A stretch of DNA of 64,000 nucleotides from an uncultured Erysipelotrichaceae bacterium. Lineage in GTDB: Bacteria > Bacillota_I > Bacilli_A > RFN20 > CAG-826. The first letter of the stretch is position 1, and every line of letters starts with the position of its first letter. The notes under the pieces are model-generated. The model saw only the letters and a program-made list of their open reading frames with translations. It made no database searches and was not told the origin of the DNA. Positions 1 to 64,000 of the stretch are shown here, one piece after another. The stretch spans positions 13,073 through 77,072 of the forward strand of contig CADCNT010000004.1 of the NCBI GenBank assembly GCA_902802905.1, written 5' to 3'. The translations under genes and the position numbers were made by a program.

Positions 1-3000
1 CAAACTCACTGATGGCAGACGAAGCAGCTCTATTATATTCATAAACGATGTTTGTGCTCTTTTTTGTTCCGTTTGATAAATCTGTCTTTCTTAGTACTGC
101 TTTTAGAACAACACCAGATTCTGGAAAAGCATAATTTGGAAGCAATCCTTCGTCCGATAAGAAATTAAATACATCCTTGTCATTAATATTTTGAACCACG
201 CCTACTAATGCAAATTTCTCAGTCTTAAGCTCTTTAATCTCGGCATCGTAAGCAGAATCTTGTGGTTTTGCTTCTAAATCAGCAATTAATTGGTTTAATT
301 CTTTGATGCTATCACTTACAGAATCTCTTTGTTTTTTAAGAGCTTCAAAAGCTTCAAAGATTTTCATATACATTGGACTATTTCCTAAAGATGAACCTTT
401 TGCAAAATCAGTTAATTCTTTCTTTGTTGCATCAGAAACATCAGGGAATATTTCAAAGAAAGATTTAATCAAACTAGCCAAATGGGCTTGAACATATTTT
501 AAGAAATTAAATGGGAAGTTGTTGTCATCTTTAGCTGCTAGCTTTGCAAGGCACACCCCAATCTTAGGAATGGCGGTTTCTGGAACACCTTGTTTTACCC
601 AGCTATCAAAACAGTAAGCAACAAATTGTCTTTCTAAGACAGCAGAGGCATTAAGGAACACTTTTGGTGTCTCCACTTCTCCTTCAATCATTTCAAGAGG
701 GTCGCTATAGAAATACAAATCGTGTGGTTTTGCATTCGCGACAGTAACTGTTAAAGAGTTGCCATCTTTTCTACCTGCACGTCCTGTTCTTTGCAAATAT
801 TGAGATTGAGCAGGAGGCATACTACACAAAATAACAGATGAGAGGTCACCTATATCGATGCCCATTTCAAGTGTTGGCGTACACGATAATACATTTGTAT
901 CCCAAGGTTTCTTTTCACCAGCAGGATGCTTGAATTCAATTTCGACTTCTTCACGCTGTTCTCTTTCAAGCAAACCAGTGTGTTCTTGAGCGGATATTCT
1001 AACGATATCGCCATTCATATATAAGTTGTGATAATAGTCTTGTGGTCTATCTAACACCAAATCAATTTTGCCAAAGCAATTATCCATTGGACATGTTGCG
1101 TTAAGCCACAAACTTGAATTCGCTTTTGAAAAATTGAAATATTGGCCACAATCGCTACACTTAAACTGTTCTACTTCTGAAGAAACAGTAATTTTTGATT
1201 TATTTAAGGCGAATACAGTCAAAGTTGGATCAACCTTAATACTTTGAACGATTCCAACCTTTTCAAGCTCTTCTAGAGCCTTTTCAAAGATATAATCGCT
1301 AGAGGCATCAATGATTGAGGCATCAAAGAAGTAGCTTGAAATGTTTTCGTGGTATTTTGTCTTTTTATCGCCAACATCATCAAACGCTTTATATTTTTTC
1401 TTTGACAAGCCTTTTTGCAAACAAACAAATCGAGGAACGTTTCTACCTGCGACAGTTGATGGTAACCAAGAAAATTTACCAGTTGAAATGACAAAGTCAT
1501 TTTTCCCACCACAATTAATAAATGGATAATATACTTCATCGATGAATGCACCGTTATATCTCATTCTATTAACGACACCTAAAACAATTTTTGTGTATTC
1601 TTCTACAGTTAAATCACAAGTTGGTCCTAATTCATTTATTGCTTTTTCTCTTACATTCTCGGCAACTTGCTTAATGTCATTGTTATCCAAAGATAATATT
1701 GAGCTTGCTGTTTTTTCTAAAGTACGACCAATTCTTGAGTTTAAACCATATTCAAGCATCACTTCGTATTTAATTCTTTTTTCAATGTTTTCGATAAGAG
1801 ATTTACTAGCACTTGTTTTCGGAAGACTTCCTGTTTCTTTCATCGCTTCAAAAGAATCCATCCATGTTAAATTCGACGGAATAAACATAGTTACAAATTC
1901 TTCGTCAATTAGCTTTGAATGCCAATAATTAACAAATTCATCTTGGAATTTATCAAGTGGTAAACCATCGCCACCATCAAGAACAAATCTTTGAATAGCG
2001 CATCTTAAGGTAAATCTCCAGGTTCTAGAATTAAAGAATCCAGCTCTATGAGATGCATCTTGAACATTATCTGAAAATGTTAGTGTTTTTTTATCATCGT
2101 TAAATTTAGATGCAAACATCTGTGAAACAGTAGCACTGATACTTGTCGCACTTCTTAAACCTAATAATGAAACACCTTCGCCCTGGCAATGTGGACAAAT
2201 ATAATGTTTTTTATTACCGTGCCCAGCTTTTTCTAAATTGGTTGGAACAATAACAGGAATGGCATCTGCACCACAACTAGAACATGCGTGTCCGTTTGGT
2301 TGTCTATCCATTAAATCTAAATGCAAGCAATCTGGGCATAGATAAGCATGCATAAATCCCTCTGGAACTGGCTTATCTGGGTCATATGGGTACATTATTG
2401 TGACATTATCATCATAGCTAAAGAATCTGTTATAGAACGCACCCATATCTCTAATTCTTGCGTTTTGTTTTTCATCTAAAATCGAAACCCAACCTGTAGC
2501 ACCACAATCACGACAGTTGATAACTGGTAAATAGTGACCAGATTGCTCATCATTTAAATCAGTGGCTAAAGCATATAAAATATTTTCATCCGACACTCTT
2601 GCCACCACTCTTCTAAGTTCTCTCATCCACAATTGAACCTGAACTGTTAAAAATGGTCTTAAGTTATCTGCATTGCCACTTCTTGCATGTGAAATAAGAG
2701 CATATAGCGTATCTAAAGCAAATTTCGGATCTTCTAAATCACTTAAGAACGGATACTGTTTAATCAATTCTTCAATGATTTTGGAATTTTGAGTAAATCT
2801 ATTATCCATTGCAAAAAGCAACGCTCTGGTGAAATTGTGTTTCTTTAATCTGTTTGCTAAAAGCAATCTACTTTCAGAAGACATAATATCTTCAACATTA
2901 AAATCAGTGAGCCATCCTTGTGCGGCTTTTGTTAAAAATGAAGACAAATCATCTTTTTCATATGCCTCTAAAAGGGCTTTATTTGAATCGTTGCTTAAAT

Positions 3001-3940
3001 TCTTATAATCATCGATTGTCTCGCTAAAGAATTCGTTTGGATGAAGTCTATCTTCAGTGATGATTGAATCGTTTTCAAAAGCTTCACCAAAAACTTCATT
3101 AGCATATTTGACGATTAAATTGTTTGACTCTCCATCTCCTAAAGTAGCAGATGTGCCAATACAACAAACATATCCTTTTGGAGTATACAATCTAGCTTTT
3201 AATCTTCTTAACAAACAGGCCAAGTCTGTGCCTTGCGCACCATCAAAAGTGTGAAGTTCGTCCACTACTATAAATTTAAGAGTTTCTGGATTATTTGATT
3301 TCCACAGAGCTGCATCCTTAGGTCTAACCATGAGATAATCAAGCATCTTATAGTTTGTAAGTAAAATGTCTGGTGGATTAGATAGAAGTGTTTCTCTATC
3401 AGTAATAACGTTTTCTTTGCCCATTGCTGTAGCAGCACTGGCTTCAAGACCACCAACATACATTCCGCAGGTAATGTTGCCTTTTAGTTTATCGCTTTTA
3501 TAAATCTCTTTAGCGATACGCTTTGCTTGATCGGTTGCCAAGGCATTCATTGGATAAATAATGAGAGCTTTAATACCGGCTTCACCACGATGTTTATAGC
3601 AATATTCCAAAATAGGAAGCAAAAAACATTCTGTTTTACCGGAGCCTGTACCTGTCGCCACTATTGTGCTTCGTGGGTCATCTCCTCCAAGCCTTTCAAA
3701 AGATTTCTTTTGATGCAAATATGGGGTGTAGTTCAATTTGATTGATTCAAACGAAGGAACAACATCTGAAAGTCTAAAAGGCATCTTCACAGAAATATAA
3801 GGTTCGTGATAAACAGAATCTTTTGTTCTTAACAATTCATCAAGAGTGCCTTTAAATCCCTCGTTCGTCATAGGAAAGGTTGTTTCAATATAATCGCACA
3901 ACCCCTTTTCCAATTGTCTAGCTAAAATTGATGGAAGCAT
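1..3940 (-). CDS. drmA: DExH-box SF2 helicase with internal Cys4 zinc clusters, DISARM DrmA-like. Partial: the C-terminus lies beyond the window start. More than 1313 aa are visible.
   Basis: The ATG at 3940 overlaps the TAA stop of the upstream methyltransferase (TAATG). Motif I ATGTGSGKTE (about 3630-3660) and motif VI QRTGRAGR (about 800) are both in frame. Motif II is VVDELHTFDG. Cys clusters are CRDCGATGW, CPDCLHL, CSSCGAD and CPHCQGEG. No plus-strand ORF longer than 130 aa lies across the region. It is the third gene after an SNF2 helicase and a large N6A methyltransferase, which is class 1 DISARM synteny. Confidence 0.6.
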   Translation of the reverse strand, partial: MLPSILARQLEKGLCDYIETTFPMTNEGFKGTLDELLRTKDSVYHEPYISVKMPFRLSDVVPSFESIKLNYTPYLHQKKSFERLGGDDPRSTIVATGTGSGKTECFLLPILEYCYKHRGEAGIKALIIYPMNALATDQAKRIAKEIYKSDKLKGNITCGMYVGGLEASAATAMGKENVITDRETLLSNPPDILLTNYKMLDYLMVRPKDAALWKSNNPETLKFIVVDELHTFDGAQGTDLACLLRRLKARLYTPKGYVCCIGTSATLGDGESNNLIVKYANEVFGEAFENDSIITEDRLHPNEFFSETIDDYKNLSNDSNKALLEAYEKDDLSSFLTKAAQGWLTDFNVEDIMSSESRLLLANRLKKHNFTRALLFAMDNRFTQNSKIIEELIKQYPFLSDLEDPKFALDTLYALISHARSGNADNLRPFLTVQVQLWMRELRRVVARVSDENILYALATDLNDEQSGHYLPVINCRDCGATGWVSILDEKQNARIRDMGAFYNRFFSYDDNVTIMYPYDPDKPVPEGFMHAYLCPDCLHLDLMDRQPNGHACSSCGADAIPVIVPTNLEKAGHGNKKHYICPHCQGEGVSLLGLRSATSISATVSQMFASKFNDDKKTLTFSDNVQDASHRAGFFNSRTWRFTLRCAIQRFVLDGGDGLPLDKFQDEFVNYWHSKLIDEEFVTMFIPSNLTWMDSFEAMKETGSLPKTSASKSLIENIEKRIKYEVMLEYGLNSRIGRTLEKTASSILSLDNNDIKQVAENVREKAINELGPTCDLTVEEYTKIVLGVVNRMRYNGAFIDEVYYPFINCGGKNDFVISTGKFSWLPSTVAGRNVPRFVCLQKGLSKKKYKAFDDVGDKKTKYHENISSYFFDASIIDASSDYIFEKALEELEKVGIVQSIKVDPTLTVFALNKSKITVSSEVEQFKCSDCGQYFNFSKANSSLWLNATCPMDNCFGKIDLVLDRPQDYYHNLYMNGDIVRISAQEHTGLLEREQREEVEIEFKHPAGEKKPWDTNVLSCTPTLEMGIDIGDLSSVILCSMPPAQSQYLQRTGRAGRKDGNSLTVTVANAKPHDLYFYSDPLEMIEGEVETPKVFLNASAVLERQFVAYCFDSWVKQGVPETAIPKIGVCLAKLAAKDDNNFPFNFLKYVQAHLASLIKSFFEIFPDVSDATKKELTDFAKGSSLGNSPMYMKIFEAFEALKKQRDSVSDSIKELNQLIADLEAKPQDSAYDAEIKELKTEKFALVGVVQNINDKDVFNFLSDEGLLPNYAFPESGVVLKAVLRKTDLSNGTKKSTNIVYEYNRAASSAISEF

Positions 3941-6900
3941 TATTCATTTACCTCCCCATACTTCTTGGTGAAAAATTCCCAAGCTGTTTTATAATCCTCT
4001 ACTCTGTCGCACTTAGTGAAAGGAGCAACGTATTCAATTGTTCGTTCAACTGGTCCACCTGGCATAGTGTCGTCCACGTATGTTTTCTTATATGTACCTG
4101 ATTTCCAATCTTTAATGTTTTCCCATTCAGGACGTTTAAGTGTTAATTCACCATAATTCTTAGCGGAAAACACGATCCGTCCTTTTTGATCAAACCATGT
4201 ATCATCTTCAAACTTAGATAATACAGGGAATTGAACTCTGTATATATAAATCAATTGTTCAAGAGTTATTCCGAGACAAATGGATATTAAAACATCAATT
4301 TCTAACAACGCCTGTCTTCTTGAATAATCATCGCGGAAAGCCATTTTGTTGTTCCAATCGCCAAAATAGCTAATGCCATTATTTAATCTACTATCTTTTT
4401 TTGACCACCCATCGTTTTGAGGTGATATCTTTTTCCATTTGTTCCATAAATCAGCAAATGGTTTTGTTAAACAATTAAGTTTCAAAAGTCTATTTATAGC
4501 CATTGATAAATATACGCTATCATTAAGAAGTGGTAATTTTTCGGCGTTATCAATTGTAAAATTTGTTTTTCCAAATATTTTAATAAGACAATCATATGGA
4601 AGTGATACACATGAAGCAGAATAAGCCAACAAATCTTTCAGTTCTTTAAACGCTACGCTCATGACACCATTTGTATGAAGAGATCCAATTGGAATAATAG
4701 ATCCGAGAAGTGTTCTTTCTTGTGTTAAATTAATCATTTTTCTAGTAGCAAAACGATAATTATCGGTATGCAAATTATCCCACGTTGTTTTTGGAACAGA
4801 GGAATAGGCTCTCGGTTTATCACTTACGACATAAGTAATCCTTTGAATGTAATCATCATATATCTGATTTAAATCGATATTTTCATAATCAGTATTTGAA
4901 TTAAATACTCTATTCGATGATTTAAAATACGGATTTGCTAGGAAAAAATGTGGACCCGAAAAAACGACATCTTTATATGTGGAAGGGAAGTTTGGATTTT
5001 TTGTAATTATTTTTGATTTTTGCGAGTTTGTTTCATCAAGCAACAAAGATGATGATAATTTGCTACTTACATTTTTGAGTTTTCTAGGATAGAAAGCATA
5101 TGCTTTAGCGATATCAAATAATTCCTGGGTATGAAATGATCCAATTCTGCAAGATGTATTTGTATCTACTCCATCCAATAAAATTGAAAAAATTCTTATG
5201 CCATCAGAATCAACTTTTACCAATCTCTCAGGATTGCCATGCTTGCTCCATTGACCATTTTCATCTTTTAACCCTTCGAGTTTATACAAACAATTAGGAT
5301 CATATGTATCGTCAACTGCTGATGGATCATATAAATTACATATTAATTCGAAAGAGCTTGTTTCTCTATTTGAGAACACATTAAGGTAGAAAGCAACATG
5401 CCCATCAACATCTTTAAACAGTTTTAAGACATTTGTGAATTGAAATGATTTTCTCAATCTAGGTATTAAATATTCTCTAAGCGTTTTTCCATCGGCATCA
5501 TTAAAAACGCCTGATGGATGAACGAAAGCAAAAACTCCATTTTTATTAGCGAATCTCATTGATGTAGGGAAAAAGCAAAGATACAAATTTGTTTGCAATC
5601 CAGTAAGTTCTTCATAATTTTGAACGTTGCATAAGAAAGATTGTGTTCCAGCAATCGAGATATATTCACCAAAATACAGCTTTCTGCTTATTGGTTTTGA
5701 TAGTTCTTCTTCTCTCATTAACGCCGTTTCTGTAGCCGTCATGTTTTTAACTGAGAAATAAGGATTGCAATCAGATAATACTCCTTCTTCCTTCCAAGTA
5801 ACTTTTACCCAAGGCGGATTCCCTATCATTAAGTCAAAGCCACCTCGTTCTTCAAATAGTTCGGCAAACTCCAACTCCCAGTGCATAAAATGGTTTTCTC
5901 TTGCAATATCTCTTACAAGAGCAAGTCTTTCGTATTGTTCACATAGTTGATCAAGATTAACATTGCCTAAATCTTCAAATGTTTTTCTAATCTCTTGCGC
6001 AGCTTGATTGACATATTCTTCAGTTTCAGGATTGTAATCTAAAAGATTCATTTCATAGATATAGTCGCCACTTTTTGTTTTCTTATAAGTGCCGCTGTAT
6101 CCAGCTCCTTTAACAGCATAGATACCACCTTCAAGAATTAGGTTCATATCGAATATGAATGTTTCTCTGCTCGGTAATAAATCAGCTTTTTCAATTGGCC
6201 AAAACCATAACGCACACCAATAGTCCATTGCAAACTTCAATCTTGCATAAGGACCTGCGTTTTCTGCTTTTTCAGTCTTATATAAATTTCTAAAGATGTA
6301 ATCTTTCTGTCTGATAGTTGTGTGCGACTCTTCAATGTTATCGTCATGGCCAAAGATTGATAGTTTGTCAGCTGTTCTCTTCTTAACTTCCTTACGTAAT
6401 TCAATCTGTTTGTGCCACAGCGTATCTACGATACCGGATAGTCTGATAAGTGATTCAATATCATCTGGGTTGTATGATTCGGTAAATTTTTTATTCCACT
6501 CCTTCATCATTGCAATTTGTTTAGGAGCAAGGTCTTTAATAACTTTATCGGTATAGTTACACATTCCAGGGTCACCCAAAAGGAAGTGATAAACTTCTTT
6601 ACTTCCACGTCTAGTTTCATGAGGAGCAATTCTATCAGGGGCTTTCGTATACCATTTCAGTGCAGGATTACTAGTTTGTAACTGTTCAATACGATAAACT
6701 TGTTTCCTAGCACCAATCAAAGAATTGCCATTAACAATTTGTGTACCAAACCAAGGGATATGGCCACCTTCACAGATGGTATTTAGCCAGAGTGATACTT
6801 CTGCCAACTCCACAGCCGTACTGTTCAAGTCAACGCCATAAACATTTCTATCAGCTATGAACATTTTGACTTTTTGAACTTCATTCTTTCTATCCTCATA

Positions 6901-8715
6901 TTTAATTAATTCGCCGAGTTCTTCTTGTTTCTTATTTACATAGGCATCAGCTAATTGGTTGATGGCTTCATTCAAGAATGCTGCACTTCCCATAGCAGGT
7001 TCGCAAATGGTGAGATTTAAAATATCATCTGCGGTTTTATCAACTAATAATTCTTTAAGAGCATATTTTACTAAACATTTTGTTAGAACTTCCGGGGTAT
7101 AGTAAGAAGCAGATTTTTCTCTTTCTCTACCAGCCAATCGATAAATGAACATCCCTTTCTGGTACATTCTCGGCTTTCCTTTATGTGGTCCAGATTCATA
7201 TCTAACTCTTTCATCATCGTTGTAATTAACTAAGTCTGCTTCTGATACAAAGTATCCAACATCGAGTTCATCAAAAACATCTCCAGCTCTTTTAACTTCG
7301 TATAAATCTTTTTCAGCAATGAAGCCACGATAAGAAAGTAAGGATTCATATACTGATCCCAATTGGTTGATTCCAAGATTTGCATAAGAAATTCTATTTC
7401 CACCACTCTTATTGTCTCCACGAGTAATGCTCATGAGTCTGATAATTCTCAAAAGGACTTTGTTCCTAATTTTTGCTTGAGTGATTAATGGCGTTAAATC
7501 AGGATCGAAAATGTGAGCTTTTAATGGAGGAACCACAAAAGTATCATGCTTTGATTCCATCTTAACTGCAGCATCGTAATCCTCTTGTTTTTCAGGATAG
7601 CCATGATAGATAAGATGGAATAATTTATTAATTGTTTCGTTGAAGTAATATCCTTCTCCAACTTCTGTAACGTTTTCATTAATGTTATCTGCGACGTCTC
7701 TGAGCTGTTCTAAAGAGTATCCTTTGGCGTATGCCATTTCTTTCATAGGAGCATAGCCAAGTTCCTCTCTTGCTTCAATAAATAAAACGAAAAGCATACG
7801 ATACATATATCGTAAACACTGCATAGTCAAATCGCCTGGATCTACAGGATCTTTATCTAAATCGCGATGTTTATTAGTTTTTAAATCGTAAAGAATTTCG
7901 TTTCCTAATAATTCTATTGATTCCCTTAAAGCATATTTTAAATCTTTAGAAACACCTGCTGCGTGTCTATGAGAATTCTCGTCTAATTCGTCAAGTAAAG
8001 CTTCGCCTTCTTCTGGACATAAAGACTCTTTATGAAGAAGTACTGCCATTGCTTGGAATGTTTTTTCGTCACGGTATGAGTAAATTGTTGCCAAGTCAAA
8101 AGCTAGGTATCTCTTTTCACTCCACTTATTTCTATCGATTAAAGCAATACCATTTAATCCAATGACAACAATCCATCTCGGAGGAACATCATTACTAAAT
8201 AGAGCTTTGGTCACCGCTTCTTCTGCATTAAAATCTTCGCATGTATATGCAGGAACAAAATCATAACCAGAAGAGAAATCTCCACTAAATAAATGCCCTT
8301 GAAGAATGTCGTCGTCATCTTCTGCATTTACAGACAACATTACCCATAACAAAGGATTGCCGTTTGACTTCTTTATTTCTAAGAAGACTGGTAGGTGGGT
8401 ACCGTTTTGAAGATCGTGATTGAAAGGTGCGGGAGCAGGATAGCCTAAAGCCGACAAATAAGATTCTGCTAGTTCTTTAATAAGAGGCTTAATTTGATCT
8501 CTGCTTCTCGCTCTTAAAGCTTTATCGTGAGAGACATAATACTGTTTTGCAATTTCTCTTAATAGAGACCATGGGGTTCTTAAATTTTCACTAGCCTTAG
8601 CAGCATCGCGCCAAACAGAAATGGTTGCCGAAGCATTCTCTTCAAAAATAGAAGAAAAATAATGATTGGTGTAATATTCATTGTAGTTATTTATTCCAGG
8701 ATAAACGTTTGCCAT
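3940..8715 (-). CDS. drmMI: Large N6-adenine DNA methyltransferase (Eco57I/PglX-like), DISARM DrmMI-like, 1591 aa
   Basis: The complete ORF has SAM-binding motif I EPAMGSAAFL, motif DRNVYGVDLNSTAVELAEVSLWLN and catalytic motif IV FDLMIGNPPW. A GAGGTG RBS sits 6 nt upstream. It lies 2 nt after the SNF2 gene stop and overlaps the next gene's start. Confidence 0.8.
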   Translation of the reverse strand: MANVYPGINNYNEYYTNHYFSSIFEENASATISVWRDAAKASENLRTPWSLLREIAKQYYVSHDKALRARSRDQIKPLIKELAESYLSALGYPAPAPFNHDLQNGTHLPVFLEIKKSNGNPLLWVMLSVNAEDDDDILQGHLFSGDFSSGYDFVPAYTCEDFNAEEAVTKALFSNDVPPRWIVVIGLNGIALIDRNKWSEKRYLAFDLATIYSYRDEKTFQAMAVLLHKESLCPEEGEALLDELDENSHRHAAGVSKDLKYALRESIELLGNEILYDLKTNKHRDLDKDPVDPGDLTMQCLRYMYRMLFVLFIEAREELGYAPMKEMAYAKGYSLEQLRDVADNINENVTEVGEGYYFNETINKLFHLIYHGYPEKQEDYDAAVKMESKHDTFVVPPLKAHIFDPDLTPLITQAKIRNKVLLRIIRLMSITRGDNKSGGNRISYANLGINQLGSVYESLLSYRGFIAEKDLYEVKRAGDVFDELDVGYFVSEADLVNYNDDERVRYESGPHKGKPRMYQKGMFIYRLAGREREKSASYYTPEVLTKCLVKYALKELLVDKTADDILNLTICEPAMGSAAFLNEAINQLADAYVNKKQEELGELIKYEDRKNEVQKVKMFIADRNVYGVDLNSTAVELAEVSLWLNTICEGGHIPWFGTQIVNGNSLIGARKQVYRIEQLQTSNPALKWYTKAPDRIAPHETRRGSKEVYHFLLGDPGMCNYTDKVIKDLAPKQIAMMKEWNKKFTESYNPDDIESLIRLSGIVDTLWHKQIELRKEVKKRTADKLSIFGHDDNIEESHTTIRQKDYIFRNLYKTEKAENAGPYARLKFAMDYWCALWFWPIEKADLLPSRETFIFDMNLILEGGIYAVKGAGYSGTYKKTKSGDYIYEMNLLDYNPETEEYVNQAAQEIRKTFEDLGNVNLDQLCEQYERLALVRDIARENHFMHWELEFAELFEERGGFDLMIGNPPWVKVTWKEEGVLSDCNPYFSVKNMTATETALMREEELSKPISRKLYFGEYISIAGTQSFLCNVQNYEELTGLQTNLYLCFFPTSMRFANKNGVFAFVHPSGVFNDADGKTLREYLIPRLRKSFQFTNVLKLFKDVDGHVAFYLNVFSNRETSSFELICNLYDPSAVDDTYDPNCLYKLEGLKDENGQWSKHGNPERLVKVDSDGIRIFSILLDGVDTNTSCRIGSFHTQELFDIAKAYAFYPRKLKNVSSKLSSSLLLDETNSQKSKIITKNPNFPSTYKDVVFSGPHFFLANPYFKSSNRVFNSNTDYENIDLNQIYDDYIQRITYVVSDKPRAYSSVPKTTWDNLHTDNYRFATRKMINLTQERTLLGSIIPIGSLHTNGVMSVAFKELKDLLAYSASCVSLPYDCLIKIFGKTNFTIDNAEKLPLLNDSVYLSMAINRLLKLNCLTKPFADLWNKWKKISPQNDGWSKKDSRLNNGISYFGDWNNKMAFRDDYSRRQALLEIDVLISICLGITLEQLIYIYRVQFPVLSKFEDDTWFDQKGRIVFSAKNYGELTLKRPEWENIKDWKSGTYKKTYVDDTMPGGPVERTIEYVAPFTKCDRVEDYKTAWEFFTKKYGEVNE

Positions 8716-8717
8716 AA

Positions 8718-11576
8718 TTACACCTCTGTCAACACCGCAACCACTTTAATATATGGTTGTTTTTCAATTTCAATTGTGTCTGTATACCATTTTTCATATT
8801 CTTCGAATATTTCATCGATTTTATTCTTTTTTTGTCTGAGCAGCCTTGCTTTTGCACTCATGTTTGCATCATCAAACAAACCAACTTGTTCCACATCGAT
8901 TTCGTTGCTCAAGAAGTGCTTGTTATGAAGTTCTTCTAATCTATCCAAAAGATTGAGAAGGATTGGATTATTTTTATCTTTATATTCATCACATTTTGTA
9001 TCTAAAAGTTTTCTAACTTGAGCAATAGCATCACCCAAACTGGATGTACATGAAGATAAGATTTCTTTAGTAACAAGATTTTCATTTGGAATACTCATGT
9101 TATTTAATCTTGTGCTCTCGATGAGTTCTTTCATCGATAAAGCTTTTTCAAACTTATTATTTTTATAAACTAGACCAAACCATTCATCGATAACTGGCGT
9201 TGATTTTCTGTTGAACACAGTTCCAGAAACAATATAAATTGTTTTCTTGTCTCCACCATTTGATTTAAAACCTAAAACAGGGGCCTCTCCTCTTCCAAAC
9301 AACAAGCCTACTTTATCGTTAATCCAATTAAAGATTGGATGCAATTTCCACAAGTATTGAGCTGATGGCCAAGCATTTTCAGACAAATCATTTTGCATAC
9401 ATCTAGCCATCTCTTTCATTATGAAATTTTTATCTGGGCTCAATTTTAATTTGTCATCATCTGGCAACGATTCATCTGGAAGTGATGCTTTAAGCCTCTT
9501 TTTCATTTCATCAGAAAGCTTCAATTCAACGCCTTGAACCGTTGATAAATCCCTAACTAAATATCTATCTTCTTCTTGAAGTGTCCCGATTGCGTATTTT
9601 AAATAAGTTAAGTCTGTAAATAATGTTTCTTTTTCAACCACTTCGATTGGTTTAGAAGCTTCATCATCAGTTTGTTGCATCAATATCTCAAACGGATTGA
9701 ATTCTTCAGATGATGTGTCTAAAGTTTGGCCAAATTCTTCTGCGTCAGTTCCTTTTTCAATTGCAGCAGCAGTTTCCAATTCTTCTTCTTCGACATTAAA
9801 CTTGCCCATTAATAAAGCTGGGTCGCCAATGTTTTTATATGCTTGTTCTTCTTTTTGAATAAGAATATGCATAATACGAGTATCACCATTAATCTTTGAA
9901 TTGTTACTTTGAATAAGGAAATATCTAATATCTGGTTTAACTTTTTGTCCGTATCTATCGATTCTTCCGTTTCTTTGTTGAAAAACCATAAGTGACCACG
10001 GAATATCAAAGTGGATTAATCGATGGGACAAATAATGCAAGTTAATACCTTCAGAAGCAACATCGGAGGCCACCAAAATTCTAATTGGTGACTCTTTTCT
10101 TCCAAAATCATCAACAATCTTTTGTTGCTCAACATCTGACATTCCACCATACATTTCTTGAATAGAATTTGTAGGCATTTTTAGGTCTTTTCTAAGTTGA
10201 TTAGCAAGCCATTTCATTGTTTCTATACGTTCGGTAAAGATGACAATTCTGTCTTCTGTATTATTTTTATTCCAACCGTATTCTTTACTATTTAGCAAAG
10301 CTAGTAGTTCTTGATATCTTGAAAAATCTTCTGCTTTTATATCTTCAAGAAGAACTTTCAATTTTCTAAGTGTTTCGATATCGATAAAGTTGCCTTCGCC
10401 ATATTTAGCAACAAGCTTTTTAACTCTTTCATCAATGCTCTTAATACACGCTGCAGGAGATGAAAACATAGCCTTCTCTAAACTGGTCTTAAAAAGAGTT
10501 CCAATTCCTTGTGTTCCACCTTTATCCATTTCGAGCTTCATATCAGCAAAATAATCAAAGGCAAACTCCTCATACATTGATGCGTAACATTTTTGAATAC
10601 TAACTTCTCTATCTTTAAAAGAAGAGGCTAGTTGACTATTAACATCTTTTTTAAAACGTCTAATGCACAATCCTTTAATGTCTTCCTTTGTATAATGATG
10701 AATATCCGCGATTGCGGTTGGATCCAACATATTCATTAAGGAAGCAAAGCTTTCTGCTCTACCATCATGTGGAGTGGCAGATAGCAAAATCAAAGTATCG
10801 CTTCTTTTTGAAAGGAGCTGAGCTAGTTTAGCTCTTTGAGCTTGATGTTGACCACGCTCTGCAACATTATGAGCTTCATCGATAACAATAATGTCCCAAT
10901 ATGCTTGCTCTAAGTGTGTTCTATATTCAACGTCTCTCTTGAGAGTATCGATAGAAACGATTGTCTTGTCATAATAGAAAAACGGATTATAGTTTGATGG
11001 TAAATTGGCTCTGATTCTTTGAATCTTGTTTGAATCTAATCTGACTAAAGGTATCGAGAATCTGTTCCACATTTCCTTTTGGAACTGCATCATCATACTT
11101 TTAACAGTGACTACCAAGATTCTTTTGCCTTTGCCTCTAGCGATTAATTCGGACATCAAAATACCAGCTTCAAGCGTTTTACCTAAGCCAACCGAGTCAG
11201 CAATGAGTATTCTTTGTCTTGGGCTGCTAAGAGCCATGTTTGCTGGAACTAATTGATATTCCATTAAGTCCATCGCTGCTTTTTGCCCAATGCAAAGCTT
11301 AGAATCAGTAGGAATTTGTTGTCTTAAAGCAGATTCAATAAATAATTTAGATTTTCTAAAAGAAGGCGATGTATCCGCAATCAACTTTGTTTTAACTGGG
11401 TCCACTACGTCTATTTGTTCTAAATCTGAGAGAAAAATTGATTCTTTGTCTTTTACTAATGGTGATATTCCGATGCAATAGATGCTTTGTTGATTAAAAG
11501 AGTTTTTCTCGATTCTCTTTATCATCCATTCCTCATCTCTAATAATCACTCGTAAACCAGGAGCTAAATCTGCCAT
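8718..11576 (-). CDS. drmD: SNF2-family helicase, DISARM DrmD-like, 952 aa
   Basis: Motif I ILIADSVGLGKTLEAG, motif II VIVIDEAHNV and a C-terminal helicase domain (ILVASDVASEGINLHYL...QRNGRIDRYGQK) are present. It is the first gene of the SNF2 / methyltransferase / DExH operon. Confidence 0.8.
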   Translation of the reverse strand: MADLAPGLRVIIRDEEWMIKRIEKNSFNQQSIYCIGISPLVKDKESIFLSDLEQIDVVDPVKTKLIADTSPSFRKSKLFIESALRQQIPTDSKLCIGQKAAMDLMEYQLVPANMALSSPRQRILIADSVGLGKTLEAGILMSELIARGKGKRILVVTVKSMMMQFQKEMWNRFSIPLVRLDSNKIQRIRANLPSNYNPFFYYDKTIVSIDTLKRDVEYRTHLEQAYWDIIVIDEAHNVAERGQHQAQRAKLAQLLSKRSDTLILLSATPHDGRAESFASLMNMLDPTAIADIHHYTKEDIKGLCIRRFKKDVNSQLASSFKDREVSIQKCYASMYEEFAFDYFADMKLEMDKGGTQGIGTLFKTSLEKAMFSSPAACIKSIDERVKKLVAKYGEGNFIDIETLRKLKVLLEDIKAEDFSRYQELLALLNSKEYGWNKNNTEDRIVIFTERIETMKWLANQLRKDLKMPTNSIQEMYGGMSDVEQQKIVDDFGRKESPIRILVASDVASEGINLHYLSHRLIHFDIPWSLMVFQQRNGRIDRYGQKVKPDIRYFLIQSNNSKINGDTRIMHILIQKEEQAYKNIGDPALLMGKFNVEEEELETAAAIEKGTDAEEFGQTLDTSSEEFNPFEILMQQTDDEASKPIEVVEKETLFTDLTYLKYAIGTLQEEDRYLVRDLSTVQGVELKLSDEMKKRLKASLPDESLPDDDKLKLSPDKNFIMKEMARCMQNDLSENAWPSAQYLWKLHPIFNWINDKVGLLFGRGEAPVLGFKSNGGDKKTIYIVSGTVFNRKSTPVIDEWFGLVYKNNKFEKALSMKELIESTRLNNMSIPNENLVTKEILSSCTSSLGDAIAQVRKLLDTKCDEYKDKNNPILLNLLDRLEELHNKHFLSNEIDVEQVGLFDDANMSAKARLLRQKKNKIDEIFEEYEKWYTDTIEIEKQPYIKVVAVLTEV

Positions 11577-11667
11577 TGATACTATATTCCTTTACGTCCG
11601 TTGGTTTTAAGTTTATCACAGGAAGAAACAATTTTTAATTATTTCCGCGCGAAACTTCCCGCACATG

Positions 11668-11700
11668 AAAAAACCTCTGATAAACAGAGGTCGTCTTTTG
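11668..11700 (-). terminator. Rho-independent terminator closing the satellite's minus-strand operon
   Basis: Stem CCTCTG / CAGAGG with loop ATAAA. On the minus strand it is followed by a run of six U. It lies just downstream of the 11722 gene end. Confidence 0.6.
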
Positions 11701-11721
11701 TCCTTAAAAACTATGCGCTTA

Positions 11722-11958
11722 TTAAAACACACCTAAGACATCAGAAACAGGTACAGTAACATTGACGTTGTCTCTAATCATAAGATGAACTTGGTCATCA
11801 TTAACATCGCCACCACTAACGTTTAATTTAACAAATGTTTCTTGGTATGGATGATCATCTAGCGAAATACTTAGGATTTCACCAACAATGATATGTTTGC
11901 CTTCTTCTCTGAGAACAGCCTTAACTTTAATACCTATTTTTAATTCGCTTGTCTTCAT
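11722..11958 (-). CDS. Small hypothetical protein (79 aa from an internal ATG with an AGGAGG RBS), last gene of the satellite operon
   Basis: The ORF is 11722..11988. ATG at 11958 is preceded by AGGAGG. There are no recognisable motifs. Confidence 0.5.
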   Translation of the reverse strand: MKTSELKIGIKVKAVLREEGKHIIVGEILSISLDDHPYQETFVKLNVSGGDVNDDQVHLMIRDNVNVTVPVSDVLGVF

Positions 11959-12056
11959 TTTTTTGATTCCTCCTAATACATACATCACTCATAAGAGTGA
12001 TAATATCAACACAATTCACAATATTTGACGTAACAAAAAATAGTGAGAAAACCCCA

Positions 12057-12623
12057 CTATCTTCTTCTACCTCCATGTTGATCCCACCACGTTCCATTAA
12101 GTAGGCTTTCCATTACGTCATCTCTTGGATTGTTATAACGGAAGTCAACCGATGAATTTTCCTTAACAATTTGGTAGATCTGGTTCCATGCACAGGTAGA
12201 TTGTTTCATAAAGTTTGAAGCCATATTAACGTATGGCGATTGAATTGGTCCTCCAGTAGTTGGATGCTTAGCAATTAAACCATATTTAGTTACTGCTTCT
12301 GCGCATTGAATATATCTAGCCTGTGATATTGCGTATTGTTCAATTAAATGAGTAGGAACTAGTTTTTCACATTTAACTCTAACCAACCATTTATATGTTT
12401 CTTCAAATAGTTCTTTAGCCGCAAATGTTGTTCCATCTCTTTGAGGAGCATAGAGATATTCTTTAATAGGTGGCATATCCACTGCTTGTAAATCTTCACC
12501 GATATCTATTTCGGTTAGTTTTCTTCCACCTGGATTACCATTTTCTAATTTTTCGATGTTGGATTTTTTCTTTCTGCCGGCTCCAACTCTTTTACCGCCA
12601 TGTAATGTAGAATTCATTGTCAT
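12057..12623 (-). CDS. terS: Phage terminase small subunit, P27 family
   Basis: The N-terminus is basic and Gly-rich (GGKRVGAGRKKK...GNPGGRKL). The core YAISQARYIQCAEAVTKYGLIAKHPTTGGPIQSPYVNMASNFMKQ matches the P27-family TerS pattern. Confidence 0.75.
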   Translation of the reverse strand: MTMNSTLHGGKRVGAGRKKKSNIEKLENGNPGGRKLTEIDIGEDLQAVDMPPIKEYLYAPQRDGTTFAAKELFEETYKWLVRVKCEKLVPTHLIEQYAISQARYIQCAEAVTKYGLIAKHPTTGGPIQSPYVNMASNFMKQSTCAWNQIYQIVKENSSVDFRYNNPRDDVMESLLNGTWWDQHGGRRR

Positions 12624-13019
12624 TTCTCCTTCAATCTTGATTTAGGGGTTATACCCAACTTGATTTCGCTTTTTTTGTGCGTGCAACCCCACGCCGGTGT
12701 CCATCTTTTTATTCGTAGAGATTTTGACCCCCCTACCCCTAATAAGTGTCTACTCACCTGTTCAAGCAAGGCCTCGATTAGAATTTCTAGAAATATCTTC
12801 AGTTTTCCAAAATTTCTGCCCCGCGTATTTCTGAGGTGCTGCCACCGATACTATCAAATACTAAGTATTTGCAGACCGGGGGGGAGTAAAAAGTAGCTGG
12901 ACTCACGGACTCACTGGACTGTTAATTTCTATAAAATCCTAAAACGCGTATTTAATTGTCTATACTGAATTAAAATTACGATTTGGATATTCTATATATT
13001 TTAGAGTCCAGTCAGTCCG
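12624..13019. other. Noncoding region that is GC-richer than its surroundings. Iteron-like GGACT(C/G)AC repeats in inverted arrangement flank an 80-bp AT-rich core. This is a putative replication origin or packaging region.
   Basis: G/C runs (GACCCCCCTACCCC, CCGGGGGGGAG) are unusual for this genome. GGACTCACGGACTCACTGGACTG at 12899-12921 is nearly inverted at 13003-13020 (GAGTCCAGTCAGTCC). There is no convincing ORF. The region lies immediately downstream of the primase/rep gene. Confidence 0.45.
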
Positions 13020-15377
13020 CTACTTCTTTTTTCTGATATAGACTGTTTGCTTTCCATATGGACCCATTGTCTTTCTTTTATCAGTCTTATCCCAGCCTTC
13101 TATCTGCATTAAGATAGCAGCGATGGCTCTACCTTCTTTACCATCAAAGTCACCTTTATCCTTATTGAAACACTCACAGAATATTTCCATAGGACTTGCT
13201 TCTTCTCTTTGATAGATAGCCGGACCAAATGGTTCTTTTGGTGTGTGATAACTATCAAACTCTTTATTGAAGTAATACCTTCTATCTTCAATGCTGAAGT
13301 CATCCCAGTTATCTGGAAGCATCTCTTCTAAATACTTTTCAACAATACCTACACGATCATCTTTTTCCATCGCGTTATTTTGGTATTGGGTAGCGATATC
13401 TAGATACTCACCACTTAGGAATAACTCTTCACCACTTTCATAGTAATGTTTAGCTTCCGCCCATAACTGGTCTTTGAAGTGCTTATCAAAATTGAAATTA
13501 GGAATAACGTTTGTGGAGTTAATCTTAATTACCCAGAATCTTCTATTACCAGTTAAGTCTCTGAGGTAACCTTGTTCGCCATTGACAGTGGCAAAGATAA
13601 TACAGCTTCTAGGATGCCATTCAACATGTTTTCCATAGGAGGCGCGATACTTATCATCGGTAGAAGAGATAAAAGCTTTTACCTTTTCAATGTCCGCTTT
13701 GCGCATACCCGCTAGTTCTTGAATTTCAATCACCCAGAAGCCTTGCACCTTCTCGCCTGCTTTCTTTGTATCTTCCATATCGGATAACTGTAATGAATCT
13801 GAGAAGAAGTCTGGATTCACTAATGATTTGATAATTGTTGATTTGCCAACACCTTGTTTGCCATCAAGGACAATGATGTTATCAAATTTAATACCAGGTT
13901 GATAGATTCTTGCTATAGCAGCAGCAAACCATTTTCTAGTTACTTCTTTTGTGTATGCATTATCATCCGCATCTAAATATTTAATAAATAATGTTTCTAC
14001 GCGTTTTACGCCATCCCACTTAGGCAAGTTATCTAGATAATCTTTAACAGGATTGAACGCTCTATCTTCAGTAACTTTTTTAAAGGCATTCTCGAAGTTT
14101 CTATCACTAAAGTCACAATAATGTTTAGCGATATAAATCTTTAATTGAGAGTCATCTGTGTCTCGCCAATACTTAGTGGATGTCGCTCTTGTCCAAGGCA
14201 CTTCTCCTCTAACTTCAGCGGTGTTAGCTAAAGTGTTATAGGCAATGTTTTTAAGCTTCTCATCGTTTTGAAGAATGATGACTAAGTTATTTACATCATT
14301 AGCAATAACACCATCATCGTTTTTAACTAGTTGTCTCATCCAATTTAGGTCGACATCATCATCGAAGTCTTTCTTGGCTTCTTCGATTCTTTCATCAGAG
14401 ATAAGTGTTTTAACTTTTTCATCACTTCTAGCATATTCCACCATCTTTTTAAAGGAAGGCTTATCATCGCCAAATAAATGGATTCTTACTAGATTAAATG
14501 AATTAAGAGTTTGTCCCGCTGCTGGGTCATTAGCGTGATGCGAATAAAAGAATTTATCATCATAATTGATTGCGCCCGCTACTGAGGATGATGGGATATA
14601 GTGATATCTATTGCCGCCAACCTCTTCATAAATATTAGATAAGAAAGTATCAATTGCTTCACTAATTGAGTAGGCTCTACAGAAAGCTCCTACTATTCCA
14701 TCTTTCTCAAGCGGATCAGCTTGTTTTCTACCAACTGAACCACTATTGACGTGAGTCTCTTTTTCTTTCTTTGGAAGAGTTGTTAAATCACTCCAATTAG
14801 GGTATTTAGAAAGAAAAGAGTCAGGATTTAGAGGGGTTTTCTCTATTTTTTCATAAATATAGATTCCATCGTAAGGCGTACTTGGCCAATACATTAATTG
14901 ATTAGTTTGAAAGCTAACTGGGTCCACTTGTTCTATGCCTAATTCAGAAGCAAGCAATCTAGAAATAGCGACATATTCATCACCTTCAACATCTCTAGTT
15001 AAAGGAATAATAATTCTGTATCTAGGTGAATCTGGTCTATGCCCGTGAGTTGAATATAAGCAACACGTGTATTCGAAGTCTCTTTTAAACTTATCGATGA
15101 AGCCTAGTTCAGCATCATCAAGGTCTAAAGTGACCATACTTCTATATTCCACATTGTTTTTAAGCCTTTGAGGACTACTAAGTTTGCCGCCTACAAAACC
15201 GCCATGATCTTTAGCTTCTTGTTTTTGGTCTTTTACAAAGTGTTTATAATCCTCCACTGTTTCGGAGGTATATATTGTTTTAGAAAGCTTTTCACATAAC
15301 TGTTCCCATGTTACTTTCTTATTGGTCCACTTCTTGCTATTGACTCTTTGCCCAATAGCGATAATTAAATCTCTCAT
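13020..15377 (-). CDS. Primase/replication protein with a VirE-family C-terminal P-loop domain, 785 aa
   Basis: The P-loop is IIVLDGKQGVGKSTIIKSL. VirE-like segments NRRFWVIKI and YRASYGKHVEWHPRSCIIFATVN are present. The N-terminal domain is primase-like. Its start overlaps the upstream gene (ATGA). Confidence 0.8.
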   Translation of the reverse strand: MRDLIIAIGQRVNSKKWTNKKVTWEQLCEKLSKTIYTSETVEDYKHFVKDQKQEAKDHGGFVGGKLSSPQRLKNNVEYRSMVTLDLDDAELGFIDKFKRDFEYTCCLYSTHGHRPDSPRYRIIIPLTRDVEGDEYVAISRLLASELGIEQVDPVSFQTNQLMYWPSTPYDGIYIYEKIEKTPLNPDSFLSKYPNWSDLTTLPKKEKETHVNSGSVGRKQADPLEKDGIVGAFCRAYSISEAIDTFLSNIYEEVGGNRYHYIPSSSVAGAINYDDKFFYSHHANDPAAGQTLNSFNLVRIHLFGDDKPSFKKMVEYARSDEKVKTLISDERIEEAKKDFDDDVDLNWMRQLVKNDDGVIANDVNNLVIILQNDEKLKNIAYNTLANTAEVRGEVPWTRATSTKYWRDTDDSQLKIYIAKHYCDFSDRNFENAFKKVTEDRAFNPVKDYLDNLPKWDGVKRVETLFIKYLDADDNAYTKEVTRKWFAAAIARIYQPGIKFDNIIVLDGKQGVGKSTIIKSLVNPDFFSDSLQLSDMEDTKKAGEKVQGFWVIEIQELAGMRKADIEKVKAFISSTDDKYRASYGKHVEWHPRSCIIFATVNGEQGYLRDLTGNRRFWVIKINSTNVIPNFNFDKHFKDQLWAEAKHYYESGEELFLSGEYLDIATQYQNNAMEKDDRVGIVEKYLEEMLPDNWDDFSIEDRRYYFNKEFDSYHTPKEPFGPAIYQREEASPMEIFCECFNKDKGDFDGKEGRAIAAILMQIEGWDKTDKRKTMGPYGKQTVYIRKKK

Positions 15378-15892
15378 GGATTTTCATCCTCCTCGTCTTT
15401 ATTAGATTCTTCGTCCGCTCCAATAAATCGAGCGGCGTTCACCCATTCTTCTGGCTCATTCTTTTTCTCCATTATTTCAATCATGAATTTCTTTGGATCA
15501 AAGTCTTTACCAAACTTCATAATGAGGATGTACTTAATTACTTCAAAATCAGGTGGATAGTATTTTTCATCTTCAGTGACTTTAGTTTCTGTTCCACCGA
15601 TAGGATTCTTTCTCATTGTTTTGGATGTTGTTTTCTCTTTATGACCCATAGCTTTGGTCTTTAAAGCAGAGAATAAATCCTGAAGTAATAAAGCTTCTCC
15701 ATCAGATATGGCTTGTTGAATTTCTGGGTGTTTATCTTTTAGGGCGATAAAGGTTTGTTCACTTATACCCAAGTCATGACACATGTCTTTTTGTGTGTAG
15801 AAAGTAGCTGAAGCCGCTTTGATATAATCAAGCTTTGACTTTAGCACACCTGTTCTTTCCCACATTTGATATGTATCTTCTTTCCTACGCAT
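15374..15892 (-). CDS. Hypothetical protein with a putative HTH (DMCHDLGISEQTFIALKDKHPE) and an acidic C-terminus
   Basis: The ORF is 15374..15898. ATG at 15892 has a GAGGTG RBS. It is translationally coupled to the primase. Confidence 0.6.
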   Translation of the reverse strand: MRRKEDTYQMWERTGVLKSKLDYIKAASATFYTQKDMCHDLGISEQTFIALKDKHPEIQQAISDGEALLLQDLFSALKTKAMGHKEKTTSKTMRKNPIGGTETKVTEDEKYYPPDFEVIKYILIMKFGKDFDPKKFMIEIMEKKNEPEEWVNAARFIGADEESNKDEEDENP

Positions 15893-16017
15893 AAGCACCT
15901 CACAAAATGGAGAGAGGCACCTTAGTGGTTAGTGGCTATGTTTGTTAAAGTGCCACTCTCCAAATTAGATGATAAATCATCTAATCCAGTATCGCCTAGG
16001 TGATAGATAGGTGCTAT

Positions 16018-16452
16018 TTAATCAATTGGCTCTTGGCCTTCATATAAAGTACCATTATGGCGAGAGCATCTAAGGACATTAACAATGAAGTCTAATCCTC
16101 TGATTATCGTGCTTAATTCACAGTCACCACCAAGGATGATTTCAACACCACCGTTACCGCTATTTTCTATTGGCTTAACCCTAATATCAGTACAACTAGC
16201 ATCTTCAATGCGAATATATGTACGTCCTCCGTGCCCGCTATCCCCACCTTCATAGCCAGTAGTTCCAGCAGTAACTTCAAGGAAATTAGCACTAACAATG
16301 TGTTTCTTAAATATTGGAAATTCTGATCTATCAACTTTAATTGTTGAATAAGATACTTCATCAGGTTCTTCAATGTCGTGTTTCCACTCATCACCGAATT
16401 TTAATTTGAAGTATTCTTTTGGTAATTCAATAAATGGATATTCATTTTTCAT
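16018..16452 (-). CDS. Hypothetical protein
   Basis: The ORF is 16018..16461. There is a GGAG RBS for ATG at 16452. It has no recognised motifs. Confidence 0.55.
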   Translation of the reverse strand: MKNEYPFIELPKEYFKLKFGDEWKHDIEEPDEVSYSTIKVDRSEFPIFKKHIVSANFLEVTAGTTGYEGGDSGHGGRTYIRIEDASCTDIRVKPIENSGNGGVEIILGGDCELSTIIRGLDFIVNVLRCSRHNGTLYEGQEPID

Positions 16453-16467
16453 AGCTATCATTCTCCA

Positions 16468-16782
16468 TTAATGTTGTTCAGGGTACTTGAGTTTTAAATA
16501 CTCATCGTGCCAATAAAAGATTAAGTCAGCTAGTGCTGGAGCGATTTCTTTGTACCAAATAACATCTTCTGGTACATGGGTTTTTAGATAGTCATTAAGC
16601 ATATCAATATCTGCTTCAAATACTTCTTCAACCTTTCTACTAACATAGCAAGCAAATGATTCAATCCATGTGAATGCTGAATAAGCTTCTGGATAATTAT
16701 CATCATTTATTTCAGGATATTTTAGGCGAAAGAATCTGTAAGCTTGATCAAGGATATCGAATTCAATTTTTGTTTTTTTCAT
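16468..16782 (-). CDS. Hypothetical protein (104 aa from ATG 16782 with an AAGGAG RBS)
   Basis: ORF 16468..16806. The internal start at 16782 has a good RBS. Confidence 0.55.
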   Translation of the reverse strand: MKKTKIEFDILDQAYRFFRLKYPEINDDNYPEAYSAFTWIESFACYVSRKVEEVFEADIDMLNDYLKTHVPEDVIWYKEIAPALADLIFYWHDEYLKLKYPEQH

Positions 16783-16922
16783 AAATAAAGTTCTCCTTGA
16801 GCCCAAAAAGGACTCTAACTATTTAGCGAGAGCCCTAAATATTAATAATGATTTATGCACGTCTTCTAATGTGGATATGAAATAGGCACGCATCAATTAA
16901 TAAATAGAGCTTTCGCTTCTTT

Positions 16923-17177
16923 TTAAGACTCGTCATCATCACTTATTAACGATTCTTGATAAGCAATTTCCTCTTTCCAGATGACTTCAATAGGAATGTC
17001 TAGAGCAATGGCTAGTGAGTTTAGCGTCCTAAACTGAATCGCACTACCGATAACACCATTTTCTATGCGGTTATAATGTTGATGACAAACGCCCATATCT
17101 AGAGCAACGCGATATTGTGAATAACCAAGTTTTTGTCTTGCATTCACTAAGTACATTCTTATCGGGTGGTACTTCAT
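16923..17177 (-). CDS. Cro-like XRE-family HTH regulator, 84 aa
   Basis: HTH motif LGYSQYRVALDMGVCHQHYNRIENG. It is divergent from the cI-like gene. Confidence 0.75.
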   Translation of the reverse strand: MKYHPIRMYLVNARQKLGYSQYRVALDMGVCHQHYNRIENGVIGSAIQFRTLNSLAIALDIPIEVIWKEEIAYQESLISDDDES

Positions 17178-17445
17178 ATCGTTTGCTCCTTTCTATGTGT
17201 TTTTTCACATCAACTCTTGGTATGGAGATCCACTTGCATTTAGTTGCGAGTTTGACTCCTGACCACAACACAAGAATATCGCATCGTTTGATAAAAAACA
17301 GGCCTTTTCAACACTCTAAAGTCACTTGCAACTATGTTGAAACAAACAGCCATTTTTCTATTTTGTTTTTTGATTTGCGCAACCATTTATTAACATTTGA
17401 ATTAAAGTCCTATTATCTTAGCAACTAAAGTGCTAATATGAGTTC
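17178..17445. promoter_or_regulatory. Divergent promoter/operator region of the satellite lysogeny switch
   Basis: An extended -10 (TGCTAATAT, 17433-17441) ends 4 nt before the cI-like ATG, which implies a leaderless mRNA. A near-palindrome TTGCAACTATGTTGAAA lies within the region. Confidence 0.5.
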
Positions 17446-18225
17446 ATGAAATTCACCGAAAAAATGGAAAAACGATACAAAATCGGCCAATGTATCGCAA
17501 GTTACAGAGATTTAGCTAATGAGACTCAACAAGATTTAGCCAAGCTTCTTAGAGTAAGCAGACAATATATTTCGAATATTGAAAGTGGAATATCGAATCT
17601 TCCATTAGATAAAGCGAAAATTATTGCTGACCACTATCACATTCCCGTTTCGAGACTTCTTGGAGACGAAAGCGCCAGTCCCTCTGAATCGCTTCAAATG
17701 ACTGTTTATAAGGAAGCTAGTAGGATGGAGCCAGTTGGAATGGCTATTGTTGTATCGAGACATTATTTAGAAAAACAAAAATATAAAAATAGGAAAAAAG
17801 AGATGGTAGATAAGACATACCGCCTCGATAATAATGTCTTTGGTTTAGTTAGTGATGATTTATACGCTATTGAAATATCTAATAGCAGCAAAACATTGAA
17901 CGTTCCTGCTGGTTCAAAAGCTATTGTTCATAAAATAACTAACGAAAGCCAAAAACCTGATTTTAAAAAGCCCACACTGGTTGTATTGCGTTGGTTAGGA
18001 ACAGCAGAAGCTCCAGAAGAACTTGGGATTGCTTATGAAAAATATGTTAAGGAACATCCTGTAGAGAATATTTTTATATCTTTAGTTGATCCCACAAAGA
18101 AAGCAAAATACAATGGGCAAACCTTAATTCAATACACGATGGCTAATGAAACTTTGTTCGCAACTATAGATGAATTAAAGGAAATGTGCGTGGGCATAGT
18201 CAAAAAGGTCGTTATTGATTATTAG
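17446..18225 (+). CDS. cI/Stl-like repressor, with an N-terminal XRE HTH and a C-terminal domain of unknown type, 259 aa
   Basis: HTH motif TQQDLAKLLRVSRQYISNIESG. It is divergent from the Cro-like gene and upstream of the integrase. Confidence 0.75.
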   Translation: MKFTEKMEKRYKIGQCIASYRDLANETQQDLAKLLRVSRQYISNIESGISNLPLDKAKIIADHYHIPVSRLLGDESASPSESLQMTVYKEASRMEPVGMAIVVSRHYLEKQKYKNRKKEMVDKTYRLDNNVFGLVSDDLYAIEISNSSKTLNVPAGSKAIVHKITNESQKPDFKKPTLVVLRWLGTAEAPEELGIAYEKYVKEHPVENIFISLVDPTKKAKYNGQTLIQYTMANETLFATIDELKEMCVGIVKKVVIDY

Positions 18226-18340
18226 CATATTCTCATCACCTATTATCAAATTGTCTCCTCAAATATACTAAGGACGGATATGAAATAGGGACCATCTTGG
18301 TCAAACGTCTTCTTGGTGCAATCACCGAGGAGACTTTTTT

Positions 18341-18511
18341 ATGTTAGCAATTTCAAAAGATGTGGAAGTCACGTTCATGCGTGCTATCCTTAAATATTTT
18401 TATACGCAAAAGCTGCTTACAGAAATTGAATATATACGTATCATAGACGACCTCGAGTCAGGTAATAAATACGTTGATAATAATACAGGAAAGAGTGATG
18501 TATATGTGTAG
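18341..18511 (+). CDS. Small ORF (56 aa) between the repressor and integrase, possibly co-transcribed with int
   Basis: ATG at 18341 is preceded by GAGGAG 8 nt upstream. The TAG stop overlaps the RBS of int. Sequence begins MLAISKDVEVTFMRAILKYFYTQKLLTEIEYIRIIDDLESGNKYV... Confidence 0.4.
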   Translation: MLAISKDVEVTFMRAILKYFYTQKLLTEIEYIRIIDDLESGNKYVDNNTGKSDVYV

Positions 18512-18525
18512 GAGGTTATTCATAT

Positions 18526-20268
18526 ATGAATAAAGTATCAATTATAGCCCCTACAAAAGCTGACGGAATATTCCAAAGAAGCTTAGCTGAACTCAAGGTA
18601 AAGCGTGTAGCGGCTTATGCTCGTGTTAGTACAGAAAGTGACGAGCAAGCAAACTCATTCGAAAACCAAGTTGAAGAATGGACAAGAAGGATCTTAGAAA
18701 ATCCAAATTACAAGCTAGTTAAGATCTATGCAGATGAAGGTATTTCTGGTACTTCAATACGAGGTAGAGAAGGATTCCAGGAAATGATTAGCGATGCCAA
18801 AGCAGGAAAGATTGACTTGATATTAGTTAAATCAATTTCCAGATTCGCAAGAAACACAGTCTTAACAATTCAAACTATTAGAGAACTTAAAGAGTGTGGA
18901 GTCGAAGTATATTTTGATAACGAGAACATTTGGACCTTTGACCCAAAAACAGAATTTATGCTTTCAATCATCAGTATGATGGCTCAAGAGGAGAGCAGAC
19001 ATATTTCTGAAAACGTTACTTGGACTTTCAGAAAGATGATGAACGAAGGTAAAACCTTCATCGCTTCTTCTAATTTCTTGGGTTATGACTATGACAAAGA
19101 GAAAGAAGGGCTAGTCATCAATAAAGAACAGGCACCTATCGTTAAACTTATATACGACTTATACGATCAAGGCGTTGGAACATTAGAAATATGTAGGACT
19201 CTAAAAGCCAGAGGATATAAAACTGTCACTGGCAAAGAAGACTGGCACGCAAGCACTGTTATAGGCATTTTAAAGAACGAAAAATATGTCGGCGACTTGT
19301 TGCTTCAAAAAACATATACGGTTGATTATTTGACCCATAAGAGAAGAGATAACACCGGTCAAAGGCAAAAGTATTATGTTAGAGATGCTCATGAGGCTAT
19401 TATCCCTAGAGATCAATGGGAAAGAGTCCAGGTCAAAGTGAACAACCAAGCTTTAAAGGCAATGGGTGGTCACAGGGATCTAAACCGTTATAACGTCAGG
19501 TATCCTTTGAGTGGAACGCTTATCTGTTTAGAGTGCGGAGAAACATATAAAAGAAGACACTGGTACAACGGTTATGAAGATATCGGCGGAAAGATAATGT
19601 ACCAATGCGGCGGATACGTGTATGACTATAAAAACGAAAAACACTGCAAAGTTTCTCATGGAATTAGCGAGAATCTACTCCACCACACTATTGCTGATGC
19701 CATCAACAATGTTTATTTGAAAGATAAAAGTGTCTTTAGAAAGATTTCCACTCTTATCAGAAAGGGATTATCTGTTACCTCTATAGACGAAAACATTAAT
19801 GCTAAACAAGAAGAAAAAGAGAAGATTAGCAAAGACATAGACTTTATCTTAAAAGAAAGGATGAATGCTGGTCGTACCGATATCAAAGAAAAGCTTGATA
19901 GCCAGTACGCAGAATTAGTTCAACAATATCAACGCATTTGTAGTGAAATCAAAACTCTTCAAGATAGAGAAAGAGATAACCTTGACTCTGAATCTAGATT
20001 AAACAAGATGTTGTCTATCCTGGACGGAAAACAAATCACAGCGGATATGATTACGTTAGATTTATTAGAGGCCTTTATATACCGAATTATTGTTGTTGAT
20101 AGAAAAAACATCGTCATCACAATTAACGCATTTAATTCACTTTCGCTTGAAGACCTAAGAGCTCAGAGAAAAGAGGTTGTTAAAAGAGAGCCTCTATACG
20201 AAGGAAAAGTTAGAATTAAAAACCCAAAAAGATGGGCTGAACTAAATTACAAAGTTGTGCTTGTTTAA
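18526..20268 (+). CDS. int: Large serine recombinase (integrase), 580 aa
   Basis: The resolvase N-terminal domain has the catalytic Ser region (AAYARVSTESDEQANSFENQ). A recombinase domain and a Cys-rich zinc ribbon (CLECGETYKRRHW...C) follow. A C-terminal coiled coil is present. The RBS is AGGAGG. Confidence 0.9.
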   Translation: MNKVSIIAPTKADGIFQRSLAELKVKRVAAYARVSTESDEQANSFENQVEEWTRRILENPNYKLVKIYADEGISGTSIRGREGFQEMISDAKAGKIDLILVKSISRFARNTVLTIQTIRELKECGVEVYFDNENIWTFDPKTEFMLSIISMMAQEESRHISENVTWTFRKMMNEGKTFIASSNFLGYDYDKEKEGLVINKEQAPIVKLIYDLYDQGVGTLEICRTLKARGYKTVTGKEDWHASTVIGILKNEKYVGDLLLQKTYTVDYLTHKRRDNTGQRQKYYVRDAHEAIIPRDQWERVQVKVNNQALKAMGGHRDLNRYNVRYPLSGTLICLECGETYKRRHWYNGYEDIGGKIMYQCGGYVYDYKNEKHCKVSHGISENLLHHTIADAINNVYLKDKSVFRKISTLIRKGLSVTSIDENINAKQEEKEKISKDIDFILKERMNAGRTDIKEKLDSQYAELVQQYQRICSEIKTLQDRERDNLDSESRLNKMLSILDGKQITADMITLDLLEAFIYRIIVVDRKNIVITINAFNSLSLEDLRAQRKEVVKREPLYEGKVRIKNPKRWAELNYKVVLV

Positions 20269-20271
20269 TAG

Positions 20272-20325
20272 AAAAAAAGGCCACATATCCCCGTTATTTT
20301 GAGGAAAAGTGGTCTTTTCTTTTTA
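20272..20325 (+). terminator. Putative terminator after int
   Basis: GGCCAC ... GTGGTC with one G-U pair and a large loop, followed by TTTTCTTTTT. Confidence 0.35.
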
Positions 20326-20502
20326 GTCTTTTTTAGGTAAGCATGCAACGATAATTAAACCAATTAGTCCGAGGAATAAACCTCCAAAAAACCATCCAGC
20401 TACACTTCGATTTTTATAACCAGCAATTATTGGGCAAGCAATCATACTTATAACAGTATTAATAATTCCAAGAACAGTAAATACAGGAGAAATTTCAATC
20501 AT
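20323..20502 (-). CDS. Small hydrophobic peptide (59 aa, 2 predicted TM segments)
   Basis: The translation is MIEISPVFTVLGIINTVISMIACPIIAGYKNRSVAGWFFGGLFLGLIGLIIVACLPKKD. A GGTAGGG RBS-like sequence lies upstream. It sits 79 nt downstream of gene E on the same strand. It is absent from the ORF track because it is shorter than 60 aa. Confidence 0.4.
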   Translation of the reverse strand: MIEISPVFTVLGIINTVISMIACPIIAGYKNRSVAGWFFGGLFLGLIGLIIVACLPKKD

Positions 20503-20581
20503 TTAATGGCCCTACCTTTTATAAAAGAATAGACCAACTAAAATGACTTTTGTTTTTATGTCCCTATATTGGGTACATTAA

Positions 20582-21139
20582 TTAATCACCATTAATAAAA
20601 ATATAATCTTCTGCCACTACTTCCTCTCGAGAGATTGATAAATTGAAATAGTCTTCTTCTTTTGTGTAACGGTCTGTAATGAAATGAAGCTTTTTATTCT
20701 TTGAGCCAAGCAATATTCTGTCTCTATCAATTTGATTTTCCAAGAACGGACCATCAATCAACAAATCAACGGAATTGACAAGTTCTTCGTCTAAAGAATC
20801 TTTGGTTTTTCCAGAAAACATAATAATGCCCAATCCAAGCTCATGTATTCTTGAGTTGAAGTGTTTTAAACCAACCTGTAAAGAAGGTTCTCCTCCTGTA
20901 AGAGTGATACCTTCTATTTTATATTTATCTTTAGCTATTAAAACGATGTTTAGCAACTCGTCTTCTGTAACTATGTGATTTGGCTTGAGGGCTTGCAAAT
21001 CTGGGTTCCCACATCCTTTACAATTGATATTGCATCCTTGAAACCAAATGCAGCACCTATTGAAAGGGCCTTCTATTTTAGTTAGAAGTTTAATATAAGC
21101 AACATTGAACTTAATCATTGAATTCAAATTCGAATCCAT
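20582..21139 (-). CDS. NrdG-type radical-SAM activating enzyme (anaerobic ribonucleotide reductase activase family), 185 aa
   Basis: The radical-SAM cluster is CCIWFQGCNINCKGC (Cx3Cx2C). The SAM motif is GITLTGGEPS. The C-terminal VDLLIDGPFLENQIDRDRILLGSKNKKLHF matches the layout of E. coli NrdG (…SGCVHECPGCYN…GISLSGGDPL…VLVDGKF…RGSSNQ…). No nrdD is nearby. Confidence 0.75.
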   Translation of the reverse strand: MDSNLNSMIKFNVAYIKLLTKIEGPFNRCCIWFQGCNINCKGCGNPDLQALKPNHIVTEDELLNIVLIAKDKYKIEGITLTGGEPSLQVGLKHFNSRIHELGLGIIMFSGKTKDSLDEELVNSVDLLIDGPFLENQIDRDRILLGSKNKKLHFITDRYTKEEDYFNLSISREEVVAEDYIFINGD

Positions 21140-22934
21140 TCTTACCTACTTTAGTAACAAGCTTGCTGCCTTTTAAAGAACGTAAATCATCTTTGTTTTC
21201 AAACAAGAACATGGCAAGCGGATCTAACAATCTATCATTAATAGCGTTGAGAATGTCTCTACCACCCTTAGAAGAATCAACTCCTTTAAGGATATATTCA
21301 ATCGAATCTAGTTCTTTTTCAAATTCTAATTCGAGCTTATATTTTTCTTCAATTCCCTTAATGACTGGCTTGAGTTTAGACTTGCAAATCTTAACTTGGA
21401 AGTCTCTGTCTTGAATAAAATTAAATGGAACGATGTTGTTATAACCAATACGGCCTAAAAGTTCAGGTCTCTTTAATTCATTGTCAAAGTAGTCCTTAAC
21501 AATCTTAATAAATTCTTTAGCAACGCCTTCCTTATCAGTGCTTGCGGCAACTTGATTTGCTCCTAAGTTAGAAGTAAAGACGATGATTGTATCGCTGAAA
21601 TATACTGTTTCGCCTTTAGAATCTGTCAAACGACCATCTTCTAATATTTGTAAAAAGATATCTAGGATTCTAGGATTTGGTTTCGCGGCTTTTTCAATTT
21701 CATCAAATAAAACAACACTGAATGGATGTTCTTTGATTGCATTAGTTAATTGGCCACCTTCTTCATATCCAACATAACCTGGAGCGGCACCAATTAATTT
21801 TTGGTCACTATTCTCTTGAGCATATTCAGACATATCAAAGCGGATACATGCTTGGTCATCACCGAATAAGAATTCTGCTAGTGCTTTTGATAATTCTGTT
21901 TTACCAACACCAGTTGGACCAACAAAGAAGAATACTCCTTTTGGCATTGATCTAGATGATTTCTTGTGGAGACCAGTTAAGCCCATGTAGGCTTTGATAA
22001 CAGTTTTTTCGATTTTCTCAATGGCTTCTTCTTGTCCAACGACACGTTCGGATAATTTCTTTTTAATGTTTTTAACACTAGCTTGGTCTAACTTTTCCCA
22101 AGGATTATCTTTTTCGCCGTATTTGAAGAGATAGAACAATTTGTCAAAGGACATTTTTTCTTCTTTTCTGGACAAACGAGATAATTGAATAATCTCTCTA
22201 TTTGTAAAGTCTTCGAGCATATCGATATATTGAGAATTGTCATTATCCAATAAAGAACTTGTTCCACTAGCAAGACGCACTTCAAATGAGTCTTCAATCT
22301 TCTGAATCATCGCTCTTCTTTCTAATCTATCTGGTTTTTGTAAGGTAACTATTTCTACTTCTGGGTTCCCTTGATAGAAAGATAATGGTAATCCGGATGC
22401 TTTATTAAGAATTATGACAACAACACTCTCGTTGCAATCAGAATTAAGGTAATCAACTTTTCTATCCTTAAGCGCTTTTCCTAATAAAGTAATATTTTGT
22501 CTTTCATCATCTGAAAGCCCATTCACGCTGAATAAATATTCAGACCAGTTAATAATGAAAGCTACTTTCTTTTTCTTATCTATGACGTTCTTATAAACAA
22601 CATTAAGTATTTCAGCTGGGCTTTTGAATAATCCTTGTTGAGATTTTGGATTTTTATCTTCTTCCTCATCTTCAAAATCATAGCTATCGCCTTCAACTTC
22701 AACTTCGTCTGTTAAAGTTAGCTTATCAATAGCGCCTGTTGCACCTTCAACACGATCCCAATAAACGATGTCAGGATAATCCATATCTTTAAACATCGCT
22801 TCTAGATATTCTCTTAAAGTGACGATCTTGTTTTTTTCATCAAGATAAACATCGCCGACATTGCCATCAATCATGACACACTTCTTGATACCGGCGCTTC
22901 TTCTGATTTTGTTAAAACTATTTTGTAAAGACAT
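21111..22934 (-). CDS. Novel N-terminal domain (about 300 aa) fused to a Clp/ClpB D2-type AAA+ ATPase, 607 aa
   Basis: The D2 module runs RVVGQEEAI...GVFFFVGPTGVGKTELSKALAEFLFGDDQACIRFDMSEY...IGAAPGYVGYEEGGQLTNAI...VVLFDEIEKA...LLGRI. The AGGAGG RBS is 8 nt upstream. The gene overlaps gene E by 29 nt. Confidence 0.8.
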   Translation of the reverse strand: MSLQNSFNKIRRSAGIKKCVMIDGNVGDVYLDEKNKIVTLREYLEAMFKDMDYPDIVYWDRVEGATGAIDKLTLTDEVEVEGDSYDFEDEEEDKNPKSQQGLFKSPAEILNVVYKNVIDKKKKVAFIINWSEYLFSVNGLSDDERQNITLLGKALKDRKVDYLNSDCNESVVVIILNKASGLPLSFYQGNPEVEIVTLQKPDRLERRAMIQKIEDSFEVRLASGTSSLLDNDNSQYIDMLEDFTNREIIQLSRLSRKEEKMSFDKLFYLFKYGEKDNPWEKLDQASVKNIKKKLSERVVGQEEAIEKIEKTVIKAYMGLTGLHKKSSRSMPKGVFFFVGPTGVGKTELSKALAEFLFGDDQACIRFDMSEYAQENSDQKLIGAAPGYVGYEEGGQLTNAIKEHPFSVVLFDEIEKAAKPNPRILDIFLQILEDGRLTDSKGETVYFSDTIIVFTSNLGANQVAASTDKEGVAKEFIKIVKDYFDNELKRPELLGRIGYNNIVPFNFIQDRDFQVKICKSKLKPVIKGIEEKYKLELEFEKELDSIEYILKGVDSSKGGRDILNAINDRLLDPLAMFLFENKDDLRSLKGSKLVTKVGKNGFEFEFND

Positions 22935-22946
22935 GTTGTTATCCTC

Positions 22947-24029
22947 CTATTTCTTATTTTTGCTTGTATCAACATGTTGATAATGCATTTTTTGTATTTT
23001 ATCAGGATTCTCCCATTGTACTTCTTCGTGAAGAATATTGATATCGTAAATGTTTTTCAGGTCTTCAAGGAACGGCTCAATATCTTTTCTACAAGCTTGA
23101 CCCTCATATTCATCGAAATGGTACATAAATTTGCCATTTAATTGGATTTCAAACTCTGCCATTTGGCCTGAAGCCTTAAGTGCCACTAATTTGACCACAT
23201 TTCTTTCTTTATCAATTTTTAGGTTCTTCTTAGTATCAACAATGAAGCCTCTTGCTTTAATTGCTTTGATAATGATTTTTAATGTTTCTTTTCTGATCTT
23301 CTCATCAGTAATGGACTCGTTAGCAACAGATGTGGCCTCGTCAATTGTTGTAACTGATTCAAGCACTTCTTCATCAACACCACTGTTTCTAAGGTCTTCT
23401 TTATATTCCTCAATAACTGCCCTAGTCTTTTTACCAAGAAGGACGTCATATTCTTCTTGAGCTTTGGATAATACTTCATCAAAACTAAGTCCTTGATTTT
23501 CCTCTTTAAGAAGTTCACGATATGCTAATTCTCTTAATGAAATATCGTCAATTTGATTGATTTTATCCATGATTTGCTGTGAAAACTGTAAAACTCCTTG
23601 TGACTTAGCAAGTAAATTATTACCAGCATCTAAGAGCCCTTCATCAATCATTTCATCAATCATTGCAAGCTTAGAACCGGTTAGTTCGTTTACAGTTCTA
23701 GTAAGGTCTGCCGACTGTCTTTCTAATTGTTCTCTCACTCTTAAATAATCAGCATAACGGGAGTCGTGATTATTTGTAGCAAACTTTTTTAAAGCTTGAT
23801 ATTGCTCTAATGTTGCTTTAAATTCTTCAATCTTTTTTTTGATTGTTTCTTTAGATTCAAGAAGATAATTCTCGTATTCAACAACTTTGGCTGATTCGAG
23901 CTTGCTTGCGGTCTTGTGAATCTTATCAATGGTTTTATCAATTTTGCACAAAGAATGAATGGCAGTATCACATTCGGCCTGAATTTTAATCGTTAAACCT
24001 TCGTAATCAACAGTTACTTGTTGGCTCAT
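22947..24029 (-). CDS. Coiled-coil protein of unknown function, 360 aa
   Basis: The sequence is heptad-rich with a small C-terminal alpha/beta-like region. Its start overlaps the stop of gene B (ATGA). Confidence 0.65.
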   Translation of the reverse strand: MSQQVTVDYEGLTIKIQAECDTAIHSLCKIDKTIDKIHKTASKLESAKVVEYENYLLESKETIKKKIEEFKATLEQYQALKKFATNNHDSRYADYLRVREQLERQSADLTRTVNELTGSKLAMIDEMIDEGLLDAGNNLLAKSQGVLQFSQQIMDKINQIDDISLRELAYRELLKEENQGLSFDEVLSKAQEEYDVLLGKKTRAVIEEYKEDLRNSGVDEEVLESVTTIDEATSVANESITDEKIRKETLKIIIKAIKARGFIVDTKKNLKIDKERNVVKLVALKASGQMAEFEIQLNGKFMYHFDEYEGQACRKDIEPFLEDLKNIYDINILHEEVQWENPDKIQKMHYQHVDTSKNKK

Positions 24030-26170
24030 TTAATTTCTTCCTCCAAATCAAATATTTCTTTTGCCCATCTTCTTAAGTCATCGACGGTAAAGTTTGCAGT
24101 TCTATCTTCAGGGTGAATAAAAGCGTTTCTATTTTCTCTAAAATCATGCAAGTCACTTATAATGCTCTTTTCAATTACACCGGTTCTTCTTGCATCAGAA
24201 AGCATATCTGAAAGTGTTCCATCCAATTGATATTTGTTCTTCAATATCATTTCTAATTTGGCTGAAAGATTAACAAAGACAAATTGATAATCGCCTGCAA
24301 CAATCTTTTTCTCTATAACTTCTGGTTTAATGTTACTTGGATTTTTCAAAGCCGAGTCAATCATATTTAAATAATCATTGATGGTTTCAAAGACGGACAT
24401 AAAACCTTCGTATTCAGCAAACAACTCTACGTTAGCTTTTTTAAACAATTGAATGTTTTTGAAGAGCGAATAAGCAGTACCGTATTTATTTCTAAATCCA
24501 TTTCTATCAATATTTTCTTCATCAATGGAATAAGATTTATAATTGGTTACCCCAGATATTGCCTTTAAGCCATCTAGCAATTCGGCAAAATTAACTAAGT
24601 CTATAAGTGATTTCTCTTCAACGGCTTTTTCTTTTAACGCTTCTTCGACTGGATTAATGAATAAAATCACCACTTCTTTAGCAAATCCGTTAGATACCAG
24701 CAATTCATATGTTTCCACTTTCTTAGTAAACTTTTTGTCATCAGCAAAGATAAGTTTGAGAGCTTCTTCACTACTCAATGATAAGTATTTAGGAATTGAG
24801 GATGTGATTTTAAGAACTGTCTCTAAATTTCCTTGATTACATGATTTTAAATAATCCGTGTAATTAATTTTGGTAAGTTCTTTATGCTTTAAAAGGATAT
24901 TAGGATTCATTACTGCGGTTGACTTCATTTCGTTGAGTCTCACCAAATTAGATTCGCTGCTATCAACCATATAGCCATCCATTAAAGCAGATGCCAAGTC
25001 ATAATCTTTTGTAATATTTGTCAAAAGTGTTAATTCTTTAAATTTTTCTTCTGAATACTCAGATCTTGCTTTTAGATAGATTCCAACCACTTTCTTTAGC
25101 TCGTCATTAGACAACTTAATTCTCAAAACCAACGGAAGTGTAATAGTGCTGAATTTTTCATCTTTAAAATCAAATGTTGCAGGAATATAAGCAAAAATTG
25201 AATCATGAGCATCGACTTGAATAAATTCAAACAATTTATCAAATTCATTAATTGCGTTCTCATCTTTACAAACAAGACCGTTGCTTACAGTGTAATTGCC
25301 TTTGGTAAAAAGCAACTTAAACTTCTGTTTCAAAACATCATCTATATCTTTAGGAATAATAATTCCACTTATCTTTTCGCTATCAAATAAGTCAAATGAA
25401 GCATGTTCGGTATATTTGGATTTAAATTTAAATCTATTTTTATATGAGATGGATTTTGTGATTGTTTCGTTTGTATAATAAGTCTCTGCAAATTTTTGTA
25501 ATAAAGGATCTTCAAACTTAATGCTGATAGATGAACCGTCAAGAGACATTTCACAATCATATTTGACTGTCCATTTCTCATACTCATCAATAGTTTCTAC
25601 TTTGGTAATAATTTCCTCTTTTTTAACAGGCACGCCTTTTCCTTTGTTTAAATTAAGGAAATTCTCAACATCCTTATTGCACTTGAAATTATCATAAAAT
25701 TCAGGTGTTAAAGCACAATCCATAAGAGGTTTTGGCTCTAAATCAGGATCAATCTTTAACAGCAATTCATTCTTAGCGATGTCATAAAATACAGCTAGTT
25801 TCGCTTCTTTATTCACACCTGTTGGTATTGATTCTTCGGCGAAAATCTTCTTGCCCTTTTCGGTAAATCTAAAATGTTCGATGTTATAGGCATCAAATTC
25901 ATTTTTATAAAATTGATCATAATTACATACCAATATTTCCTGTCTGATTAAGCTATCAAGTTCTTCAGCAAAGATGTAATGAAGATTCTTTGGAACACCA
26001 AAGTTCTCTAAAACACTACATAAACGTGCCGTTCTATCTTTTGATTCATTAATAAGGACCAACAAAATATAAGCCACGCCTGATGGTTTCTTGACTTCTG
26101 AATAGGTAATTAGCTCATTCATCTTAAAGAAAGGGAACTGAATAGAGGTATCTAACTTAAACTTATCCAT
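24026..26170 (-). CDS. 714-aa protein with a C-terminal HEPN-like motif (Rx4H), a putative RNase effector
   Basis: The C-terminus reads ...DLHDFRENRNAFIHPEDRTANFTVDDLRRWAKEI. The N-terminal 550 aa are unrecognised. Its start overlaps the stop of gene A by 8 nt. Confidence 0.6.
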   Translation of the reverse strand: MDKFKLDTSIQFPFFKMNELITYSEVKKPSGVAYILLVLINESKDRTARLCSVLENFGVPKNLHYIFAEELDSLIRQEILVCNYDQFYKNEFDAYNIEHFRFTEKGKKIFAEESIPTGVNKEAKLAVFYDIAKNELLLKIDPDLEPKPLMDCALTPEFYDNFKCNKDVENFLNLNKGKGVPVKKEEIITKVETIDEYEKWTVKYDCEMSLDGSSISIKFEDPLLQKFAETYYTNETITKSISYKNRFKFKSKYTEHASFDLFDSEKISGIIIPKDIDDVLKQKFKLLFTKGNYTVSNGLVCKDENAINEFDKLFEFIQVDAHDSIFAYIPATFDFKDEKFSTITLPLVLRIKLSNDELKKVVGIYLKARSEYSEEKFKELTLLTNITKDYDLASALMDGYMVDSSESNLVRLNEMKSTAVMNPNILLKHKELTKINYTDYLKSCNQGNLETVLKITSSIPKYLSLSSEEALKLIFADDKKFTKKVETYELLVSNGFAKEVVILFINPVEEALKEKAVEEKSLIDLVNFAELLDGLKAISGVTNYKSYSIDEENIDRNGFRNKYGTAYSLFKNIQLFKKANVELFAEYEGFMSVFETINDYLNMIDSALKNPSNIKPEVIEKKIVAGDYQFVFVNLSAKLEMILKNKYQLDGTLSDMLSDARRTGVIEKSIISDLHDFRENRNAFIHPEDRTANFTVDDLRRWAKEIFDLEEEIK

Positions 26171-29100
26171 TTATCTTGTTCTCCCTTCCACTAATAACAT
26201 CGGTGTCATCTATAACTTTTCCGTATCTTTCTATTGTTGAAAGAATTTCTTCATAGACTCTGAAACCTCTTTGATCCATGCCTGGTCTACCATAAACATC
26301 TGGCAAATCAATAACACCTTTTGACTCAAGGTAGTTTCTGTTTCCAACAATGATAAGCATTCTTCTTGCTCTAGATAGGGCGACATTAATTCTTTGGTAA
26401 GCCAAAATGAAGCCCGGATTGCTTCTTCTTGGGTCTTCTGGGTTACGCACGGTTGACAAGATAATGATGTCTCTTTCATCGCCTTGGAAATCATCAACGG
26501 TGGACACAATCATTTTTTCAGCATCAGTCTTAAATGCATCTGTCTTTACTTTTTCACTCTTGATAATTTCTTTAATTCTTCTTGCCTGGTCACCATAAGT
26601 ACAAATTACACCAATGCTTAATTTTTCATGCGTAGGATTTTCTTTAAAGAAGGTATTAAGCTTTTTCAACATCTCAGCGACCACTCTCGCTTCTCCAGTG
26701 TTGTACATGGATGTAGAATCGGCCTCATGTGTCTCGTTTCCTTTGCAGTCAATAAAGTAAATGTGCTTGTCTGGCTCAATGATATTTCTACCATTTGAAT
26801 AGAGCCTGACATTATGTTGCTTCTTGTTGTTTTGTCCTGGCCAACCAAGTTTTAATTCACCACGATAGAAATGATTGAAAACATGCATAATGTGCTCGTG
26901 GCATCTATATTGCTGAACTAGCATGGTTTTATAACTGCTAGGAATCTTCTCAAATAATGTTTTGAAGAAACATTCTTCATACAGTTCAGTGAATCTCTTG
27001 TTAATGTCTTTATTAATGATTGAATCATCTAAGCCTTCAAAGTCATCATCACGCAGCTTGGAGAACTCATACATAGGTGGCAATTGTCTATGGTCGCCAA
27101 CAAGAATAACGGTCTTGCCATATAAAATTGGTATGAGCAAATCAATGAAGCTAGATTTAGATACTTCATCGATAATAACCACATCAATGCCAACAGATTT
27201 AATATCAACTCCATCAATGTTGTATTCAGAAAGGGAATCTAAGTTTCTGCTACTATAATAATCGCTTGAGGTACAAGTTATACCAAACACGTTAGCGTTC
27301 TCAAACAGTTCTCTGGTATAGTCTTTTCTATCTCCTTCAATAACATCGTTGGTTGTGATGTAATTGGAGATTTTTTCATACATTGGTATCTTTTCTTTAT
27401 TCTCTTGTTCTTTACTGGTGTAATCAGTTTCTAGTTCATTCCACTTCTTCTTAATGATGACAAGAGCTTCTTCAATATCGTTAAAAGGTTCAGATATTTC
27501 AAAGTCTCTGAAGAATTGGATAACACCACTTTCTAATTTGTACTTGTTCTCTTGAACATCTTTAACGTCGTTTCTATCTTGAATATCGATTATTTGCTCA
27601 TTGATGGATTGAATTGATTTCTTGCGTGTGCTCATTTCTTTATCAAGCTTCTCTTGTTCGAGCTCAAGTTTAGCCAGCTCACCATTGCATCTTTCAATAA
27701 AATCATATTTAATCTCAGAAACTTGTTCTTTAAGTGAGGCAACAGAGTTATAAATTGAAGAGATATTTTTAACTAAGTAATCGAATTTGAAAATTCCAGA
27801 TAATTTTAAATCTTCTGGCAGTTTTTCTTCGTTAGAATCTAATTGCTTTTTAATCTCGATTAATTGTTTTCTTAATTGATCATATTCCTCTTCTTTGCCA
27901 GGAATCACATCATCAAAATCATCTTTGCAATTTTTAATTGCATCTCTTATTCTATTACGCTCAATCTCGAGCATTGTTTTATTTGAATCCGGATTAATAA
28001 CGGCGAGCTCTCTTGTTATTTCTTCCATCTTGATGCTATTGATTGCCTTAACTAATTCTGAGATATCTTTATCAACAAATATTTCCTTGTCGAACAAAGG
28101 AATTAAACTGTTGCGACATTCAATAATTAAATCAGTTTTTACATCCTCGTCTGGTTTGAGGTTGTCGTTTTCAATGTGGCGAATAGTTCTTCTGACGATA
28201 TCTATTTCTATTCTTAAAGAGTCTTTTTTGTTGCTTAAACCAGTTATTTCAACACTAATGACTTTAGCTTGCTTTTCTAAACCCTTAATCTCCTCAGCGG
28301 CATCGTTAAGAACCTTGATTGACTTATCAACTTTAGCTTTTAAGAACACTAACTTGTCAAAACTTTCTTTGAATTCCTCTTTGTTCTTTTGGAAGTTCTT
28401 ATATCTCTCCACAGCCTTCTTCATGTTAGAAGAAATATTTTCATAGAAATTATCAACTAAGTATTTTGGATCGTATTCATTTTCTTTCTTAGCTGTAGTT
28501 GGAATTAAGCGAATCGGCACTATTTCCGCAATCTTTGGCAATCTTTCAAAAACATTATCAATAGCTTTATGGGTTTCACTGGATATTAAAACCTTCTTGC
28601 CCTTTTTAACCATTTGAGCAACTGTTTCTGCTATGACTTGTGTCTTTCCTGTGCCAGGAGGACCTTGCAATAGGAAAATGCCATTACTAGAAACAGCTTT
28701 TCTTACTGCTTCTTTTTGCATTTCGTTTAATGAATCTAAATACCATGTCCAATCGCTTGGCTCAGTTTGAACACTATTAAGTTCTTCTGGATTAAATAAA
28801 TAAGTTGAAAGATATGGGTTTTTAACATAACCAGAATAAAAGTTTTTAAGTGCTTGTTCTTGTCTCTTAATCTTGGCTGTTTCCGCCCTACTGTCATAGA
28901 CAATAAATTGGCAGCTGTTAATAGCTTTTATTTGCTTATCGTTAATAGCATTATTAATATCGCCTAGTCTAAAATATAGAGCAAAACGAATGATTGTTTC
29001 TTCTTCAATAACGACTTGTTTATCATTTTTTAGCTTTGCATCGAGCTCTTCCTTGGCTGCTATTTTTTCGTTTCTAATATCGTCTTTATATTTATTATTA

Positions 29101-30674
29101 ATCTCAATTATTTTTTCACTTCTTAAACGCTTGAGTTGGTTATCGTAATTGCTTCTAAGCTTCTGCTCATATGCCGCTAGCAACTTTTCGTTTCTCTCAA
29201 CATAAAGAGATCTGACATCAAGTTTTGAGTACTCTTTTTCTAATATTTCGCTAATGCGTTCTTGATAATCATTTTCTTTTTCTTTTTTATCCTTTGGATA
29301 TTTCTTGAGAACATCTTTTCTAATAGACGCTTTCATTGTTTTAATCTTTTCAACAATAGCTGTGTCCTTGTTCTCTATTACTTCGTCATCAAGTTTTGAA
29401 GAAAGCTCTTGTTTTTTCTCTGTCAAAGATTCAGCAAGTTCTTTATCAAACTTTTTAGATGTTTCTTTAATAAAACTCTCAACTTCTGAAGAAACAATTC
29501 TTTCATACTTTGAATCTATCGTCTTGTATTCTTTGTCGATTGATAATTCATATTGATACTCTAATTCACTCAAGTGTTCTTCTGGCAAAACATCATAAGA
29601 AAAGACTTTGAACCTATCTCCCAAAGCATATCCAGAGGTCAACATCTCACCAATTCTAGGTGTTTCACCATTTCTTCCGGCAACGGTTGGATCCAAAGAA
29701 GTGATGAAAACATTATCGCTAGCTAGAGAACGAATGGCGCGCTCTTCTTCACTAACACTTTTGCCTCTTTTTAAAACTTTTTTAGATTCGAATTCTTTTT
29801 TATTTCTTTCAATTATTAAACGAACAATTGGGAATTCTTCAGCTTCTTCTATCTTGTCAGACAAAAGAATCATTTCACCATAGCCAAATTCTGGTCTGTT
29901 ATCTAAAAGATAATCTTCATAAATGGAGGAGTTCCTTTTGTATTCTTTTTTATTAACTGCATAGGCTTTAACGAATGTAGCGCTATCTAGTTTAAAGTTT
30001 CTCTTTGCTTGTTCTTGCAAATAGTAATTTCTAAATTCGATGTACTTATTCCACTCTTCGTATCTTCTTCTGACTTCTTCAGGATGAGAAACGGTGAAAC
30101 AGCTATTTATTAATTCGAGAACATTGTTTGGAGTGAAGTATGTTTCGTTATAATCGACATTTGGAATTGACCACACGCTTACATTGAAAGTACCATTGAC
30201 CCCACTTCTTCTTTCTGTTGAAAAAGAATTACATGCCATTGCCGAAATAACCATATCGTGAGGCGAGGACATAGATTCATCAATTAGTTGAATGCCTTTA
30301 ACTTCAAAGAACTTTTGCTTACCACCCTCTACTATTTTGCCAACCAATATAATGTTTTGATTATCTGGTAGATACGTGCGCATGGACATAGTTAATTCTG
30401 GTCTAATGACCACATTATCTAAAAACTGTGTTTTGCCGCTTGATGATTCTCTTTTTTCTCTTAAAAAATTTGGACAAGAAATGTAGTATCTCTTGACCAT
30501 TCCTGATGGAAAGCATGTCTCAATAAATCTTTCGAAACTATTCGACTGTCTTCTTGGAGGGATTCTTTTTTGTAGATTTTTAAACTGTCCTCTTAATGAC
30601 TCGCCAAAAAGCTCGTTTTTAACGTTTATCTCTTTGTCTAATCTATCAGCAAATGAAATAAATAAATATGGCAT
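26163..30674 (-). CDS. Upf1/DNA2-like SF1 helicase, 1503 aa, with an N-terminal extension of about 630 aa and a coiled-coil insertion of about 500 aa between Walker A and motif II
   Basis: Walker A is LLQGPPGTGKTQVIAETV, motif II is VVIIDEVSKSS, and Upf1-type motifs V/VI are VDDFQGDERDIIILSTVR and INVALSRARRMLIIVGN. The RBS is AAGGAA 7 nt upstream. Confidence 0.8.
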   Translation of the reverse strand: MPYLFISFADRLDKEINVKNELFGESLRGQFKNLQKRIPPRRQSNSFERFIETCFPSGMVKRYYISCPNFLREKRESSSGKTQFLDNVVIRPELTMSMRTYLPDNQNIILVGKIVEGGKQKFFEVKGIQLIDESMSSPHDMVISAMACNSFSTERRSGVNGTFNVSVWSIPNVDYNETYFTPNNVLELINSCFTVSHPEEVRRRYEEWNKYIEFRNYYLQEQAKRNFKLDSATFVKAYAVNKKEYKRNSSIYEDYLLDNRPEFGYGEMILLSDKIEEAEEFPIVRLIIERNKKEFESKKVLKRGKSVSEEERAIRSLASDNVFITSLDPTVAGRNGETPRIGEMLTSGYALGDRFKVFSYDVLPEEHLSELEYQYELSIDKEYKTIDSKYERIVSSEVESFIKETSKKFDKELAESLTEKKQELSSKLDDEVIENKDTAIVEKIKTMKASIRKDVLKKYPKDKKEKENDYQERISEILEKEYSKLDVRSLYVERNEKLLAAYEQKLRSNYDNQLKRLRSEKIIEINNKYKDDIRNEKIAAKEELDAKLKNDKQVVIEEETIIRFALYFRLGDINNAINDKQIKAINSCQFIVYDSRAETAKIKRQEQALKNFYSGYVKNPYLSTYLFNPEELNSVQTEPSDWTWYLDSLNEMQKEAVRKAVSSNGIFLLQGPPGTGKTQVIAETVAQMVKKGKKVLISSETHKAIDNVFERLPKIAEIVPIRLIPTTAKKENEYDPKYLVDNFYENISSNMKKAVERYKNFQKNKEEFKESFDKLVFLKAKVDKSIKVLNDAAEEIKGLEKQAKVISVEITGLSNKKDSLRIEIDIVRRTIRHIENDNLKPDEDVKTDLIIECRNSLIPLFDKEIFVDKDISELVKAINSIKMEEITRELAVINPDSNKTMLEIERNRIRDAIKNCKDDFDDVIPGKEEEYDQLRKQLIEIKKQLDSNEEKLPEDLKLSGIFKFDYLVKNISSIYNSVASLKEQVSEIKYDFIERCNGELAKLELEQEKLDKEMSTRKKSIQSINEQIIDIQDRNDVKDVQENKYKLESGVIQFFRDFEISEPFNDIEEALVIIKKKWNELETDYTSKEQENKEKIPMYEKISNYITTNDVIEGDRKDYTRELFENANVFGITCTSSDYYSSRNLDSLSEYNIDGVDIKSVGIDVVIIDEVSKSSFIDLLIPILYGKTVILVGDHRQLPPMYEFSKLRDDDFEGLDDSIINKDINKRFTELYEECFFKTLFEKIPSSYKTMLVQQYRCHEHIMHVFNHFYRGELKLGWPGQNNKKQHNVRLYSNGRNIIEPDKHIYFIDCKGNETHEADSTSMYNTGEARVVAEMLKKLNTFFKENPTHEKLSIGVICTYGDQARRIKEIIKSEKVKTDAFKTDAEKMIVSTVDDFQGDERDIIILSTVRNPEDPRRSNPGFILAYQRINVALSRARRMLIIVGNRNYLESKGVIDLPDVYGRPGMDQRGFRVYEEILSTIERYGKVIDDTDVISGRENKING

Positions 30675-30807
30675 GTCAGTTCCTTTTTAAGCAAATGATG
30701 AGCGAATGCTTATTAAAATTATATCTTATCCAACCTTATTAATTAAGGTTTTCTGTTATATTTTAGCACTAAGTTTGTTGGAGTTGGTTTTTGTCCCAAA
30801 ATCGGGT

Positions 30808-30830
30808 ACAAAAAAAAGGAATATTTCCTT
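30808..30830 (-). terminator. Rho-independent terminator after the small HTH gene
   Basis: Stem AAGGAA-TAT-TTCCTT, followed on the minus strand by a run of eight U. It separates the HTH gene from the operon promoter. Confidence 0.6.
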
Positions 30831-30834
30831 GACC

Positions 30835-31038
30835 TTAGTCAATTGATATTCCATCGATGCCAAGCATTTTGCACATTTTGAAGAATGTGTCAATGTCGGT
30901 TCCGTGGTTGATAATTCGACTCACGGTCTTACGACTAGCACCAAACTTTTTACCAAAATTGCTTTGGTTTTTATATTGGTCTTTAATGCGGCATTTGATT
31001 TCTTCCATAATGTTTTTGGAAGAGTAGCAATTAGTCAT
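30835..31038 (-). CDS. Small HTH (XRE-like) regulator, 67 aa
   Basis: HTH region FGKKFGASRKTVSRIINHG. Confidence 0.6.
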   Translation of the reverse strand: MTNCYSSKNIMEEIKCRIKDQYKNQSNFGKKFGASRKTVSRIINHGTDIDTFFKMCKMLGIDGISID

Positions 31039-31090
31039 AATCTGTCCTCCTCCGTATAGCTGAGTCGAGATTATTTGCTACAAGCCTATT

Positions 31091-32053
31091 TTACATTAAA
31101 TTGAAGAAATTATCTTTTAAAATCTTGAGAAGTGATTCATCAGAATTCCAATATGCTTCATCTGGGTCTTCTCCATACATCATTTCGCAGAATTCTTTAA
31201 CAAATTCAAAGAGGTTATTTAATGTTTCATCAACAAACTCAGGGCCAATCTTTAACCAATTGCCTGCATACATGCCGTTTTCATATTCGAACCCCACTTC
31301 TCTATAAGAGTAGACGAATTTGGATTGAAACTTCTTTAGTTTTTCATCTTTTTCAAAAGGGTTATTAGCTAAAGCATTATATGCATTAAGTGTGTTGTGT
31401 TTTAAGAAGTTATCAATTTTGTTCAAAACATCGAAATAACGATAATGAGGAAGTTTATATAAAGGGTTGGCTCTTTTTGTCTCACCGTTAAATCTTTCCT
31501 GAACATGAAAGAAGAATGATTTGTATGTGAAATCTTGGGTGTTGGTATATCCTCTTTCTTTGATAACTAAGAGAATGGTTCTAAACAACTCCGTGAAGAT
31601 CTTTTGCAAATATTGCAAATGAATGCTTTTGATGACTTCGCCATATTTCTTTTGACGCTTAGCACCAGCAAGAAGAGCGTTAAATTCAATATCTTCAAAA
31701 TCATCAGCACTAGAAGTATGAGCGATTTCGTTAACTCTAACGCTTTCTCTCACTTCTTCTGGTGTTGTTAGATTGTTGATAGCCTCTTTATATTCGAGGT
31801 TCCAATCTTTTGTGAGCCTATTTATTTGGTCCCTTAAAACGTTGACCGCATAATTTGAGCGGTTTTTATATCTAGGGATGAAATAATGTGTGTTCCTAGG
31901 TGTTGTAAAAAGAGCTTCAGGAAAGCATCCATCACAGTGAAGCAACTTTAATCTCTTTGTATCGATATGATATCTTCCATCTTTAAGATGAAAGCCATAA
32001 TAAGCATAGTCACTAGGGCTAACTTTATCGTAATCAAATAGTTCTCTAGTCAT
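31091..32053 (-). CDS. Hypothetical protein, 320 aa
   Basis: Long ORF immediately upstream of the HTH gene with the same orientation. No recognised motifs. Confidence 0.55.
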   Translation of the reverse strand: MTRELFDYDKVSPSDYAYYGFHLKDGRYHIDTKRLKLLHCDGCFPEALFTTPRNTHYFIPRYKNRSNYAVNVLRDQINRLTKDWNLEYKEAINNLTTPEEVRESVRVNEIAHTSSADDFEDIEFNALLAGAKRQKKYGEVIKSIHLQYLQKIFTELFRTILLVIKERGYTNTQDFTYKSFFFHVQERFNGETKRANPLYKLPHYRYFDVLNKIDNFLKHNTLNAYNALANNPFEKDEKLKKFQSKFVYSYREVGFEYENGMYAGNWLKIGPEFVDETLNNLFEFVKEFCEMMYGEDPDEAYWNSDESLLKILKDNFFNLM

Positions 32054-32365
32054 AAACCTCGCCTTTTTAATTGTTTATTTAAACTAAGTGCAGCACACCA
32101 CTCCTTGATAAACAACATAGGTGTCGCATTAAACAACGCGTTTTATGCTCCTGCTGCGAATTAATACTATCATATCAGCTAATCAACTCCAACTTTTGTC
32201 CCCAAAAATGTCCCAAGCATAAGTAAAAAGAAAACCATAACACTTTGTGTTATTTATCCACAACCCTCCTCAATGGTGCTTTTTGTCTTGGTTTATAATA
32301 CATTTAAGTATTATAAAGAAGATTGTTTAGTTAGTGTTTCAACATCCAGTTTTGTTAAATGGCCG

Positions 32366-33703
32366 CTATTTCTGTTCGGATAAAAATCTCTTAAGTAAAA
32401 AGGTCAAGAAATAAGGGAAAGTGTATATATTATTTGCAAAGCCAACATTCTTTTCGGCTAATTTAATCCCAAAATTAATGTCACTTATTTTCTCATCTTC
32501 TATAAAAGCTTTGACTGATTTCATTTTTCCATCAGTAGCCTTAACATCTATTGGTATCAGATTATTTGCATCCCTAACAAAGAACTCGACTTCTTGTGTG
32601 GCATCTTCGTTTTTAAAGAAATATAAGTCATATCCCGACTTCTTCAACATATCTGCAACAATATTCTCATAAATGCCACCTTTATATGTATTGAAGTTCT
32701 TGTTTTCTCTTAAATCTTTTGATGATTCTTCATCTAGTGATGCTACTAGTAGACCAGTATCCATAAAATACATGCGATAATTATCTGGATCATAATTGCC
32801 CTTGAGTGGTAGAGCCAAATCATTTAAGCAATAAGAAACATTAACAATTCCAGCGTCAATTAACCAGTCTGTTACTCCAACATATTCTCTATTTCTTGCA
32901 CCATGAGCAACTTTAGAAATTCTAAATTTTTTATTCTCTTGACTTAGAAAAACCGGAATCTTTCTAAAGACATTCAATATTTTTGTTTTATCTAATCCTT
33001 CAGCATATTTAGTAATGTCTTCCTCATAATCAAGGATGATTTGTTTTTGAAGTGCTAAAGTGCCACTATAATTCTTTTGATTCACAAAGAGTTTAACAAT
33101 TTCAGGCATACCGCCTAATACCATATATTGATGGAATCTTTCTAGAAGGACATTGAATTGCGAGTCAGATAACGGAGTTAACTCCTTCATACACTCATAA
33201 ACTTTCTCAATTTGTTCTTCTTTATAGCCTAACGCCCACAAGAATTCTTCAAAATCCATAGAGTACATTGTATAGTCTATTTTATGTCCTGTACTTACTG
33301 ATTCTATTTCTTTATATGAAAGTCCCATTAAAGAACCAGAGCAAATAACATCAAATCTTCCGTCTAATTTAAAAGATTTTAATGATGTCGCAGCATTAAC
33401 ACATTTTTGAATTTCGTCAAAAAAGATAAGGGTCTTGCCAGGAATGAATTCCAAAGATGGATCTTTTAAAGAAATGTTTTCAAGTATTTTATCCACTTTA
33501 TAGCCATCATCAAAAATATCTCTATATTCGGGGTTGAGGACAAAATTTATTTCCACTAATGAAAGATTGTTTCTTTTCGCAAACTCTTCGACTGTTTTGG
33601 TTTTGCCAATTTGTCTAGCTCCTTTAATAATAAGTGGCTTTTTATTTTTGCTAATAAACCATTCATCTAAAAACTTATCTATTTTTCTTCTTAAATAATC
33701 CAT
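32366..33703 (-). CDS. AAA+ ATPase of the DUF4143/COG1373 type
   Basis: P-loop PLIIKGARQIGKTKTVEEF, Walker B LIFFDEIQK and a conserved C-terminal DUF4143-like region. The GAGGT RBS serves ATG at 33703. The ORF track starts at 33724. Confidence 0.75.
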   Translation of the reverse strand: MDYLRRKIDKFLDEWFISKNKKPLIIKGARQIGKTKTVEEFAKRNNLSLVEINFVLNPEYRDIFDDGYKVDKILENISLKDPSLEFIPGKTLIFFDEIQKCVNAATSLKSFKLDGRFDVICSGSLMGLSYKEIESVSTGHKIDYTMYSMDFEEFLWALGYKEEQIEKVYECMKELTPLSDSQFNVLLERFHQYMVLGGMPEIVKLFVNQKNYSGTLALQKQIILDYEEDITKYAEGLDKTKILNVFRKIPVFLSQENKKFRISKVAHGARNREYVGVTDWLIDAGIVNVSYCLNDLALPLKGNYDPDNYRMYFMDTGLLVASLDEESSKDLRENKNFNTYKGGIYENIVADMLKKSGYDLYFFKNEDATQEVEFFVRDANNLIPIDVKATDGKMKSVKAFIEDEKISDINFGIKLAEKNVGFANNIYTFPYFLTFLLKRFLSEQK

Positions 33704-33727
33704 ATCATGACCTCGCGAATACATATT

Positions 33728-33805
33728 ATCACAAAATTCTAGAGTTTTTAAGACAGAAAATCACAAAATTCTTGATTATTAGCCTTTATAAATCACAAAA
33801 TTCTT
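33728..33805. repeat. Three direct copies of ATCACAAAATTCT(T), spaced about 32 bp apart, in the promoter region of the AAA ATPase gene
   Basis: Copies at 33728, 33760 and 33792. Confidence 0.6.
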
Positions 33806-34034
33806 ATTTTATATTTGTAGGTTTGCACAGTTCTTTCTGACTTTTTCCGAATTCAATTAGGTTTTAGCCAAAAGTAATAAAATAATCAATATTTGTTAAT
33901 GAAAATTTTATTGTTATGTGATCATTTTTGGTGTTTCGGAAGAAGATGTTCGAAATATAGATAATCAACTTAGTGACATCCCACTACTTATAGAAGTGGG
34001 GACTTCTTGCTTGCTATATTAAATTATTATACTT

Positions 34035-36080
34035 TCAATTTCTTGTTTTTATTTTAATTAGGAAGAAAGCAGTTGTTCCTCCAATAAGAGTGAGAACACC
34101 AATTGTTACAGAAACAGCAATGATAATATCACTAGAATTGTTATTACTTTTTGGAGACTTATATGGATGAGGTTCAACTGGTTCTAAAGAAGGGAAGATA
34201 AAGTTTTCAAGTTCACTACTGCCATATCGATAGATCGCTAAATAATATTTATTCATGAATCTTTGATGATCATTAGTAGGGTTATCAGTATATTTAAATC
34301 CAATATTAGTGAATCTACTCTTATCTTCGATATAACCATAATTATCTTTATGAATTTCCCATAACGCTTTTAAAGATTCTAAAGAAGTGACCACATGATT
34401 ATTTTCATCAACTTCAATCGAGTTAATCATTCCATTAATGAATGGTTCTCCATAAGCGTCTTTAAAGATTAATTGATTACCAGTAGTAATGACGATATGA
34501 TACATCCCGACTTTATGGAAGATATAGTTAAAGGTGACATAACTATATTCAACATGTCCCCAGATATATTGACCTCCACTTGTTGTGGCAACAAAAATCG
34601 TTGATAAATCTTTATCCACTAAACCGAATTGATGTTCTTCATTTTCTTTTTCAACATAAAGATAGATTTCGGCTTGCCAAGATTCATCTGGAAGATTTTG
34701 ATTATTCATCTTAATGCCTGTATCTAATACATATTGTTTTGGATACACTCCATGGTCATTTTTGCCAGTGAAACAATAATAGTTGTCATTAAGATATTTA
34801 AGATATAAATGAGTGTTAGCCTCAAGTATTTTAGGAGTGTATTCAAATTCACAGTTCTCGTCTTTATACACTCCTACGAACCCTTTATATTCATAAGAAG
34901 GGGCTTCTGGAGTAAATTTCTCAGAGGCGTAAGCGACTTGAGAAGGGATTGTGTCCATATCGACTTTCGTTTTTCCATCATAATATAAACAAGTCAATTC
35001 AATCGTAAAAGCCTCGACATGAGGTTTAACAATGAACACTAAAGAATCATCTTCCATTAGGGAAAATACATCATAATTTCCACTTACTGTAAAAATAAAG
35101 GTATCTCCACTTATTTCTCCAAATGTTGTTTCTTGAGAAGAAGAAATACCGGCTTTCTTTTCCCATGGATGAGAATCATAAGAGAAATCTCTAACAGTAA
35201 TTAAATCATCTTTTTTGATTTCAAGATTACGATATTCGGCAAGATTATAACCACTGACATTGCTCATCTTAATTGAATCATAATATGTCCATTTTTCTAC
35301 ACCAGATAAGATACCGCTAATGTAATATCCTTCAAATTCAGGAGGAAAAACATATTCATCAACAACAAAACTATCTTCTTGAGTGACAAAGATATTTAAT
35401 GATTTAGAGTTTTCTCCAACAGAATATTTTTCACCATATATCTTCTCTTCATCATTAAAATAACTTCTGACATAAAATTCTTCATTAGCAATAGCGGCGT
35501 AATTAATGATTTCCGCTTTATCTCCATGAGTGCCTTCGGTTAATTTAATTGCATTTTTAAATTTCCAATCGGTTTTAGAACCAACTAAATAATATCCATC
35601 TCCTTCAGTAGGAACATCATCTTCATAATGTTCCCAGTGACCAGTTGCATGATAAGTGTCTAAATCCCACCACTCACCACTATCGAGAACATACATATTC
35701 TTTTTATCAGTAGGAATAGTAAGAGAAGGAGTATCTCCATTGATGAGTTCAGTTCCTTCTTCCCAAAGAGAATAGAAGTATACAGTTGTATATGTATATT
35801 CCTTAGGTAAAGTTAATCGATAAATATGATTAGTGTCATAATTAGGGACTTTTTTCATTTCCACATCATATGAATGTCCATCTCCATCATTGACCGCACA
35901 GTGGAGATATTGACTAAATGGGGCGGGATAATAAGTAACATCTAAATAGATGACGTTATTATTTTCAAGAGCGTCTACTTTCTTCGCTTGGTTATTTTGT
36001 TGATTAATTAATAAATAACTAAATGAAAGAGCAATAGTAGATAACCCCATTATTAATAAAGATGATATTTTCTTTTTCAT
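34035..36080 (-). CDS. Secreted surface protein with a signal peptide and a C-terminal TM anchor, 681 aa
   Basis: N-terminus MKKKISSLLIMGLSTIALSF. The C-terminus is hydrophobic (IIIAVSVTIGVLTLIGGTTAFFLI) followed by KIKTRN. Confidence 0.65.
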   Translation of the reverse strand: MKKKISSLLIMGLSTIALSFSYLLINQQNNQAKKVDALENNNVIYLDVTYYPAPFSQYLHCAVNDGDGHSYDVEMKKVPNYDTNHIYRLTLPKEYTYTTVYFYSLWEEGTELINGDTPSLTIPTDKKNMYVLDSGEWWDLDTYHATGHWEHYEDDVPTEGDGYYLVGSKTDWKFKNAIKLTEGTHGDKAEIINYAAIANEEFYVRSYFNDEEKIYGEKYSVGENSKSLNIFVTQEDSFVVDEYVFPPEFEGYYISGILSGVEKWTYYDSIKMSNVSGYNLAEYRNLEIKKDDLITVRDFSYDSHPWEKKAGISSSQETTFGEISGDTFIFTVSGNYDVFSLMEDDSLVFIVKPHVEAFTIELTCLYYDGKTKVDMDTIPSQVAYASEKFTPEAPSYEYKGFVGVYKDENCEFEYTPKILEANTHLYLKYLNDNYYCFTGKNDHGVYPKQYVLDTGIKMNNQNLPDESWQAEIYLYVEKENEEHQFGLVDKDLSTIFVATTSGGQYIWGHVEYSYVTFNYIFHKVGMYHIVITTGNQLIFKDAYGEPFINGMINSIEVDENNHVVTSLESLKALWEIHKDNYGYIEDKSRFTNIGFKYTDNPTNDHQRFMNKYYLAIYRYGSSELENFIFPSLEPVEPHPYKSPKSNNNSSDIIIAVSVTIGVLTLIGGTTAFFLIKIKTRN

Positions 36081-36167
36081 GATGATAACCTCTTTTTTTC
36101 TATTTTATATAAATAGGTGTCACAAAAGTGCCACATAGGTAAGATATAGATGTATGCCTGTAACGTA

Positions 36168-37091
36168 TCAGATTTTATTGCCGGATCCTTTACCAATATT
36201 TATTAAATAGTTTTCTAAATAGATATCATAAAGGATATCAACAGGTACTTTATTAGTTTTATATCTATTAGAAAGTAATGCAATGATATCAACAGGAATA
36301 TAGACATCATCACCTTCATAATAGAATTTAGATTCTAATGTTGCTAATTTAGCAATCGCATTAGAAATATTTGTAAATTCAAAATCAGGTGATTCCATAT
36401 AATACTTTTCAAGGTTTTTACTAATATATTTATTTGTTAGATTATGTAAAAATCTTAAAAGCTGACAAACTCCAAAGCTAATCGAAATCATTAATAATAA
36501 TGTAACTGGCCAAGGAATATAATCGTTCGTGTGATAATAATCATTCCAAATATGGGTGATAAAAACCATGATGAAATAAAAAAGCATATAAAGTATAACT
36601 GGCATAAGGGAGATAAACGAATAAGAAAACTTGATATGAGTATCAGAAATTACTAAAACAAAAAGGATAATAATTAAAATCGGATTGATTGTGTGCATAA
36701 ATAAGTTAGATCTTGTAAGCATTGCTTTTACAAAGCCTTGATAGCCAGTGATGATTGTTACCGCGGTAAAGAAAGTAATAAAAACACCTACAGCACCAAT
36801 ATACATTACGATCACAATCCAAGAAGGTAATTTATATCTATCTCTTCTTAAACCATCAATTTGGAAAGGTAAACACATCGCAGCGGCAAAAGCAGCGATG
36901 ATATTAGAAATAGTCGTAAACATTTTTAAAGTGCCAATACCGGCTTCTGAACTACCGCTATCGAAATAGTCAGATAGGCTTAAAGCTACAGCAACAAAGG
37001 TCACCACTATCACTAAAGAGCAAATGACGATTCCTGAGATGAAACGCATTTTGTTTATCTTTCTCGCATTAATAATCGGTTTATCTTTCAT
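36168..37091 (-). CDS. Polytopic membrane protein, 307 aa
   Basis: Multiple hydrophobic segments. Confidence 0.6.
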   Translation of the reverse strand: MKDKPIINARKINKMRFISGIVICSLVIVVTFVAVALSLSDYFDSGSSEAGIGTLKMFTTISNIIAAFAAAMCLPFQIDGLRRDRYKLPSWIVIVMYIGAVGVFITFFTAVTIITGYQGFVKAMLTRSNLFMHTINPILIIILFVLVISDTHIKFSYSFISLMPVILYMLFYFIMVFITHIWNDYYHTNDYIPWPVTLLLMISISFGVCQLLRFLHNLTNKYISKNLEKYYMESPDFEFTNISNAIAKLATLESKFYYEGDDVYIPVDIIALLSNRYKTNKVPVDILYDIYLENYLINIGKGSGNKI

Positions 37092-37139
37092 AACTATTCA
37101 ATTGTATCATGATTATCCAAATATTAAAATTTAAGCAAG

Positions 37140-37946
37140 ATGGATGAATTTTTACATTTTCTTCAAGGCACTATGGAAGAGCCAGAAATTATTTCTTGGT
37201 TCCATTTAATAGTGCTTATTCCTATTATTTGTGCCGCTATTCTTGTTCCTTACTTCCTTAAGAATACAAGTGAGAAAGTATATAAAAGGGTTTTATTTTT
37301 TTCTTGGATTGCTTTACTAATTTTAGAACTCTTCAAAGAGTTAGTTAAAGCATTTCATTATGGAAATCCTTCTTACTGGGAATATAGCGTTAGAGATTTC
37401 CCATTTAGCATCTGCTCAATGGTCTACTATTTCATCCCTATTGTTATTTTTGTGAATAAAGAAAAACACCCAAAGATTGTGGACGCTGCTAATGGGTATT
37501 TATGTTTTATTACTTTAGTGATGGGAGTTATCGTTTGTATTTATTCTAAAATGGCTACTTCCACTCTTATTTATATCAATGTGCAAACATTTATTCATCA
37601 TGGCTCACAAATAGTTTTAGGGGTTTTAGTTTTTGTCTGGAATAGAAAAAACATCAATATTAAAACATTATATCGTTCCCTAATTGCTTTTCTAATTACA
37701 GCCTCAATCGCGATTATTATCAATTTTGCGTTTTATCCACGCTATATTAATATGTTTTTTATTAATCCGATAATAATTACTAATTTACCACTTGGAAATA
37801 TTGTTCAAGAAAAAGCTGGATATCCAGTTTATCTATTAGGGTTCCTCTCTTCGGTTGCGTTAGTTTCTTTTTTAACTTATCTTGTAGAAACTTCTATATA
37901 TAAATTTATAAGTAAAAAGATTAATGCTGCATCATCTACTAACTAG
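37140..37946 (+). CDS. Integral membrane protein (YwaF/TIGR02206-like), 268 aa
   Basis: Seven to eight hydrophobic helices. The resemblance to the YwaF family is weak. Confidence 0.55.
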   Translation: MDEFLHFLQGTMEEPEIISWFHLIVLIPIICAAILVPYFLKNTSEKVYKRVLFFSWIALLILELFKELVKAFHYGNPSYWEYSVRDFPFSICSMVYYFIPIVIFVNKEKHPKIVDAANGYLCFITLVMGVIVCIYSKMATSTLIYINVQTFIHHGSQIVLGVLVFVWNRKNINIKTLYRSLIAFLITASIAIIINFAFYPRYINMFFINPIIITNLPLGNIVQEKAGYPVYLLGFLSSVALVSFLTYLVETSIYKFISKKINAASSTN

Positions 37947-38045
37947 CATTACTCCATTTGTTTAGTGTGAACTTACCCGGCAATTGAATAACCGAGGATT
38001 CCAGTTTATTGTCCTAAATCAACAACATAAGTAAAAATGTACAAA

Positions 38046-38105
38046 AACCGCAAGTTTGGATTAAACAAAACCGCAAGTTTGGCACAGTTTTAACCGCAAG
38101 TTTGG
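38046..38105. repeat. Three direct copies of AACCGCAAGTTTGG at 23-bp spacing
   Basis: Copies at 38046, 38069 and 38092. They lie between two convergent gene ends, just before a bidirectional terminator. Confidence 0.6.
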
Positions 38106-38144
38106 CTAATGGTTATTTTTAAAAAACCATAAAATGGATTGACG

Positions 38145-38178
38145 CAAAAAACCCATCGGAACCCCGATGGATTTCTTT
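38145..38178. terminator. Bidirectional Rho-independent terminator
   Basis: AAAAA-CCCATCGG-AACC-CCGATGG-ATTTCTTT. Confidence 0.6.
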
Positions 38179-38191
38179 GCTATATTTTTAT

Positions 38192-39748
38192 CTATTGGTG
38201 ATTCTCGACTTGTTTTAGATTAATCGCATCAACGATTTCTTGATACTTCTTTTCATCAATCTTGAAGACGAACATTGATAGTATCAAACTGATGATAAGT
38301 AAGGCTAACGGGACCCAAATCATACCAATGGAGAAGACCATCCACTGCCCATTAGTGATACCTGCTCTTGCATTATCAATCTTTTCCACTAATTCGGCAC
38401 TTGTCATACTTCCACTAGCGAGTTCAGCTTCGGCATTAGAAATTACTTGCGAAATCGCGTATAAACCAGAAAGCAATAATGTTAAGAAGATTAGTAATCT
38501 TTGAATTGCGCTAGCGAACTTCGCGGATAATGCACGCATTGAGGAGACTAAAGCTTCTTTTCTTTCTCCATACTTATATTGATTGTATTCAATTGTGGAT
38601 TGCATCTGCATGATGACGGCAACAGCAACTAAGCCTTGACCAAAGAACATCACTACTCCAGTAGCATATAATATCCATATCGTCCAAGTCTTAGGATTAG
38701 CGACTATCTCGCTACCAAATACTGGGAAGCCCACAAAGAAGAAGGTGAGATAAGCAATCACAATTGTGATAAATGATATGGTTAATATCTTCTTTCTAGT
38801 AAGTTTTCTAGAAATAAGAGGATAGATGATTTGCGCAAGTAAAGTACCTATCGCATACATCACCGTAAACAAAAATTGAATCGAACCACCAGCATCAGAG
38901 CCATAACCAAATCGTAAATAGAAATAATATAGTCCAAAGCCGACAACTGTGCCACTACCTAAATAGTTAAGTAAGATCGCGATAATATTAATTCTAAATT
39001 GGTCGTTCCTCTTAAAGAGGGTGAACATATCTTTGAATTTAACTTCTTCTGGTTTTTCTTCATTTTCATCTCGTTTATGTTCTTTACAGAAGAGGACTAA
39101 TACGATCTGTGATATCAAGAATAAAGTCGTTACAACGGCAGCAATAATGCCATATATTGTTTGCGCGGACACTCCTTCAAAAGCGCCCACAAGCATAGGT
39201 ACGGCCCCATAAACTGAGAAGACACCAACAGAGATACAGATTTGCATGATAGATGTAATCTTGTTACGACGTTTCTCATCTTTAGTTAGGGAAGGGAGCA
39301 TACTCCAATAAGCAATATCATTAATTGTCCAAGCAATATCCCATAAGAAATAGAAGACAGCGAATAAAGCCACAAAGCCCCAGCCACGTGGATGGGCTAA
39401 GAATAAGGTTAAGACCACACCAGTGTTAAGTAGACCACCAATTAAAATCCAAGGTTTATATTTGCCCCATTTAAAGTGGACTTTTTCCACTATCCAACCC
39501 ATAATCGGGTCGTTAATGCCGTCCCACACCAAGCAAACAATCGTGATTACACTGATAACAGCGATTTGACCCATGAATGCTTTTGGATCACTATCAAGAA
39601 CACCTGATAAAGTGATATAGGTGATTAAGAAAGCAGACACTAATTGGTAACATGCATCACGGAATATCGATGCTCCGCAATATATCGCACTCGTGCTTTT
39701 TGGAGGGACATCACCTTCATAGGTTTTGTTGACATTGAATAGTCTCAT
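38192..39748 (-). CDS. GPH-family glycoside:cation symporter (MelB/LacS-like) with a C-terminal extension
   Basis: Twelve TM segments. The conserved GPH N-terminal region DGINDPIMGWIVEKVHFKWGKYKPWILIGG is present. Confidence 0.75.
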   Translation of the reverse strand: MRLFNVNKTYEGDVPPKSTSAIYCGASIFRDACYQLVSAFLITYITLSGVLDSDPKAFMGQIAVISVITIVCLVWDGINDPIMGWIVEKVHFKWGKYKPWILIGGLLNTGVVLTLFLAHPRGWGFVALFAVFYFLWDIAWTINDIAYWSMLPSLTKDEKRRNKITSIMQICISVGVFSVYGAVPMLVGAFEGVSAQTIYGIIAAVVTTLFLISQIVLVLFCKEHKRDENEEKPEEVKFKDMFTLFKRNDQFRINIIAILLNYLGSGTVVGFGLYYFYLRFGYGSDAGGSIQFLFTVMYAIGTLLAQIIYPLISRKLTRKKILTISFITIVIAYLTFFFVGFPVFGSEIVANPKTWTIWILYATGVVMFFGQGLVAVAVIMQMQSTIEYNQYKYGERKEALVSSMRALSAKFASAIQRLLIFLTLLLSGLYAISQVISNAEAELASGSMTSAELVEKIDNARAGITNGQWMVFSIGMIWVPLALLIISLILSMFVFKIDEKKYQEIVDAINLKQVENHQ

Positions 39749-39755
39749 ATTTTAA

Positions 39756-41417
39756 TTAAACTCCTTTAATATATATACGACATTCAAATGGTTGTAATTT
39801 ATCTTTATGCTCCTGATAGTTAGATAAGAGCAATTGATAATTATCTAAGCTAGAAATAGGACACTTAGTGTCTTTTTTAGCAAATGAACAAATGACTAAA
39901 AGTTGTTCCTTGCCTAATGTTCTGGTGTAGATAAATAAATCTTTATTTCGTTTATATAATAAATCAAATTTTCCTTCGATGACTACTTTATATTTTTTTC
40001 TGATTTCAATCATTCTTTTATAAAAATGGAATAATGAATCGTTATCTTTTAATTCATCTTCAACATTACGATCAATATTATCTAAAGTGCCGTTTAGCCA
40101 AGGAGTCACTTTAGAAAAACCAAAGTAATCTTGTTTGCTCCACTGCATTGGGGTGCGGGCGTTATCTCTACTGACATCAAATAAGTGTTTACCAATTAAG
40201 GCATTTAGGAAACGACTCTTCTTAGTCATGTTATAAATGTTATGGATTTCCACATCTTGATATTCATCAATAGATTTAAAAGAAGGATTTCTCATTCCTA
40301 TTTCTTGACCTTGATAAATAAATGGCGTTCCTTGTAGGAAGAAATAAGACGCGCCTAACGATTTAGAAGATGTTATGGATAATGGGCCTCTTTCTAAAGT
40401 GCCATATCTACCCACACTTCTTCGTTGGTCATGATTTTCAATAAATAAGGAATTCCATCCTTTTTGATATAAGCCGTATTGATATTTTGCGAGTCTATTT
40501 TTAAATCTTGTTAACTTAAAGTCTCGATATAAATATTTAACTCCTAGATAATTATCGACATCTGTATGGGAGAAATTGAATATCATATCTAGTTCTTTTC
40601 TTTCTGGGTCCACTAGTGAGAGAGTGTCTTTTAAAGAACATAAGACTGATTCTCCTACGGTCATACAGTCATAATCAGAGTACGCTCTATCATATAGTTC
40701 TCTTAGGTATGTATGTAGCTTAGGGCCCATCACATATGCATCTTTGCCGCATAAGGCAATTGTTGGGAATCTTGATTTAAAGTCTTGTTTCTTACTAATA
40801 AGAGTAATGACGTCACATCTAAAGCCGTCCACTCCCATATCTAGCCAATATCTAAGGATATCCACTATTTCATCTCTAACTTTTGGATTCTCCCAGTTTA
40901 GATCAGGTTGTTCTTTGGTAAATAGATGGAGATAATATTCGTCACTTTCTCCAATTCTTTCCCAGGTGGAACCACCAAAGAAACCAGTCCAGTTAGTTGG
41001 AGGTTTCTTTCCGTTTTTCTTCCCTTTTTTAATGATGTAATAGTCTCTATATGGAGAGTTTTTATCACTTATAGCACTCTTAAACCAAGGATGCTCATTA
41101 GAAGTATGATTAACCACAAGATCCATGATTAATCTGATGCCTCTTTTATGCATCTCAGAAAGCATCTTTTTAAAGTCTTCTAATGTACCAAATGGTTTAT
41201 AGATATCGCGATAATTAGAAATATCATAACCATTATCTTTTTGTGGGGAATCATAGACTGGAGATAACCACACACAGTTAACACCTAACTCTTTTAGATA
41301 ATCTAGTTTAGAAATAATGCCCGGAATATCTCCTAAGCCATCATTATTTGCGTCACAAAAAGAACGTGGATAAATTTGGTAAATGATTGCGTCTTTATAC
41401 CAAAGAGTATGTTTCAT
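39756..41417 (-). CDS. GH13 alpha-glucosidase / oligo-1,6-glucosidase, 553 aa
   Basis: IIYQIYPRSFCDANNDGLGDIPGI...GVNCVWLSPVY...GIRLIMDLVVNHTSNEHPWF...GFRCDVI. Confidence 0.85.
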   Translation of the reverse strand: MKHTLWYKDAIIYQIYPRSFCDANNDGLGDIPGIISKLDYLKELGVNCVWLSPVYDSPQKDNGYDISNYRDIYKPFGTLEDFKKMLSEMHKRGIRLIMDLVVNHTSNEHPWFKSAISDKNSPYRDYYIIKKGKKNGKKPPTNWTGFFGGSTWERIGESDEYYLHLFTKEQPDLNWENPKVRDEIVDILRYWLDMGVDGFRCDVITLISKKQDFKSRFPTIALCGKDAYVMGPKLHTYLRELYDRAYSDYDCMTVGESVLCSLKDTLSLVDPERKELDMIFNFSHTDVDNYLGVKYLYRDFKLTRFKNRLAKYQYGLYQKGWNSLFIENHDQRRSVGRYGTLERGPLSITSSKSLGASYFFLQGTPFIYQGQEIGMRNPSFKSIDEYQDVEIHNIYNMTKKSRFLNALIGKHLFDVSRDNARTPMQWSKQDYFGFSKVTPWLNGTLDNIDRNVEDELKDNDSLFHFYKRMIEIRKKYKVVIEGKFDLLYKRNKDLFIYTRTLGKEQLLVICSFAKKDTKCPISSLDNYQLLLSNYQEHKDKLQPFECRIYIKGV

Positions 41418-41429
41418 AAGTATTAAACT

Positions 41430-41708
41430 CTATTTCACCTTTTTCATTTCGTATTCAGATTTATTGTTCTCTTCACTCACTTTAAGGGTGAACTTATCTG
41501 GCTTAGTTTCCACTAATTCGATGATTCTACCTTTATATCTAATTTTGAATGATGTTTCATCTTTGAAATCAGATAAATCAAAAGAGACGCCTTCATCAAT
41601 TCTTACATAATATGTTTTTGTGTCTTCACCTTCTAAAGTACGACAAAAGACTTGCTTGTCTTCTTTCTTTGCTTTAAATGTTCTTTTAACTAATTTTTCT
41701 TCTTCCAT
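41430..41708 (-). CDS. Small hypothetical protein, 92 aa
   Basis: ORF in operon context. Confidence 0.45.
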   Translation of the reverse strand: MEEEKLVKRTFKAKKEDKQVFCRTLEGEDTKTYYVRIDEGVSFDLSDFKDETSFKIRYKGRIIELVETKPDKFTLKVSEENNKSEYEMKKVK

Positions 41709-41717
41709 ATTTTTTCC

Positions 41718-42524
41718 TTATAGCACCACTATATCAACTGATAGTAAGCCGTCCTCTTTTCTAGTTCTCCAAAATGGTCGAGATTTAATGTTTCCCATTA
41801 AGTTAGATGAACTATCAAATTTATCGGCTTTCCAAATGCTTTGTTTATCTTTAGAACTATCTTGATATCGTAATATGATGTGTGCAGATTTTCTTAATAA
41901 GAACTGCTTTTTAAACTCATTGATGTCACTTGGGACCATATTAATAGGAACATCCCCAGATACTTTCTTGCTACTTCTTGGAGTTAAACCAATTAACTTA
42001 ATTGCGTTAGCAATTCTATTTTCCTGTTGTGCACGAATCTCATCGTATATTTTTTTAAAATATGGGCTTAAAACTTTTTGAATGGCTTCTGGATCATATC
42101 CACATTCCTTTTGGAAATCTTTTATTTTCTTTAATCTAGCTTCTCTTTCTTCCCTAGGAAGATCGCCAAGAACTTCTTTATCATTTAGTAAAAATTCTTC
42201 AGCAGTTTTCTTACCTTTTTTACTATTTGCTTTTTTCGTAACATAAACCAAATTGCCAAGAACATTTAAACCACAATAATCTCTATTTTGTGGCACGATA
42301 TGATCAATCGCATAGTCACCTTGACCTTTTTGTATTGCGTCTGTTAAATCTTCTCCTGTATATGGACATTTCCACTGGAAATAATCTAGTGTCTTTTTCA
42401 TTTCCACTGCAGTAAATTTGCCATACGCTTCCCTACTGATGCCAGTAAGGATGTTTCTTACTGCTTGATTTGACACATCGCCAAATTCAAAACCTCTTGC
42501 GGCTTTTGGTAACTTAATTTTCAT
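41718..42524 (-). CDS. HNH endonuclease-domain protein, 268 aa
   Basis: HNH motif CPYTGEDL...YAIDHIVPQNRDYCGLNVLGNLVYVTKKANSKKG (DHIVPQ + N). Confidence 0.65.
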   Translation of the reverse strand: MKIKLPKAARGFEFGDVSNQAVRNILTGISREAYGKFTAVEMKKTLDYFQWKCPYTGEDLTDAIQKGQGDYAIDHIVPQNRDYCGLNVLGNLVYVTKKANSKKGKKTAEEFLLNDKEVLGDLPREEREARLKKIKDFQKECGYDPEAIQKVLSPYFKKIYDEIRAQQENRIANAIKLIGLTPRSSKKVSGDVPINMVPSDINEFKKQFLLRKSAHIILRYQDSSKDKQSIWKADKFDSSSNLMGNIKSRPFWRTRKEDGLLSVDIVVL

Positions 42525-42540
42525 AAGTTAAATTCTCCTT

Positions 42541-42996
42541 TTAATTCCACCCGTCCAAACATTGAAAATAATAATCGAACTTATTTTCTTTCATCACTAT
42601 TAGAGCCTCAGTGAAGAAATCGGTGATCTTTGCTAGATGCTCCATATACCATTTTCCAAAGTCTGGACTATTAGGAAATGTTATTTTATGGTTCAAAATA
42701 AAAGTAAATACATCCGTTAAGATTTTAATCACTTTTGTTTTATCAACTTCTCTTAGAGAAAAACTATAATATGAAACGCTAGAATTCTTCTCGAATTTCA
42801 CTTCATTTTTTTCTAAGCAATTAGTGGAGTTAGCAGCACCAAAACGTAAAAGTTCTTTAATGATTGTGAAAAAACTATCTGGTTCTTCTATCTTATCTAA
42901 AACAACGGAAATGTCGGTGTGGCCTTGAAAAGGGCCATACACTTCGGTTGTACTTATATTTAGTTTTCTAATATACATATCGTTTAGCCTCGACAT
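42541..42996 (-). CDS. Hypothetical protein, 151 aa
   Basis: ORF in operon. Confidence 0.45.
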   Translation of the reverse strand: MSRLNDMYIRKLNISTTEVYGPFQGHTDISVVLDKIEEPDSFFTIIKELLRFGAANSTNCLEKNEVKFEKNSSVSYYSFSLREVDKTKVIKILTDVFTFILNHKITFPNSPDFGKWYMEHLAKITDFFTEALIVMKENKFDYYFQCLDGWN

Positions 42997-43002
42997 TTCA
43001 TT

Positions 43003-43812
43003 TTATAGATAAACATCTCCATCAGAGCATTTAATAATTTTGATTGAGGAATCTAAATTCCATTCGAATACTTTTTCTATTGAGTTCCACTCCTCTTTAT
43101 TGCCTTTATATGTGATTGATTTTAAAGACACACAGCCTTCAAAAGCGTACTCATCAATAAAAGTAACACTTTCTGGAATAACAACAGAGGATAAAGAGGA
43201 ACAGCCTCTAAAGCATTCAGTATTTAATGACGTAACTGATTCCGGAATAACAATTTCTTTTAAAAGCGAACAATGTAAAAACGCACCTGCAGGTATTTCC
43301 TCAATGGAACTAGGGATACTTATACTAGTTAGTTGCGAGCAGCAAAAAGCATATTCGTCTATTTCGATAACGCTACTTGGAATAGCGTAGTGTCCTTCTT
43401 TTTTAGCTGGACAGCATATTAATGATTCTAGTTTTTTATCGAAAAGAACTTCATCAATGGAAGCGTAGTCTTTATTCTTTTGATCCACTTTAATTGAAAC
43501 AAGCGACTTACATAAGTAAAAAGCAGTATAACCAATATTAGTCACACTAGCGGGAATATTTATAGAAACAAGGGATTCACAACCACGAAAAGCGTCATCA
43601 CCAATGCTAGTAACTCCGTTTGGAATAGAGATTGATTCTAATGATGCACAATCTTCAAAAGCGCCCTCACCAATCGCACTAACTCCTTCTGGGATAACTG
43701 CTTTCACAATATTTTTATTAACGCATTTAGTTAAAACATCATGTCCCACTAAAACATCGTCTTCAATAATAAAATCTTTATTTTCCATAATTGTTATTTC
43801 AAAAGCGAGCAA
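43003..43812 (-). CDS. BspA-type leucine-rich-repeat protein, with no signal peptide, 269 aa
   Basis: Repeats IPxxVTSIGxxAFxxCxSL. Confidence 0.65.
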   Translation of the reverse strand: MLAFEITIMENKDFIIEDDVLVGHDVLTKCVNKNIVKAVIPEGVSAIGEGAFEDCASLESISIPNGVTSIGDDAFRGCESLVSINIPASVTNIGYTAFYLCKSLVSIKVDQKNKDYASIDEVLFDKKLESLICCPAKKEGHYAIPSSVIEIDEYAFCCSQLTSISIPSSIEEIPAGAFLHCSLLKEIVIPESVTSLNTECFRGCSSLSSVVIPESVTFIDEYAFEGCVSLKSITYKGNKEEWNSIEKVFEWNLDSSIKIIKCSDGDVYL

Positions 43813-44375
43813 TTCTCATCATCGTCTAATATAGAGAGATGGTCATAGAATTTATCTTCATCAGTTTCTACTTCTTCTAACAATTCATCTAATTGTTTTT
43901 TAGTGAGGAAGATTGGTTCAAAAACAAAGACAGGGTGTAATTCATCATCATCCATATCAACATAAACTGGATCTCCGCCATTTCTAACAGCAAGTGCGTA
44001 ACCACGTTTTCCAAAATGCTGATAAAACTCTTTATTTGTCACAAATAATGAAGGATATAATACCGTGCCATTACAACAGCCGACATCATATTCTTGTTCC
44101 ATTAATTCTCTATGGAATTCTTTTAATAGTTTCATACCCTCTTCGTCTTTTAAAAATTCCTTAGAGATTGAAATCACAGCCTCAATAGATTCTTCTCTAA
44201 TTAGAGACGCTCCAGCAGACACCATCATCACGACATCCTTATTATCCTTGCTTTGCATTACTGCACATTTAACACCATTTTTCTCGTCGTGATAAATCTC
44301 TAATGGCATTTTTTCTAAATAAAAATTGTATGCATAAAAATTCAAAATCTTTTGTGCATATTTTTCTTTGTCCAT
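43794..44375 (-). CDS. Hypothetical protein, 193 aa
   Basis: First gene of the minus-strand operon 44375->38192. Confidence 0.5.
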   Translation of the reverse strand: MDKEKYAQKILNFYAYNFYLEKMPLEIYHDEKNGVKCAVMQSKDNKDVVMMVSAGASLIREESIEAVISISKEFLKDEEGMKLLKEFHRELMEQEYDVGCCNGTVLYPSLFVTNKEFYQHFGKRGYALAVRNGGDPVYVDMDDDELHPVFVFEPIFLTKKQLDELLEEVETDEDKFYDHLSILDDDENCSLLK

Positions 44376-44535
44376 ATTAAACCCTCTTTATGTAAATTCT
44401 TACCATTATTATATCTCAAGTGAGATAAATTATGGTTTATCTATTTATTTCTATTATTTAGTTTGAGGCTTATTTATTTGCAATTGTTACGTGAATCATT
44501 TTGTGGCAAAAACATGCATTTTGTTTCACATAAAT

Positions 44536-44566
44536 AAAAACGACAGTGTTTCCTGTCGCTTTTTTG
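44536..44566. terminator. Rho-independent terminator
   Basis: Stem CGACAG-TGTTTC-CTGTCG, flanked by an A-run and a T-run. Confidence 0.55.
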
Positions 44567-44582
44567 CTTTATTTATTTTGAA

Positions 44583-46703
44583 TTAAACTGCAAAGCTATT
44601 AATCGCAGCGTTTAATTTCACCATATCGTACCATGAATCTTTTGCGAGTTCATGAGTAACTGCGATACCTGCATCATCATTAATGAAGTTACCTTGTTCA
44701 TCAAGATAACCGATTTGTTGAGGGGCGCTTAAGTTATAGATGGAACCACAAGCATCGGTAAAGCCAGCGACATTACACGCTCCTCCACCAGATTGTGCCC
44801 CAATGATATCGACATTAGCGATCTTCGCCATGGTTGGTAAAGCGGAGGCACAAGAGAATGAGAATTCACTAGTTAAGATATAGAAATGATATTTATCTCC
44901 ATAATAGTCGCCTGGTCCACGATATATTCCATCCATATTTAAATCGACATCATAATGGAATTCTCTAACTACTCCTCCTAAGTTATCTTTTAAAACTAAG
45001 ATAGGATCTTTAGAGAAATAAGCAGTTAAAAAAGGAAGAGTGAGGACCGCTCCACCTCTGTTACAGGTGAGATCGATAACCACATTTTTAATTTCGTCAT
45101 GTTTTTCAATTTCTGCAAAGGCTTTTATAAAACCAAATGGGGAAGAGGTTTTTAATGCGGTAGCGACATCTACATTATCTAAGTAAGAGCCTGGATTAAA
45201 TATAATTGGAAGAGGTTGATTAAAGGCATCAAAACGAATAACCGCAGTGTTATCTTCCATGAATAAACCTTGTGGTTCTACATTTTCTCCTAATGTATTT
45301 TTTCTTAATGTTGTATAGTCGCTAAGGTAGTTAAATAAGCTGTTAACTCTAGGACCTGTATATCTAGTAGCTAAATCAGCGCCACTGACGGATTCCATAC
45401 CCGAGAAAACACTACGAGTGTTGTATCTAGTGTGACCATCATCGATATATTTCATCAAGAATTCACTTAATCCTTCGTCATATTCACGTGTATCAAGGGA
45501 CATTAATTTATCTTTTAATCCTTTTTCACTAACAAAAGAATCAAAGTCTACATAGCCTTGTTTTTGACTTAATTCTTCTTTTAAGCCGTAATAATTATCG
45601 ATTTGGAATCTTAATAATTGATAATTGAATTCTGCTAAAGCAGTACTTCTAGTTTTCTTATTAAAGAAGGTTTCTTTTGTAGAAATGCGCATGATTTTTC
45701 CTGCATTAGCAAATTGACCGTTGGAATCTTTATTATATAAAGTGACATAAATATCATCATTTACTTTTTGCCAATCTAATTTGTATTTAACGTCACTAGG
45801 TTCAGTGGATGATTTACTACTAGCGGTATAAGCATAGCCGTGACCCTCCTTATCTAAAGAGAAGATGCCATATGTAACTGGCTCTGTAGGTAAACTAGCA
45901 ACATAACGATATTGTTCTCCACTTGTTGGAGTGACACTACTATATAAAACTTCATCCATTTTGAAAGTGTTGTTTGAAGAATAATAACTACTAGTGACAT
46001 TTGGATAAGAATTATTGCTAATCGCTGAAGAGGTAAAGAAGTCGTTACCGTTATAAACAATATCAAAGCCTTGTCCGCGCAAGAAAGTATTAGATAAGAA
46101 TTGAGCCGGCATATAGACTTTATTATCTTTTTCTACGATATCCATATGATAGTCGTCTAAATCATATGCTTCACTTTCAAATTCTCCGTAATATTTAGAG
46201 CGATTTGTGCCATGCACTAAAGATAAATCGCTATTATTTGGGCTTGCCGTGTCGTTACGTAAAGATCCGTTAAATGAATTGTTTTGGGCAAACATATAAT
46301 CAAAGCGAAGGATATTGAGTATATTATCTTCAGTATCGATAGTCGCGCCTATAACATTTTCACTAAAAATGCCATAAAGATGATTGTCGATTTTATTGAT
46401 GTAAGAATCGTATTGATATAGTCGATTTGAGGTCATTGTTTCATAGTTGATTTCGATATGAATTAAATTGTTAATAACTTCTAAGAATTGACCAATTTCC
46501 ACATAAGGGGCTTCCCCATTATTTTTATGATGATAAGTCGCAAGAGGGAACCATTCTCCGTTAGCGTATCCAGATAAGACAAACTTAGCGTTTTCATCAT
46601 ATAAAGTTAAAGGTGATTTATTTCCACCTGATGGATTTAAAGCAGAACAACTCGCTAAAGCAAGTAAGGCGGTTGCACTAATGATAAGGTAATTCTTTTT
46701 CAT
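44583..46703 (-). CDS. Lipoprotein with an S41 (C-terminal processing) peptidase-like domain, about 707 aa
   Basis: Lipobox LLALASCS. S41 signature VVIDLTCNRGGAV. The GAGGT RBS serves ATG at 46703. The ORF track starts at TTG 46727. Confidence 0.65.
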   Translation of the reverse strand: MKKNYLIISATALLALASCSALNPSGGNKSPLTLYDENAKFVLSGYANGEWFPLATYHHKNNGEAPYVEIGQFLEVINNLIHIEINYETMTSNRLYQYDSYINKIDNHLYGIFSENVIGATIDTEDNILNILRFDYMFAQNNSFNGSLRNDTASPNNSDLSLVHGTNRSKYYGEFESEAYDLDDYHMDIVEKDNKVYMPAQFLSNTFLRGQGFDIVYNGNDFFTSSAISNNSYPNVTSSYYSSNNTFKMDEVLYSSVTPTSGEQYRYVASLPTEPVTYGIFSLDKEGHGYAYTASSKSSTEPSDVKYKLDWQKVNDDIYVTLYNKDSNGQFANAGKIMRISTKETFFNKKTRSTALAEFNYQLLRFQIDNYYGLKEELSQKQGYVDFDSFVSEKGLKDKLMSLDTREYDEGLSEFLMKYIDDGHTRYNTRSVFSGMESVSGADLATRYTGPRVNSLFNYLSDYTTLRKNTLGENVEPQGLFMEDNTAVIRFDAFNQPLPIIFNPGSYLDNVDVATALKTSSPFGFIKAFAEIEKHDEIKNVVIDLTCNRGGAVLTLPFLTAYFSKDPILVLKDNLGGVVREFHYDVDLNMDGIYRGPGDYYGDKYHFYILTSEFSFSCASALPTMAKIANVDIIGAQSGGGACNVAGFTDACGSIYNLSAPQQIGYLDEQGNFINDDAGIAVTHELAKDSWYDMVKLNAAINSFAV

Positions 46704-46800
46704 AATTTTTGACCTCGATAATATCAATATTATTATATATGATAAACCTATGAAAAAAGCACTACCTCTTAAATAGTGCTTTCTTATATCTTAATTAATT

Positions 46801-49077
46801 TTACCAACCAGATTTGTTTCTATCATCCATGAAGTCACTTCTTGAGTAGTCACCATTAATGATAGCGACACCTTCCACAGTGTCATAGTTATAACCAGTA
46901 AAATAAACACTCCAAGTAGATGGTAATCCATTTTTACCTTGGCCTTCATATTTCACAAAGTTATATGGGGTAAAGATACGAACTACATCATAGAAATAGA
47001 ACGCAAACGCTTCAATTGTAGTAACACTAGATGGGATGAATTGATAGTTAACATGACATCCTGCGAATGCTTGACGTTTAATGGTTTCTACACCATCTTC
47101 AATATCAATACGATAGATGCCATCGCAATCATAGAATGCACTATCGCCAACTTCTTCTACATAGCTAGGGATAGTAATGAATGTGAGTGAGTCACAATCA
47201 TAGAACAATTCATCCGCAATTATATTTATGGAGCTATTTAAAGTGAAATCAGTAATCGCGGTGTTTCTAAAAGCCGCTCTTTTTAAAGTAGTAACAGTGC
47301 CAGGAATAACTAAACTGCCAGTTAAGGAAGTACAATTCATAAATGCTTCTTCCCCAATTGATGTAACCTTTGAAAGGCTTGTTAATGGGAAACTAGGTAA
47401 ACTAGAACAACCTTTGAATGCTTTATTACCAATAGTCTCTAAAGTGTTTTGTGGTAGGGAAATACTTGATAAAGCAGTACAGCCCATAAACACTTCTGCT
47501 GGCAAAGTTTTTAAAACATCATTTAAAGTGACATTAATGAGTTTGGAATCATTTTTAAATGCACCAGATTGAATATCGATAACATTAGATAACGAAACAG
47601 TTTGTAACTCTGACATATTAGCAAATGCTTCTGTTCCAATTTTGGTTTCACCCATGATGCCGACAGTGGTTAATGAGTCAACTCCATCAAATACATGAGC
47701 GGCAACTTCACTAATAGTGTCTGGAATAGTAATTGAAGCACTACTTCTACCACGAGGATAAGCAACAACAACACTACCTTCACATAACATATCATTAACA
47801 GAGGAATAGTGAGTATTTCCAGCTTCTACTTCGAATGTAGAAAGTGAACTACAGCCCTTAAAGTCTTCGGAGATGGCCTCAATTTTACTTCCAATATGTA
47901 TTAAGGAAGCCTTTGAGTTTCTAAATGCATCTTTAGCGATATACTCAATATCATCACCATTACCATCAACGTTTGGAATAGTAATTGTTCCAGTTTTAGC
48001 GCATGGGCAATAGAGTAATGTGTTCTTGTGAGATACTATGTCATCACTATAGTCATAGGCGAATAGCATGCCGTTAATGCTGTAATAATTTGGATTACCG
48101 GCTTCAACATTGATTGTGGTTAAGACTGGACTAGCGCGATAGGCATCTAAATCAATTTCAGTTTGATTTTTACCGACATTGATTGTTTCCATGCTGCCAC
48201 AATATAAGAAGGCATCATCACCTAATTCAACTCCACTACTAGGCATATTGATTTTGGTGACTGCTGGGCAGTCTTGAAACGCTCTTTTACCAATATAGGT
48301 CACGCTATCCGGGATAGTGATTGATTTAAAACCAAATATTGTGGAATGAGCTGGACCGTTAAAGGCATCATCGCCAATTTCTGTAACTGGTTTTCCTTCA
48401 ATTACAGAAGGGATAACTAAATCATCCATATTGGCGTCCTTAGGATATTCAAAACCAGTGATGCGAACTTTGTTATCAACCACTACATAGGTAAGACCTT
48501 CTGTAGGAACATAACTACTTTCCGAACAAGAATAGTTAATTGTGACATTTTCTAAAATGTTTGCGCCACTACCAGTGTAGGCTTCAATTTTAAAATAAGT
48601 TGGCTCATACCCTTCAGCGAAAGCATAGTTAACATTGGTAGTGTTAAATTCAACATAGTTAGAGTAGACTATTTCTCCATCAATTTCACAGCCATAATGG
48701 AATCGTAGCTTATCATAATTAGATGTGATTTGAATGGATTTCATGCCCTTAATCTTACTGGTGTTAAAAACAGTAGGATTATGTAATGTGCCACCATCTA
48801 CTAAAGAAATCCAGGCATTTTCAGGATTAAGAACAACTGATCCATCTGTTTCAAAATAGATTCTGTTGTTTAAATTGGTGAGGGAATAGAAGTTACCTGT
48901 TCCATCATTTTCTAGTTGATTAGTTGAATTAAGAACCATGGAGTAACTAGTATTTGGAGTATTTCTATTAGCGTAGGAAATATCAGCGGATTTATCTGCA
49001 ATTAAACTAGCAGTGCCAATACCTGTTGTGGCGATGCCAAGTACCGCTAGAGTTGTTAATAGAATCTTTTTATCCAT
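46801..49077 (-). CDS. Secreted BspA-type LRR surface protein, 758 aa
   Basis: Signal peptide plus repeated IPxSVTxIGxxAFxxC modules. Confidence 0.65.
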   Translation of the reverse strand: MDKKILLTTLAVLGIATTGIGTASLIADKSADISYANRNTPNTSYSMVLNSTNQLENDGTGNFYSLTNLNNRIYFETDGSVVLNPENAWISLVDGGTLHNPTVFNTSKIKGMKSIQITSNYDKLRFHYGCEIDGEIVYSNYVEFNTTNVNYAFAEGYEPTYFKIEAYTGSGANILENVTINYSCSESSYVPTEGLTYVVVDNKVRITGFEYPKDANMDDLVIPSVIEGKPVTEIGDDAFNGPAHSTIFGFKSITIPDSVTYIGKRAFQDCPAVTKINMPSSGVELGDDAFLYCGSMETINVGKNQTEIDLDAYRASPVLTTINVEAGNPNYYSINGMLFAYDYSDDIVSHKNTLLYCPCAKTGTITIPNVDGNGDDIEYIAKDAFRNSKASLIHIGSKIEAISEDFKGCSSLSTFEVEAGNTHYSSVNDMLCEGSVVVAYPRGRSSASITIPDTISEVAAHVFDGVDSLTTVGIMGETKIGTEAFANMSELQTVSLSNVIDIQSGAFKNDSKLINVTLNDVLKTLPAEVFMGCTALSSISLPQNTLETIGNKAFKGCSSLPSFPLTSLSKVTSIGEEAFMNCTSLTGSLVIPGTVTTLKRAAFRNTAITDFTLNSSINIIADELFYDCDSLTFITIPSYVEEVGDSAFYDCDGIYRIDIEDGVETIKRQAFAGCHVNYQFIPSSVTTIEAFAFYFYDVVRIFTPYNFVKYEGQGKNGLPSTWSVYFTGYNYDTVEGVAIINGDYSRSDFMDDRNKSGW

Positions 49078-49282
49078 AGAAGTTAGTCTCCTTTAAGTTG
49101 TTATATATTATATATATGCATCTGCACAAAAAGAAAGAACTTCTCTATTTCCATATCAGCGAGATAAGTTCCTTTCCCACTTTGAGAATTCATCACTCCT
49201 TCTATATCAAGGAATATCAGTTTCATATCCACTATTGTATATCGGTCTATTTAATTTCATAATTACTTTAGAGGTGTTATAT

Positions 49283-50311
49283 ATGCAACACAAGTTATCC
49301 AAAGGACCACTTCTTGATGAAAGTGGAAATCTAGTTGAAGCTGGATATGCTTTTTCTTTAGTAAAAGATTATTCAAGAAAAGCGATAAAAGGTAATAGAG
49401 GCAGAATCAAAGAATGGGACTATTACTATATAGGTGATGAAAACTTTGGAGTTGCTTTAACAATTGATGATAACTCCTATATGGGTTTAGTGTCTGTTTC
49501 AATTCTTGACTTTAAAAACAAGAAAGATGTCACTAAATCAATTATTAACTGGTTGCCATTTGGTGAAACTAATTTGCCTTCTTCATCTAAAGATGGAAAT
49601 ACATTTAAAGGTGGAAGAAAATACTCATTACACTTTGAAAATAAAAATGGAAAAAGACACTTAATCTGCTCGATGAAGAATCTTACAAAGGGCAAAGATT
49701 TTGAATGCAACTTTATCGTTAGAGAGACCACTGATAAATCAATGGTCATTGCCACTCCATTTAACAAGAAAAGACACTTCTACTATAACCAAAAGATTAA
49801 TTTATTATCCGCAAGTGGATTCTTTAAATATGGCGAATTAAATTACCAATTCAAAAAAGAAAAGACATTAGGTGTACTAGACTGGGGTAGAGGCGTATGG
49901 ACTTACTCTAACACTTGGTATTGGTCTAGTTTAAATAGTTACACTAAAGACGGTCATAGAATTGGCTTTAATTTAGGCTATGGCTTTGGTGACACCAGTC
50001 AAGCAAGCGAAAACATGTTCTTCTATGACTCATTAGCATTCAAGTTAGATGATGTCACATTTAATATCCCTAAAGATGAAAAAGGAAAACATCTCTTCTT
50101 AAATGAATGGACGTTCACCAGTGAAAAAGGAGACATCAATTTAAAATTCACTCCTTTAATTGATAGACACGCGAACACGAATGCCTTAATCATTCAAAGC
50201 AATCAGCATCAAGTGTTTGGCTATTTCGACGGCGAAATAAAAGTTGAGGGAAAGGTCTATAAATTAGAACACCTTATCGGCTTTGCGGAAATGGTCAAAA
50301 ATAGATGGTAA
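49283..50311 (+). CDS. DUF2804-family protein
   Basis: The family resemblance is a family-level guess. ATG at 49283 has a GAGGTG RBS. The ORF track begins earlier, at 49235. Confidence 0.55.
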   Translation: MQHKLSKGPLLDESGNLVEAGYAFSLVKDYSRKAIKGNRGRIKEWDYYYIGDENFGVALTIDDNSYMGLVSVSILDFKNKKDVTKSIINWLPFGETNLPSSSKDGNTFKGGRKYSLHFENKNGKRHLICSMKNLTKGKDFECNFIVRETTDKSMVIATPFNKKRHFYYNQKINLLSASGFFKYGELNYQFKKEKTLGVLDWGRGVWTYSNTWYWSSLNSYTKDGHRIGFNLGYGFGDTSQASENMFFYDSLAFKLDDVTFNIPKDEKGKHLFLNEWTFTSEKGDINLKFTPLIDRHANTNALIIQSNQHQVFGYFDGEIKVEGKVYKLEHLIGFAEMVKNRW

Positions 50312-50312
50312 A

Positions 50313-51062
50313 TTAATTCTTACCAATTACACCTTTAATCAGATATTCAGTTGCATCACTTCTTGAAGGCTGAATATCTTTTTTTACCAAGATTTTCTTT
50401 TTGGTTAATTCAGTAATAGCGACATCATAAAGTTTGTTAAACAATTTGTCTTCTTCTTGATGATAAACAAATAACATTAAAGTATCTTCAAATATTTCTT
50501 TTGAATTCATTGCCTTAATTTCCACGTCAGGCATATATGTGGTGTGCCCCGTTACCGCAATTGAACTTAGTGAAATATCAAACCAAAAGTCAAAATCAGA
50601 TTCGATTGGTCTACAAACAAGATTTAGTGACACATCAATAAACTTCCTGGCTTTGCCATCCCATCTGCTTCTTTTAACCGATAACTCGTAATGATTATCC
50701 AAACAATAATCACTATTGAACATAAATTGATATAGACGATAACAACGATGAATATAGGTTAGAGCCTGTTCTGATGAAAAGCACAAATTATAAAGTCTAA
50801 TTAAGGCTGTGAAAATCGACTTTCTTGGCGAGATCCAATTAGCCTCTCCTTGACCATCAATTAACTTAATAATGTTACCATATTGTTTTCCTTCTTCGAA
50901 CTTTAGTTTTTCATTTAATCCGACTAAAAATTCGTCAAAACTAGGATTTTTTCGTCTAAATTCGCTAAAACTACTTCTAAAATACTCTCTTGCCCATGAG
51001 ATTGGACAGCCCCTATAGATTGGCTTGTCTAATAGAGGTCTACTTCTTTGATTATCTTCCAT
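50313..51062 (-). CDS. Hypothetical protein, about 249 aa from ATG 51062
   Basis: An AGGAG RBS precedes MEDNQRS. The ORF track extends to 51197. Confidence 0.5.
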   Translation of the reverse strand: MEDNQRSRPLLDKPIYRGCPISWAREYFRSSFSEFRRKNPSFDEFLVGLNEKLKFEEGKQYGNIIKLIDGQGEANWISPRKSIFTALIRLYNLCFSSEQALTYIHRCYRLYQFMFNSDYCLDNHYELSVKRSRWDGKARKFIDVSLNLVCRPIESDFDFWFDISLSSIAVTGHTTYMPDVEIKAMNSKEIFEDTLMLFVYHQEEDKLFNKLYDVAITELTKKKILVKKDIQPSRSDATEYLIKGVIGKN

Positions 51063-51271
51063 TTTTCTACTCCTATTAATCCATATATGAGGAAAGAAAA
51101 AACTCCCATCGTCACGATAGGAGTTATAGTTTAAATTTATACATTCCCATCGTTCAAGCATTGGCACCCAACATGACTTGGGTTGTCGGTGGATCATAAG
51201 GCTTGTCCTTCACCACTCTCTATATGGATCTGACTATATTATGTAGGGGGTAAATCTTTGAAATACAAGTA

Positions 51272-51430
51272 TTATTTATTGAAGTCTTTATAGAAAACCA
51301 CTACGATTCTTTTCTCATCAAGGCGAAAATCTTGCATCATCCATCCTTTTGCAGCATATTCATCAAGAACTTGTTGGAATGATTTTTCTAGTGTAGCAGA
51401 TTCCACTACTTTACATATATACTTTCTCAT
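51272..51430 (-). CDS. Small protein, possibly DUF4177-like
   Basis: MRKYICKVVESATLEKSFQQVLDEYAAKGWMMQDF.... Confidence 0.4.
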   Translation of the reverse strand: MRKYICKVVESATLEKSFQQVLDEYAAKGWMMQDFRLDEKRIVVVFYKDFNK

Positions 51431-51515
51431 ATTTTCTCCAAATAATCTTATTAACATTATATATTGTTAAGTCACAAACCTTGAATATTGATTATTTTAG
51501 TTCTATGATATAGAT

Positions 51516-51668
51516 ACAAATTTATCGGCAAACCCGGAGTAATCCGGCGACGCAAAGCTAAAGGGTCCAGAAATGGATAGCCAGTTGCACACATCGATAT
51601 CTATGTGTTTTAAGTAGGTATCTTAGTGTATTTGCGTCGGTCGAAGAAAGGACCGACTTTTAATTTAT
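51516..51668 (+). ncRNA. c-di-GMP-I (GEMM) riboswitch with a terminator-type expression platform
   Basis: Aptamer GGCAAACC-[CCGGA GUAA UCCGG]-CGACGCAAAGC-UAAAGGGUCCAGAAAUGGAUAGCC (51527-51585). It carries the diagnostic GCAAACC and GACGCAAAGC motifs and a GNRA-capped P2. A hairpin GTCGGTC-GAAGAAAG-GACCGAC plus a U-tract (51637-51668) follows. It lies ahead of a GGDEF gene. Confidence 0.6.
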
Positions 51669-53159
51669 ATGGAAGGAAAGAAAAAAAGAGGATTCAGATT
51701 CCCAGTATGGGCCAAAACACTTGTAGTGTTGATTTTATCAGTTGCCACTATTAGTGTTGTTGCTGTTGTGATTTCCGCAAACAACTTAAGAAGAGTTACT
51801 AGAGAGCACTATATCCAAAAGGCCACAGAACTCGCAGATACTTTGGTGGCACATGTTGACCATGACAAAGTTTTAGCTATAAAAGACAAAGTCTATCAAA
51901 TCTATCAAACTATTCCAGAAGACGAAAGAGTGGAAAACTCTGAATGGGGAAGCGAGGCTTGGGAAACATACTTGCACAAATTTGATGAAGTAGGTGCCAT
52001 GCCTGAATACACTGATGTGCTTAGCCAAATACACGAATTACATGAAGTAAATAACGCACTATACATGTACATTTCCTACGCTGATATAAACGAGCAAAGA
52101 ATGTTCTACTTAGTGGATGATTCCGATCCAGGTGATCCTGCAGATCCTCATGACTATGGCGATCAATGTAGACCAGGAACATTTGATTACTTCACCGAGC
52201 AAGATAAAGGTATAGTTTCACACTTAGATACCGGTTTCTTACCAGAAATTACTAATATGCCAGAATATGGTTACTTAGTCAGTATTGGTAGACCTCTATA
52301 TTATAACGAAACCGATAATACTTATATTTGTGGTATGGTTGAGCTTTCAATGAATGAAATCGTTGCCGAAGAAAATAACGATATAAGAAACTTATCACTA
52401 ATTCTAGCCGCATTAGGTTTAGGCGTTGCCTTTATTGGTTATCTCATGGTTTTACTTGTTGTCATTAGACCAATCAGAATCTTAACCAAGACCGCTAATG
52501 AATATACTGAAGGAAATAATGATAACCTTGATAAATTCGCAAAAGTCAAAATTAGAACAAAAGATGAAATCGAAGATTTGGCTAACTCAATGAAGAAGAT
52601 GGAAGCAGACATTAACCATTACATTGATGACTTATTGTCCACCACCACCAAACTTGAAGGTGCAGAAAAGAAGGCTGATGAACTTAAATATATTGCTGAT
52701 AGAGATGCTTTAACTGGCTTAATGAATAAGAGAGCATACTTCGAAAAAGAAGAACGTCTCAACATTGACATTAAGAAAGGCAAAGCTAAGTTTGCTGTCA
52801 GCATGATTGACCTTAATGACTTAAAAGTCACTAACGACACTCAAGGTCATGAAAAAGGCGATATCTTAATCGTTGCTGTTAGTAATATCATCAAGAAAGT
52901 ATTTGCTTTATCATCTGTCTATCGTATCGGTGGTGACGAATTCGTGGTCATTTCCGAAAATGAAGACTATAAGAACATTCAAAAACTTAAGAACTTGTTC
53001 ATGGCCATCATCAATCAATCTATGAATGACGAAATCAAGGTCAGCGCTGCTATCGGTATAGCCGTCTTCAATCCAAAAGAAGACAACAACGTTGAAGATG
53101 TCTTCAAGCGTGCTGATATCGAAATGTATAAGATGAAAAAGGAAATGAAATCCAAATAA
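51669..53159 (+). CDS. Membrane-anchored GGDEF diguanylate cyclase, 496 aa
   Basis: An N-terminal TM segment, a periplasmic domain and a second TM segment are followed by a GGDEF domain (RDALTGLMNKRAY...YRIGGDEFVVIS). Confidence 0.8.
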   Translation: MEGKKKRGFRFPVWAKTLVVLILSVATISVVAVVISANNLRRVTREHYIQKATELADTLVAHVDHDKVLAIKDKVYQIYQTIPEDERVENSEWGSEAWETYLHKFDEVGAMPEYTDVLSQIHELHEVNNALYMYISYADINEQRMFYLVDDSDPGDPADPHDYGDQCRPGTFDYFTEQDKGIVSHLDTGFLPEITNMPEYGYLVSIGRPLYYNETDNTYICGMVELSMNEIVAEENNDIRNLSLILAALGLGVAFIGYLMVLLVVIRPIRILTKTANEYTEGNNDNLDKFAKVKIRTKDEIEDLANSMKKMEADINHYIDDLLSTTTKLEGAEKKADELKYIADRDALTGLMNKRAYFEKEERLNIDIKKGKAKFAVSMIDLNDLKVTNDTQGHEKGDILIVAVSNIIKKVFALSSVYRIGGDEFVVISENEDYKNIQKLKNLFMAIINQSMNDEIKVSAAIGIAVFNPKEDNNVEDVFKRADIEMYKMKKEMKSK

Positions 53160-53169
53160 GATTTTAAAC

Positions 53170-53210
53170 AAAAAGAGGCAAATTCCACTACGGAGAACGC
53201 CTCTTTTTAA
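53170..53210. terminator. Bidirectional terminator
   Basis: Stem AGAGGC...GCCTCT, flanked by an A-run and a T-run. Confidence 0.55.
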
Positions 53211-53215
53211 TTTGC

Positions 53216-54310
53216 TTATTTATCTAGCAAGAATAGACATTCATTACCTAAACAAATCTCACCAGTGTGGTTGAAGATAAATATTATCTCTTCCATTTTT
53301 TCTAAAAATACTTGGACTTGTGGATCTTTAATATTTTGGAAAGCTTCAATATGTTGTTTTTCTATTTCATTAGACTTATCGATAATTTCATTACCTTTTG
53401 AAGCAAGCTTGTCTCCAGTATCATTGAGTCTTTCGCTCTTTTTGAAAAGTTTTCCTGTGAACTCCACGATTATACCTGCACCTCTAACAGTGTTGCTTTC
53501 AATTGTTTCCTTAGAAAGTTTGGTCAACTTTTCAGTGCACTTCTTATGAAGTTGTAAATATGATTCTCCAGCTTCTGATATTTCGTTTTTCACAATTGAA
53601 ACATTATCTTCTTTGAAGTTACCGCTTAGAAGAATTTCTAGTAAAGAAGCTACAGAGAAGACGAATATCGTCATTTTGAAATAGTTAAACTGTTTCTCGT
53701 ATTTATTGAGCAATGTTTCTACGCTAGCTTGAGAAAGAGAGAAGCCATTATCTCTGATAAGGGCATCAATATTCTTCTTATAGAACGCCATATTCTTTCT
53801 AGCAGTTCTTTGAATATCCAACACTAGTTTGTGATTGCTTGATACAAACTTCTCATTATCGTGATTAGCGGTGTATTTAGAAATGATGCTGGATACTGTT
53901 TTTAAATCACCTTCAATTTCAGATTCTTTTTCATTTTCTAAAAATGAGAGGATTTGTTTTTCAATATCCATTATGGTTTTGATATCTTTTTCAATCACTG
54001 TTAAAGCCGCAATAATCAAAAGCATGAAGGGATTAGAAACCGCTGCAGTCTTCAATAATTCTGGGTTAATTGTGAGATTAACACTACCATCCTCAGCTAT
54101 TTTGGCAATGGAAGTCATCTCTTCATCATCCGATTTAGCTTTATCTAGACCACCAATATATGCTTCTGCTTTAGGAAGAAGAGTTTTTACCATTTCCAAA
54201 GAAACGCGCATTGCTTTATGTTCGCCTTTAGTGGTTTTCACTATGGTCATCATTTCATCAGCGGTCTTATAAGCATCAATTAATTTTTTAGCTACTTCTA
54301 ATTCATTCAT
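53216..54310 (-). CDS. Hypothetical all-helical protein (weak TelA-like resemblance), 364 aa
   Basis: Last gene of the recCBD-containing operon. Confidence 0.5.
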   Translation of the reverse strand: MNELEVAKKLIDAYKTADEMMTIVKTTKGEHKAMRVSLEMVKTLLPKAEAYIGGLDKAKSDDEEMTSIAKIAEDGSVNLTINPELLKTAAVSNPFMLLIIAALTVIEKDIKTIMDIEKQILSFLENEKESEIEGDLKTVSSIISKYTANHDNEKFVSSNHKLVLDIQRTARKNMAFYKKNIDALIRDNGFSLSQASVETLLNKYEKQFNYFKMTIFVFSVASLLEILLSGNFKEDNVSIVKNEISEAGESYLQLHKKCTEKLTKLSKETIESNTVRGAGIIVEFTGKLFKKSERLNDTGDKLASKGNEIIDKSNEIEKQHIEAFQNIKDPQVQVFLEKMEEIIFIFNHTGEICLGNECLFLLDK

Positions 54311-54315
54311 ATTAG

Positions 54316-55332
54316 TTACCTGTTCTTTTGACCAGCATTAGCCTCTTTATATGAGAACCACACTATTTGGTCAAAGTCAGAATTTGTTATATATTCTTTG
54401 TCACTTTCTTTCTTGTTTTCATTTTTCTTTTTCAAGAAATTATTAATGCCCTTAATATAACTCTCATAATCTAAATCATCTTTATATTTTTTAACTAAAT
54501 CAGGAGTCATTTCTGGAATATAAATATGAAGGTAATTTCTTAATACTTCATCGTAGATTGGATAACCAACATTATTGTCATAAACATATTGAGAAGTCCT
54601 GGAGATGTATTTAGAAATGACACTAAAAAGTTTTACGCCATCTTTTTCAGAATTAAAGAGTTTTCTTTGGGCAATAGCTCGAAACACTTTGTTAGGGATA
54701 ACTTGTTTGGTTCGAATATAATCTTCTAGTTTTTGTTCAACAATTGATTTTGCTACTAGCTCATATCCACCGGCGCCAAAATTTCTAGATAAATTAGTAC
54801 CATCGATATTATCAATAACAACGAGTCTAGTTATTACATCTTCTACTTCTGGTTGTCTATTAGATGATGGTTTAGTATTCTTTAAAACTTTTTTTATAAA
54901 TCTGACATACGAATAATGTATATGGTTTTCTACCATCTTTTTAATTTCTATGGCATTCTTTTTAGTTATTTTTACATAGCCATTCTTATTCAGCTCAATT
55001 TTTGACAAATCTAAATCAGAGTTGAATTTTCCATTTTTACCAGATGAAGAAGAGGCCGAACTCTTTGCAGGTTTTTTATATTCTTTTCCAATTCTCATCA
55101 CGTGAATCTTAAAAGAGCGGCTATCTTTATCAATTTCACTTGTAGGAACAAAATAGCCATTTCTAAACAATATTTTGCCTAGAGGTGATGTTTTATTAAA
55201 AGCTCCATTGTTTGTGAAATATGAATCAGGCAAAGGCTGACCAATTATGCTCTCAATCCAAGATGAAGTTAAATCAAATTCATCTTTATCTGGTAAAGCT
55301 TCTCCTAACAAGAAATATTTTGCTTTGCCCAT
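54316..55332 (-). CDS. Hypothetical lysine-rich protein, 338 aa
   Basis: It lies 13 nt downstream of recD. Confidence 0.5.
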   Translation of the reverse strand: MGKAKYFLLGEALPDKDEFDLTSSWIESIIGQPLPDSYFTNNGAFNKTSPLGKILFRNGYFVPTSEIDKDSRSFKIHVMRIGKEYKKPAKSSASSSSGKNGKFNSDLDLSKIELNKNGYVKITKKNAIEIKKMVENHIHYSYVRFIKKVLKNTKPSSNRQPEVEDVITRLVVIDNIDGTNLSRNFGAGGYELVAKSIVEQKLEDYIRTKQVIPNKVFRAIAQRKLFNSEKDGVKLFSVISKYISRTSQYVYDNNVGYPIYDEVLRNYLHIYIPEMTPDLVKKYKDDLDYESYIKGINNFLKKKNENKKESDKEYITNSDFDQIVWFSYKEANAGQKNR

Positions 55333-55345
55333 CGTAAATGCTCCT

Positions 55346-57268
55346 TTACTTAATATTTGTATCTCTTACTTCAAAGTTCTTTTGTGCTTCCACTAATCTG
55401 TCTTGATTAGACAAGATATAAGCCGATCCCTTACTTCTAGTAATCGCTGTGTAGACAATTTGTTTTGTGAGCAATGGATGGCCTTCGGCAGTTGGAAGAA
55501 TAATTAAAATGTTATTAAAGTCTGATCCTTGTGACTTATGAATAGTAATCGCATACGCTAAATCAAAATCTGTTTCAGATATCATTCTTAACGGATAGAA
55601 CATATAAGTATGATTGTTCACAATAAGGGAGAAGATTTCATCTTTTTTCTTGCCGCTTATTGCTATATCCTTAGATGTTTTCTCATACATAAAGTACAAA
55701 GTTTCATCATCTTTGAATGTGACTAAGATGCCAGTGTTGCCATTATATAATCCAAGCTCTTTGTTGTTCTTGTTTATAATTACTAACTCACCTGGATAAT
55801 ATCCTCTAATAGAAGATAATTGACTCTTATCAATAAACTTATTTCTGATCAAGTTGTTAATCTGTTTAGTGCCCCTGATTCCTTCATTAACCGCACAGAG
55901 AACCGTTGAATTGCTCACAGCGGCATAAATATCAGGCAACTCGCTTTCATCGTCTATATCGGTACATTTGGCTTGTAAATCTTTATAGAATTTTTCTCCC
56001 CATTTAAGAACGATGGAGGAGATGATTTCTTTTTCAATAGCAGCCTCATCAGGATTTTGATAGAAGTACACCGGTTTATCTTTACTGTCTTTAGGCAAAT
56101 CAAATATTTCAAAATCTATATATGATTTCCAATTCTTTTGAGTGAGCGGAATATCTCCATTAATTTCGTCTGCAATCTTAAAGACTTCACTATCTTTAGA
56201 GAATCTAACAAATTCGGTTAGTCTCACAACATAATCTTTCTTAAGATAATCCATATCCACGAGGTTAGCAAAAACAGCACCATTTTCTACAGATGGAAGC
56301 TGGTTATAGTCTCCTAATATAAACACTCTAGCTTTATCAGGTATAGCGTCTAATAAAGATGCAAATAAACAAACATCAATCATACTAGCTTCATCAATAA
56401 TGAAGATGGAATTATCCGCGAATTGATAATAATGGTTGCGCGTAAATGCACTGGTGTTCGGATCAATGTGAAGTAATCTATGGATTGTGGATTCTTCAAT
56501 TTCTTCAATCTTATGCTTCACTTCCGGCTTAATCTTTTTGTCATCCACAAACTTAAGTCCCGCAATAACACTTTCCTTAATTCTTCCAGAAGCTTTGCCG
56601 CTTGGAGCAATTAGATATACAAATTGATTAATGTTTCGTTCTAATAAATTGACCAAAAGGAACACTACTGAAGTAGTCTTACCTGTTCCAGGTCCTCCAG
56701 TAATAACTAAGTTACTATTAACTCCTTTTTCAATTGCGCTAATTTGTCCACTTGTTAAAGGTAAGCTTCCACTAGCTAAATAATCTTTATATTTATAGTT
56801 TGTGGTTGGAGTCTTAAATAATCTATGAATAGAGTTAATAATGATATTTTTAGCGTCGTAATACTTCTTGATATAAAGATAGTTATCCTCAGCAAAAAAG
56901 TAACGGTTCTTACCAATAAGTTTAGGTAAATTAGTTCCACTAATTGTATCAATAACTTTATCGATTATCTCATTAGAAATGGTTCTTATATCTTGAATAC
57001 CTTGAACATTTATATCGCTGTTTTCTTTATAAAGAACTTCCTTACCATCTAGTTTCTTTTTCCACTTCTTTTTAAGAGTGTCTTTGTCTAAAGAGATACA
57101 AGTATTTCCATCATCAATAAGGCCAAAGAAAATCGAGAAGAAAATAAGTAGTTCTTCTTTATCGTTTCTTTCATCAATCTCTTTTTCAATAAGTGAAAGT
57201 AGATATTTATTAATTGGTTCAATCAGATTAAAGGAAGACAAGAGTTCAAAGAATTCTAAATGTTTCAT
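55346..57268 (-). CDS. recD: Exodeoxyribonuclease V alpha subunit (SF1 helicase)
   Basis: Motif I VITGGPGTGKTTSV, motif IIDEASMID, and the C-terminal YAITIHKSQGSDF...TAITRSK motif. Confidence 0.8.
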   Translation of the reverse strand: MKHLEFFELLSSFNLIEPINKYLLSLIEKEIDERNDKEELLIFFSIFFGLIDDGNTCISLDKDTLKKKWKKKLDGKEVLYKENSDINVQGIQDIRTISNEIIDKVIDTISGTNLPKLIGKNRYFFAEDNYLYIKKYYDAKNIIINSIHRLFKTPTTNYKYKDYLASGSLPLTSGQISAIEKGVNSNLVITGGPGTGKTTSVVFLLVNLLERNINQFVYLIAPSGKASGRIKESVIAGLKFVDDKKIKPEVKHKIEEIEESTIHRLLHIDPNTSAFTRNHYYQFADNSIFIIDEASMIDVCLFASLLDAIPDKARVFILGDYNQLPSVENGAVFANLVDMDYLKKDYVVRLTEFVRFSKDSEVFKIADEINGDIPLTQKNWKSYIDFEIFDLPKDSKDKPVYFYQNPDEAAIEKEIISSIVLKWGEKFYKDLQAKCTDIDDESELPDIYAAVSNSTVLCAVNEGIRGTKQINNLIRNKFIDKSQLSSIRGYYPGELVIINKNNKELGLYNGNTGILVTFKDDETLYFMYEKTSKDIAISGKKKDEIFSLIVNNHTYMFYPLRMISETDFDLAYAITIHKSQGSDFNNILIILPTAEGHPLLTKQIVYTAITRSKGSAYILSNQDRLVEAQKNFEVRDTNIK

Positions 57269-60200
57269 TTTTTTCTTCCTCCAATACACTTCTTAACAAT
57301 ATTTTCATAGGCTGATTTTAAATCGGCATAGCTATCCCAAGTTTGAGAATAGATTCCGTTAAAAGTATCTATGGTACAGCCTCTTAAATAGACATAGTAA
57401 ATTCCACCAAAGTGTTCGTTAAATATCTTTTCTCTATCCTCGCCATATTTAAGAGTAAGCCATTCAATAAGGAAGTAACAATAAAGCACTCTCTGGATAG
57501 AATATGCGTTGTCCGTATGGGTTTTTAACGAATCTGCTGTTTTATAGTCAGGTAAATCGCGATCATTTATAGTGTCTGATTTCCAGTCGAGAATTGAGTA
57601 ATATTCATCTCTTCTAAACAGCAAATCAATAAAGCCGTTAAAGTAGTTTTTAAGCCTTTCATCATGGAGATTGATATTGAATTCGATTTCAGGTTTCTTT
57701 TCACTATCTTTAATTTCGCTCAATTTAAACCGTTTGCCAGTTTCCTTACTACCATGTATCTCAGGTAGCCAACCATTTAAAACATTGTCCACCATTTTAT
57801 GGATGTATTCTGTAAAATCTGGATCTAGAGGCAACTTATTTGCGTCGAATCTTTCTTCAATAAGTTCATCTAACCCATTCTCGTGGTCAGTAAAATCAGT
57901 CTTTTCGAAGATTTCATGTAGTGCACTACCAACTTCAGAACCCTTAGGGAATCTATTAGGAATTGCGATTGGATCAACATTTGAATAGTTAACAGGAATT
58001 TGTTTTCCTGCTCTATCGTATTCGGCAAGACCTTCATTTTCTTGACCTTCTTTATCAAATACAGTGCCTTCATCTTCATCATATTCATCAGAATCATCTT
58101 TCTTTGGGTGTGACAAATTAGAGTATGAACGTTTATGTGATTCTTTTTTCTTTTTGTCTTTAATTAAACTCATTAAAGCACTATCCTGGTCGTCTCTTCC
58201 TTTAATGTCTGGAGTTTCAGTAGGCAAAATAGTCTTAATGATTGTGCTGAGTTCATCATAATTCTTGTTATTGTCTTTAATTGCCCAATATCCTTGAGGA
58301 TATTTACTAACATAGGTTTCAATAAGTTGTTTTACTTTCATAGGTAAAGCAGAACTATTAGTTTGATATCTCGGAAGCATCATTATGTATTGCGCTCTTG
58401 TATAGCCAACATATAAAAGTCTTAGAGATTCATCATCTCTTTCAAGTTCAAAATCACTATTAGACTCAAAAGATATTGTTTGAAGATTATTGTTATCTTT
58501 ATCGTGGAAAATATAATTCTCTTGGCTGGTCATGTAACCTTTTAAGCCAGTAACCGAAATCACAACTGGGAATTGTAATCCTTTAGATGCATGCATAGTC
58601 ATGATTTGTACGCAGTCAAAATCAATGCCCTTTTGCACAATTGACTCATCCTCAGAACTGTCGTCATTACTACCACCTTTTGATAGGTTGATTAAGTTAT
58701 CGATTAAGGCATCTAAAGAGTGGGTTTTTGTAAGAAAATCTGAACAATAATCCCCGATTTGACGGTATTTATTCAATTTTTGGATGTTATTTAGGCTAGA
58801 CATTCTTTCAACAATTCCAGACCTAATTAGAATGTCATCAATTAAAGAATCATAGTTACCTTTAGAGATAATTCCTCGCCAAATATGGAAATAATCTACC
58901 TCTGGAATTTGGTCCGAATTGTACTTTTTCTTATTGATTTCACCTAATGACAGACCAAAGAAATCTGTAAATAATGCTCGCTTAAAAACTTTACGTCTTG
59001 AACCTGTAAAGTCAGGGACGTTTATTGCTTGAAGTAAGGCAATCCAGTGGAAGCATTCGGAATCTTTAAATAATCCATTGTCTTTATATCTAATAAATGG
59101 GATGCCAGCTTTTGCTAGTGCTTTTTCGATGGCAGGCATTTCTGTTCTTGTTTTAGCTAAAACAGTGAAATCTCTAAAAGTAACGTGTCTAAATTTGTCT
59201 GCACTTTTATCTTTAACCATTAATCTGGTAATAGGCTCATTGTCTTCATCTTTACCAACTATAGTGCAGCATTCCACTATTTTTTGGGTTACGATTTTGG
59301 CGTATTCACTTTTTGATACATTGTCTTTTTCAGTTATCCAGAAGGCTTTAATAGGTTTGCCATCGAAAGTAACATCAAATTCGCTTCTGTCATTATTCTC
59401 TTTAATAGACAAATAATCCGATGGTTCATAGTTTTTAATAAATCCATCACAGGCAAAGAAATCATTACAGGATGAAACAATACCCTTTGTAGAACGATAG
59501 TTTTTAGACAAGCGACATTTGATGCCACCTTTAGCGAGAATCTCGTTAACTGCTTTTTTGTATACAAATACATCGGCACCTTGGAACGAATAGATAGATT
59601 GCTTTGGATCGCCAACAACAATGATGTTGTGTCCTTCACACAAAAACACTCTAGAGAATATATCAAATTGTTTTTGATTGGTGTCTTGGAACTCATCTAT
59701 GATTGCGTACCTGAATTGTTTTCTTAGACACTCTAAAAGCTTGGAATCTTTTTCAAGAACACGTTCTCTAACGATATTAATCATGTCATCGAATGTTTGA
59801 TAATTGTTCTTTTCCTTTTCCTTTTTCCATGACATGTAGAAATCTTTAAGATAAATAGAAATAATAGATTCGGCAAATTTAGATTTTGCTATTGTATCTC
59901 TTTTAGTTCTAAAGAATGCAATTGCATTTTTTTCCTTGTCGAGCATATTCTTCGTTGCTTGATATTTTTTGGCATCATAAGAAAATGTTTTATAGTTAGA
60001 TTTAAGGATTGCAGCAAGTTCTTTGCATTTAGTTTCATTGCTTTTCTTTAGAACCTCTAGTTGTTTTTCAATTTCTGGATCTAGAGCATATACTTCATCA
60101 ATACTTTTAGCGTTGATATAGGCAAATCCTTCAATAGGTTTAAAAGTTACGATTGTATTGTCTTCTTGTCCATCTGGTTTCAAGTAGTATGCAATACATG

Positions 60201-60678
60201 TCTTAACTAGTTTATTGATAAATGTTTCTTCAGAGAAGCTTGTTTTCTTTTCTTTAACTAAGTAAGCAATATAAGTTGTTAAATCAGAGAGAATCTTTCC
60301 TTGTCTTATGTAAGATTTAGCAAATTCTATTAGTTTAGATTCATCAACTAAAGAGAGAATAGAAGGCTGTCTCACAGCGAAAGGATATTGTTCTATTGTG
60401 GTTTTACAAAATGAATGGAAAGTGGAAATAGGAGCATTATCTGTATTCGCATTTTTGATTATGGAACGAATACGATCTTTTAATTCTCCAGCCGCTTTTT
60501 CGGTATATGTTAAAATCAAGATTTGATTTAAATCTAAAGATTTATCCTCATCCAAAAGTTTCTTTACCATTTGGACAATGTTGTATGTCTTTCCAGTACC
60601 AGCGGAAGCTTCTATGACATAGTTCTGCCTTAATTGGAAATCTTCAATTTTGAAATTCTTTGTCACATTATTCGCCAT
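57265..60678 (-). CDS. recB: Exodeoxyribonuclease V beta subunit: a UvrD-like helicase plus a C-terminal RecB nuclease
   Basis: Motif I IEASAGTGKTY. The C-terminal nuclease motif is GFIDLLFRRDEYYSILDWKSD. The likely start is MANNVT at 60678. Confidence 0.8.
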   Translation of the reverse strand: MANNVTKNFKIEDFQLRQNYVIEASAGTGKTYNIVQMVKKLLDEDKSLDLNQILILTYTEKAAGELKDRIRSIIKNANTDNAPISTFHSFCKTTIEQYPFAVRQPSILSLVDESKLIEFAKSYIRQGKILSDLTTYIAYLVKEKKTSFSEETFINKLVKTCIAYYLKPDGQEDNTIVTFKPIEGFAYINAKSIDEVYALDPEIEKQLEVLKKSNETKCKELAAILKSNYKTFSYDAKKYQATKNMLDKEKNAIAFFRTKRDTIAKSKFAESIISIYLKDFYMSWKKEKEKNNYQTFDDMINIVRERVLEKDSKLLECLRKQFRYAIIDEFQDTNQKQFDIFSRVFLCEGHNIIVVGDPKQSIYSFQGADVFVYKKAVNEILAKGGIKCRLSKNYRSTKGIVSSCNDFFACDGFIKNYEPSDYLSIKENNDRSEFDVTFDGKPIKAFWITEKDNVSKSEYAKIVTQKIVECCTIVGKDEDNEPITRLMVKDKSADKFRHVTFRDFTVLAKTRTEMPAIEKALAKAGIPFIRYKDNGLFKDSECFHWIALLQAINVPDFTGSRRKVFKRALFTDFFGLSLGEINKKKYNSDQIPEVDYFHIWRGIISKGNYDSLIDDILIRSGIVERMSSLNNIQKLNKYRQIGDYCSDFLTKTHSLDALIDNLINLSKGGSNDDSSEDESIVQKGIDFDCVQIMTMHASKGLQFPVVISVTGLKGYMTSQENYIFHDKDNNNLQTISFESNSDFELERDDESLRLLYVGYTRAQYIMMLPRYQTNSSALPMKVKQLIETYVSKYPQGYWAIKDNNKNYDELSTIIKTILPTETPDIKGRDDQDSALMSLIKDKKKKESHKRSYSNLSHPKKDDSDEYDEDEGTVFDKEGQENEGLAEYDRAGKQIPVNYSNVDPIAIPNRFPKGSEVGSALHEIFEKTDFTDHENGLDELIEERFDANKLPLDPDFTEYIHKMVDNVLNGWLPEIHGSKETGKRFKLSEIKDSEKKPEIEFNINLHDERLKNYFNGFIDLLFRRDEYYSILDWKSDTINDRDLPDYKTADSLKTHTDNAYSIQRVLYCYFLIEWLTLKYGEDREKIFNEHFGGIYYVYLRGCTIDTFNGIYSQTWDSYADLKSAYENIVKKCIGGRKK

Positions 60679-63631
60679 TTCCGTTTTCCTCTGGTGCGTC
60701 TTCTTCTGGTTGTCGTTCACCAACATGTTTCGTTAAAGAACCAATCCTATTAATAGTGTCATAGAAATCTGTCTCAACGTAGTTATTGGCGTCAAATCCA
60801 ATCTCAGATTCTAAATCAAATAATTTAAGATAAGCGAAAGTTCTCCATGGACCATTTTTATCATCGGCGACATAGTCCATTAAATCTGCGAATGTTTTAA
60901 TTTTATTTTTCTCAAATTGGATAGGAGAAAAGAAATTATCCTGGAAATTATTTATCATCTTATATAACACGTTGAGAATATACTTTGCGTCAGCACTATT
61001 GAGATCAAAATCCTTAACTTTTTTACCAGTAATAAAAATCTCATAATCGGTATTGTCGTCTAGATAGGCAATATCCATAAGAGCATATACATATCGATTA
61101 ATCGTTTTAGAAAGCTCACTGCCAACATCTTTTAATTCAAAATAATTAATTACATTACCAACTTGTTTTCTAAGGAATTGCGAACTACAAGTTAAAGTCC
61201 ATTCCTTTCCTTCACAATTCATCAATAAATCAGGTAGACGAACTAAAGAGAACGAATTAGGGTCTTCTTCAATACCATATTTTTTAATAACTTTATCAAC
61301 TATTCCGCAATGTAACTCGTATGTGAAATCTAATATTTCATCATTAAGTGACGGGAGTTTATTTTCAAGGATTAATCTTTCTTTATATTTATCTAGGTCT
61401 AGCTTAACACTTGGATCGTCGAGAATATCCTTTATTTTTCTTTCTACAATATCATGGACAACAAAATATGACTCAAGATAATCTAGAGCAAAGTTTTCAA
61501 ACTCTTCGTGGTTCTTCTTTACGGTTTCATCAGCCTCACCAAATAAATAATTTGCCTTTGCGGATAAAGGTTCTTGAATAAATTTTGAAATATCACTTGT
61601 AGATAACTTGGTTCTAACTTCTTGAATTTCACCATCTGGATTTGCGATTGATGAACTAGTTTGAACCGCTTGAGGTGTTTTGATACTTAGTAATCCTTCA
61701 CGATAATCTTTTTTGTTATATTCACCGCGGCTATATAACTCTTCCCAAGGTCGAGTTTCATCAATTTTAAATCTATCATAGTTCTCCACTATTTTTGTGA
61801 TTTCTTCGTCATATTTTTCAGGGCTTAAATTATTAACGTTAGGATTTTTCTTTCTAATTATTTCAGTTCTAATTTCTTTAGAATAAGTAGATTCAAATAG
61901 CTCAGCGTCTTTCTTTAAATCTGAATGAATAAAAGAGAAAAATACTTGAGCTCCGTTTTGATATTGATATAAAAACGCTTGTTTTTCTTTTTCGTTCATA
62001 TCAAATTCAGGCCTTAAATCCAGCTCTGATTTTATCTTCTTGGTAGGTAAAGCATTTGAGCCACAGTTAATGAAGAATACATACTTTTGAGCGTAAGCAA
62101 CATCCTCATTAAACTCCACAAAAGTTACACCTGTGGTAAATGGCTCACGATATGAAATTGAGTTCATTTTTGAGGCATCTAAAAGTAAGAACAACAATGT
62201 GTTAAGAGGTGCCACTATTTCTTTATCAATCCAATATGAAATTAGGTCATCGACCTTCTTATATCTTTTGTCGATATTTTTTAGTTCAGGATGGCAGAAC
62301 CATTTTTTAAGTTCAGCTTTTAACTTTTCTAAAGAAGTTTTATCGGTGAATGAAACTTTCGAGAATAAATCAAACCAGGATCTAAAATCATCAATCAAAG
62401 AAACTAGTTTAATAATAGATTCATTGTCTAAACCAATAGACGAATATGGGATAGTGTCCTCCCCATTCATCACCACTAAGTTATCATCAAAACTAACATC
62501 AGAAATTTTAGAGAGTAAAACACGTTTTCTTATGTAGTCCCAGTCATCATTATCAGAAGCATCTCCGCGATAAACATTTAAAGTGTAGATACAGTCCATC
62601 CACTTCTCTATTTGTTCATCTTCAATACCTCTAACGGATTTAACTAGTTTATTGCCAATTAAGGAGAAGAAATCTAGCCGAGTAAAGAAGCCTTTGTTAA
62701 TGATTTCCACCATTAGTTTCAAGGCTAATGTGAGGTCACTATCATCACTCTTGCTTCCCGAAATTGAATAAGGTATGTATGGGAAATTAACATCATCTTG
62801 GTTAAATGTTTTCTTGATAATGTTTTCATATCCACTCATCCCACTACCAACAACCAAGAAATCAGTTGGCTTATTGTTTTTATCTTTTAATAGTTTACAA
62901 ATCTTAGAGTGCACTACTTCGATTTCTTTGCTAATAGAAGGAGAGGAAGTAATCTCATATTTGTCGTGTAAAGATTTTGTTAATTCAGGTTGATACAAAA
63001 CAACATTGTCACATTTTGAAAGGATATTATTATGTAACTTATCTAAAGATAAAAATCCAAACAAATAGACTTTCTCATCTTGTTTTTTAATTGGAGTTTC
63101 ATCTTTAAATAACTTACTGAGGGTAGTAAATTTATTATTTTCTAATTCAACAAGTAAGGAGTCATATAATTCCTTTTCCCAACCAGTAAATTTAGAATCT
63201 GAAACGAACTCTTCTTTTTCGTAATCAGCAAATAAAGATGTTAGGGTACTTGCTAACTCATAGAGTTTAGTAGCGTTTATTACCCTTGTTCCATTCACAT
63301 CATCAAATAGATAATCTCTAATATCTTTGAATGTATGATCATAATCTTTTGAACTAAGTAGTTTGATGAGCAAATTCTTAATATCTGAAGAACCTGCCAG
63401 TTGTAAATCAGTATCAAAAATAGAGAAAAGATATTCATCAATGTTAGCAAAGTTAACATTCATCAAAATCTCTTTTCTATTATTAAGCCAATAGCCTTTA
63501 AACCATTGTCTAACATTACGGTTAGGACATACTATAGTGGTATAGGAAAAGAAATCATCATGATTAGCAAGTAACTCGCTTATCAAATGATCAGCTAATT
63601 CATTTAAATGGTTATTTGAAATTAATTTCAT
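60668..63631 (-). CDS. recC: Exodeoxyribonuclease V gamma subunit
   Basis: It has no Walker A. The N-terminus MKLISNNHLNELADHLISELLA...TIVCPNRNVRQWF parallels E. coli RecC (MLRVYHSNRLDVLEALMEFIVE...ILVQSTGMAQWL). It is 987 aa long and lies upstream of recB-recD. Confidence 0.7.
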   Translation of the reverse strand: MKLISNNHLNELADHLISELLANHDDFFSYTTIVCPNRNVRQWFKGYWLNNRKEILMNVNFANIDEYLFSIFDTDLQLAGSSDIKNLLIKLLSSKDYDHTFKDIRDYLFDDVNGTRVINATKLYELASTLTSLFADYEKEEFVSDSKFTGWEKELYDSLLVELENNKFTTLSKLFKDETPIKKQDEKVYLFGFLSLDKLHNNILSKCDNVVLYQPELTKSLHDKYEITSSPSISKEIEVVHSKICKLLKDKNNKPTDFLVVGSGMSGYENIIKKTFNQDDVNFPYIPYSISGSKSDDSDLTLALKLMVEIINKGFFTRLDFFSLIGNKLVKSVRGIEDEQIEKWMDCIYTLNVYRGDASDNDDWDYIRKRVLLSKISDVSFDDNLVVMNGEDTIPYSSIGLDNESIIKLVSLIDDFRSWFDLFSKVSFTDKTSLEKLKAELKKWFCHPELKNIDKRYKKVDDLISYWIDKEIVAPLNTLLFLLLDASKMNSISYREPFTTGVTFVEFNEDVAYAQKYVFFINCGSNALPTKKIKSELDLRPEFDMNEKEKQAFLYQYQNGAQVFFSFIHSDLKKDAELFESTYSKEIRTEIIRKKNPNVNNLSPEKYDEEITKIVENYDRFKIDETRPWEELYSRGEYNKKDYREGLLSIKTPQAVQTSSSIANPDGEIQEVRTKLSTSDISKFIQEPLSAKANYLFGEADETVKKNHEEFENFALDYLESYFVVHDIVERKIKDILDDPSVKLDLDKYKERLILENKLPSLNDEILDFTYELHCGIVDKVIKKYGIEEDPNSFSLVRLPDLLMNCEGKEWTLTCSSQFLRKQVGNVINYFELKDVGSELSKTINRYVYALMDIAYLDDNTDYEIFITGKKVKDFDLNSADAKYILNVLYKMINNFQDNFFSPIQFEKNKIKTFADLMDYVADDKNGPWRTFAYLKLFDLESEIGFDANNYVETDFYDTINRIGSLTKHVGERQPEEDAPEENGNGE

Positions 63632-63633
63632 TT

Positions 63634-64000
63634 TTATAATTTGACAGCGATAATTGGGATAACACCAACTCTTTCATCGGTAACTTTTCTACTATATTCA
63701 CCATAAGAAGTAATGCTATAAACACGGGCACATTCTAGCCCAGATAAAAGTGCGTCATCAGTGCTCCAATAAAAGCTTTCTAAATCAGCACCTCTAGCAA
63801 GAACATAGTCTGACAGATGACCTATATATGAGAATCTATAACCAGTGAATTCATTAAGATGTGCACATTTACTATAAACATAGGATGGAAGCAAAAATAC
63901 TTTGTCAGAATCTAATTCAGAGAAATGAGAATAAGCCTCGGACATACAATCTTTAATATCTGAAGCTGAAAGCAAGGCACTAGTATCAGAGAAAAATGCT
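63634..64000 (-). CDS. Hypothetical protein, partial (N-terminus beyond the window end)
   Basis: The ORF ends at 63634 and is open to the window edge. Confidence 0.4.
   Translation of the reverse strand, partial: AFFSDTSALLSASDIKDCMSEAYSHFSELDSDKVFLLPSYVYSKCAHLNEFTGYRFSYIGHLSDYVLARGADLESFYWSTDDALLSGLECARVYSITSYGEYSRKVTDERVGVIPIIAVKL

What the first reader, a model, noticed from the sequence alone, without database searches (positions are those of the whole stretch)
20582..22934. Orphan NrdG-type glycyl-radical activase without NrdD, overlapping a single-ring Clp-type AAA+ gene by 29 nt
The 185-aa protein follows the E. coli NrdG layout: CCIWFQGCNINCKGC, then GGEP, then the C-terminal DG-F...GS motif. 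No anaerobic RNR (nrdD) or other glycyl-radical enzyme gene is in the window. It is instead fused into the operon, with a 29-nt overlap with a protein whose only recognisable part is a ClpB D2 module behind a new 300-aa N-domain. The substrate of the radical chemistry is unknown. One weak candidate is the segment ...MLTSGYALGDRF in the helicase, at about aa 340. It resembles the RVSGYAV glycyl-radical motif but lacks the Arg and is not C-terminal. Alternatively the enzyme may modify a nucleotide or nucleic acid, or act on the AAA+ partner.
Basis: partly seen in the sequence, partly recalled or inferred. Interest (0 to 1): 0.75.

Follow-up and report, generated by a model that had tools for sequence, protein, structure and literature searches.

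The report
NrdG-like radical enzyme in phage-borne cassette
The small radical-SAM gene is real, but it is not the cell's ribonucleotide-reductase activase: it is the last gene of a conserved, mobile five-gene cassette (helicase, HEPN protein, coiled-coil protein, ClpB-like ATPase, radical enzyme) of gut anaerobes that looks like an undescribed anti-phage system using radical chemistry on an unknown target.

Summary
The ORF at 20582-21139 (-) is an intact NrdG-like radical SAM protein. It overlaps the stop of a ClpB-D2-type AAA+ gene by 29 nt from M1, or 8 nt from M8. There is no nrdD or other glycyl-radical enzyme in the window.

It is not a stray housekeeping nrdG. It scores about half the NrdG cut-off and is 27% identical to E. 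coli NrdG. The same gene order recurs in 39 of 41 loci long enough to judge: MkoA/Upf1-like helicase, 714-aa HEPN-ending protein, 360-aa coiled-coil protein, AAA+, radical SAM. The flanks differ, one locus lies inside a prophage, and one lineage uses genetic code 4. Every copy with an intact N-terminus keeps CX3CX2C.

Relatives at 35-40% identity sit next to other AAA ATPases or GTPase conflict-system genes, never next to nrdD.

The best reading is an undescribed mobile defence-type system in which the enzyme works with the AAA+ ATPase on a protein substrate. The target and the phenotype are unknown.

The parts
20582..21139 (-). NrdG-like radical SAM gene (185 aa from M1, 178 aa from M8 at 21118). 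It is the last conserved gene of the cassette.
   Evidence: Fer4_12 7.5e-24 and Radical_SAM 5.9e-11. NrdG TIGR02491 at 66.9 bits, below the cut-off of 126.1. 27% identical to E. coli NrdG, with about 30 extra C-terminal residues. 73 distinct orthologues found.
21011..21034 (-). Codons for the C36-x3-C40-x2-C43 [4Fe-4S]/SAM cluster motif.
   Evidence: Invariant in alignments A2 and A7. Present in 71 of 71 orthologues whose N-terminus is on the contig.
20885..20896 (-). Codons for GGEP (aa 82-85), the SAM-binding 'GGE' motif.
   Evidence: Invariant; present in 73 of 73.
21111..22079 (-). AAA+ gene, ClpB/ClpC D2-type module (aa 286-607). It has Walker A GPTGVGKT, Walker B DEIEK, and the pore loop GYVGYEEGG.
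   Evidence: AAA_2 1.4e-50. PDB ClpE/ClpC/ClpB D2 at 1e-53 to 1e-58. PADLOC PDC-M37B 1.8e-33 and DolB 2.6e-20. It is the most conserved cassette protein, 79-95% identical across loci.
22080..22934 (-). AAA+ gene, N-terminal 285-aa domain of unassigned fold (possibly a degenerate AAA tier).
   Evidence: No Pfam or PDB sequence match. No similarity to its own D2 module. Weak hhalign match of aa 162-251 to the sensor-1/Arg-finger/lid region of a classical AAA domain (E 0.007, probability 5.7%).
22947..24029 (-). 360-aa protein: an N-terminal helical or coiled-coil part plus a highly conserved C-terminal alpha/beta domain (aa ~240-345, window 22995-23312), with invariant C20, G288, G310 and C313.
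24026..26170 (-). 714-aa protein: predicted helix/hairpin (winged-helix-like by eye) N-terminal region and beta-rich region, then an all-alpha half ending in a HEPN (DUF4145) domain (aa ~625-710, window 24041-24298) with invariant R681-N682-x3-H686.
26163..30674 (-). 1503-aa SF1 Upf1/MkoA-like helicase. The core is aa ~640-1460 (window 26295-28757) with a long coiled-coil insert. The N-terminal 640 aa are unassigned.
   Evidence: AAA_11 1.4e-30 and AAA_12 8.8e-44. PADLOC MkoA 6.8e-98. IGHMBP2-family TIGR00376 1.5e-61. The N-terminal 640 aa have no PDB sequence match.
30866..30893 (-). Promoter-like site (TTGACA-16-CAAAAT) about 190 nt upstream of the helicase start.
   Evidence: Consensus scan, 10 of 12 matches. 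This is a pattern match only.
31091..32053 (-). 320-aa gene upstream of the helicase. It is a possible sixth, fast-evolving member of the cassette.
   Evidence: Detected just upstream of the helicase in about half of the loci, at 24-85% identity. No family or PDB match. Here it lies 417 nt from the helicase.
20323..20502 (-). 59-aa two-TM ORF about 80 nt downstream of the radical SAM gene. It is a lineage-specific accessory at most.
   Evidence: Read from the sequence. Conserved at 86-98% at the same position only in the closest subclade (L011, L013, L032, L034-L036, L038). No PHROG match.
18526..20268 (+). Large serine recombinase flanking the cassette (context: an integrative element).
   Evidence: Resolvase 7.9e-34, Recombinase 5.6e-24, Zn_ribbon_recom 1.2e-8. 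Recombinase genes or fragments also lie downstream of the cassette in L001 and L003.

Best explanation
The ORF encodes a functional NrdG/PFL-activase-type radical SAM enzyme that has been recruited away from ribonucleotide reduction. It is a fixed component of a mobile five-gene cassette, often six genes. The order is: (320-aa protein), Upf1/MkoA-like SF1 helicase, 714-aa protein ending in a HEPN domain, 360-aa coiled-coil protein, ClpB-D2-type AAA+ ATPase, radical SAM enzyme. The cassette is carried by prophages and integrative elements of anaerobic gut Bacillota and Mollicutes. It is most likely an anti-phage or anti-mobile-element conflict system.

Proposed working, all inferred:
1. The helicase and the HEPN protein form a nucleic-acid (probably RNA) sensing and cleaving arm.
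2. The 360-aa protein, the AAA+ ATPase and the radical SAM enzyme form a protein-directed arm.
3. The AAA+ hexamer engages a polypeptide through its GYVG pore loops.
4. The radical SAM enzyme has the minimal NrdG-type fold that, in all characterised relatives, takes a protein loop as substrate. It abstracts a hydrogen atom from a protein. That protein could be a cassette partner, which would be switched on or modified, or a phage protein.
5. This oxygen-sensitive chemistry fits the restriction of the cassette to anaerobes.

Shown here: gene content, conservation, mobility, intact catalytic motifs, HEPN fold, and absence of NrdD or a GRE signature. Inferred: defence role, protein substrate, and cooperation with the AAA+ ATPase.
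For: The gene order is kept in 39 of 41 loci long enough to judge, and the AAA+ gene lies directly upstream in 53 of 55. Flanks differ between loci. One lineage (Malacoplasma) carries in-frame TGA=Trp in all five genes.

Mobility and context:
- L112 places the cassette 1.4 kb from HNH, TerS, TerL, portal and protease genes of a (pro)phage, and three IMG/VR contigs carry it.
- In the window it lies between a serine recombinase and a DUF4143 ATPase, next to a VapE-primase element and an Eco57I-type methylase plus SNF2 pair.

Component evidence:
- Helicase: PADLOC MkoA 6.8e-98. AAA+: PDC-M37B 1.8e-33 and DolB 2.6e-20.
- Radical SAM enzyme: NrdG is the best model but at half the cut-off. CX3CX2C is kept in 71 of 71 and GGEP in 73 of 73. 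The N-terminal loop EGPxxR is kept.
- Start/stop overlap with the AAA+ gene is 8-29 nt in all gene calls seen.

Independent support for an AAA-radical SAM pairing:
- Relatives at 35-40% identity overlap or abut classical PF00004 AAA ATPases in L092, L098, L100, L102, L105, L109 and L111. In L095 the relative sits between GAP1-N2 and DO-GTPase2 conflict-system genes.
- A distant variant (L089, L088) keeps the linkage in a different orientation and adds a CorA-like two-TM protein.
- L073 has only the 360-aa-like, AAA+ and radical SAM genes, preceded by a glycyl-tRNA-synthetase-like gene (identified by eye from its N-terminal sequence) on the other strand.

No NrdD was found in the window or in any of about 110 loci. 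All sources named in the record titles are gut, rumen or faecal MAGs.
Against: - No experiment links this cassette to phage resistance, and neither PADLOC 2.0 nor NCBIfam has it as a system.
- No partner has a glycyl-radical signature.
- The conserved C-terminal domain of the 360-aa protein is modelled with low confidence, so no target loop can be named.
- One otherwise intact cassette (L020) lacks the radical SAM gene, so the other four genes may work without it.
- Being phage-borne, the cassette could serve the phage (counter-defence, lysogeny control) rather than the host.
- A small-molecule substrate cannot be excluded by sequence.
- Whether these genomes have a canonical nrdDG elsewhere was not testable.
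Confidence: 0.5

Rival explanations
1. The radical SAM enzyme makes a small molecule rather than a protein radical. Candidates are a modified nucleotide (viperin- or QueE-like) or a SAM-derived signal that activates an effector such as the HEPN domain, or the CorA-like membrane protein of the L089 variant.
Against: All best family matches are protein-activating enzymes (NrdG, NrdG2, PflA, NrdG3, YjjW). At 178-185 aa the protein lacks the C-terminal half-barrel that encloses small substrates in viperin, MoaA and QueE. That last point is an inference from known structures, not tested here. No nucleotide-binding or sensor domain (CARF, SAVED) was detected in any partner.
Confidence: 0.2
2. The cassette is not host defence. 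It is a phage or element function such as counter-defence, control of lysogeny, or RNA processing for the element.
For: It is carried inside a (pro)phage next to the packaging genes in L112. It occurs on three IMG/VR contigs. It lies next to recombinases in the window and in L001/L003. An RNase III-like gene follows it in L112; 166-aa genes with a matching N-terminal sequence follow it in L113 and in the L084 remnant.
Against: The same position in prophages is typical of defence cargo. The components (MkoA-like helicase, HEPN, ClpB-like ATPase as in Dodola/PDC-M37) are those of known or candidate defence systems. The cassette also occurs with non-phage flanks: lactate dehydrogenase, kinase and GTPase genes in L005. 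The HEPN-ending protein (38-66% identical across loci) and especially the upstream 320-aa gene (24-85%) diverge far faster than the AAA+ protein (79-95%), as sensors in arms races do.
Confidence: 0.15
3. It is simply the genome's nrdG, displaced into this operon by accident, with nrdD encoded elsewhere.
For: NrdG is the best-scoring curated family, and some public records name it that way. The rest of the genome could not be searched.
Against: The score is 66.9 bits against a cut-off of 126.1. It is 27% identical to E. coli NrdG and 31% to phage NrdG-like genes. The same five-gene context recurs in 39 of 41 loci across different taxa and flanks, including a prophage. Its nearest relatives sit beside AAA ATPases and conflict-system genes, and none of about 110 loci has nrdD. 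It can be lost with the cassette (L084) or on its own (L020).
Confidence: 0.03

Closest known systems
NrdG (class III ribonucleotide reductase activase) and PflA-type glycyl-radical-enzyme activases
   Same: The layout matches over the whole length of E. coli NrdG: the N-terminal xGPxxR loop, C-x3-C-x-G-C-x-N, GGEP, a FSG/TGY strand, and DGxF...GSxN[QK]. NrdG, NrdG2, PflA and NrdG3 are the best curated matches.
   Different: It scores below every equivalog cut-off and is 27% identical to E. coli NrdG. It has about 30 extra C-terminal residues shared with its AAA-associated relatives. No NrdD, PFL-type partner or glycyl-radical signature was found in the window or the loci. It is coupled to an AAA+ gene instead.
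Mokosh type I (MkoA helicase + MkoB PLD nuclease; bioRxiv 10.1101/2022.05.11.491447)
   Same: The helicase is a COG1112/Upf1-like SF1 protein with a strong MkoA profile match (6.8e-98).
   Different: There is no PLD nuclease and no Ser/Thr kinase domain. The putative nuclease here is a HEPN domain on a separate protein, and three further genes are present.
Dodola (DolA/DolB) and the PADLOC candidate PDC-M37
   Same: A ClpB-D2-like ATPase is a defence-system component. Matches are PDC-M37B 1.8e-33 and DolB 2.6e-20. DolB is described as ClpB-domain in PMC11514479.
   Different: No DolA or PDC-M37A partner was detected. The matches cover only the ATPase module. The N-domain and the radical SAM partner are unique to this cassette.
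FtsH-type AAA+ ternary conflict systems with a radical SAM 'effector' (Kaur et al. 2020, PMC7159879, section 21)
   Same: In both, an AAA+ protein has an N-terminal part that is inactive or unrecognisable and an active C-terminal ATPase. In both, it is encoded with a radical SAM enzyme predicted to modify a protein or peptide. The window enzyme's 35-40% relatives sit beside PF00004 AAA ATPases.
   Different: The AAA+ here is ClpB-D2 type, not FtsH type. No vWA or MoxR component is present. I could not verify that the radical SAM family in that paper is the same family.
Prokaryotic viperins and Ophion (radical SAM defence systems)
   Same: Both involve a radical SAM enzyme inside an anti-phage system. 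Ophion is described in bioRxiv 10.1101/2025.09.30.679545.
   Different: The pVip profile match is marginal (1e-4) and limited to the cluster region. Ophion pairs its enzyme with PHP and PRTase proteins. This enzyme is half the size and of the activase type.
HEPN toxins and CRISPR ancillary HEPN RNases
   Different: It is fused behind about 620 aa of an unassigned beta-rich and all-alpha region whose N-terminus looks winged-helix-like by eye. No antitoxin (MNT) or CARF domain was detected.

Membership tests
NrdG (anaerobic RNR activase, NCBIfam TIGR02491 / NF008335 / TIGR02495 / TIGR02826) | Radical SAM cluster motif CX3CX2C and the GGE SAM-binding motif | tested here: met
   C36/C40/C43 and GGEP are present. 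They are kept in 71 of 71 and 73 of 73 orthologues.
NrdG (anaerobic RNR activase, NCBIfam TIGR02491 / NF008335 / TIGR02495 / TIGR02826) | Score at or above the curated equivalog cut-off | tested here: not met
   66.9 vs 126.1; 50.4 vs 199; 58.3 vs 131.15; 46.6 vs 151.7 bits.
NrdG (anaerobic RNR activase, NCBIfam TIGR02491 / NF008335 / TIGR02495 / TIGR02826) | A cognate NrdD encoded with it or elsewhere in the genome | tested here: not met
   No NrdD in the 64-kb window (tblastn best E=3) or in any fetched locus. No GRE Pfam family in the window ORFs. The rest of the genome could not be searched.
NrdG (anaerobic RNR activase, NCBIfam TIGR02491 / NF008335 / TIGR02495 / TIGR02826) | Generates the glycyl radical on NrdD | not testable with these tools
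   Needs anaerobic biochemistry and EPR.
Glycyl-radical-enzyme activating enzymes in general (PflA-like) | A partner protein with the glycyl-radical signature ([STIV]-x-R-[IVT]-[CSA]-G-[YFW]-x-[GACV], pattern recalled from memory) or a GRE barrel fold | tested here: not met
   A regex search finds no match in any of the six cassette proteins. The same pattern finds G681 of E. coli NrdD. The 714-aa model is not a GRE barrel. The helicase SGY sites lack the Arg, and the residue before the Gly varies.
Glycyl-radical-enzyme activating enzymes in general (PflA-like) | N-terminal DGxGxR-type substrate loop before the cluster motif | tested here: inconclusive
   E23-G24-P25-x-x-R28 is invariant, but the second Gly is F or Y in the cassette family. 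Sister-clade relatives have EGPG.R.
Mokosh type I | COG1112/Upf1-like helicase (MkoA) | tested here: met
   PADLOC MkoA 6.8e-98; AAA_11 and AAA_12.
Mokosh type I | PLD-family nuclease partner (MkoB), and a Ser/Thr kinase domain in MkoA | tested here: not met
   No PLD or Pkinase match in any cassette protein.
Dodola / PDC-M37 | ClpB-like ATPase (DolB / PDC-M37B) | tested here: met
   PDC-M37B 1.8e-33 and DolB 2.6e-20, over the ATPase module only.
Dodola / PDC-M37 | The partner protein DolA / PDC-M37A | tested here: not met
   No PADLOC match for the 360-aa, 714-aa or 320-aa proteins.
Hsp100/Clp (ClpB, ClpA, ClpC) | D2 AAA+ module with Walker A/B and a Tyr pore loop | tested here: met
   GPTGVGKT, DEIEK and GYVGYEEGG are read from the sequence. 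AAA_2 1.4e-50; PDB D2 matches at about 1e-55.
Hsp100/Clp (ClpB, ClpA, ClpC) | Active D1 ring, ClpN domain, and M-domain or ClpP-binding loop | tested here: not met
   Scores are 200-250 bits against cut-offs of 885-1417. The matches cover only aa ~280-580. The N-terminal 285 aa match nothing.
HEPN superfamily (DUF4145, PF13643) | Four-helix HEPN fold with an Rx4-6H motif | tested here: met
HEPN superfamily (DUF4145, PF13643) | RNase activity | not testable with these tools
   Needs biochemistry.
vWA-MoxR-FtsH ternary conflict systems with radical SAM (Kaur et al. 2020) | vWA and MoxR components plus a double FtsH-type AAA+ | tested here: not met
   No vWA or MoxR match in the cassette. The AAA+ is ClpB-D2 type.

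The most novel reading that the evidence does not exclude
An AAA+ unfoldase coupled to an NrdG-type radical SAM enzyme is a self-contained immune module of anaerobes. In this reading the ATPase presents a polypeptide (a cassette partner or a phage protein), and the enzyme puts a backbone or side-chain radical on it, with no classical glycyl-radical enzyme involved. This would be a radical-based way of arming or killing a protein. The window cassette and the PF00004-AAA/DUF2997 loci would be two branches of a large, unstudied superfamily of 'activases without a glycyl-radical enzyme'. That superfamily has 37 clusters at 50% identity at E<=1e-30 and 1458 at E<=1e-10. An unknown share of the weaker hits will be canonical activases.
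Probability: 0.3. Interest if true: 0.85.

Novelty: new variant of a known kind. Interest (0 to 1): 0.68.

Why it matters
All characterised members of the NrdG/PflA branch of radical SAM enzymes have one job: installing a glycyl radical on a dedicated glycyl-radical enzyme. Here a well-conserved member of that branch has no such partner. It is locked to a ClpB-like unfoldase inside a mobile helicase/HEPN cassette, and its more distant relatives are likewise paired with AAA ATPases or GTPase conflict-system genes.

If the enzyme acts on a protein within an immune system, that would be a new use of activase chemistry. It would also be a new effector or activation principle in phage defence. Such a system is invisible to aerobic E. 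coli screens because it needs anoxia.

The cassette is common in human and animal gut metagenomes. One rSAM variant alone is indexed in 244 data blocks, and the 360-aa protein has 598 homologue clusters. It therefore also matters for phage-host dynamics in gut anaerobes, including Mollicutes-like lineages with few known defences.

Even if the defence reading is wrong, the work defines a five-gene unit with clear mutational targets: the three Cys residues, the Walker B motif, and the HEPN R/H pair.

Tried and rejected
1. Helicase MLTSGYALGDRF as a glycyl-radical site. The G-[YF]-x-LGDRF core is conserved, but the flanks required by the signature are not.
2. G288 of the 360-aa protein ('KASGQ', a predicted hairpin tip) as a radical site. 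Distant homologues have D-G-[KR], an ordinary turn.
5. Similarity of the 360-aa C-terminal domain to DUF2997 or to the 253-256-aa protein of the sister loci. The same G-x10-G-Q-x-C spacing is visible by eye, but hhalign gives E 0.011 (probability 3.9%) and E 0.41, neither significant. Pfam at E<=10 finds nothing relevant.
6. The AAA+ N-domain. There is no PDB sequence hit and no similarity to its own D2 module. Only a weak match to another AAA domain was found.
7. PDB sequence searches for the 320-aa protein and the helicase N-terminus found nothing.
8. A megablast search of PLSDB plasmids with the whole cassette found no match.
9. Seven full-text literature searches found no description of this cassette. 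Papers checked: Ophion (a different architecture), the Dnd reappraisal, and the language-model screen.
10. Enterococcus phage 'NrdG' as a positive control for nrdD adjacency failed. No nrdD lies within 4 kb there either.
11. The afdb50 fold library was unavailable.


Full report
**1. What is in the window**

On the minus strand there is a tight run of genes:
- helicase, 26163-30674 (1503 aa)
- 714-aa protein, 24026-26170 (8-nt overlap with the helicase)
- 360-aa protein, 22947-24029 (4-nt overlap)
- AAA+ protein, 21111-22934 (607 aa)
- radical SAM ORF, 20582-21139 (185 aa)

The last overlap is 29 nt if the ORF starts at ATG 21139. An in-frame ATG at 21118 (M8) gives the classic ATGATTAA 8-nt overlap. 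Public gene calls for the identical sequence are split between 178 and 185 aa. The 29-nt figure is therefore correct for the longest ORF but not certain. A promoter-like site lies about 190 nt upstream of the helicase.

**2. Family assignments**

- Radical SAM protein. It matches Fer4_12 (7.5e-24) and Radical_SAM. Its best curated matches are all protein-activating enzymes: NrdG 66.9 bits, NrdG2 58.3, PflA 52.4, NrdG3 46.6. Every score is far below the curated cut-offs of 126-232 bits. Aligned with the real E. coli NrdG (fetched), it is 27% identical. It follows the NrdG layout to the end of that protein (xGPxxR, C-x3-C-x-G-C-x-N, GGEP, DGxF...GSxN[QK]) and then continues for about 30 more residues.
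- AAA+ protein. Residues 281-582 are a ClpB/ClpC/ClpE D2 module (AAA_2 1.4e-50; PDB matches 1e-53 to 1e-58), with Walker A, Walker B and a GYVG pore loop. The first 285 residues match nothing.
- Helicase. It is Upf1/IGHMBP2-like and hits the PADLOC MkoA profile at 6.8e-98.
- 714-aa protein. It has a sub-threshold DUF4145 match. The 360-aa protein has no match at all.

**3. No glycyl-radical enzyme**

E. coli NrdD finds nothing in the window by tblastn (best E=3) and nothing in any fetched locus. None of the 28 window ORFs of at least 250 aa has an NRDD, PFL or Gly_radical domain. The glycyl-radical signature, recalled from memory and validated on NrdD G681, matches none of the six cassette proteins.

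The residue before the Gly is S, A, V, N or Q, and there is no Arg. A second tempting site is G288 at a predicted hairpin tip of the 360-aa protein. It reads D-G-K/R in distant homologues, which is an ordinary turn.

**4. The cassette is a conserved, mobile unit**

The radical SAM protein has 331 homologue clusters, and the best 120 are 67-99% identical. Context look-ups and three collection scans gave about 110 loci.
- Among 73 distinct orthologous genes (at least 50% identity), the AAA+ gene is directly upstream in 53 of 55 judgeable cases.
- All five genes are present in order in 39 of 41.
- CX3CX2C is intact in all 71 copies whose N-terminus is on the contig, and GGEP in all 73.

Flanks differ between loci. 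In a Malacoplasma lineage all five genes contain in-frame TGA (Trp, code 4), so the cassette is expressed there under a different genetic code.

Conservation is uneven. Identity to the window proteins is 79-95% for AAA+, 55-76% for the radical SAM protein, 47-80% for the helicase, 50-77% for the 360-aa protein and 38-66% for the 714-aa protein. A 320-aa gene just upstream of the helicase is detected in about half the loci at only 24-85%. A very constrained core with fast-evolving peripheral proteins is the pattern expected of a conflict system.

Named sources are gut, rumen or faecal MAGs of Bacilli, Erysipelotrichaceae, Anaeroplasma, Malacoplasma and Ca. Enterosoma, plus some Clostridia bins.

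**5. Mobile-element context**

In L112 (an IMG/VR contig) the cassette is followed by these genes, in order:
- an RNase III-like gene
- a regulator
- HNH endonuclease
- small terminase
- a SAM-synthetase-N-like protein
- a ParB-methyltransferase
- large terminase
- portal
- head protease

The cassette is therefore prophage cargo there.

In the window it sits between a large serine recombinase (18526-20268) and a DUF4143 ATPase. Nearby are a VapE-primase element and an Eco57I-type methylase plus SNF2 pair.

Decay forms exist. L084 keeps only a 5'-truncated remnant of the radical SAM gene, and L020 has the four other genes but no radical SAM gene.

**6. The partners**

**7. Variants and relatives that bear on function**

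- (a) L073 has only the 360-aa-like (34% identity), AAA+ (64%) and radical SAM (70%) genes. They are preceded by a glycyl-tRNA-synthetase-like gene (by eye, from its N-terminal sequence) on the other strand. This points to a three-gene core, with the caveat that the contig ends 450 nt after the radical SAM gene.
- (b) In L089 and L088 the radical SAM gene (43-44% identity) is on the opposite strand. It overlaps a 535-612-aa CorA-like protein with two C-terminal TM segments, and it is convergent with helicase-714-360-AAA+. Linkage is thus kept through a rearrangement, and a membrane effector is added.
- (c) Relatives at 35-40% identity are not next to nrdD either. In L092, L098, L100, L102, L105, L109 and L111 they overlap or abut a classical PF00004 AAA ATPase (IetA-like in PADLOC), with a DUF2997 protein in most of these loci (not seen in L098) and HHH_3 proteins in L092 and L100. 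In L095 the relative lies between GAP1-N2 and DO-GTPase2 proteins.

These relatives share the C-terminal extension with the window enzyme.

A profile search of 1.84 billion representatives gives 37 clusters at E<=1e-30 and 1458 at E<=1e-10. Of the 76 nearest representatives that carry the GSxN[QK] motif, 75 have at least 25 residues after it, against 6 in E. coli NrdG. Some bona fide NrdGs may also be long, and I did not test that.

The only literature parallel I found is one sentence in Kaur et al. 2020. [quoted passage not shown]

**8. Interpretation**

Shown:
- an intact activase-type radical SAM gene under strong constraint
- obligate linkage and translational coupling to a ClpB-D2-type ATPase
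- co-inheritance with an MkoA-like helicase and a HEPN protein
- carriage on prophages and integrative elements of anaerobes
- absence of NrdD and of any glycyl-radical signature

Inferred:
- the cassette is a defence-type conflict system
- the helicase and HEPN protein form the nucleic-acid arm, by analogy with Mokosh and HEPN effectors
- the radical SAM enzyme acts on a protein together with the AAA+ ATPase

The last inference rests on three points. Every characterised relative takes a protein loop as substrate. The enzyme is too small to enclose a small substrate. The AAA pairing recurs in independent relatives. I put this at about 0.5.

The main rival is a small-molecule product or signal (0.2), which the CorA-like variant makes worth testing. 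A phage-serving rather than host-serving role is possible (0.15). A displaced housekeeping nrdG is very unlikely (0.03).

**9. Comparison with known systems**

The cassette fails membership of every system considered:
- Mokosh: no PLD nuclease and no kinase domain
- Dodola / PDC-M37: no A component
- the vWA-MoxR-FtsH systems: no vWA or MoxR
- NrdG proper: below cut-off and no NrdD
- viperins: a marginal match only

PADLOC 2.0 and NCBIfam 20 have no models for the 360-aa and 714-aa proteins, and seven full-text searches found no description. I therefore rate it a new variant of a known kind: a multigene mobile defence cassette built from known modules, with an unprecedented activase-plus-unfoldase pair.

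**10. Limits**

- There is no experimental evidence.
- The host genome outside the window was not searchable.
- No multimer modelling was available.
- The alignments for the partner proteins are shallow (56-100% identity).
- Several structural resemblances are below significance and are offered only as leads. These are the AAA+ N-domain to an AAA fold, and the 360-aa C-terminal domain to DUF2997 or to the 256-aa sister protein.

Noticed in passing
L092:6993-13966, L100:7141-14102, L102:44-4147, L105:6929-10594, L109:10001-13036, L098:7806-10591: A sister clade of NrdG-like radical SAM genes (35-40% identical to the window enzyme, about 200 aa) sits in a different conserved neighbourhood. It contains a PF00004 AAA ATPase of 540-730 aa (start/stop overlaps of 4 nt), a DUF2997 small protein in most loci (not seen in L098), a 150-256-aa protein with no family in L092, L100, L102, L105 and L109, and in some loci HHH_3 or TPR proteins. 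None has nrdD. I found no description of it apart from a possible allusion in Kaur et al. 2020.
   Followed up: partly
L095:8128-11537: Another relative of the radical SAM gene lies between a GAP1-N2 protein and a DO-GTPase2 protein. These are components of the GTPase-centred conflict systems defined by the Aravind group.
   Followed up: partly
L089:9983-20500 and L088:855-3963: A distant variant of the cassette has the radical SAM gene on the opposite strand. It overlaps a 535-612-aa CorA-like protein with two C-terminal TM segments and is convergent with helicase, 714-like, 360-like and AAA+.
   Followed up: partly
L073:6936-10534: A three-gene form (360-aa-like at 34% identity, a 639-aa AAA+ at 64% with an acidic insert, radical SAM at 70%) is preceded by a gene that looks like glycyl-tRNA synthetase (by eye, from its N-terminal sequence) on the other strand, and further upstream by a Schlafen/AlbA_2 gene. 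The contig ends 450 nt after the radical SAM gene, so downstream genes cannot be excluded.
   Followed up: partly
L020:10001-13410 and L084:9941-10456: Two loss forms were seen. L020 has an intact helicase-714-360-AAA+ run but no radical SAM gene; the next gene resembles, by eye, the window's AAA_14/DUF4143 ATPase. L084 has only a 5'-truncated radical SAM remnant, next to phage-like genes.
   Followed up: partly
window 20323-20502 (-): A 59-aa two-TM ORF lies about 80 nt downstream of the radical SAM gene. It is conserved at the same place only in the closest subclade of cassettes and has no PHROG match. Its sequence loosely recalls small phage membrane or superinfection-immunity proteins (by eye only).
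   Followed up: partly
window 3940-11576 (-): A 1591-aa Eco57I/N6_Mtase-type protein is followed by a 952-aa SNF2-family helicase. This looks like a second defence-type pair in the same island. An SNF2 helicase also abuts the cassette in the Malacoplasma loci L005 and L006.
   Followed up: no
window 13020-20268: This stretch has a VapE-like primase (785 aa), small regulators that look XRE-like (a 259-aa HTH_3 protein; an 84-aa one by eye only) and a 580-aa large serine recombinase. It looks like an integrative element or satellite whose recombinase end touches the cassette.
   Followed up: no
window 32366-33724 (-): An AAA_14/DUF4143 ATPase lies upstream of the cassette. A gene that looks by eye like the same family directly follows the AAA+ gene in L020, where the radical SAM gene is missing.
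   Followed up: no
L112:10545-19730: The prophage that carries the cassette encodes an RNase III-like 172-aa protein right after the radical SAM gene; L113 and the remnant L084 have 166-aa genes with a matching N-terminal sequence at the same place (by eye). It also encodes a 260-aa protein with an S-AdoMet-synthetase N-domain between the terminase genes. A link to SAM supply is possible but was not examined.
   Followed up: no
L115:3986-4600 (Enterococcus phage EfV12-phi1): The phage gene annotated as class III RNR activase (31% identical to the window enzyme) has no annotated nrdD within 4 kb and sits next to thymidylate synthase. Some phage 'NrdG' annotations may also be orphans.
   Followed up: no
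window 28830-28877 (-), helicase aa 600-615 onward: A second, nearly invariant motif, NFYSGYVKNPYLSTYLF, lies just before the helicase core. Like the GYALGDRF patch at aa 348-355, it is unexplained.
   Followed up: no

What the first reader, a model, noticed from the sequence alone, without database searches (positions are those of the whole stretch)
24026..30674. Pairing of an Upf1-like helicase with a HEPN-motif protein, an NMD-like RNA surveillance logic
Gene A has the full Upf1/DNA2 SF1B motif set. These are VDDFQGDERDIIILSTVR and INVALSRARRMLIIVGN. Gene B ends with a canonical HEPN RNase signature, DFRENRNAFIHPED (R-x4-H). Upf1-family helicases act on RNA/RNP in eukaryotes, and Mokosh systems pair COG1112 helicases with nucleases. 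A helicase-driven sensor coupled to a HEPN RNase suggests an abortive-infection mechanism that cleaves RNA.
Basis: partly seen in the sequence, partly recalled or inferred. Interest (0 to 1): 0.6.

Follow-up and report, generated by a model that had tools for sequence, protein, structure and literature searches.

The report
Helicase–HEPN RNase five-gene defence-like operon
The helicase and the RNase-motif protein are real, but they are only the first two genes of a conserved five-gene operon (helicase, RNase, coiled-coil protein, ClpB-like unfoldase, radical-SAM enzyme) that moves between bacterial phyla on mobile elements and looks like an unnamed relative of the Mokosh anti-phage system.

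Summary
Gene A (26163-30674, minus strand) is an Upf1/IGHMBP2/Sen1-like SF1B helicase and matches the Mokosh MkoA model (E 7e-98). Gene B (24026-26170) ends in a DUF4145-type HEPN domain. Its RNxxxH motif holds two of only four invariant columns across homologues down to 18% identity.

The pair is not a free-standing two-gene system. A and B overlap, and B runs directly into C (coiled-coil protein), D (ClpB-D2-like AAA+) and E (NrdG/PflA-like radical SAM). This A-B-C-D-E order is kept in 51 of 55 well-flanked genome loci from six or more phyla. It is also found on seven IMG/VR viral contigs.

Plasmids of Pseudomonadota carry the same operon. There B keeps its N-terminal domain (hhalign probability 96%) but ends in a PIN domain instead of HEPN. 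This swap of one RNase domain for another marks B as the effector.

No PLD nuclease is present, so this is not canonical Mokosh. No model in PADLOC 2023, Pfam or NCBIfam 2026 names the system, and I found no paper describing it.

Best reading: a mobile anti-phage/anti-plasmid system with a helicase sensor or motor, an RNase effector and an AAA+/radical-SAM control module. The function is inferred, not shown.

The parts
26163..30674 (-). Gene A: 1503-aa Upf1-like SF1B helicase (MkoA-like). It has an uncharacterised N-terminal region (residues 1-640).
   Evidence: Pfam AAA_11 (1.4e-30) and AAA_12 (8.8e-44). PADLOC MkoA E 6.8e-98 over residues 414-1483. PDB relatives IGHMBP2, Sen1, Upf1, DNA2.
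26325..28730 (-). Helicase core of A (residues 649-1450). Walker A lies at 28641-28664 and motifs V-VI at 26340-26498. The core is split by a poorly conserved, probably coiled-coil insert (about residues 750-1050, window 27525-28427).
   Evidence: Motifs I, II, III, IV, V and VI are at least 95% conserved in 57 homologues. The insert shows only 23-37% conservation. Translations. 'Coiled-coil' is read from composition and low conservation; it was not computed.
24026..26170 (-). Gene B: 714-aa modular effector protein. Its start overlaps the end of A by 8 nt.
   Evidence: 206 cluster representatives at 50% identity. AF2 model with pLDDT 87.
25481..26170 (-). N-terminal module of B (residues 1-230). 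The predicted secondary structure looks like a winged helix plus a beta-rich part. It is shared with the PIN-ending versions.
   Evidence: hhalign of the HEPN-type against the PIN-type families: probability 96.3%, E 1.6e-9, 210 columns. P13 and G106 are invariant. The winged-helix reading comes from the secondary structure only.
24041..24319 (-). HEPN (DUF4145-type) domain of B (residues 618-710). The catalytic-type motif RNAFIH lies at 24113-24130.
   Evidence: The domain alone scores 25.2 bits against DUF4145, above the cut-off of 23.1. R, N and H are invariant. AF2 model pLDDT 93. Top Foldseek hits are HEPN proteins.
22947..24029 (-). Gene C: 360 aa. It has an N-terminal coiled-coil-like half and a conserved C-terminal domain (residues 240-345, window 22995-23312) with an invariant G310/C313 in the motif YEGQAC. 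Its start overlaps the end of B by 4 nt.
   Evidence: No Pfam, PADLOC, NCBIfam or PDB match. Conserved columns. At least 598 homologue clusters, all unnamed.
21111..22934 (-). Gene D: 607-aa ClpB-D2-like AAA+ ATPase (AAA_2 at residues 331-496, window 21447-21944). It carries a conserved 275-aa N-terminal domain (window 22110-22934).
   Evidence: Pfam AAA_2 1.4e-50 and ClpB_D2-small. NCBIfam ClpB 4e-75, far below the cut-off, matching the D2 half only. Walker A/B and the GYVG pore loop are conserved. The N-terminal domain profile hits only AAA domains in the PDB, and weakly (E 0.038).
20582..21139 (-). Gene E: 185-aa minimal radical SAM protein of the NrdG/PflA activase type. The CX3CX2C motif (C36, C40, C43) is at 21011-21034. 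Its start overlaps the end of D by 29 nt.
   Evidence: Pfam Fer4_12 7.5e-24 and Radical_SAM 5.9e-11. NCBIfam NrdG 1.8e-18, below the cut-off. PDB PFL activase E 2e-3. The Cys triad and GGEP are conserved in 7 diverse loci.
31091..32053 (-). Upstream ORF U (320 aa), a possible accessory gene, separated from A by 416 nt. A promoter-like site at 30866-30893 (minus strand) lies between U and A.
   Evidence: It is homologous to the ORF upstream of A in L001. An upstream ORF matches a mixed profile in 34 of 80 loci. It has no domain hit. The promoter-like match is a consensus match only.

Best explanation
The region is the front half of a five-gene operon (A-E, window 20582-30674). The operon most likely works as a mobile anti-phage/anti-plasmid defence system related to type I Mokosh.

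Shown by sequence analysis:
- A is an intact Upf1-like SF1B helicase of the MkoA kind.
- B is a modular protein. Its conserved N-terminal module is joined to a C-terminal HEPN RNase-type domain with an invariant RNxxxH. In Pseudomonadota that domain is replaced by a PIN domain with an intact acidic tetrad.
- C, D and E (coiled-coil protein, ClpB-D2-like AAA+ with pore loop, NrdG/PflA-like radical SAM with an intact Cys triad) are co-inherited with A and B in the same order across phyla.

Inferred:
- The helicase, with its long coiled-coil inserts, loads on a nucleic acid or RNP of an invader and acts as ATP-driven sensor or motor.
- B is the effector and cuts RNA, either invader transcripts or all RNA, which would be abortive infection.
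- The C-D-E module gates or activates the A-B machine by ATP-driven protein remodelling (D) and by radical-SAM chemistry on a macromolecular substrate (E). The minimal size of E is typical of activases that act on proteins. The invariant YEGQAC loop of C is a candidate target.
For: - Helicase identity.
- HEPN identity and conservation.
- DUF4145 is a HEPN family (PMC3710099). In RAZR/PD-T7-4 it is a proven defence RNase that needs its R and H (PMC13017515).
- Operon unity: 8-nt, 4-nt and 29-nt gene overlaps. A-B-C-D-E in 51 of 55 loci with enough flank. All 7 loci reached through B also carry C-D-E.
- Effector swap: five proteobacterial plasmids carry A, a PIN-ending B, C, D and E. PIN_4 scores E 7e-24. 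The B N-terminal modules are homologous. The PIN acidic residues are invariant.
- Fast evolution of B (median 27% identity) against D (69%) in the same loci, as expected for the part that meets the invader.
- Mobility and defence context. The operon occurs in Bacillota, Bacteroidota, Campylobacterota, Spirochaetota, Planctomycetota and Pseudomonadota. 269 of 286 flanking ORFs are unique. Recurrent neighbours are serine recombinases, PDC-S01 and DNA methylases. Thoeris sits next door in L001. Seven IMG/VR contigs carry it. In the window it lies between a serine recombinase and PDC-S01, with a type IIG RM enzyme and a DrmD-like SNF2 in the same element.
Against: - There is no experiment of any kind.
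- The defence-island signal among neighbours is moderate, and many neighbours are housekeeping genes.
- Helicase relatives include enzymes that act on DNA (DNA2, IGHMBP2), so an RNA substrate is not established.
- C-D-E, or D-E, occurs without A-B in 3 of 55 well-flanked loci. Distant D-E pairs sit with other partners. The five genes may therefore be two cooperating modules rather than one machine.
- No glycyl-radical motif was found in any partner, so the substrate of E is unknown.
Confidence: 0.6

Rival explanations
1. Two independent systems lie side by side: a two-gene Mokosh-like helicase + RNase (A-B), and a separate three-gene AAA+/radical-SAM module (C-D-E) with a different job.
For: C-D-E stands alone beside housekeeping genes in L076, L079 and L058, and D-E stands alone in L041. 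One MAG holds both an A-B-C-D locus and a C-D-E locus. Distant D-E pairs occur with Ser/Thr-kinase proteins instead of A-B.
Against: A-B was never seen without C-D-E: 7 of 7 loci reached through B carry it. 51 of 55 well-flanked loci reached through D have all five genes in one order. The B/C stop and start codons overlap by 4 nt. The same five-gene order persists in Pseudomonadota, even though B's effector domain has been exchanged.
Confidence: 0.12
2. The operon serves the mobile element that carries it, not the host. Possible roles are addiction/post-segregational killing, exclusion of competing phages or plasmids, or control of the element's own RNA.
For: The operon sits next to large serine recombinases in the window and in L001-L005. 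It is found on conjugative and other plasmids and on IMG/VR viral contigs.
Against: Many known defence systems are carried the same way, so this overlaps with the main explanation rather than excluding it. No antitoxin-like small gene is conserved in the operon.
Confidence: 0.15
3. It is a housekeeping RNA quality-control or RNA-processing machine of the cell, a true bacterial counterpart of NMD.
For: Upf1-like helicase plus an endoribonuclease domain (HEPN, or PIN_4 in Pseudomonadota). An RNase III-like gene follows the operon in 11 of 80 loci.
Against: The distribution is patchy and crosses phyla, with 62-92% identity of D. The insertion sites vary, and carriage on mobile elements is common. 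B evolves very fast. No Upf1 CH domain or ribosome-linked domain was detected.
Confidence: 0.05
4. The system targets DNA. The helicase works on DNA, like DNA2 or RecD2, and the HEPN/PIN domain is non-catalytic or is only a secondary suicide effector.
For: DNA2 and IGHMBP2 are among the closest solved relatives. HEPN domains fused to SF1 helicases occur in DNA-restricting giant proteins (PMC3710099).
Against: No DNase-type domain (PLD, REase, HNH, Vsr) was found in any of the five proteins. The RNase-type catalytic residues are the most conserved positions of B.
Confidence: 0.08

Closest known systems
Type I Mokosh (MkoA + MkoB; Millman et al., preprint 10.1101/2022.05.11.491447)
   Same: Gene A matches the PADLOC MkoA model at E 6.8e-98 and is a COG1112/Upf1-like helicase. 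The helicase is followed by a separate nuclease-type effector gene.
   Different: No PLD nuclease and no Ser/Thr-kinase domain is present. The effector is a HEPN (or PIN) RNase domain on a 714-aa modular protein. Three extra conserved genes (C, D, E) have no counterpart in Mokosh as described.
RAZR / PD-T7-4 (DUF4145 HEPN RNase; PMC13017515)
   Same: Same Pfam family of HEPN domain (DUF4145) with an essential R...H pair. It is a proven ssRNA-cleaving defence effector.
   Different: RAZR is a single small protein with a zinc-finger domain and is activated by assembling on phage ring proteins. Here the domain sits at the end of a large protein in a five-gene operon with a helicase.
Hhe and related giant HEPN + SF1-helicase + Vsr proteins (PMC3710099; PADLOC/NCBIfam Hhe)
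   Same: They combine a HEPN domain with an SF1 helicase of the same broad class (Hhe models hit A at 4e-10).
   Different: In Hhe everything is fused in one polypeptide, with a Vsr DNase and DUF4011. It has no AAA+ or radical-SAM partners. The scores lie far below the Hhe family cut-off (37.7 against 2000 bits).
Eukaryotic nonsense-mediated decay core (Upf1 helicase + SMG6 PIN endonuclease)
   Same: An Upf1-family helicase is paired with an endoribonuclease. The proteobacterial version uses a PIN_4 domain, the Pfam family that, from my own memory and not checked here, also holds the SMG6 PIN domain.
   Different: This is an analogy only. No CH domain, Upf2/3, or link to ribosomes or termination was seen. 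The bacterial operon is mobile and patchy.
Dodola DolB / PDC-M37B ClpB-like defence ATPases
   Same: Gene D's AAA+ domain hits these PADLOC models (E 1.8e-33 and 2.6e-20).
   Different: The match covers only the AAA+ core. The partners (DolA/DUF6414, PDC-M37A) are absent, and D's N-terminal domain and its radical-SAM partner are specific to this system.
Glycyl-radical-enzyme activases (NrdG, PflA) and prokaryotic viperins
   Same: Gene E has the CX3CX2C and GGEP radical-SAM core and the minimal size of NrdG/PflA. Viperins show that radical-SAM enzymes can act in defence.
   Different: E scores below every curated cut-off. No glycyl-radical enzyme partner or motif was found. E lacks viperin's C-terminal nucleotide-binding extension (pVip models score only E 1e-4).

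Membership tests
Mokosh (type I) | COG1112 / Upf1-like RNA helicase (MkoA) | tested here: met
   PADLOC MkoA PDLC03920 E 6.8e-98, 327 bits, residues 414-1483. PDB relatives Upf1, Sen1, IGHMBP2.
Mokosh (type I) | PLD-family nuclease (MkoB, or fused as in MkoC) | tested here: not met
   No PLD or MkoB hit in any of the five proteins or in U, with Pfam, PADLOC or NCBIfam.
Mokosh (type I) | Ser/Thr kinase domain on the helicase protein | tested here: not met
   No Pkinase hit on gene A, including residues 1-640 scanned alone.
Mokosh (type I) | Protects against phage; needs helicase ATP site and nuclease active site | not testable with these tools
   Needs plaque assays with Walker A and R681/H686 mutants.
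HEPN superfamily (DUF4145 family) | Profile match to a HEPN-clan family | tested here: met
   The window domain scores 25.2 bits against a cut-off of 23.1. 30 of 36 divergent homologues hit DUF4145. Hits were also found to HEPN_RiboL-PSP (15), Apea (8), HepT (5), Swt1 (3) and MAE_28990 (1).
HEPN superfamily (DUF4145 family) | Conserved Rx4-6H motif | tested here: met
   R681 and H686 are invariant and N682 is at least 90% conserved in 57 sequences of 18-49% identity. R 92%, N 90% and H 95% in 87 sequences. 60 of 61 genome-locus proteins carry the motif.
HEPN superfamily (DUF4145 family) | All-alpha HEPN fold | tested here: inconclusive
HEPN superfamily (DUF4145 family) | Metal-independent RNase activity | not testable with these tools
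   Needs an in vitro assay.
ClpB/Hsp104 disaggregases | Two active AAA+ tiers (D1, D2) with an N-domain and a coiled-coil M-domain | tested here: not met
   Only the D2 half matches (ClpB model positions 558-834 of 853; 254 bits against a cut-off of 1232). The N-terminal 275 aa have no P-loop. They show only a weak hint of an AAA fold and no match to D's own AAA domain.
Glycyl-radical-enzyme activases (NrdG/PflA) | CX3CX2C cluster motif and SAM-binding GGEP | tested here: met
   C36/C40/C43 and GGEP are conserved in 7 diverse loci. Fer4_12 E 7.5e-24.
Glycyl-radical-enzyme activases (NrdG/PflA) | Score above the family cut-off and a cognate glycyl-radical enzyme (RVxG[YFW]) nearby | tested here: not met
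   NrdG scores 66.9 bits against a cut-off of 126. No such motif was seen in the alignments of C, D or E or among the conserved positions of A and B. The check was by eye, not by an exhaustive search.
Nonsense-mediated decay machinery | Upf1 CH zinc-knuckle domain, Upf2/Upf3 partners, coupling to terminating ribosomes | tested here: not met
   No CH or zinc-finger domain hit on A, and no related partner genes in the operon. Coupling to translation cannot be tested here.

The most novel reading that the evidence does not exclude
The ClpB-like AAA+ protein and the NrdG-like radical-SAM enzyme (with or without C) form a conserved, portable 'engine'. It is plugged into interchangeable front ends: an Upf1-like helicase with a HEPN or PIN RNase here, and Ser/Thr-kinase proteins in distant relatives. 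Radical-SAM chemistry on a protein, delivered or reset by an unfoldase, would then be a new way of switching a prokaryotic immune effector on. This would be a new class of defence system rather than a Mokosh variant. It would also give a bacterial Upf1 + HEPN/PIN endonuclease module that is directly testable as an evolutionary relative of eukaryotic RNA-surveillance machinery.
Probability: 0.25. Interest if true: 0.85.

Novelty: new variant of a known kind. Interest (0 to 1): 0.65.

Why it matters
If the operon is a working defence system, it adds three things.

1. It would be a Mokosh-like helicase system whose effector is an RNase, with HEPN and PIN domains exchanged on a common scaffold. 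That makes the question of whether MkoA-type helicases sense RNA directly testable.
2. It would be the first case, as far as these searches show, of a glycyl-radical-activase-type radical-SAM enzyme and a ClpB-like unfoldase acting as obligatory partners of a helicase-nuclease pair. This points to a new regulatory chemistry in immunity.
3. It would be a widespread system of gut anaerobes (Bacillota, Bacteroidota, Mollicutes) and of proteobacterial plasmids, including an NDM-1 plasmid of Acinetobacter. Current annotation tools see it only as an orphan 'MkoA' plus hypothetical proteins.

Tried and rejected
- Full-length model of B against the PDB with Foldseek gave only helical-repeat noise.
- A profile of the HEPN domain against PDB sequences gave no HEPN hit, only noise.
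- The search for related loci with B alignments A2 and A3 failed because they were too divergent. Gene D was used instead.
- A profile search with B's N-terminal module, meant to list other effector fusions, returned only 24 fragments and no new architecture.
- Gene C, ORF U, the N-terminus of A, the N-terminus of D and the N-terminal and middle parts of B have no Pfam hit even at E 5. C against the PDB gave coiled-coil noise.
- The idea that D's N-terminal domain is a degenerate copy of its own AAA+ domain got no support from hhalign (probability 0.2%). The only support is two weak PDB hits to classical AAA domains. It is kept as a hint only.
- No glycyl-radical motif was found in the partners.
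- Eight literature searches for the gene combination, for protein accessions and for Pfam names found no description of this operon. The library lacks most subscription journals, so absence is not proof.
- Phage genomes hold only generic ClpB-like half-length matches to D.
- I rejected the reading 'canonical Mokosh' because there is no PLD, and the reading 'Hhe' because there is no Vsr or DUF4011 and the scores are far below cut-off.


Full report
**Observation.**
The minus strand of the window carries a tight row of ORFs: A 26163-30674 (1503 aa), B 24026-26170 (714 aa), C 22947-24029 (360 aa), D 21111-22934 (607 aa) and E 20582-21139 (185 aa). A bare Rx4H is expected 0.17 times in a shuffled B, and RNx3H 0.012 times, so the motif alone proves little.

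**Gene A.**
- Pfam finds AAA_11 and AAA_12.
- The PADLOC MkoA model matches residues 414-1483 at E 6.8e-98.
- The closest solved proteins are IGHMBP2, Sen1, Upf1 and DNA2.
- In 57 homologues all SF1B motifs (GPPGTGKT, DE, GDHRQLPP, QYR, TVDDFQGDERD, RINVALSRAR) are at least 95% conserved.
- Two stretches, about residues 400-550 and 750-1050, are poorly conserved. By composition they look like coiled coils; this was not computed.
- Residues 1-640 have no Pfam hit.
- 'Upf1-like SF1B helicase of the Mokosh MkoA kind' is therefore confirmed. Nothing tells whether it works on RNA or DNA.

**Gene B and the HEPN question.**
- The full protein hits Pfam DUF4145 just below threshold (20.8 bits). The C-terminal 170 aa alone pass it (25.2 bits against 23.1).
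- A profile search of 1.84 billion cluster representatives found 206 relatives, most of them 700-750 aa long.
- In 87 full-length sequences R681, N682 and H686 are 92%, 90% and 95% conserved.
- In 57 sequences of 18-49% identity the only invariant columns are P13, G106, R681 and H686.
- In 36 isolated C-terminal domains the only invariant columns are R, N and H.
- 30 of those 36 domains hit DUF4145. Others hit HEPN_RiboL-PSP, Apea, HepT, Swt1 and MAE_28990, all HEPN families.
- AlphaFold2 gives an all-helical domain with pLDDT 93.
- DUF4145 was assigned to the HEPN superfamily by Anantharaman et al. (PMC3710099). In RAZR/PD-T7-4 it is a proven ssRNA-cleaving defence effector that needs its R and H (PMC13017515).

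**The pair is part of a larger unit.**
- Seven loci reached through B homologues of 100% down to about 18% identity all show helicase, B, a 340-371-aa protein, a ClpB-like ATPase and a small radical-SAM protein in that order.
- A scan of one genome per species with gene D found 158 loci. The best 80 come from Erysipelotrichaceae, other Bacilli, Clostridia, Mollicutes, Bacteroidales, Cytophagales, Helicobacteraceae, Spirochaetaceae, Planctomycetota and Ruminobacter.
- HMMs for the five families show A-B-C-D-E in 51 of the 55 loci that have enough flank on both sides.
- The exceptions are C-D-E alone beside housekeeping genes (L076, L058; L079 has the same layout but short flanks), D-E alone (L041) and A-B-C-D without E (L020).
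- Median identity to the window proteins in these loci is 38% for A, 27% for B, 35% for C, 69% for D and 48% for E. B evolves fastest and D slowest.
- 60 of 61 full-length B proteins keep RNxxxH. One (L086) has two HEPN domains in tandem, and one (L090) lacks the motif.
- Accessory genes: an upstream ORF in 34 of 80 loci (U in the window, 31091-32053), and an RNase III-like 166-aa gene after E in 11 of 80 loci. The latter is absent from the window.

**The other three genes.**
- D has a ClpB-D2-type AAA+ domain with Walker A/B, the GYVG pore loop and the D2-small domain. Its conserved 275-aa N-terminal domain has no P-loop. A profile of that domain hits only the AAA domains of paraplegin and Rpt3, weakly (E 0.038 and 0.83). 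hhalign to D's own AAA domain is negative.
- E is a minimal radical-SAM protein with CX3CX2C and GGEP. It is closest to NrdG and PflA but scores below every curated cut-off.
- C has a coiled-coil-like N-terminal half and a conserved C-terminal domain with invariant G310 and C313 (YEGQAC) and a nearly invariant NPD. It has no match in Pfam, PADLOC, NCBIfam or the PDB. Its 598 or more homologue clusters are all unnamed.

**Effector swap.**
- A tblastn of D against plasmids found 13 records with near full-length matches.
- All five that I inspected carry the same five-gene order: Polaromonas pPNAP02, Acinetobacter pNDM1_010055, and plasmids of Photobacterium, Moellerella and Leisingera. In each, gene B is annotated as a PIN-domain protein.
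- Pfam places PIN_4 at the C-terminal end, the same place as HEPN in the window (E 7e-24 and 1.5e-19).
- The four acidic PIN residues are invariant.
- The N-terminal roughly 220 residues of the PIN-type and HEPN-type B families are homologous (hhalign probability 96.3%, E 1.6e-9).
- My HMMs from Bacillota also recognise A, C, D and E of these plasmids.
- One RNase-type domain is thus exchanged for another on a shared scaffold, in an otherwise constant operon. This is the strongest argument that B is the effector and that the output is RNA cleavage.

**Context.**
- In the window the operon lies between a large serine recombinase (18526-20268) and a PDC-S01 gene (32366-33724). A type IIG restriction-modification enzyme, a DrmD-like SNF2 helicase, a small terminase subunit and a VapE protein lie further along in the same element.
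- Elsewhere it sits beside Thoeris (L001), a NACHT-like protein (L002), serine recombinases, and a kinase + radical-SAM pair that looks viperin-like (Acinetobacter).
- 286 flanking ORFs from the 80 genome loci fall into 269 clusters. The most recurrent families are serine recombinases, PDC-S01 and C5 methylases, but many neighbours are housekeeping genes.
- Seven IMG/VR contigs carry the system: six with all five genes, and one cut at its end with B-E.
- The picture is of a horizontally mobile cassette, often but not always in defence or mobile-element surroundings.

**Comparison with known systems.**
- Mokosh is defined by a COG1112 helicase plus a PLD nuclease, with a kinase domain on type I MkoA. 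Here the helicase criterion is met and the other two are not.
- Hhe-type giants also join HEPN to an SF1 helicase, but as one polypeptide with a Vsr DNase.
- The Dodola and PDC-M37 ATPases match only D's AAA core.
- No curated NCBIfam (June 2026), Pfam or PADLOC model names B or C. None reaches its cut-off for A, D or E, in either the HEPN or the PIN version. Source annotations are generic.
- Eight full-text searches found no paper describing this gene set. Many subscription journals are not covered.

**Mechanism (inferred).**
- The helicase senses or translocates on invader nucleic acid.
- B cleaves RNA.
- C-D-E gates this through ATP-driven unfolding and radical-SAM chemistry on a macromolecule.
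- The last step is the weakest, because no substrate for E was identified.
- Distant relatives of the D-E pair in metagenomes sit in different operons. Their shared partners include Ser/Thr-kinase proteins. This suggests that D-E is a portable module.

**Verdict.**
The system is best filed as a new, unnamed variant of the helicase-nuclease (Mokosh-like) kind. There is a real chance that the AAA+/radical-SAM core makes it something new.

Noticed in passing
L109-L113, L115, L119 (metagenome contigs): Distant relatives of the D-E pair (same N-terminal domain on the AAA+ protein, plus a NrdG-like radical-SAM protein) lie in other operons without A, B or C. Partners shared between these loci include a Ser/Thr-kinase-domain protein (PDB kinase hits at E 1e-18 to 1e-22) and two small protein families.
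   Followed up: partly
L076:8866-12461, L079:2898-6495, L058:9200-12365: C-D-E occurs alone, flanked by housekeeping genes (a class II tRNA synthetase, an ABC transporter, Hsp90). The MAG that holds L076 also holds an A-B-C-D locus without E (L020).
   Followed up: partly
L086:5903-8842: Gene B of a Planctomycetota MAG is 979 aa long and carries two tandem HEPN domains, each with RNEFQH. This could form a Cas13-like intramolecular pair.
   Followed up: no
L092:11718-13700 (Acinetobacter pNDM1_010055): Directly after the PIN-type operon come a thymidylate-kinase-like gene, a 328-aa radical-SAM gene and a 162-aa ORF. This resembles a kinase-associated prokaryotic viperin pair.
   Followed up: no
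window 3940-11576: A 1591-aa type IIG restriction-modification enzyme (PADLOC E 1e-230) lies next to a 952-aa DrmD/BrxH-like SNF2 helicase (E 1e-99), on the same strand as the operon.
   Followed up: partly
window 12057-20268: Small terminase subunit, VapE-like primase/helicase, an HTH regulator and a 580-aa large serine recombinase. Together they look like the backbone of an integrative element or phage satellite that carries the defence genes.
   Followed up: partly
window 32366-33724: An AAA_14/DUF4143 gene matches the PADLOC candidate system PDC-S01 (E 1.6e-145). The same family recurs next to the operon in four other flanking-gene clusters.
   Followed up: partly
window 34035-37091: Two minus-strand ORFs (681 and 307 aa) have no Pfam or PADLOC hit. 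They lie between PDC-S01 and ordinary transporter genes.
   Followed up: no
window 20323-20502; L001:15576-16076: In 11 of 80 genome loci a 166-aa RNase III-like gene with no dsRNA-binding domain follows gene E; its catalytic E...GD and D..E motifs are present in L001. In the window that place is taken by a 59-aa hydrophobic ORF.
   Followed up: partly
window 21111-22934 versus 24026-26170: Across the same 80 loci the ClpB-like protein keeps a median 69% identity while the HEPN protein keeps 27%. This is an unusually large rate difference within one operon.
   Followed up: partly
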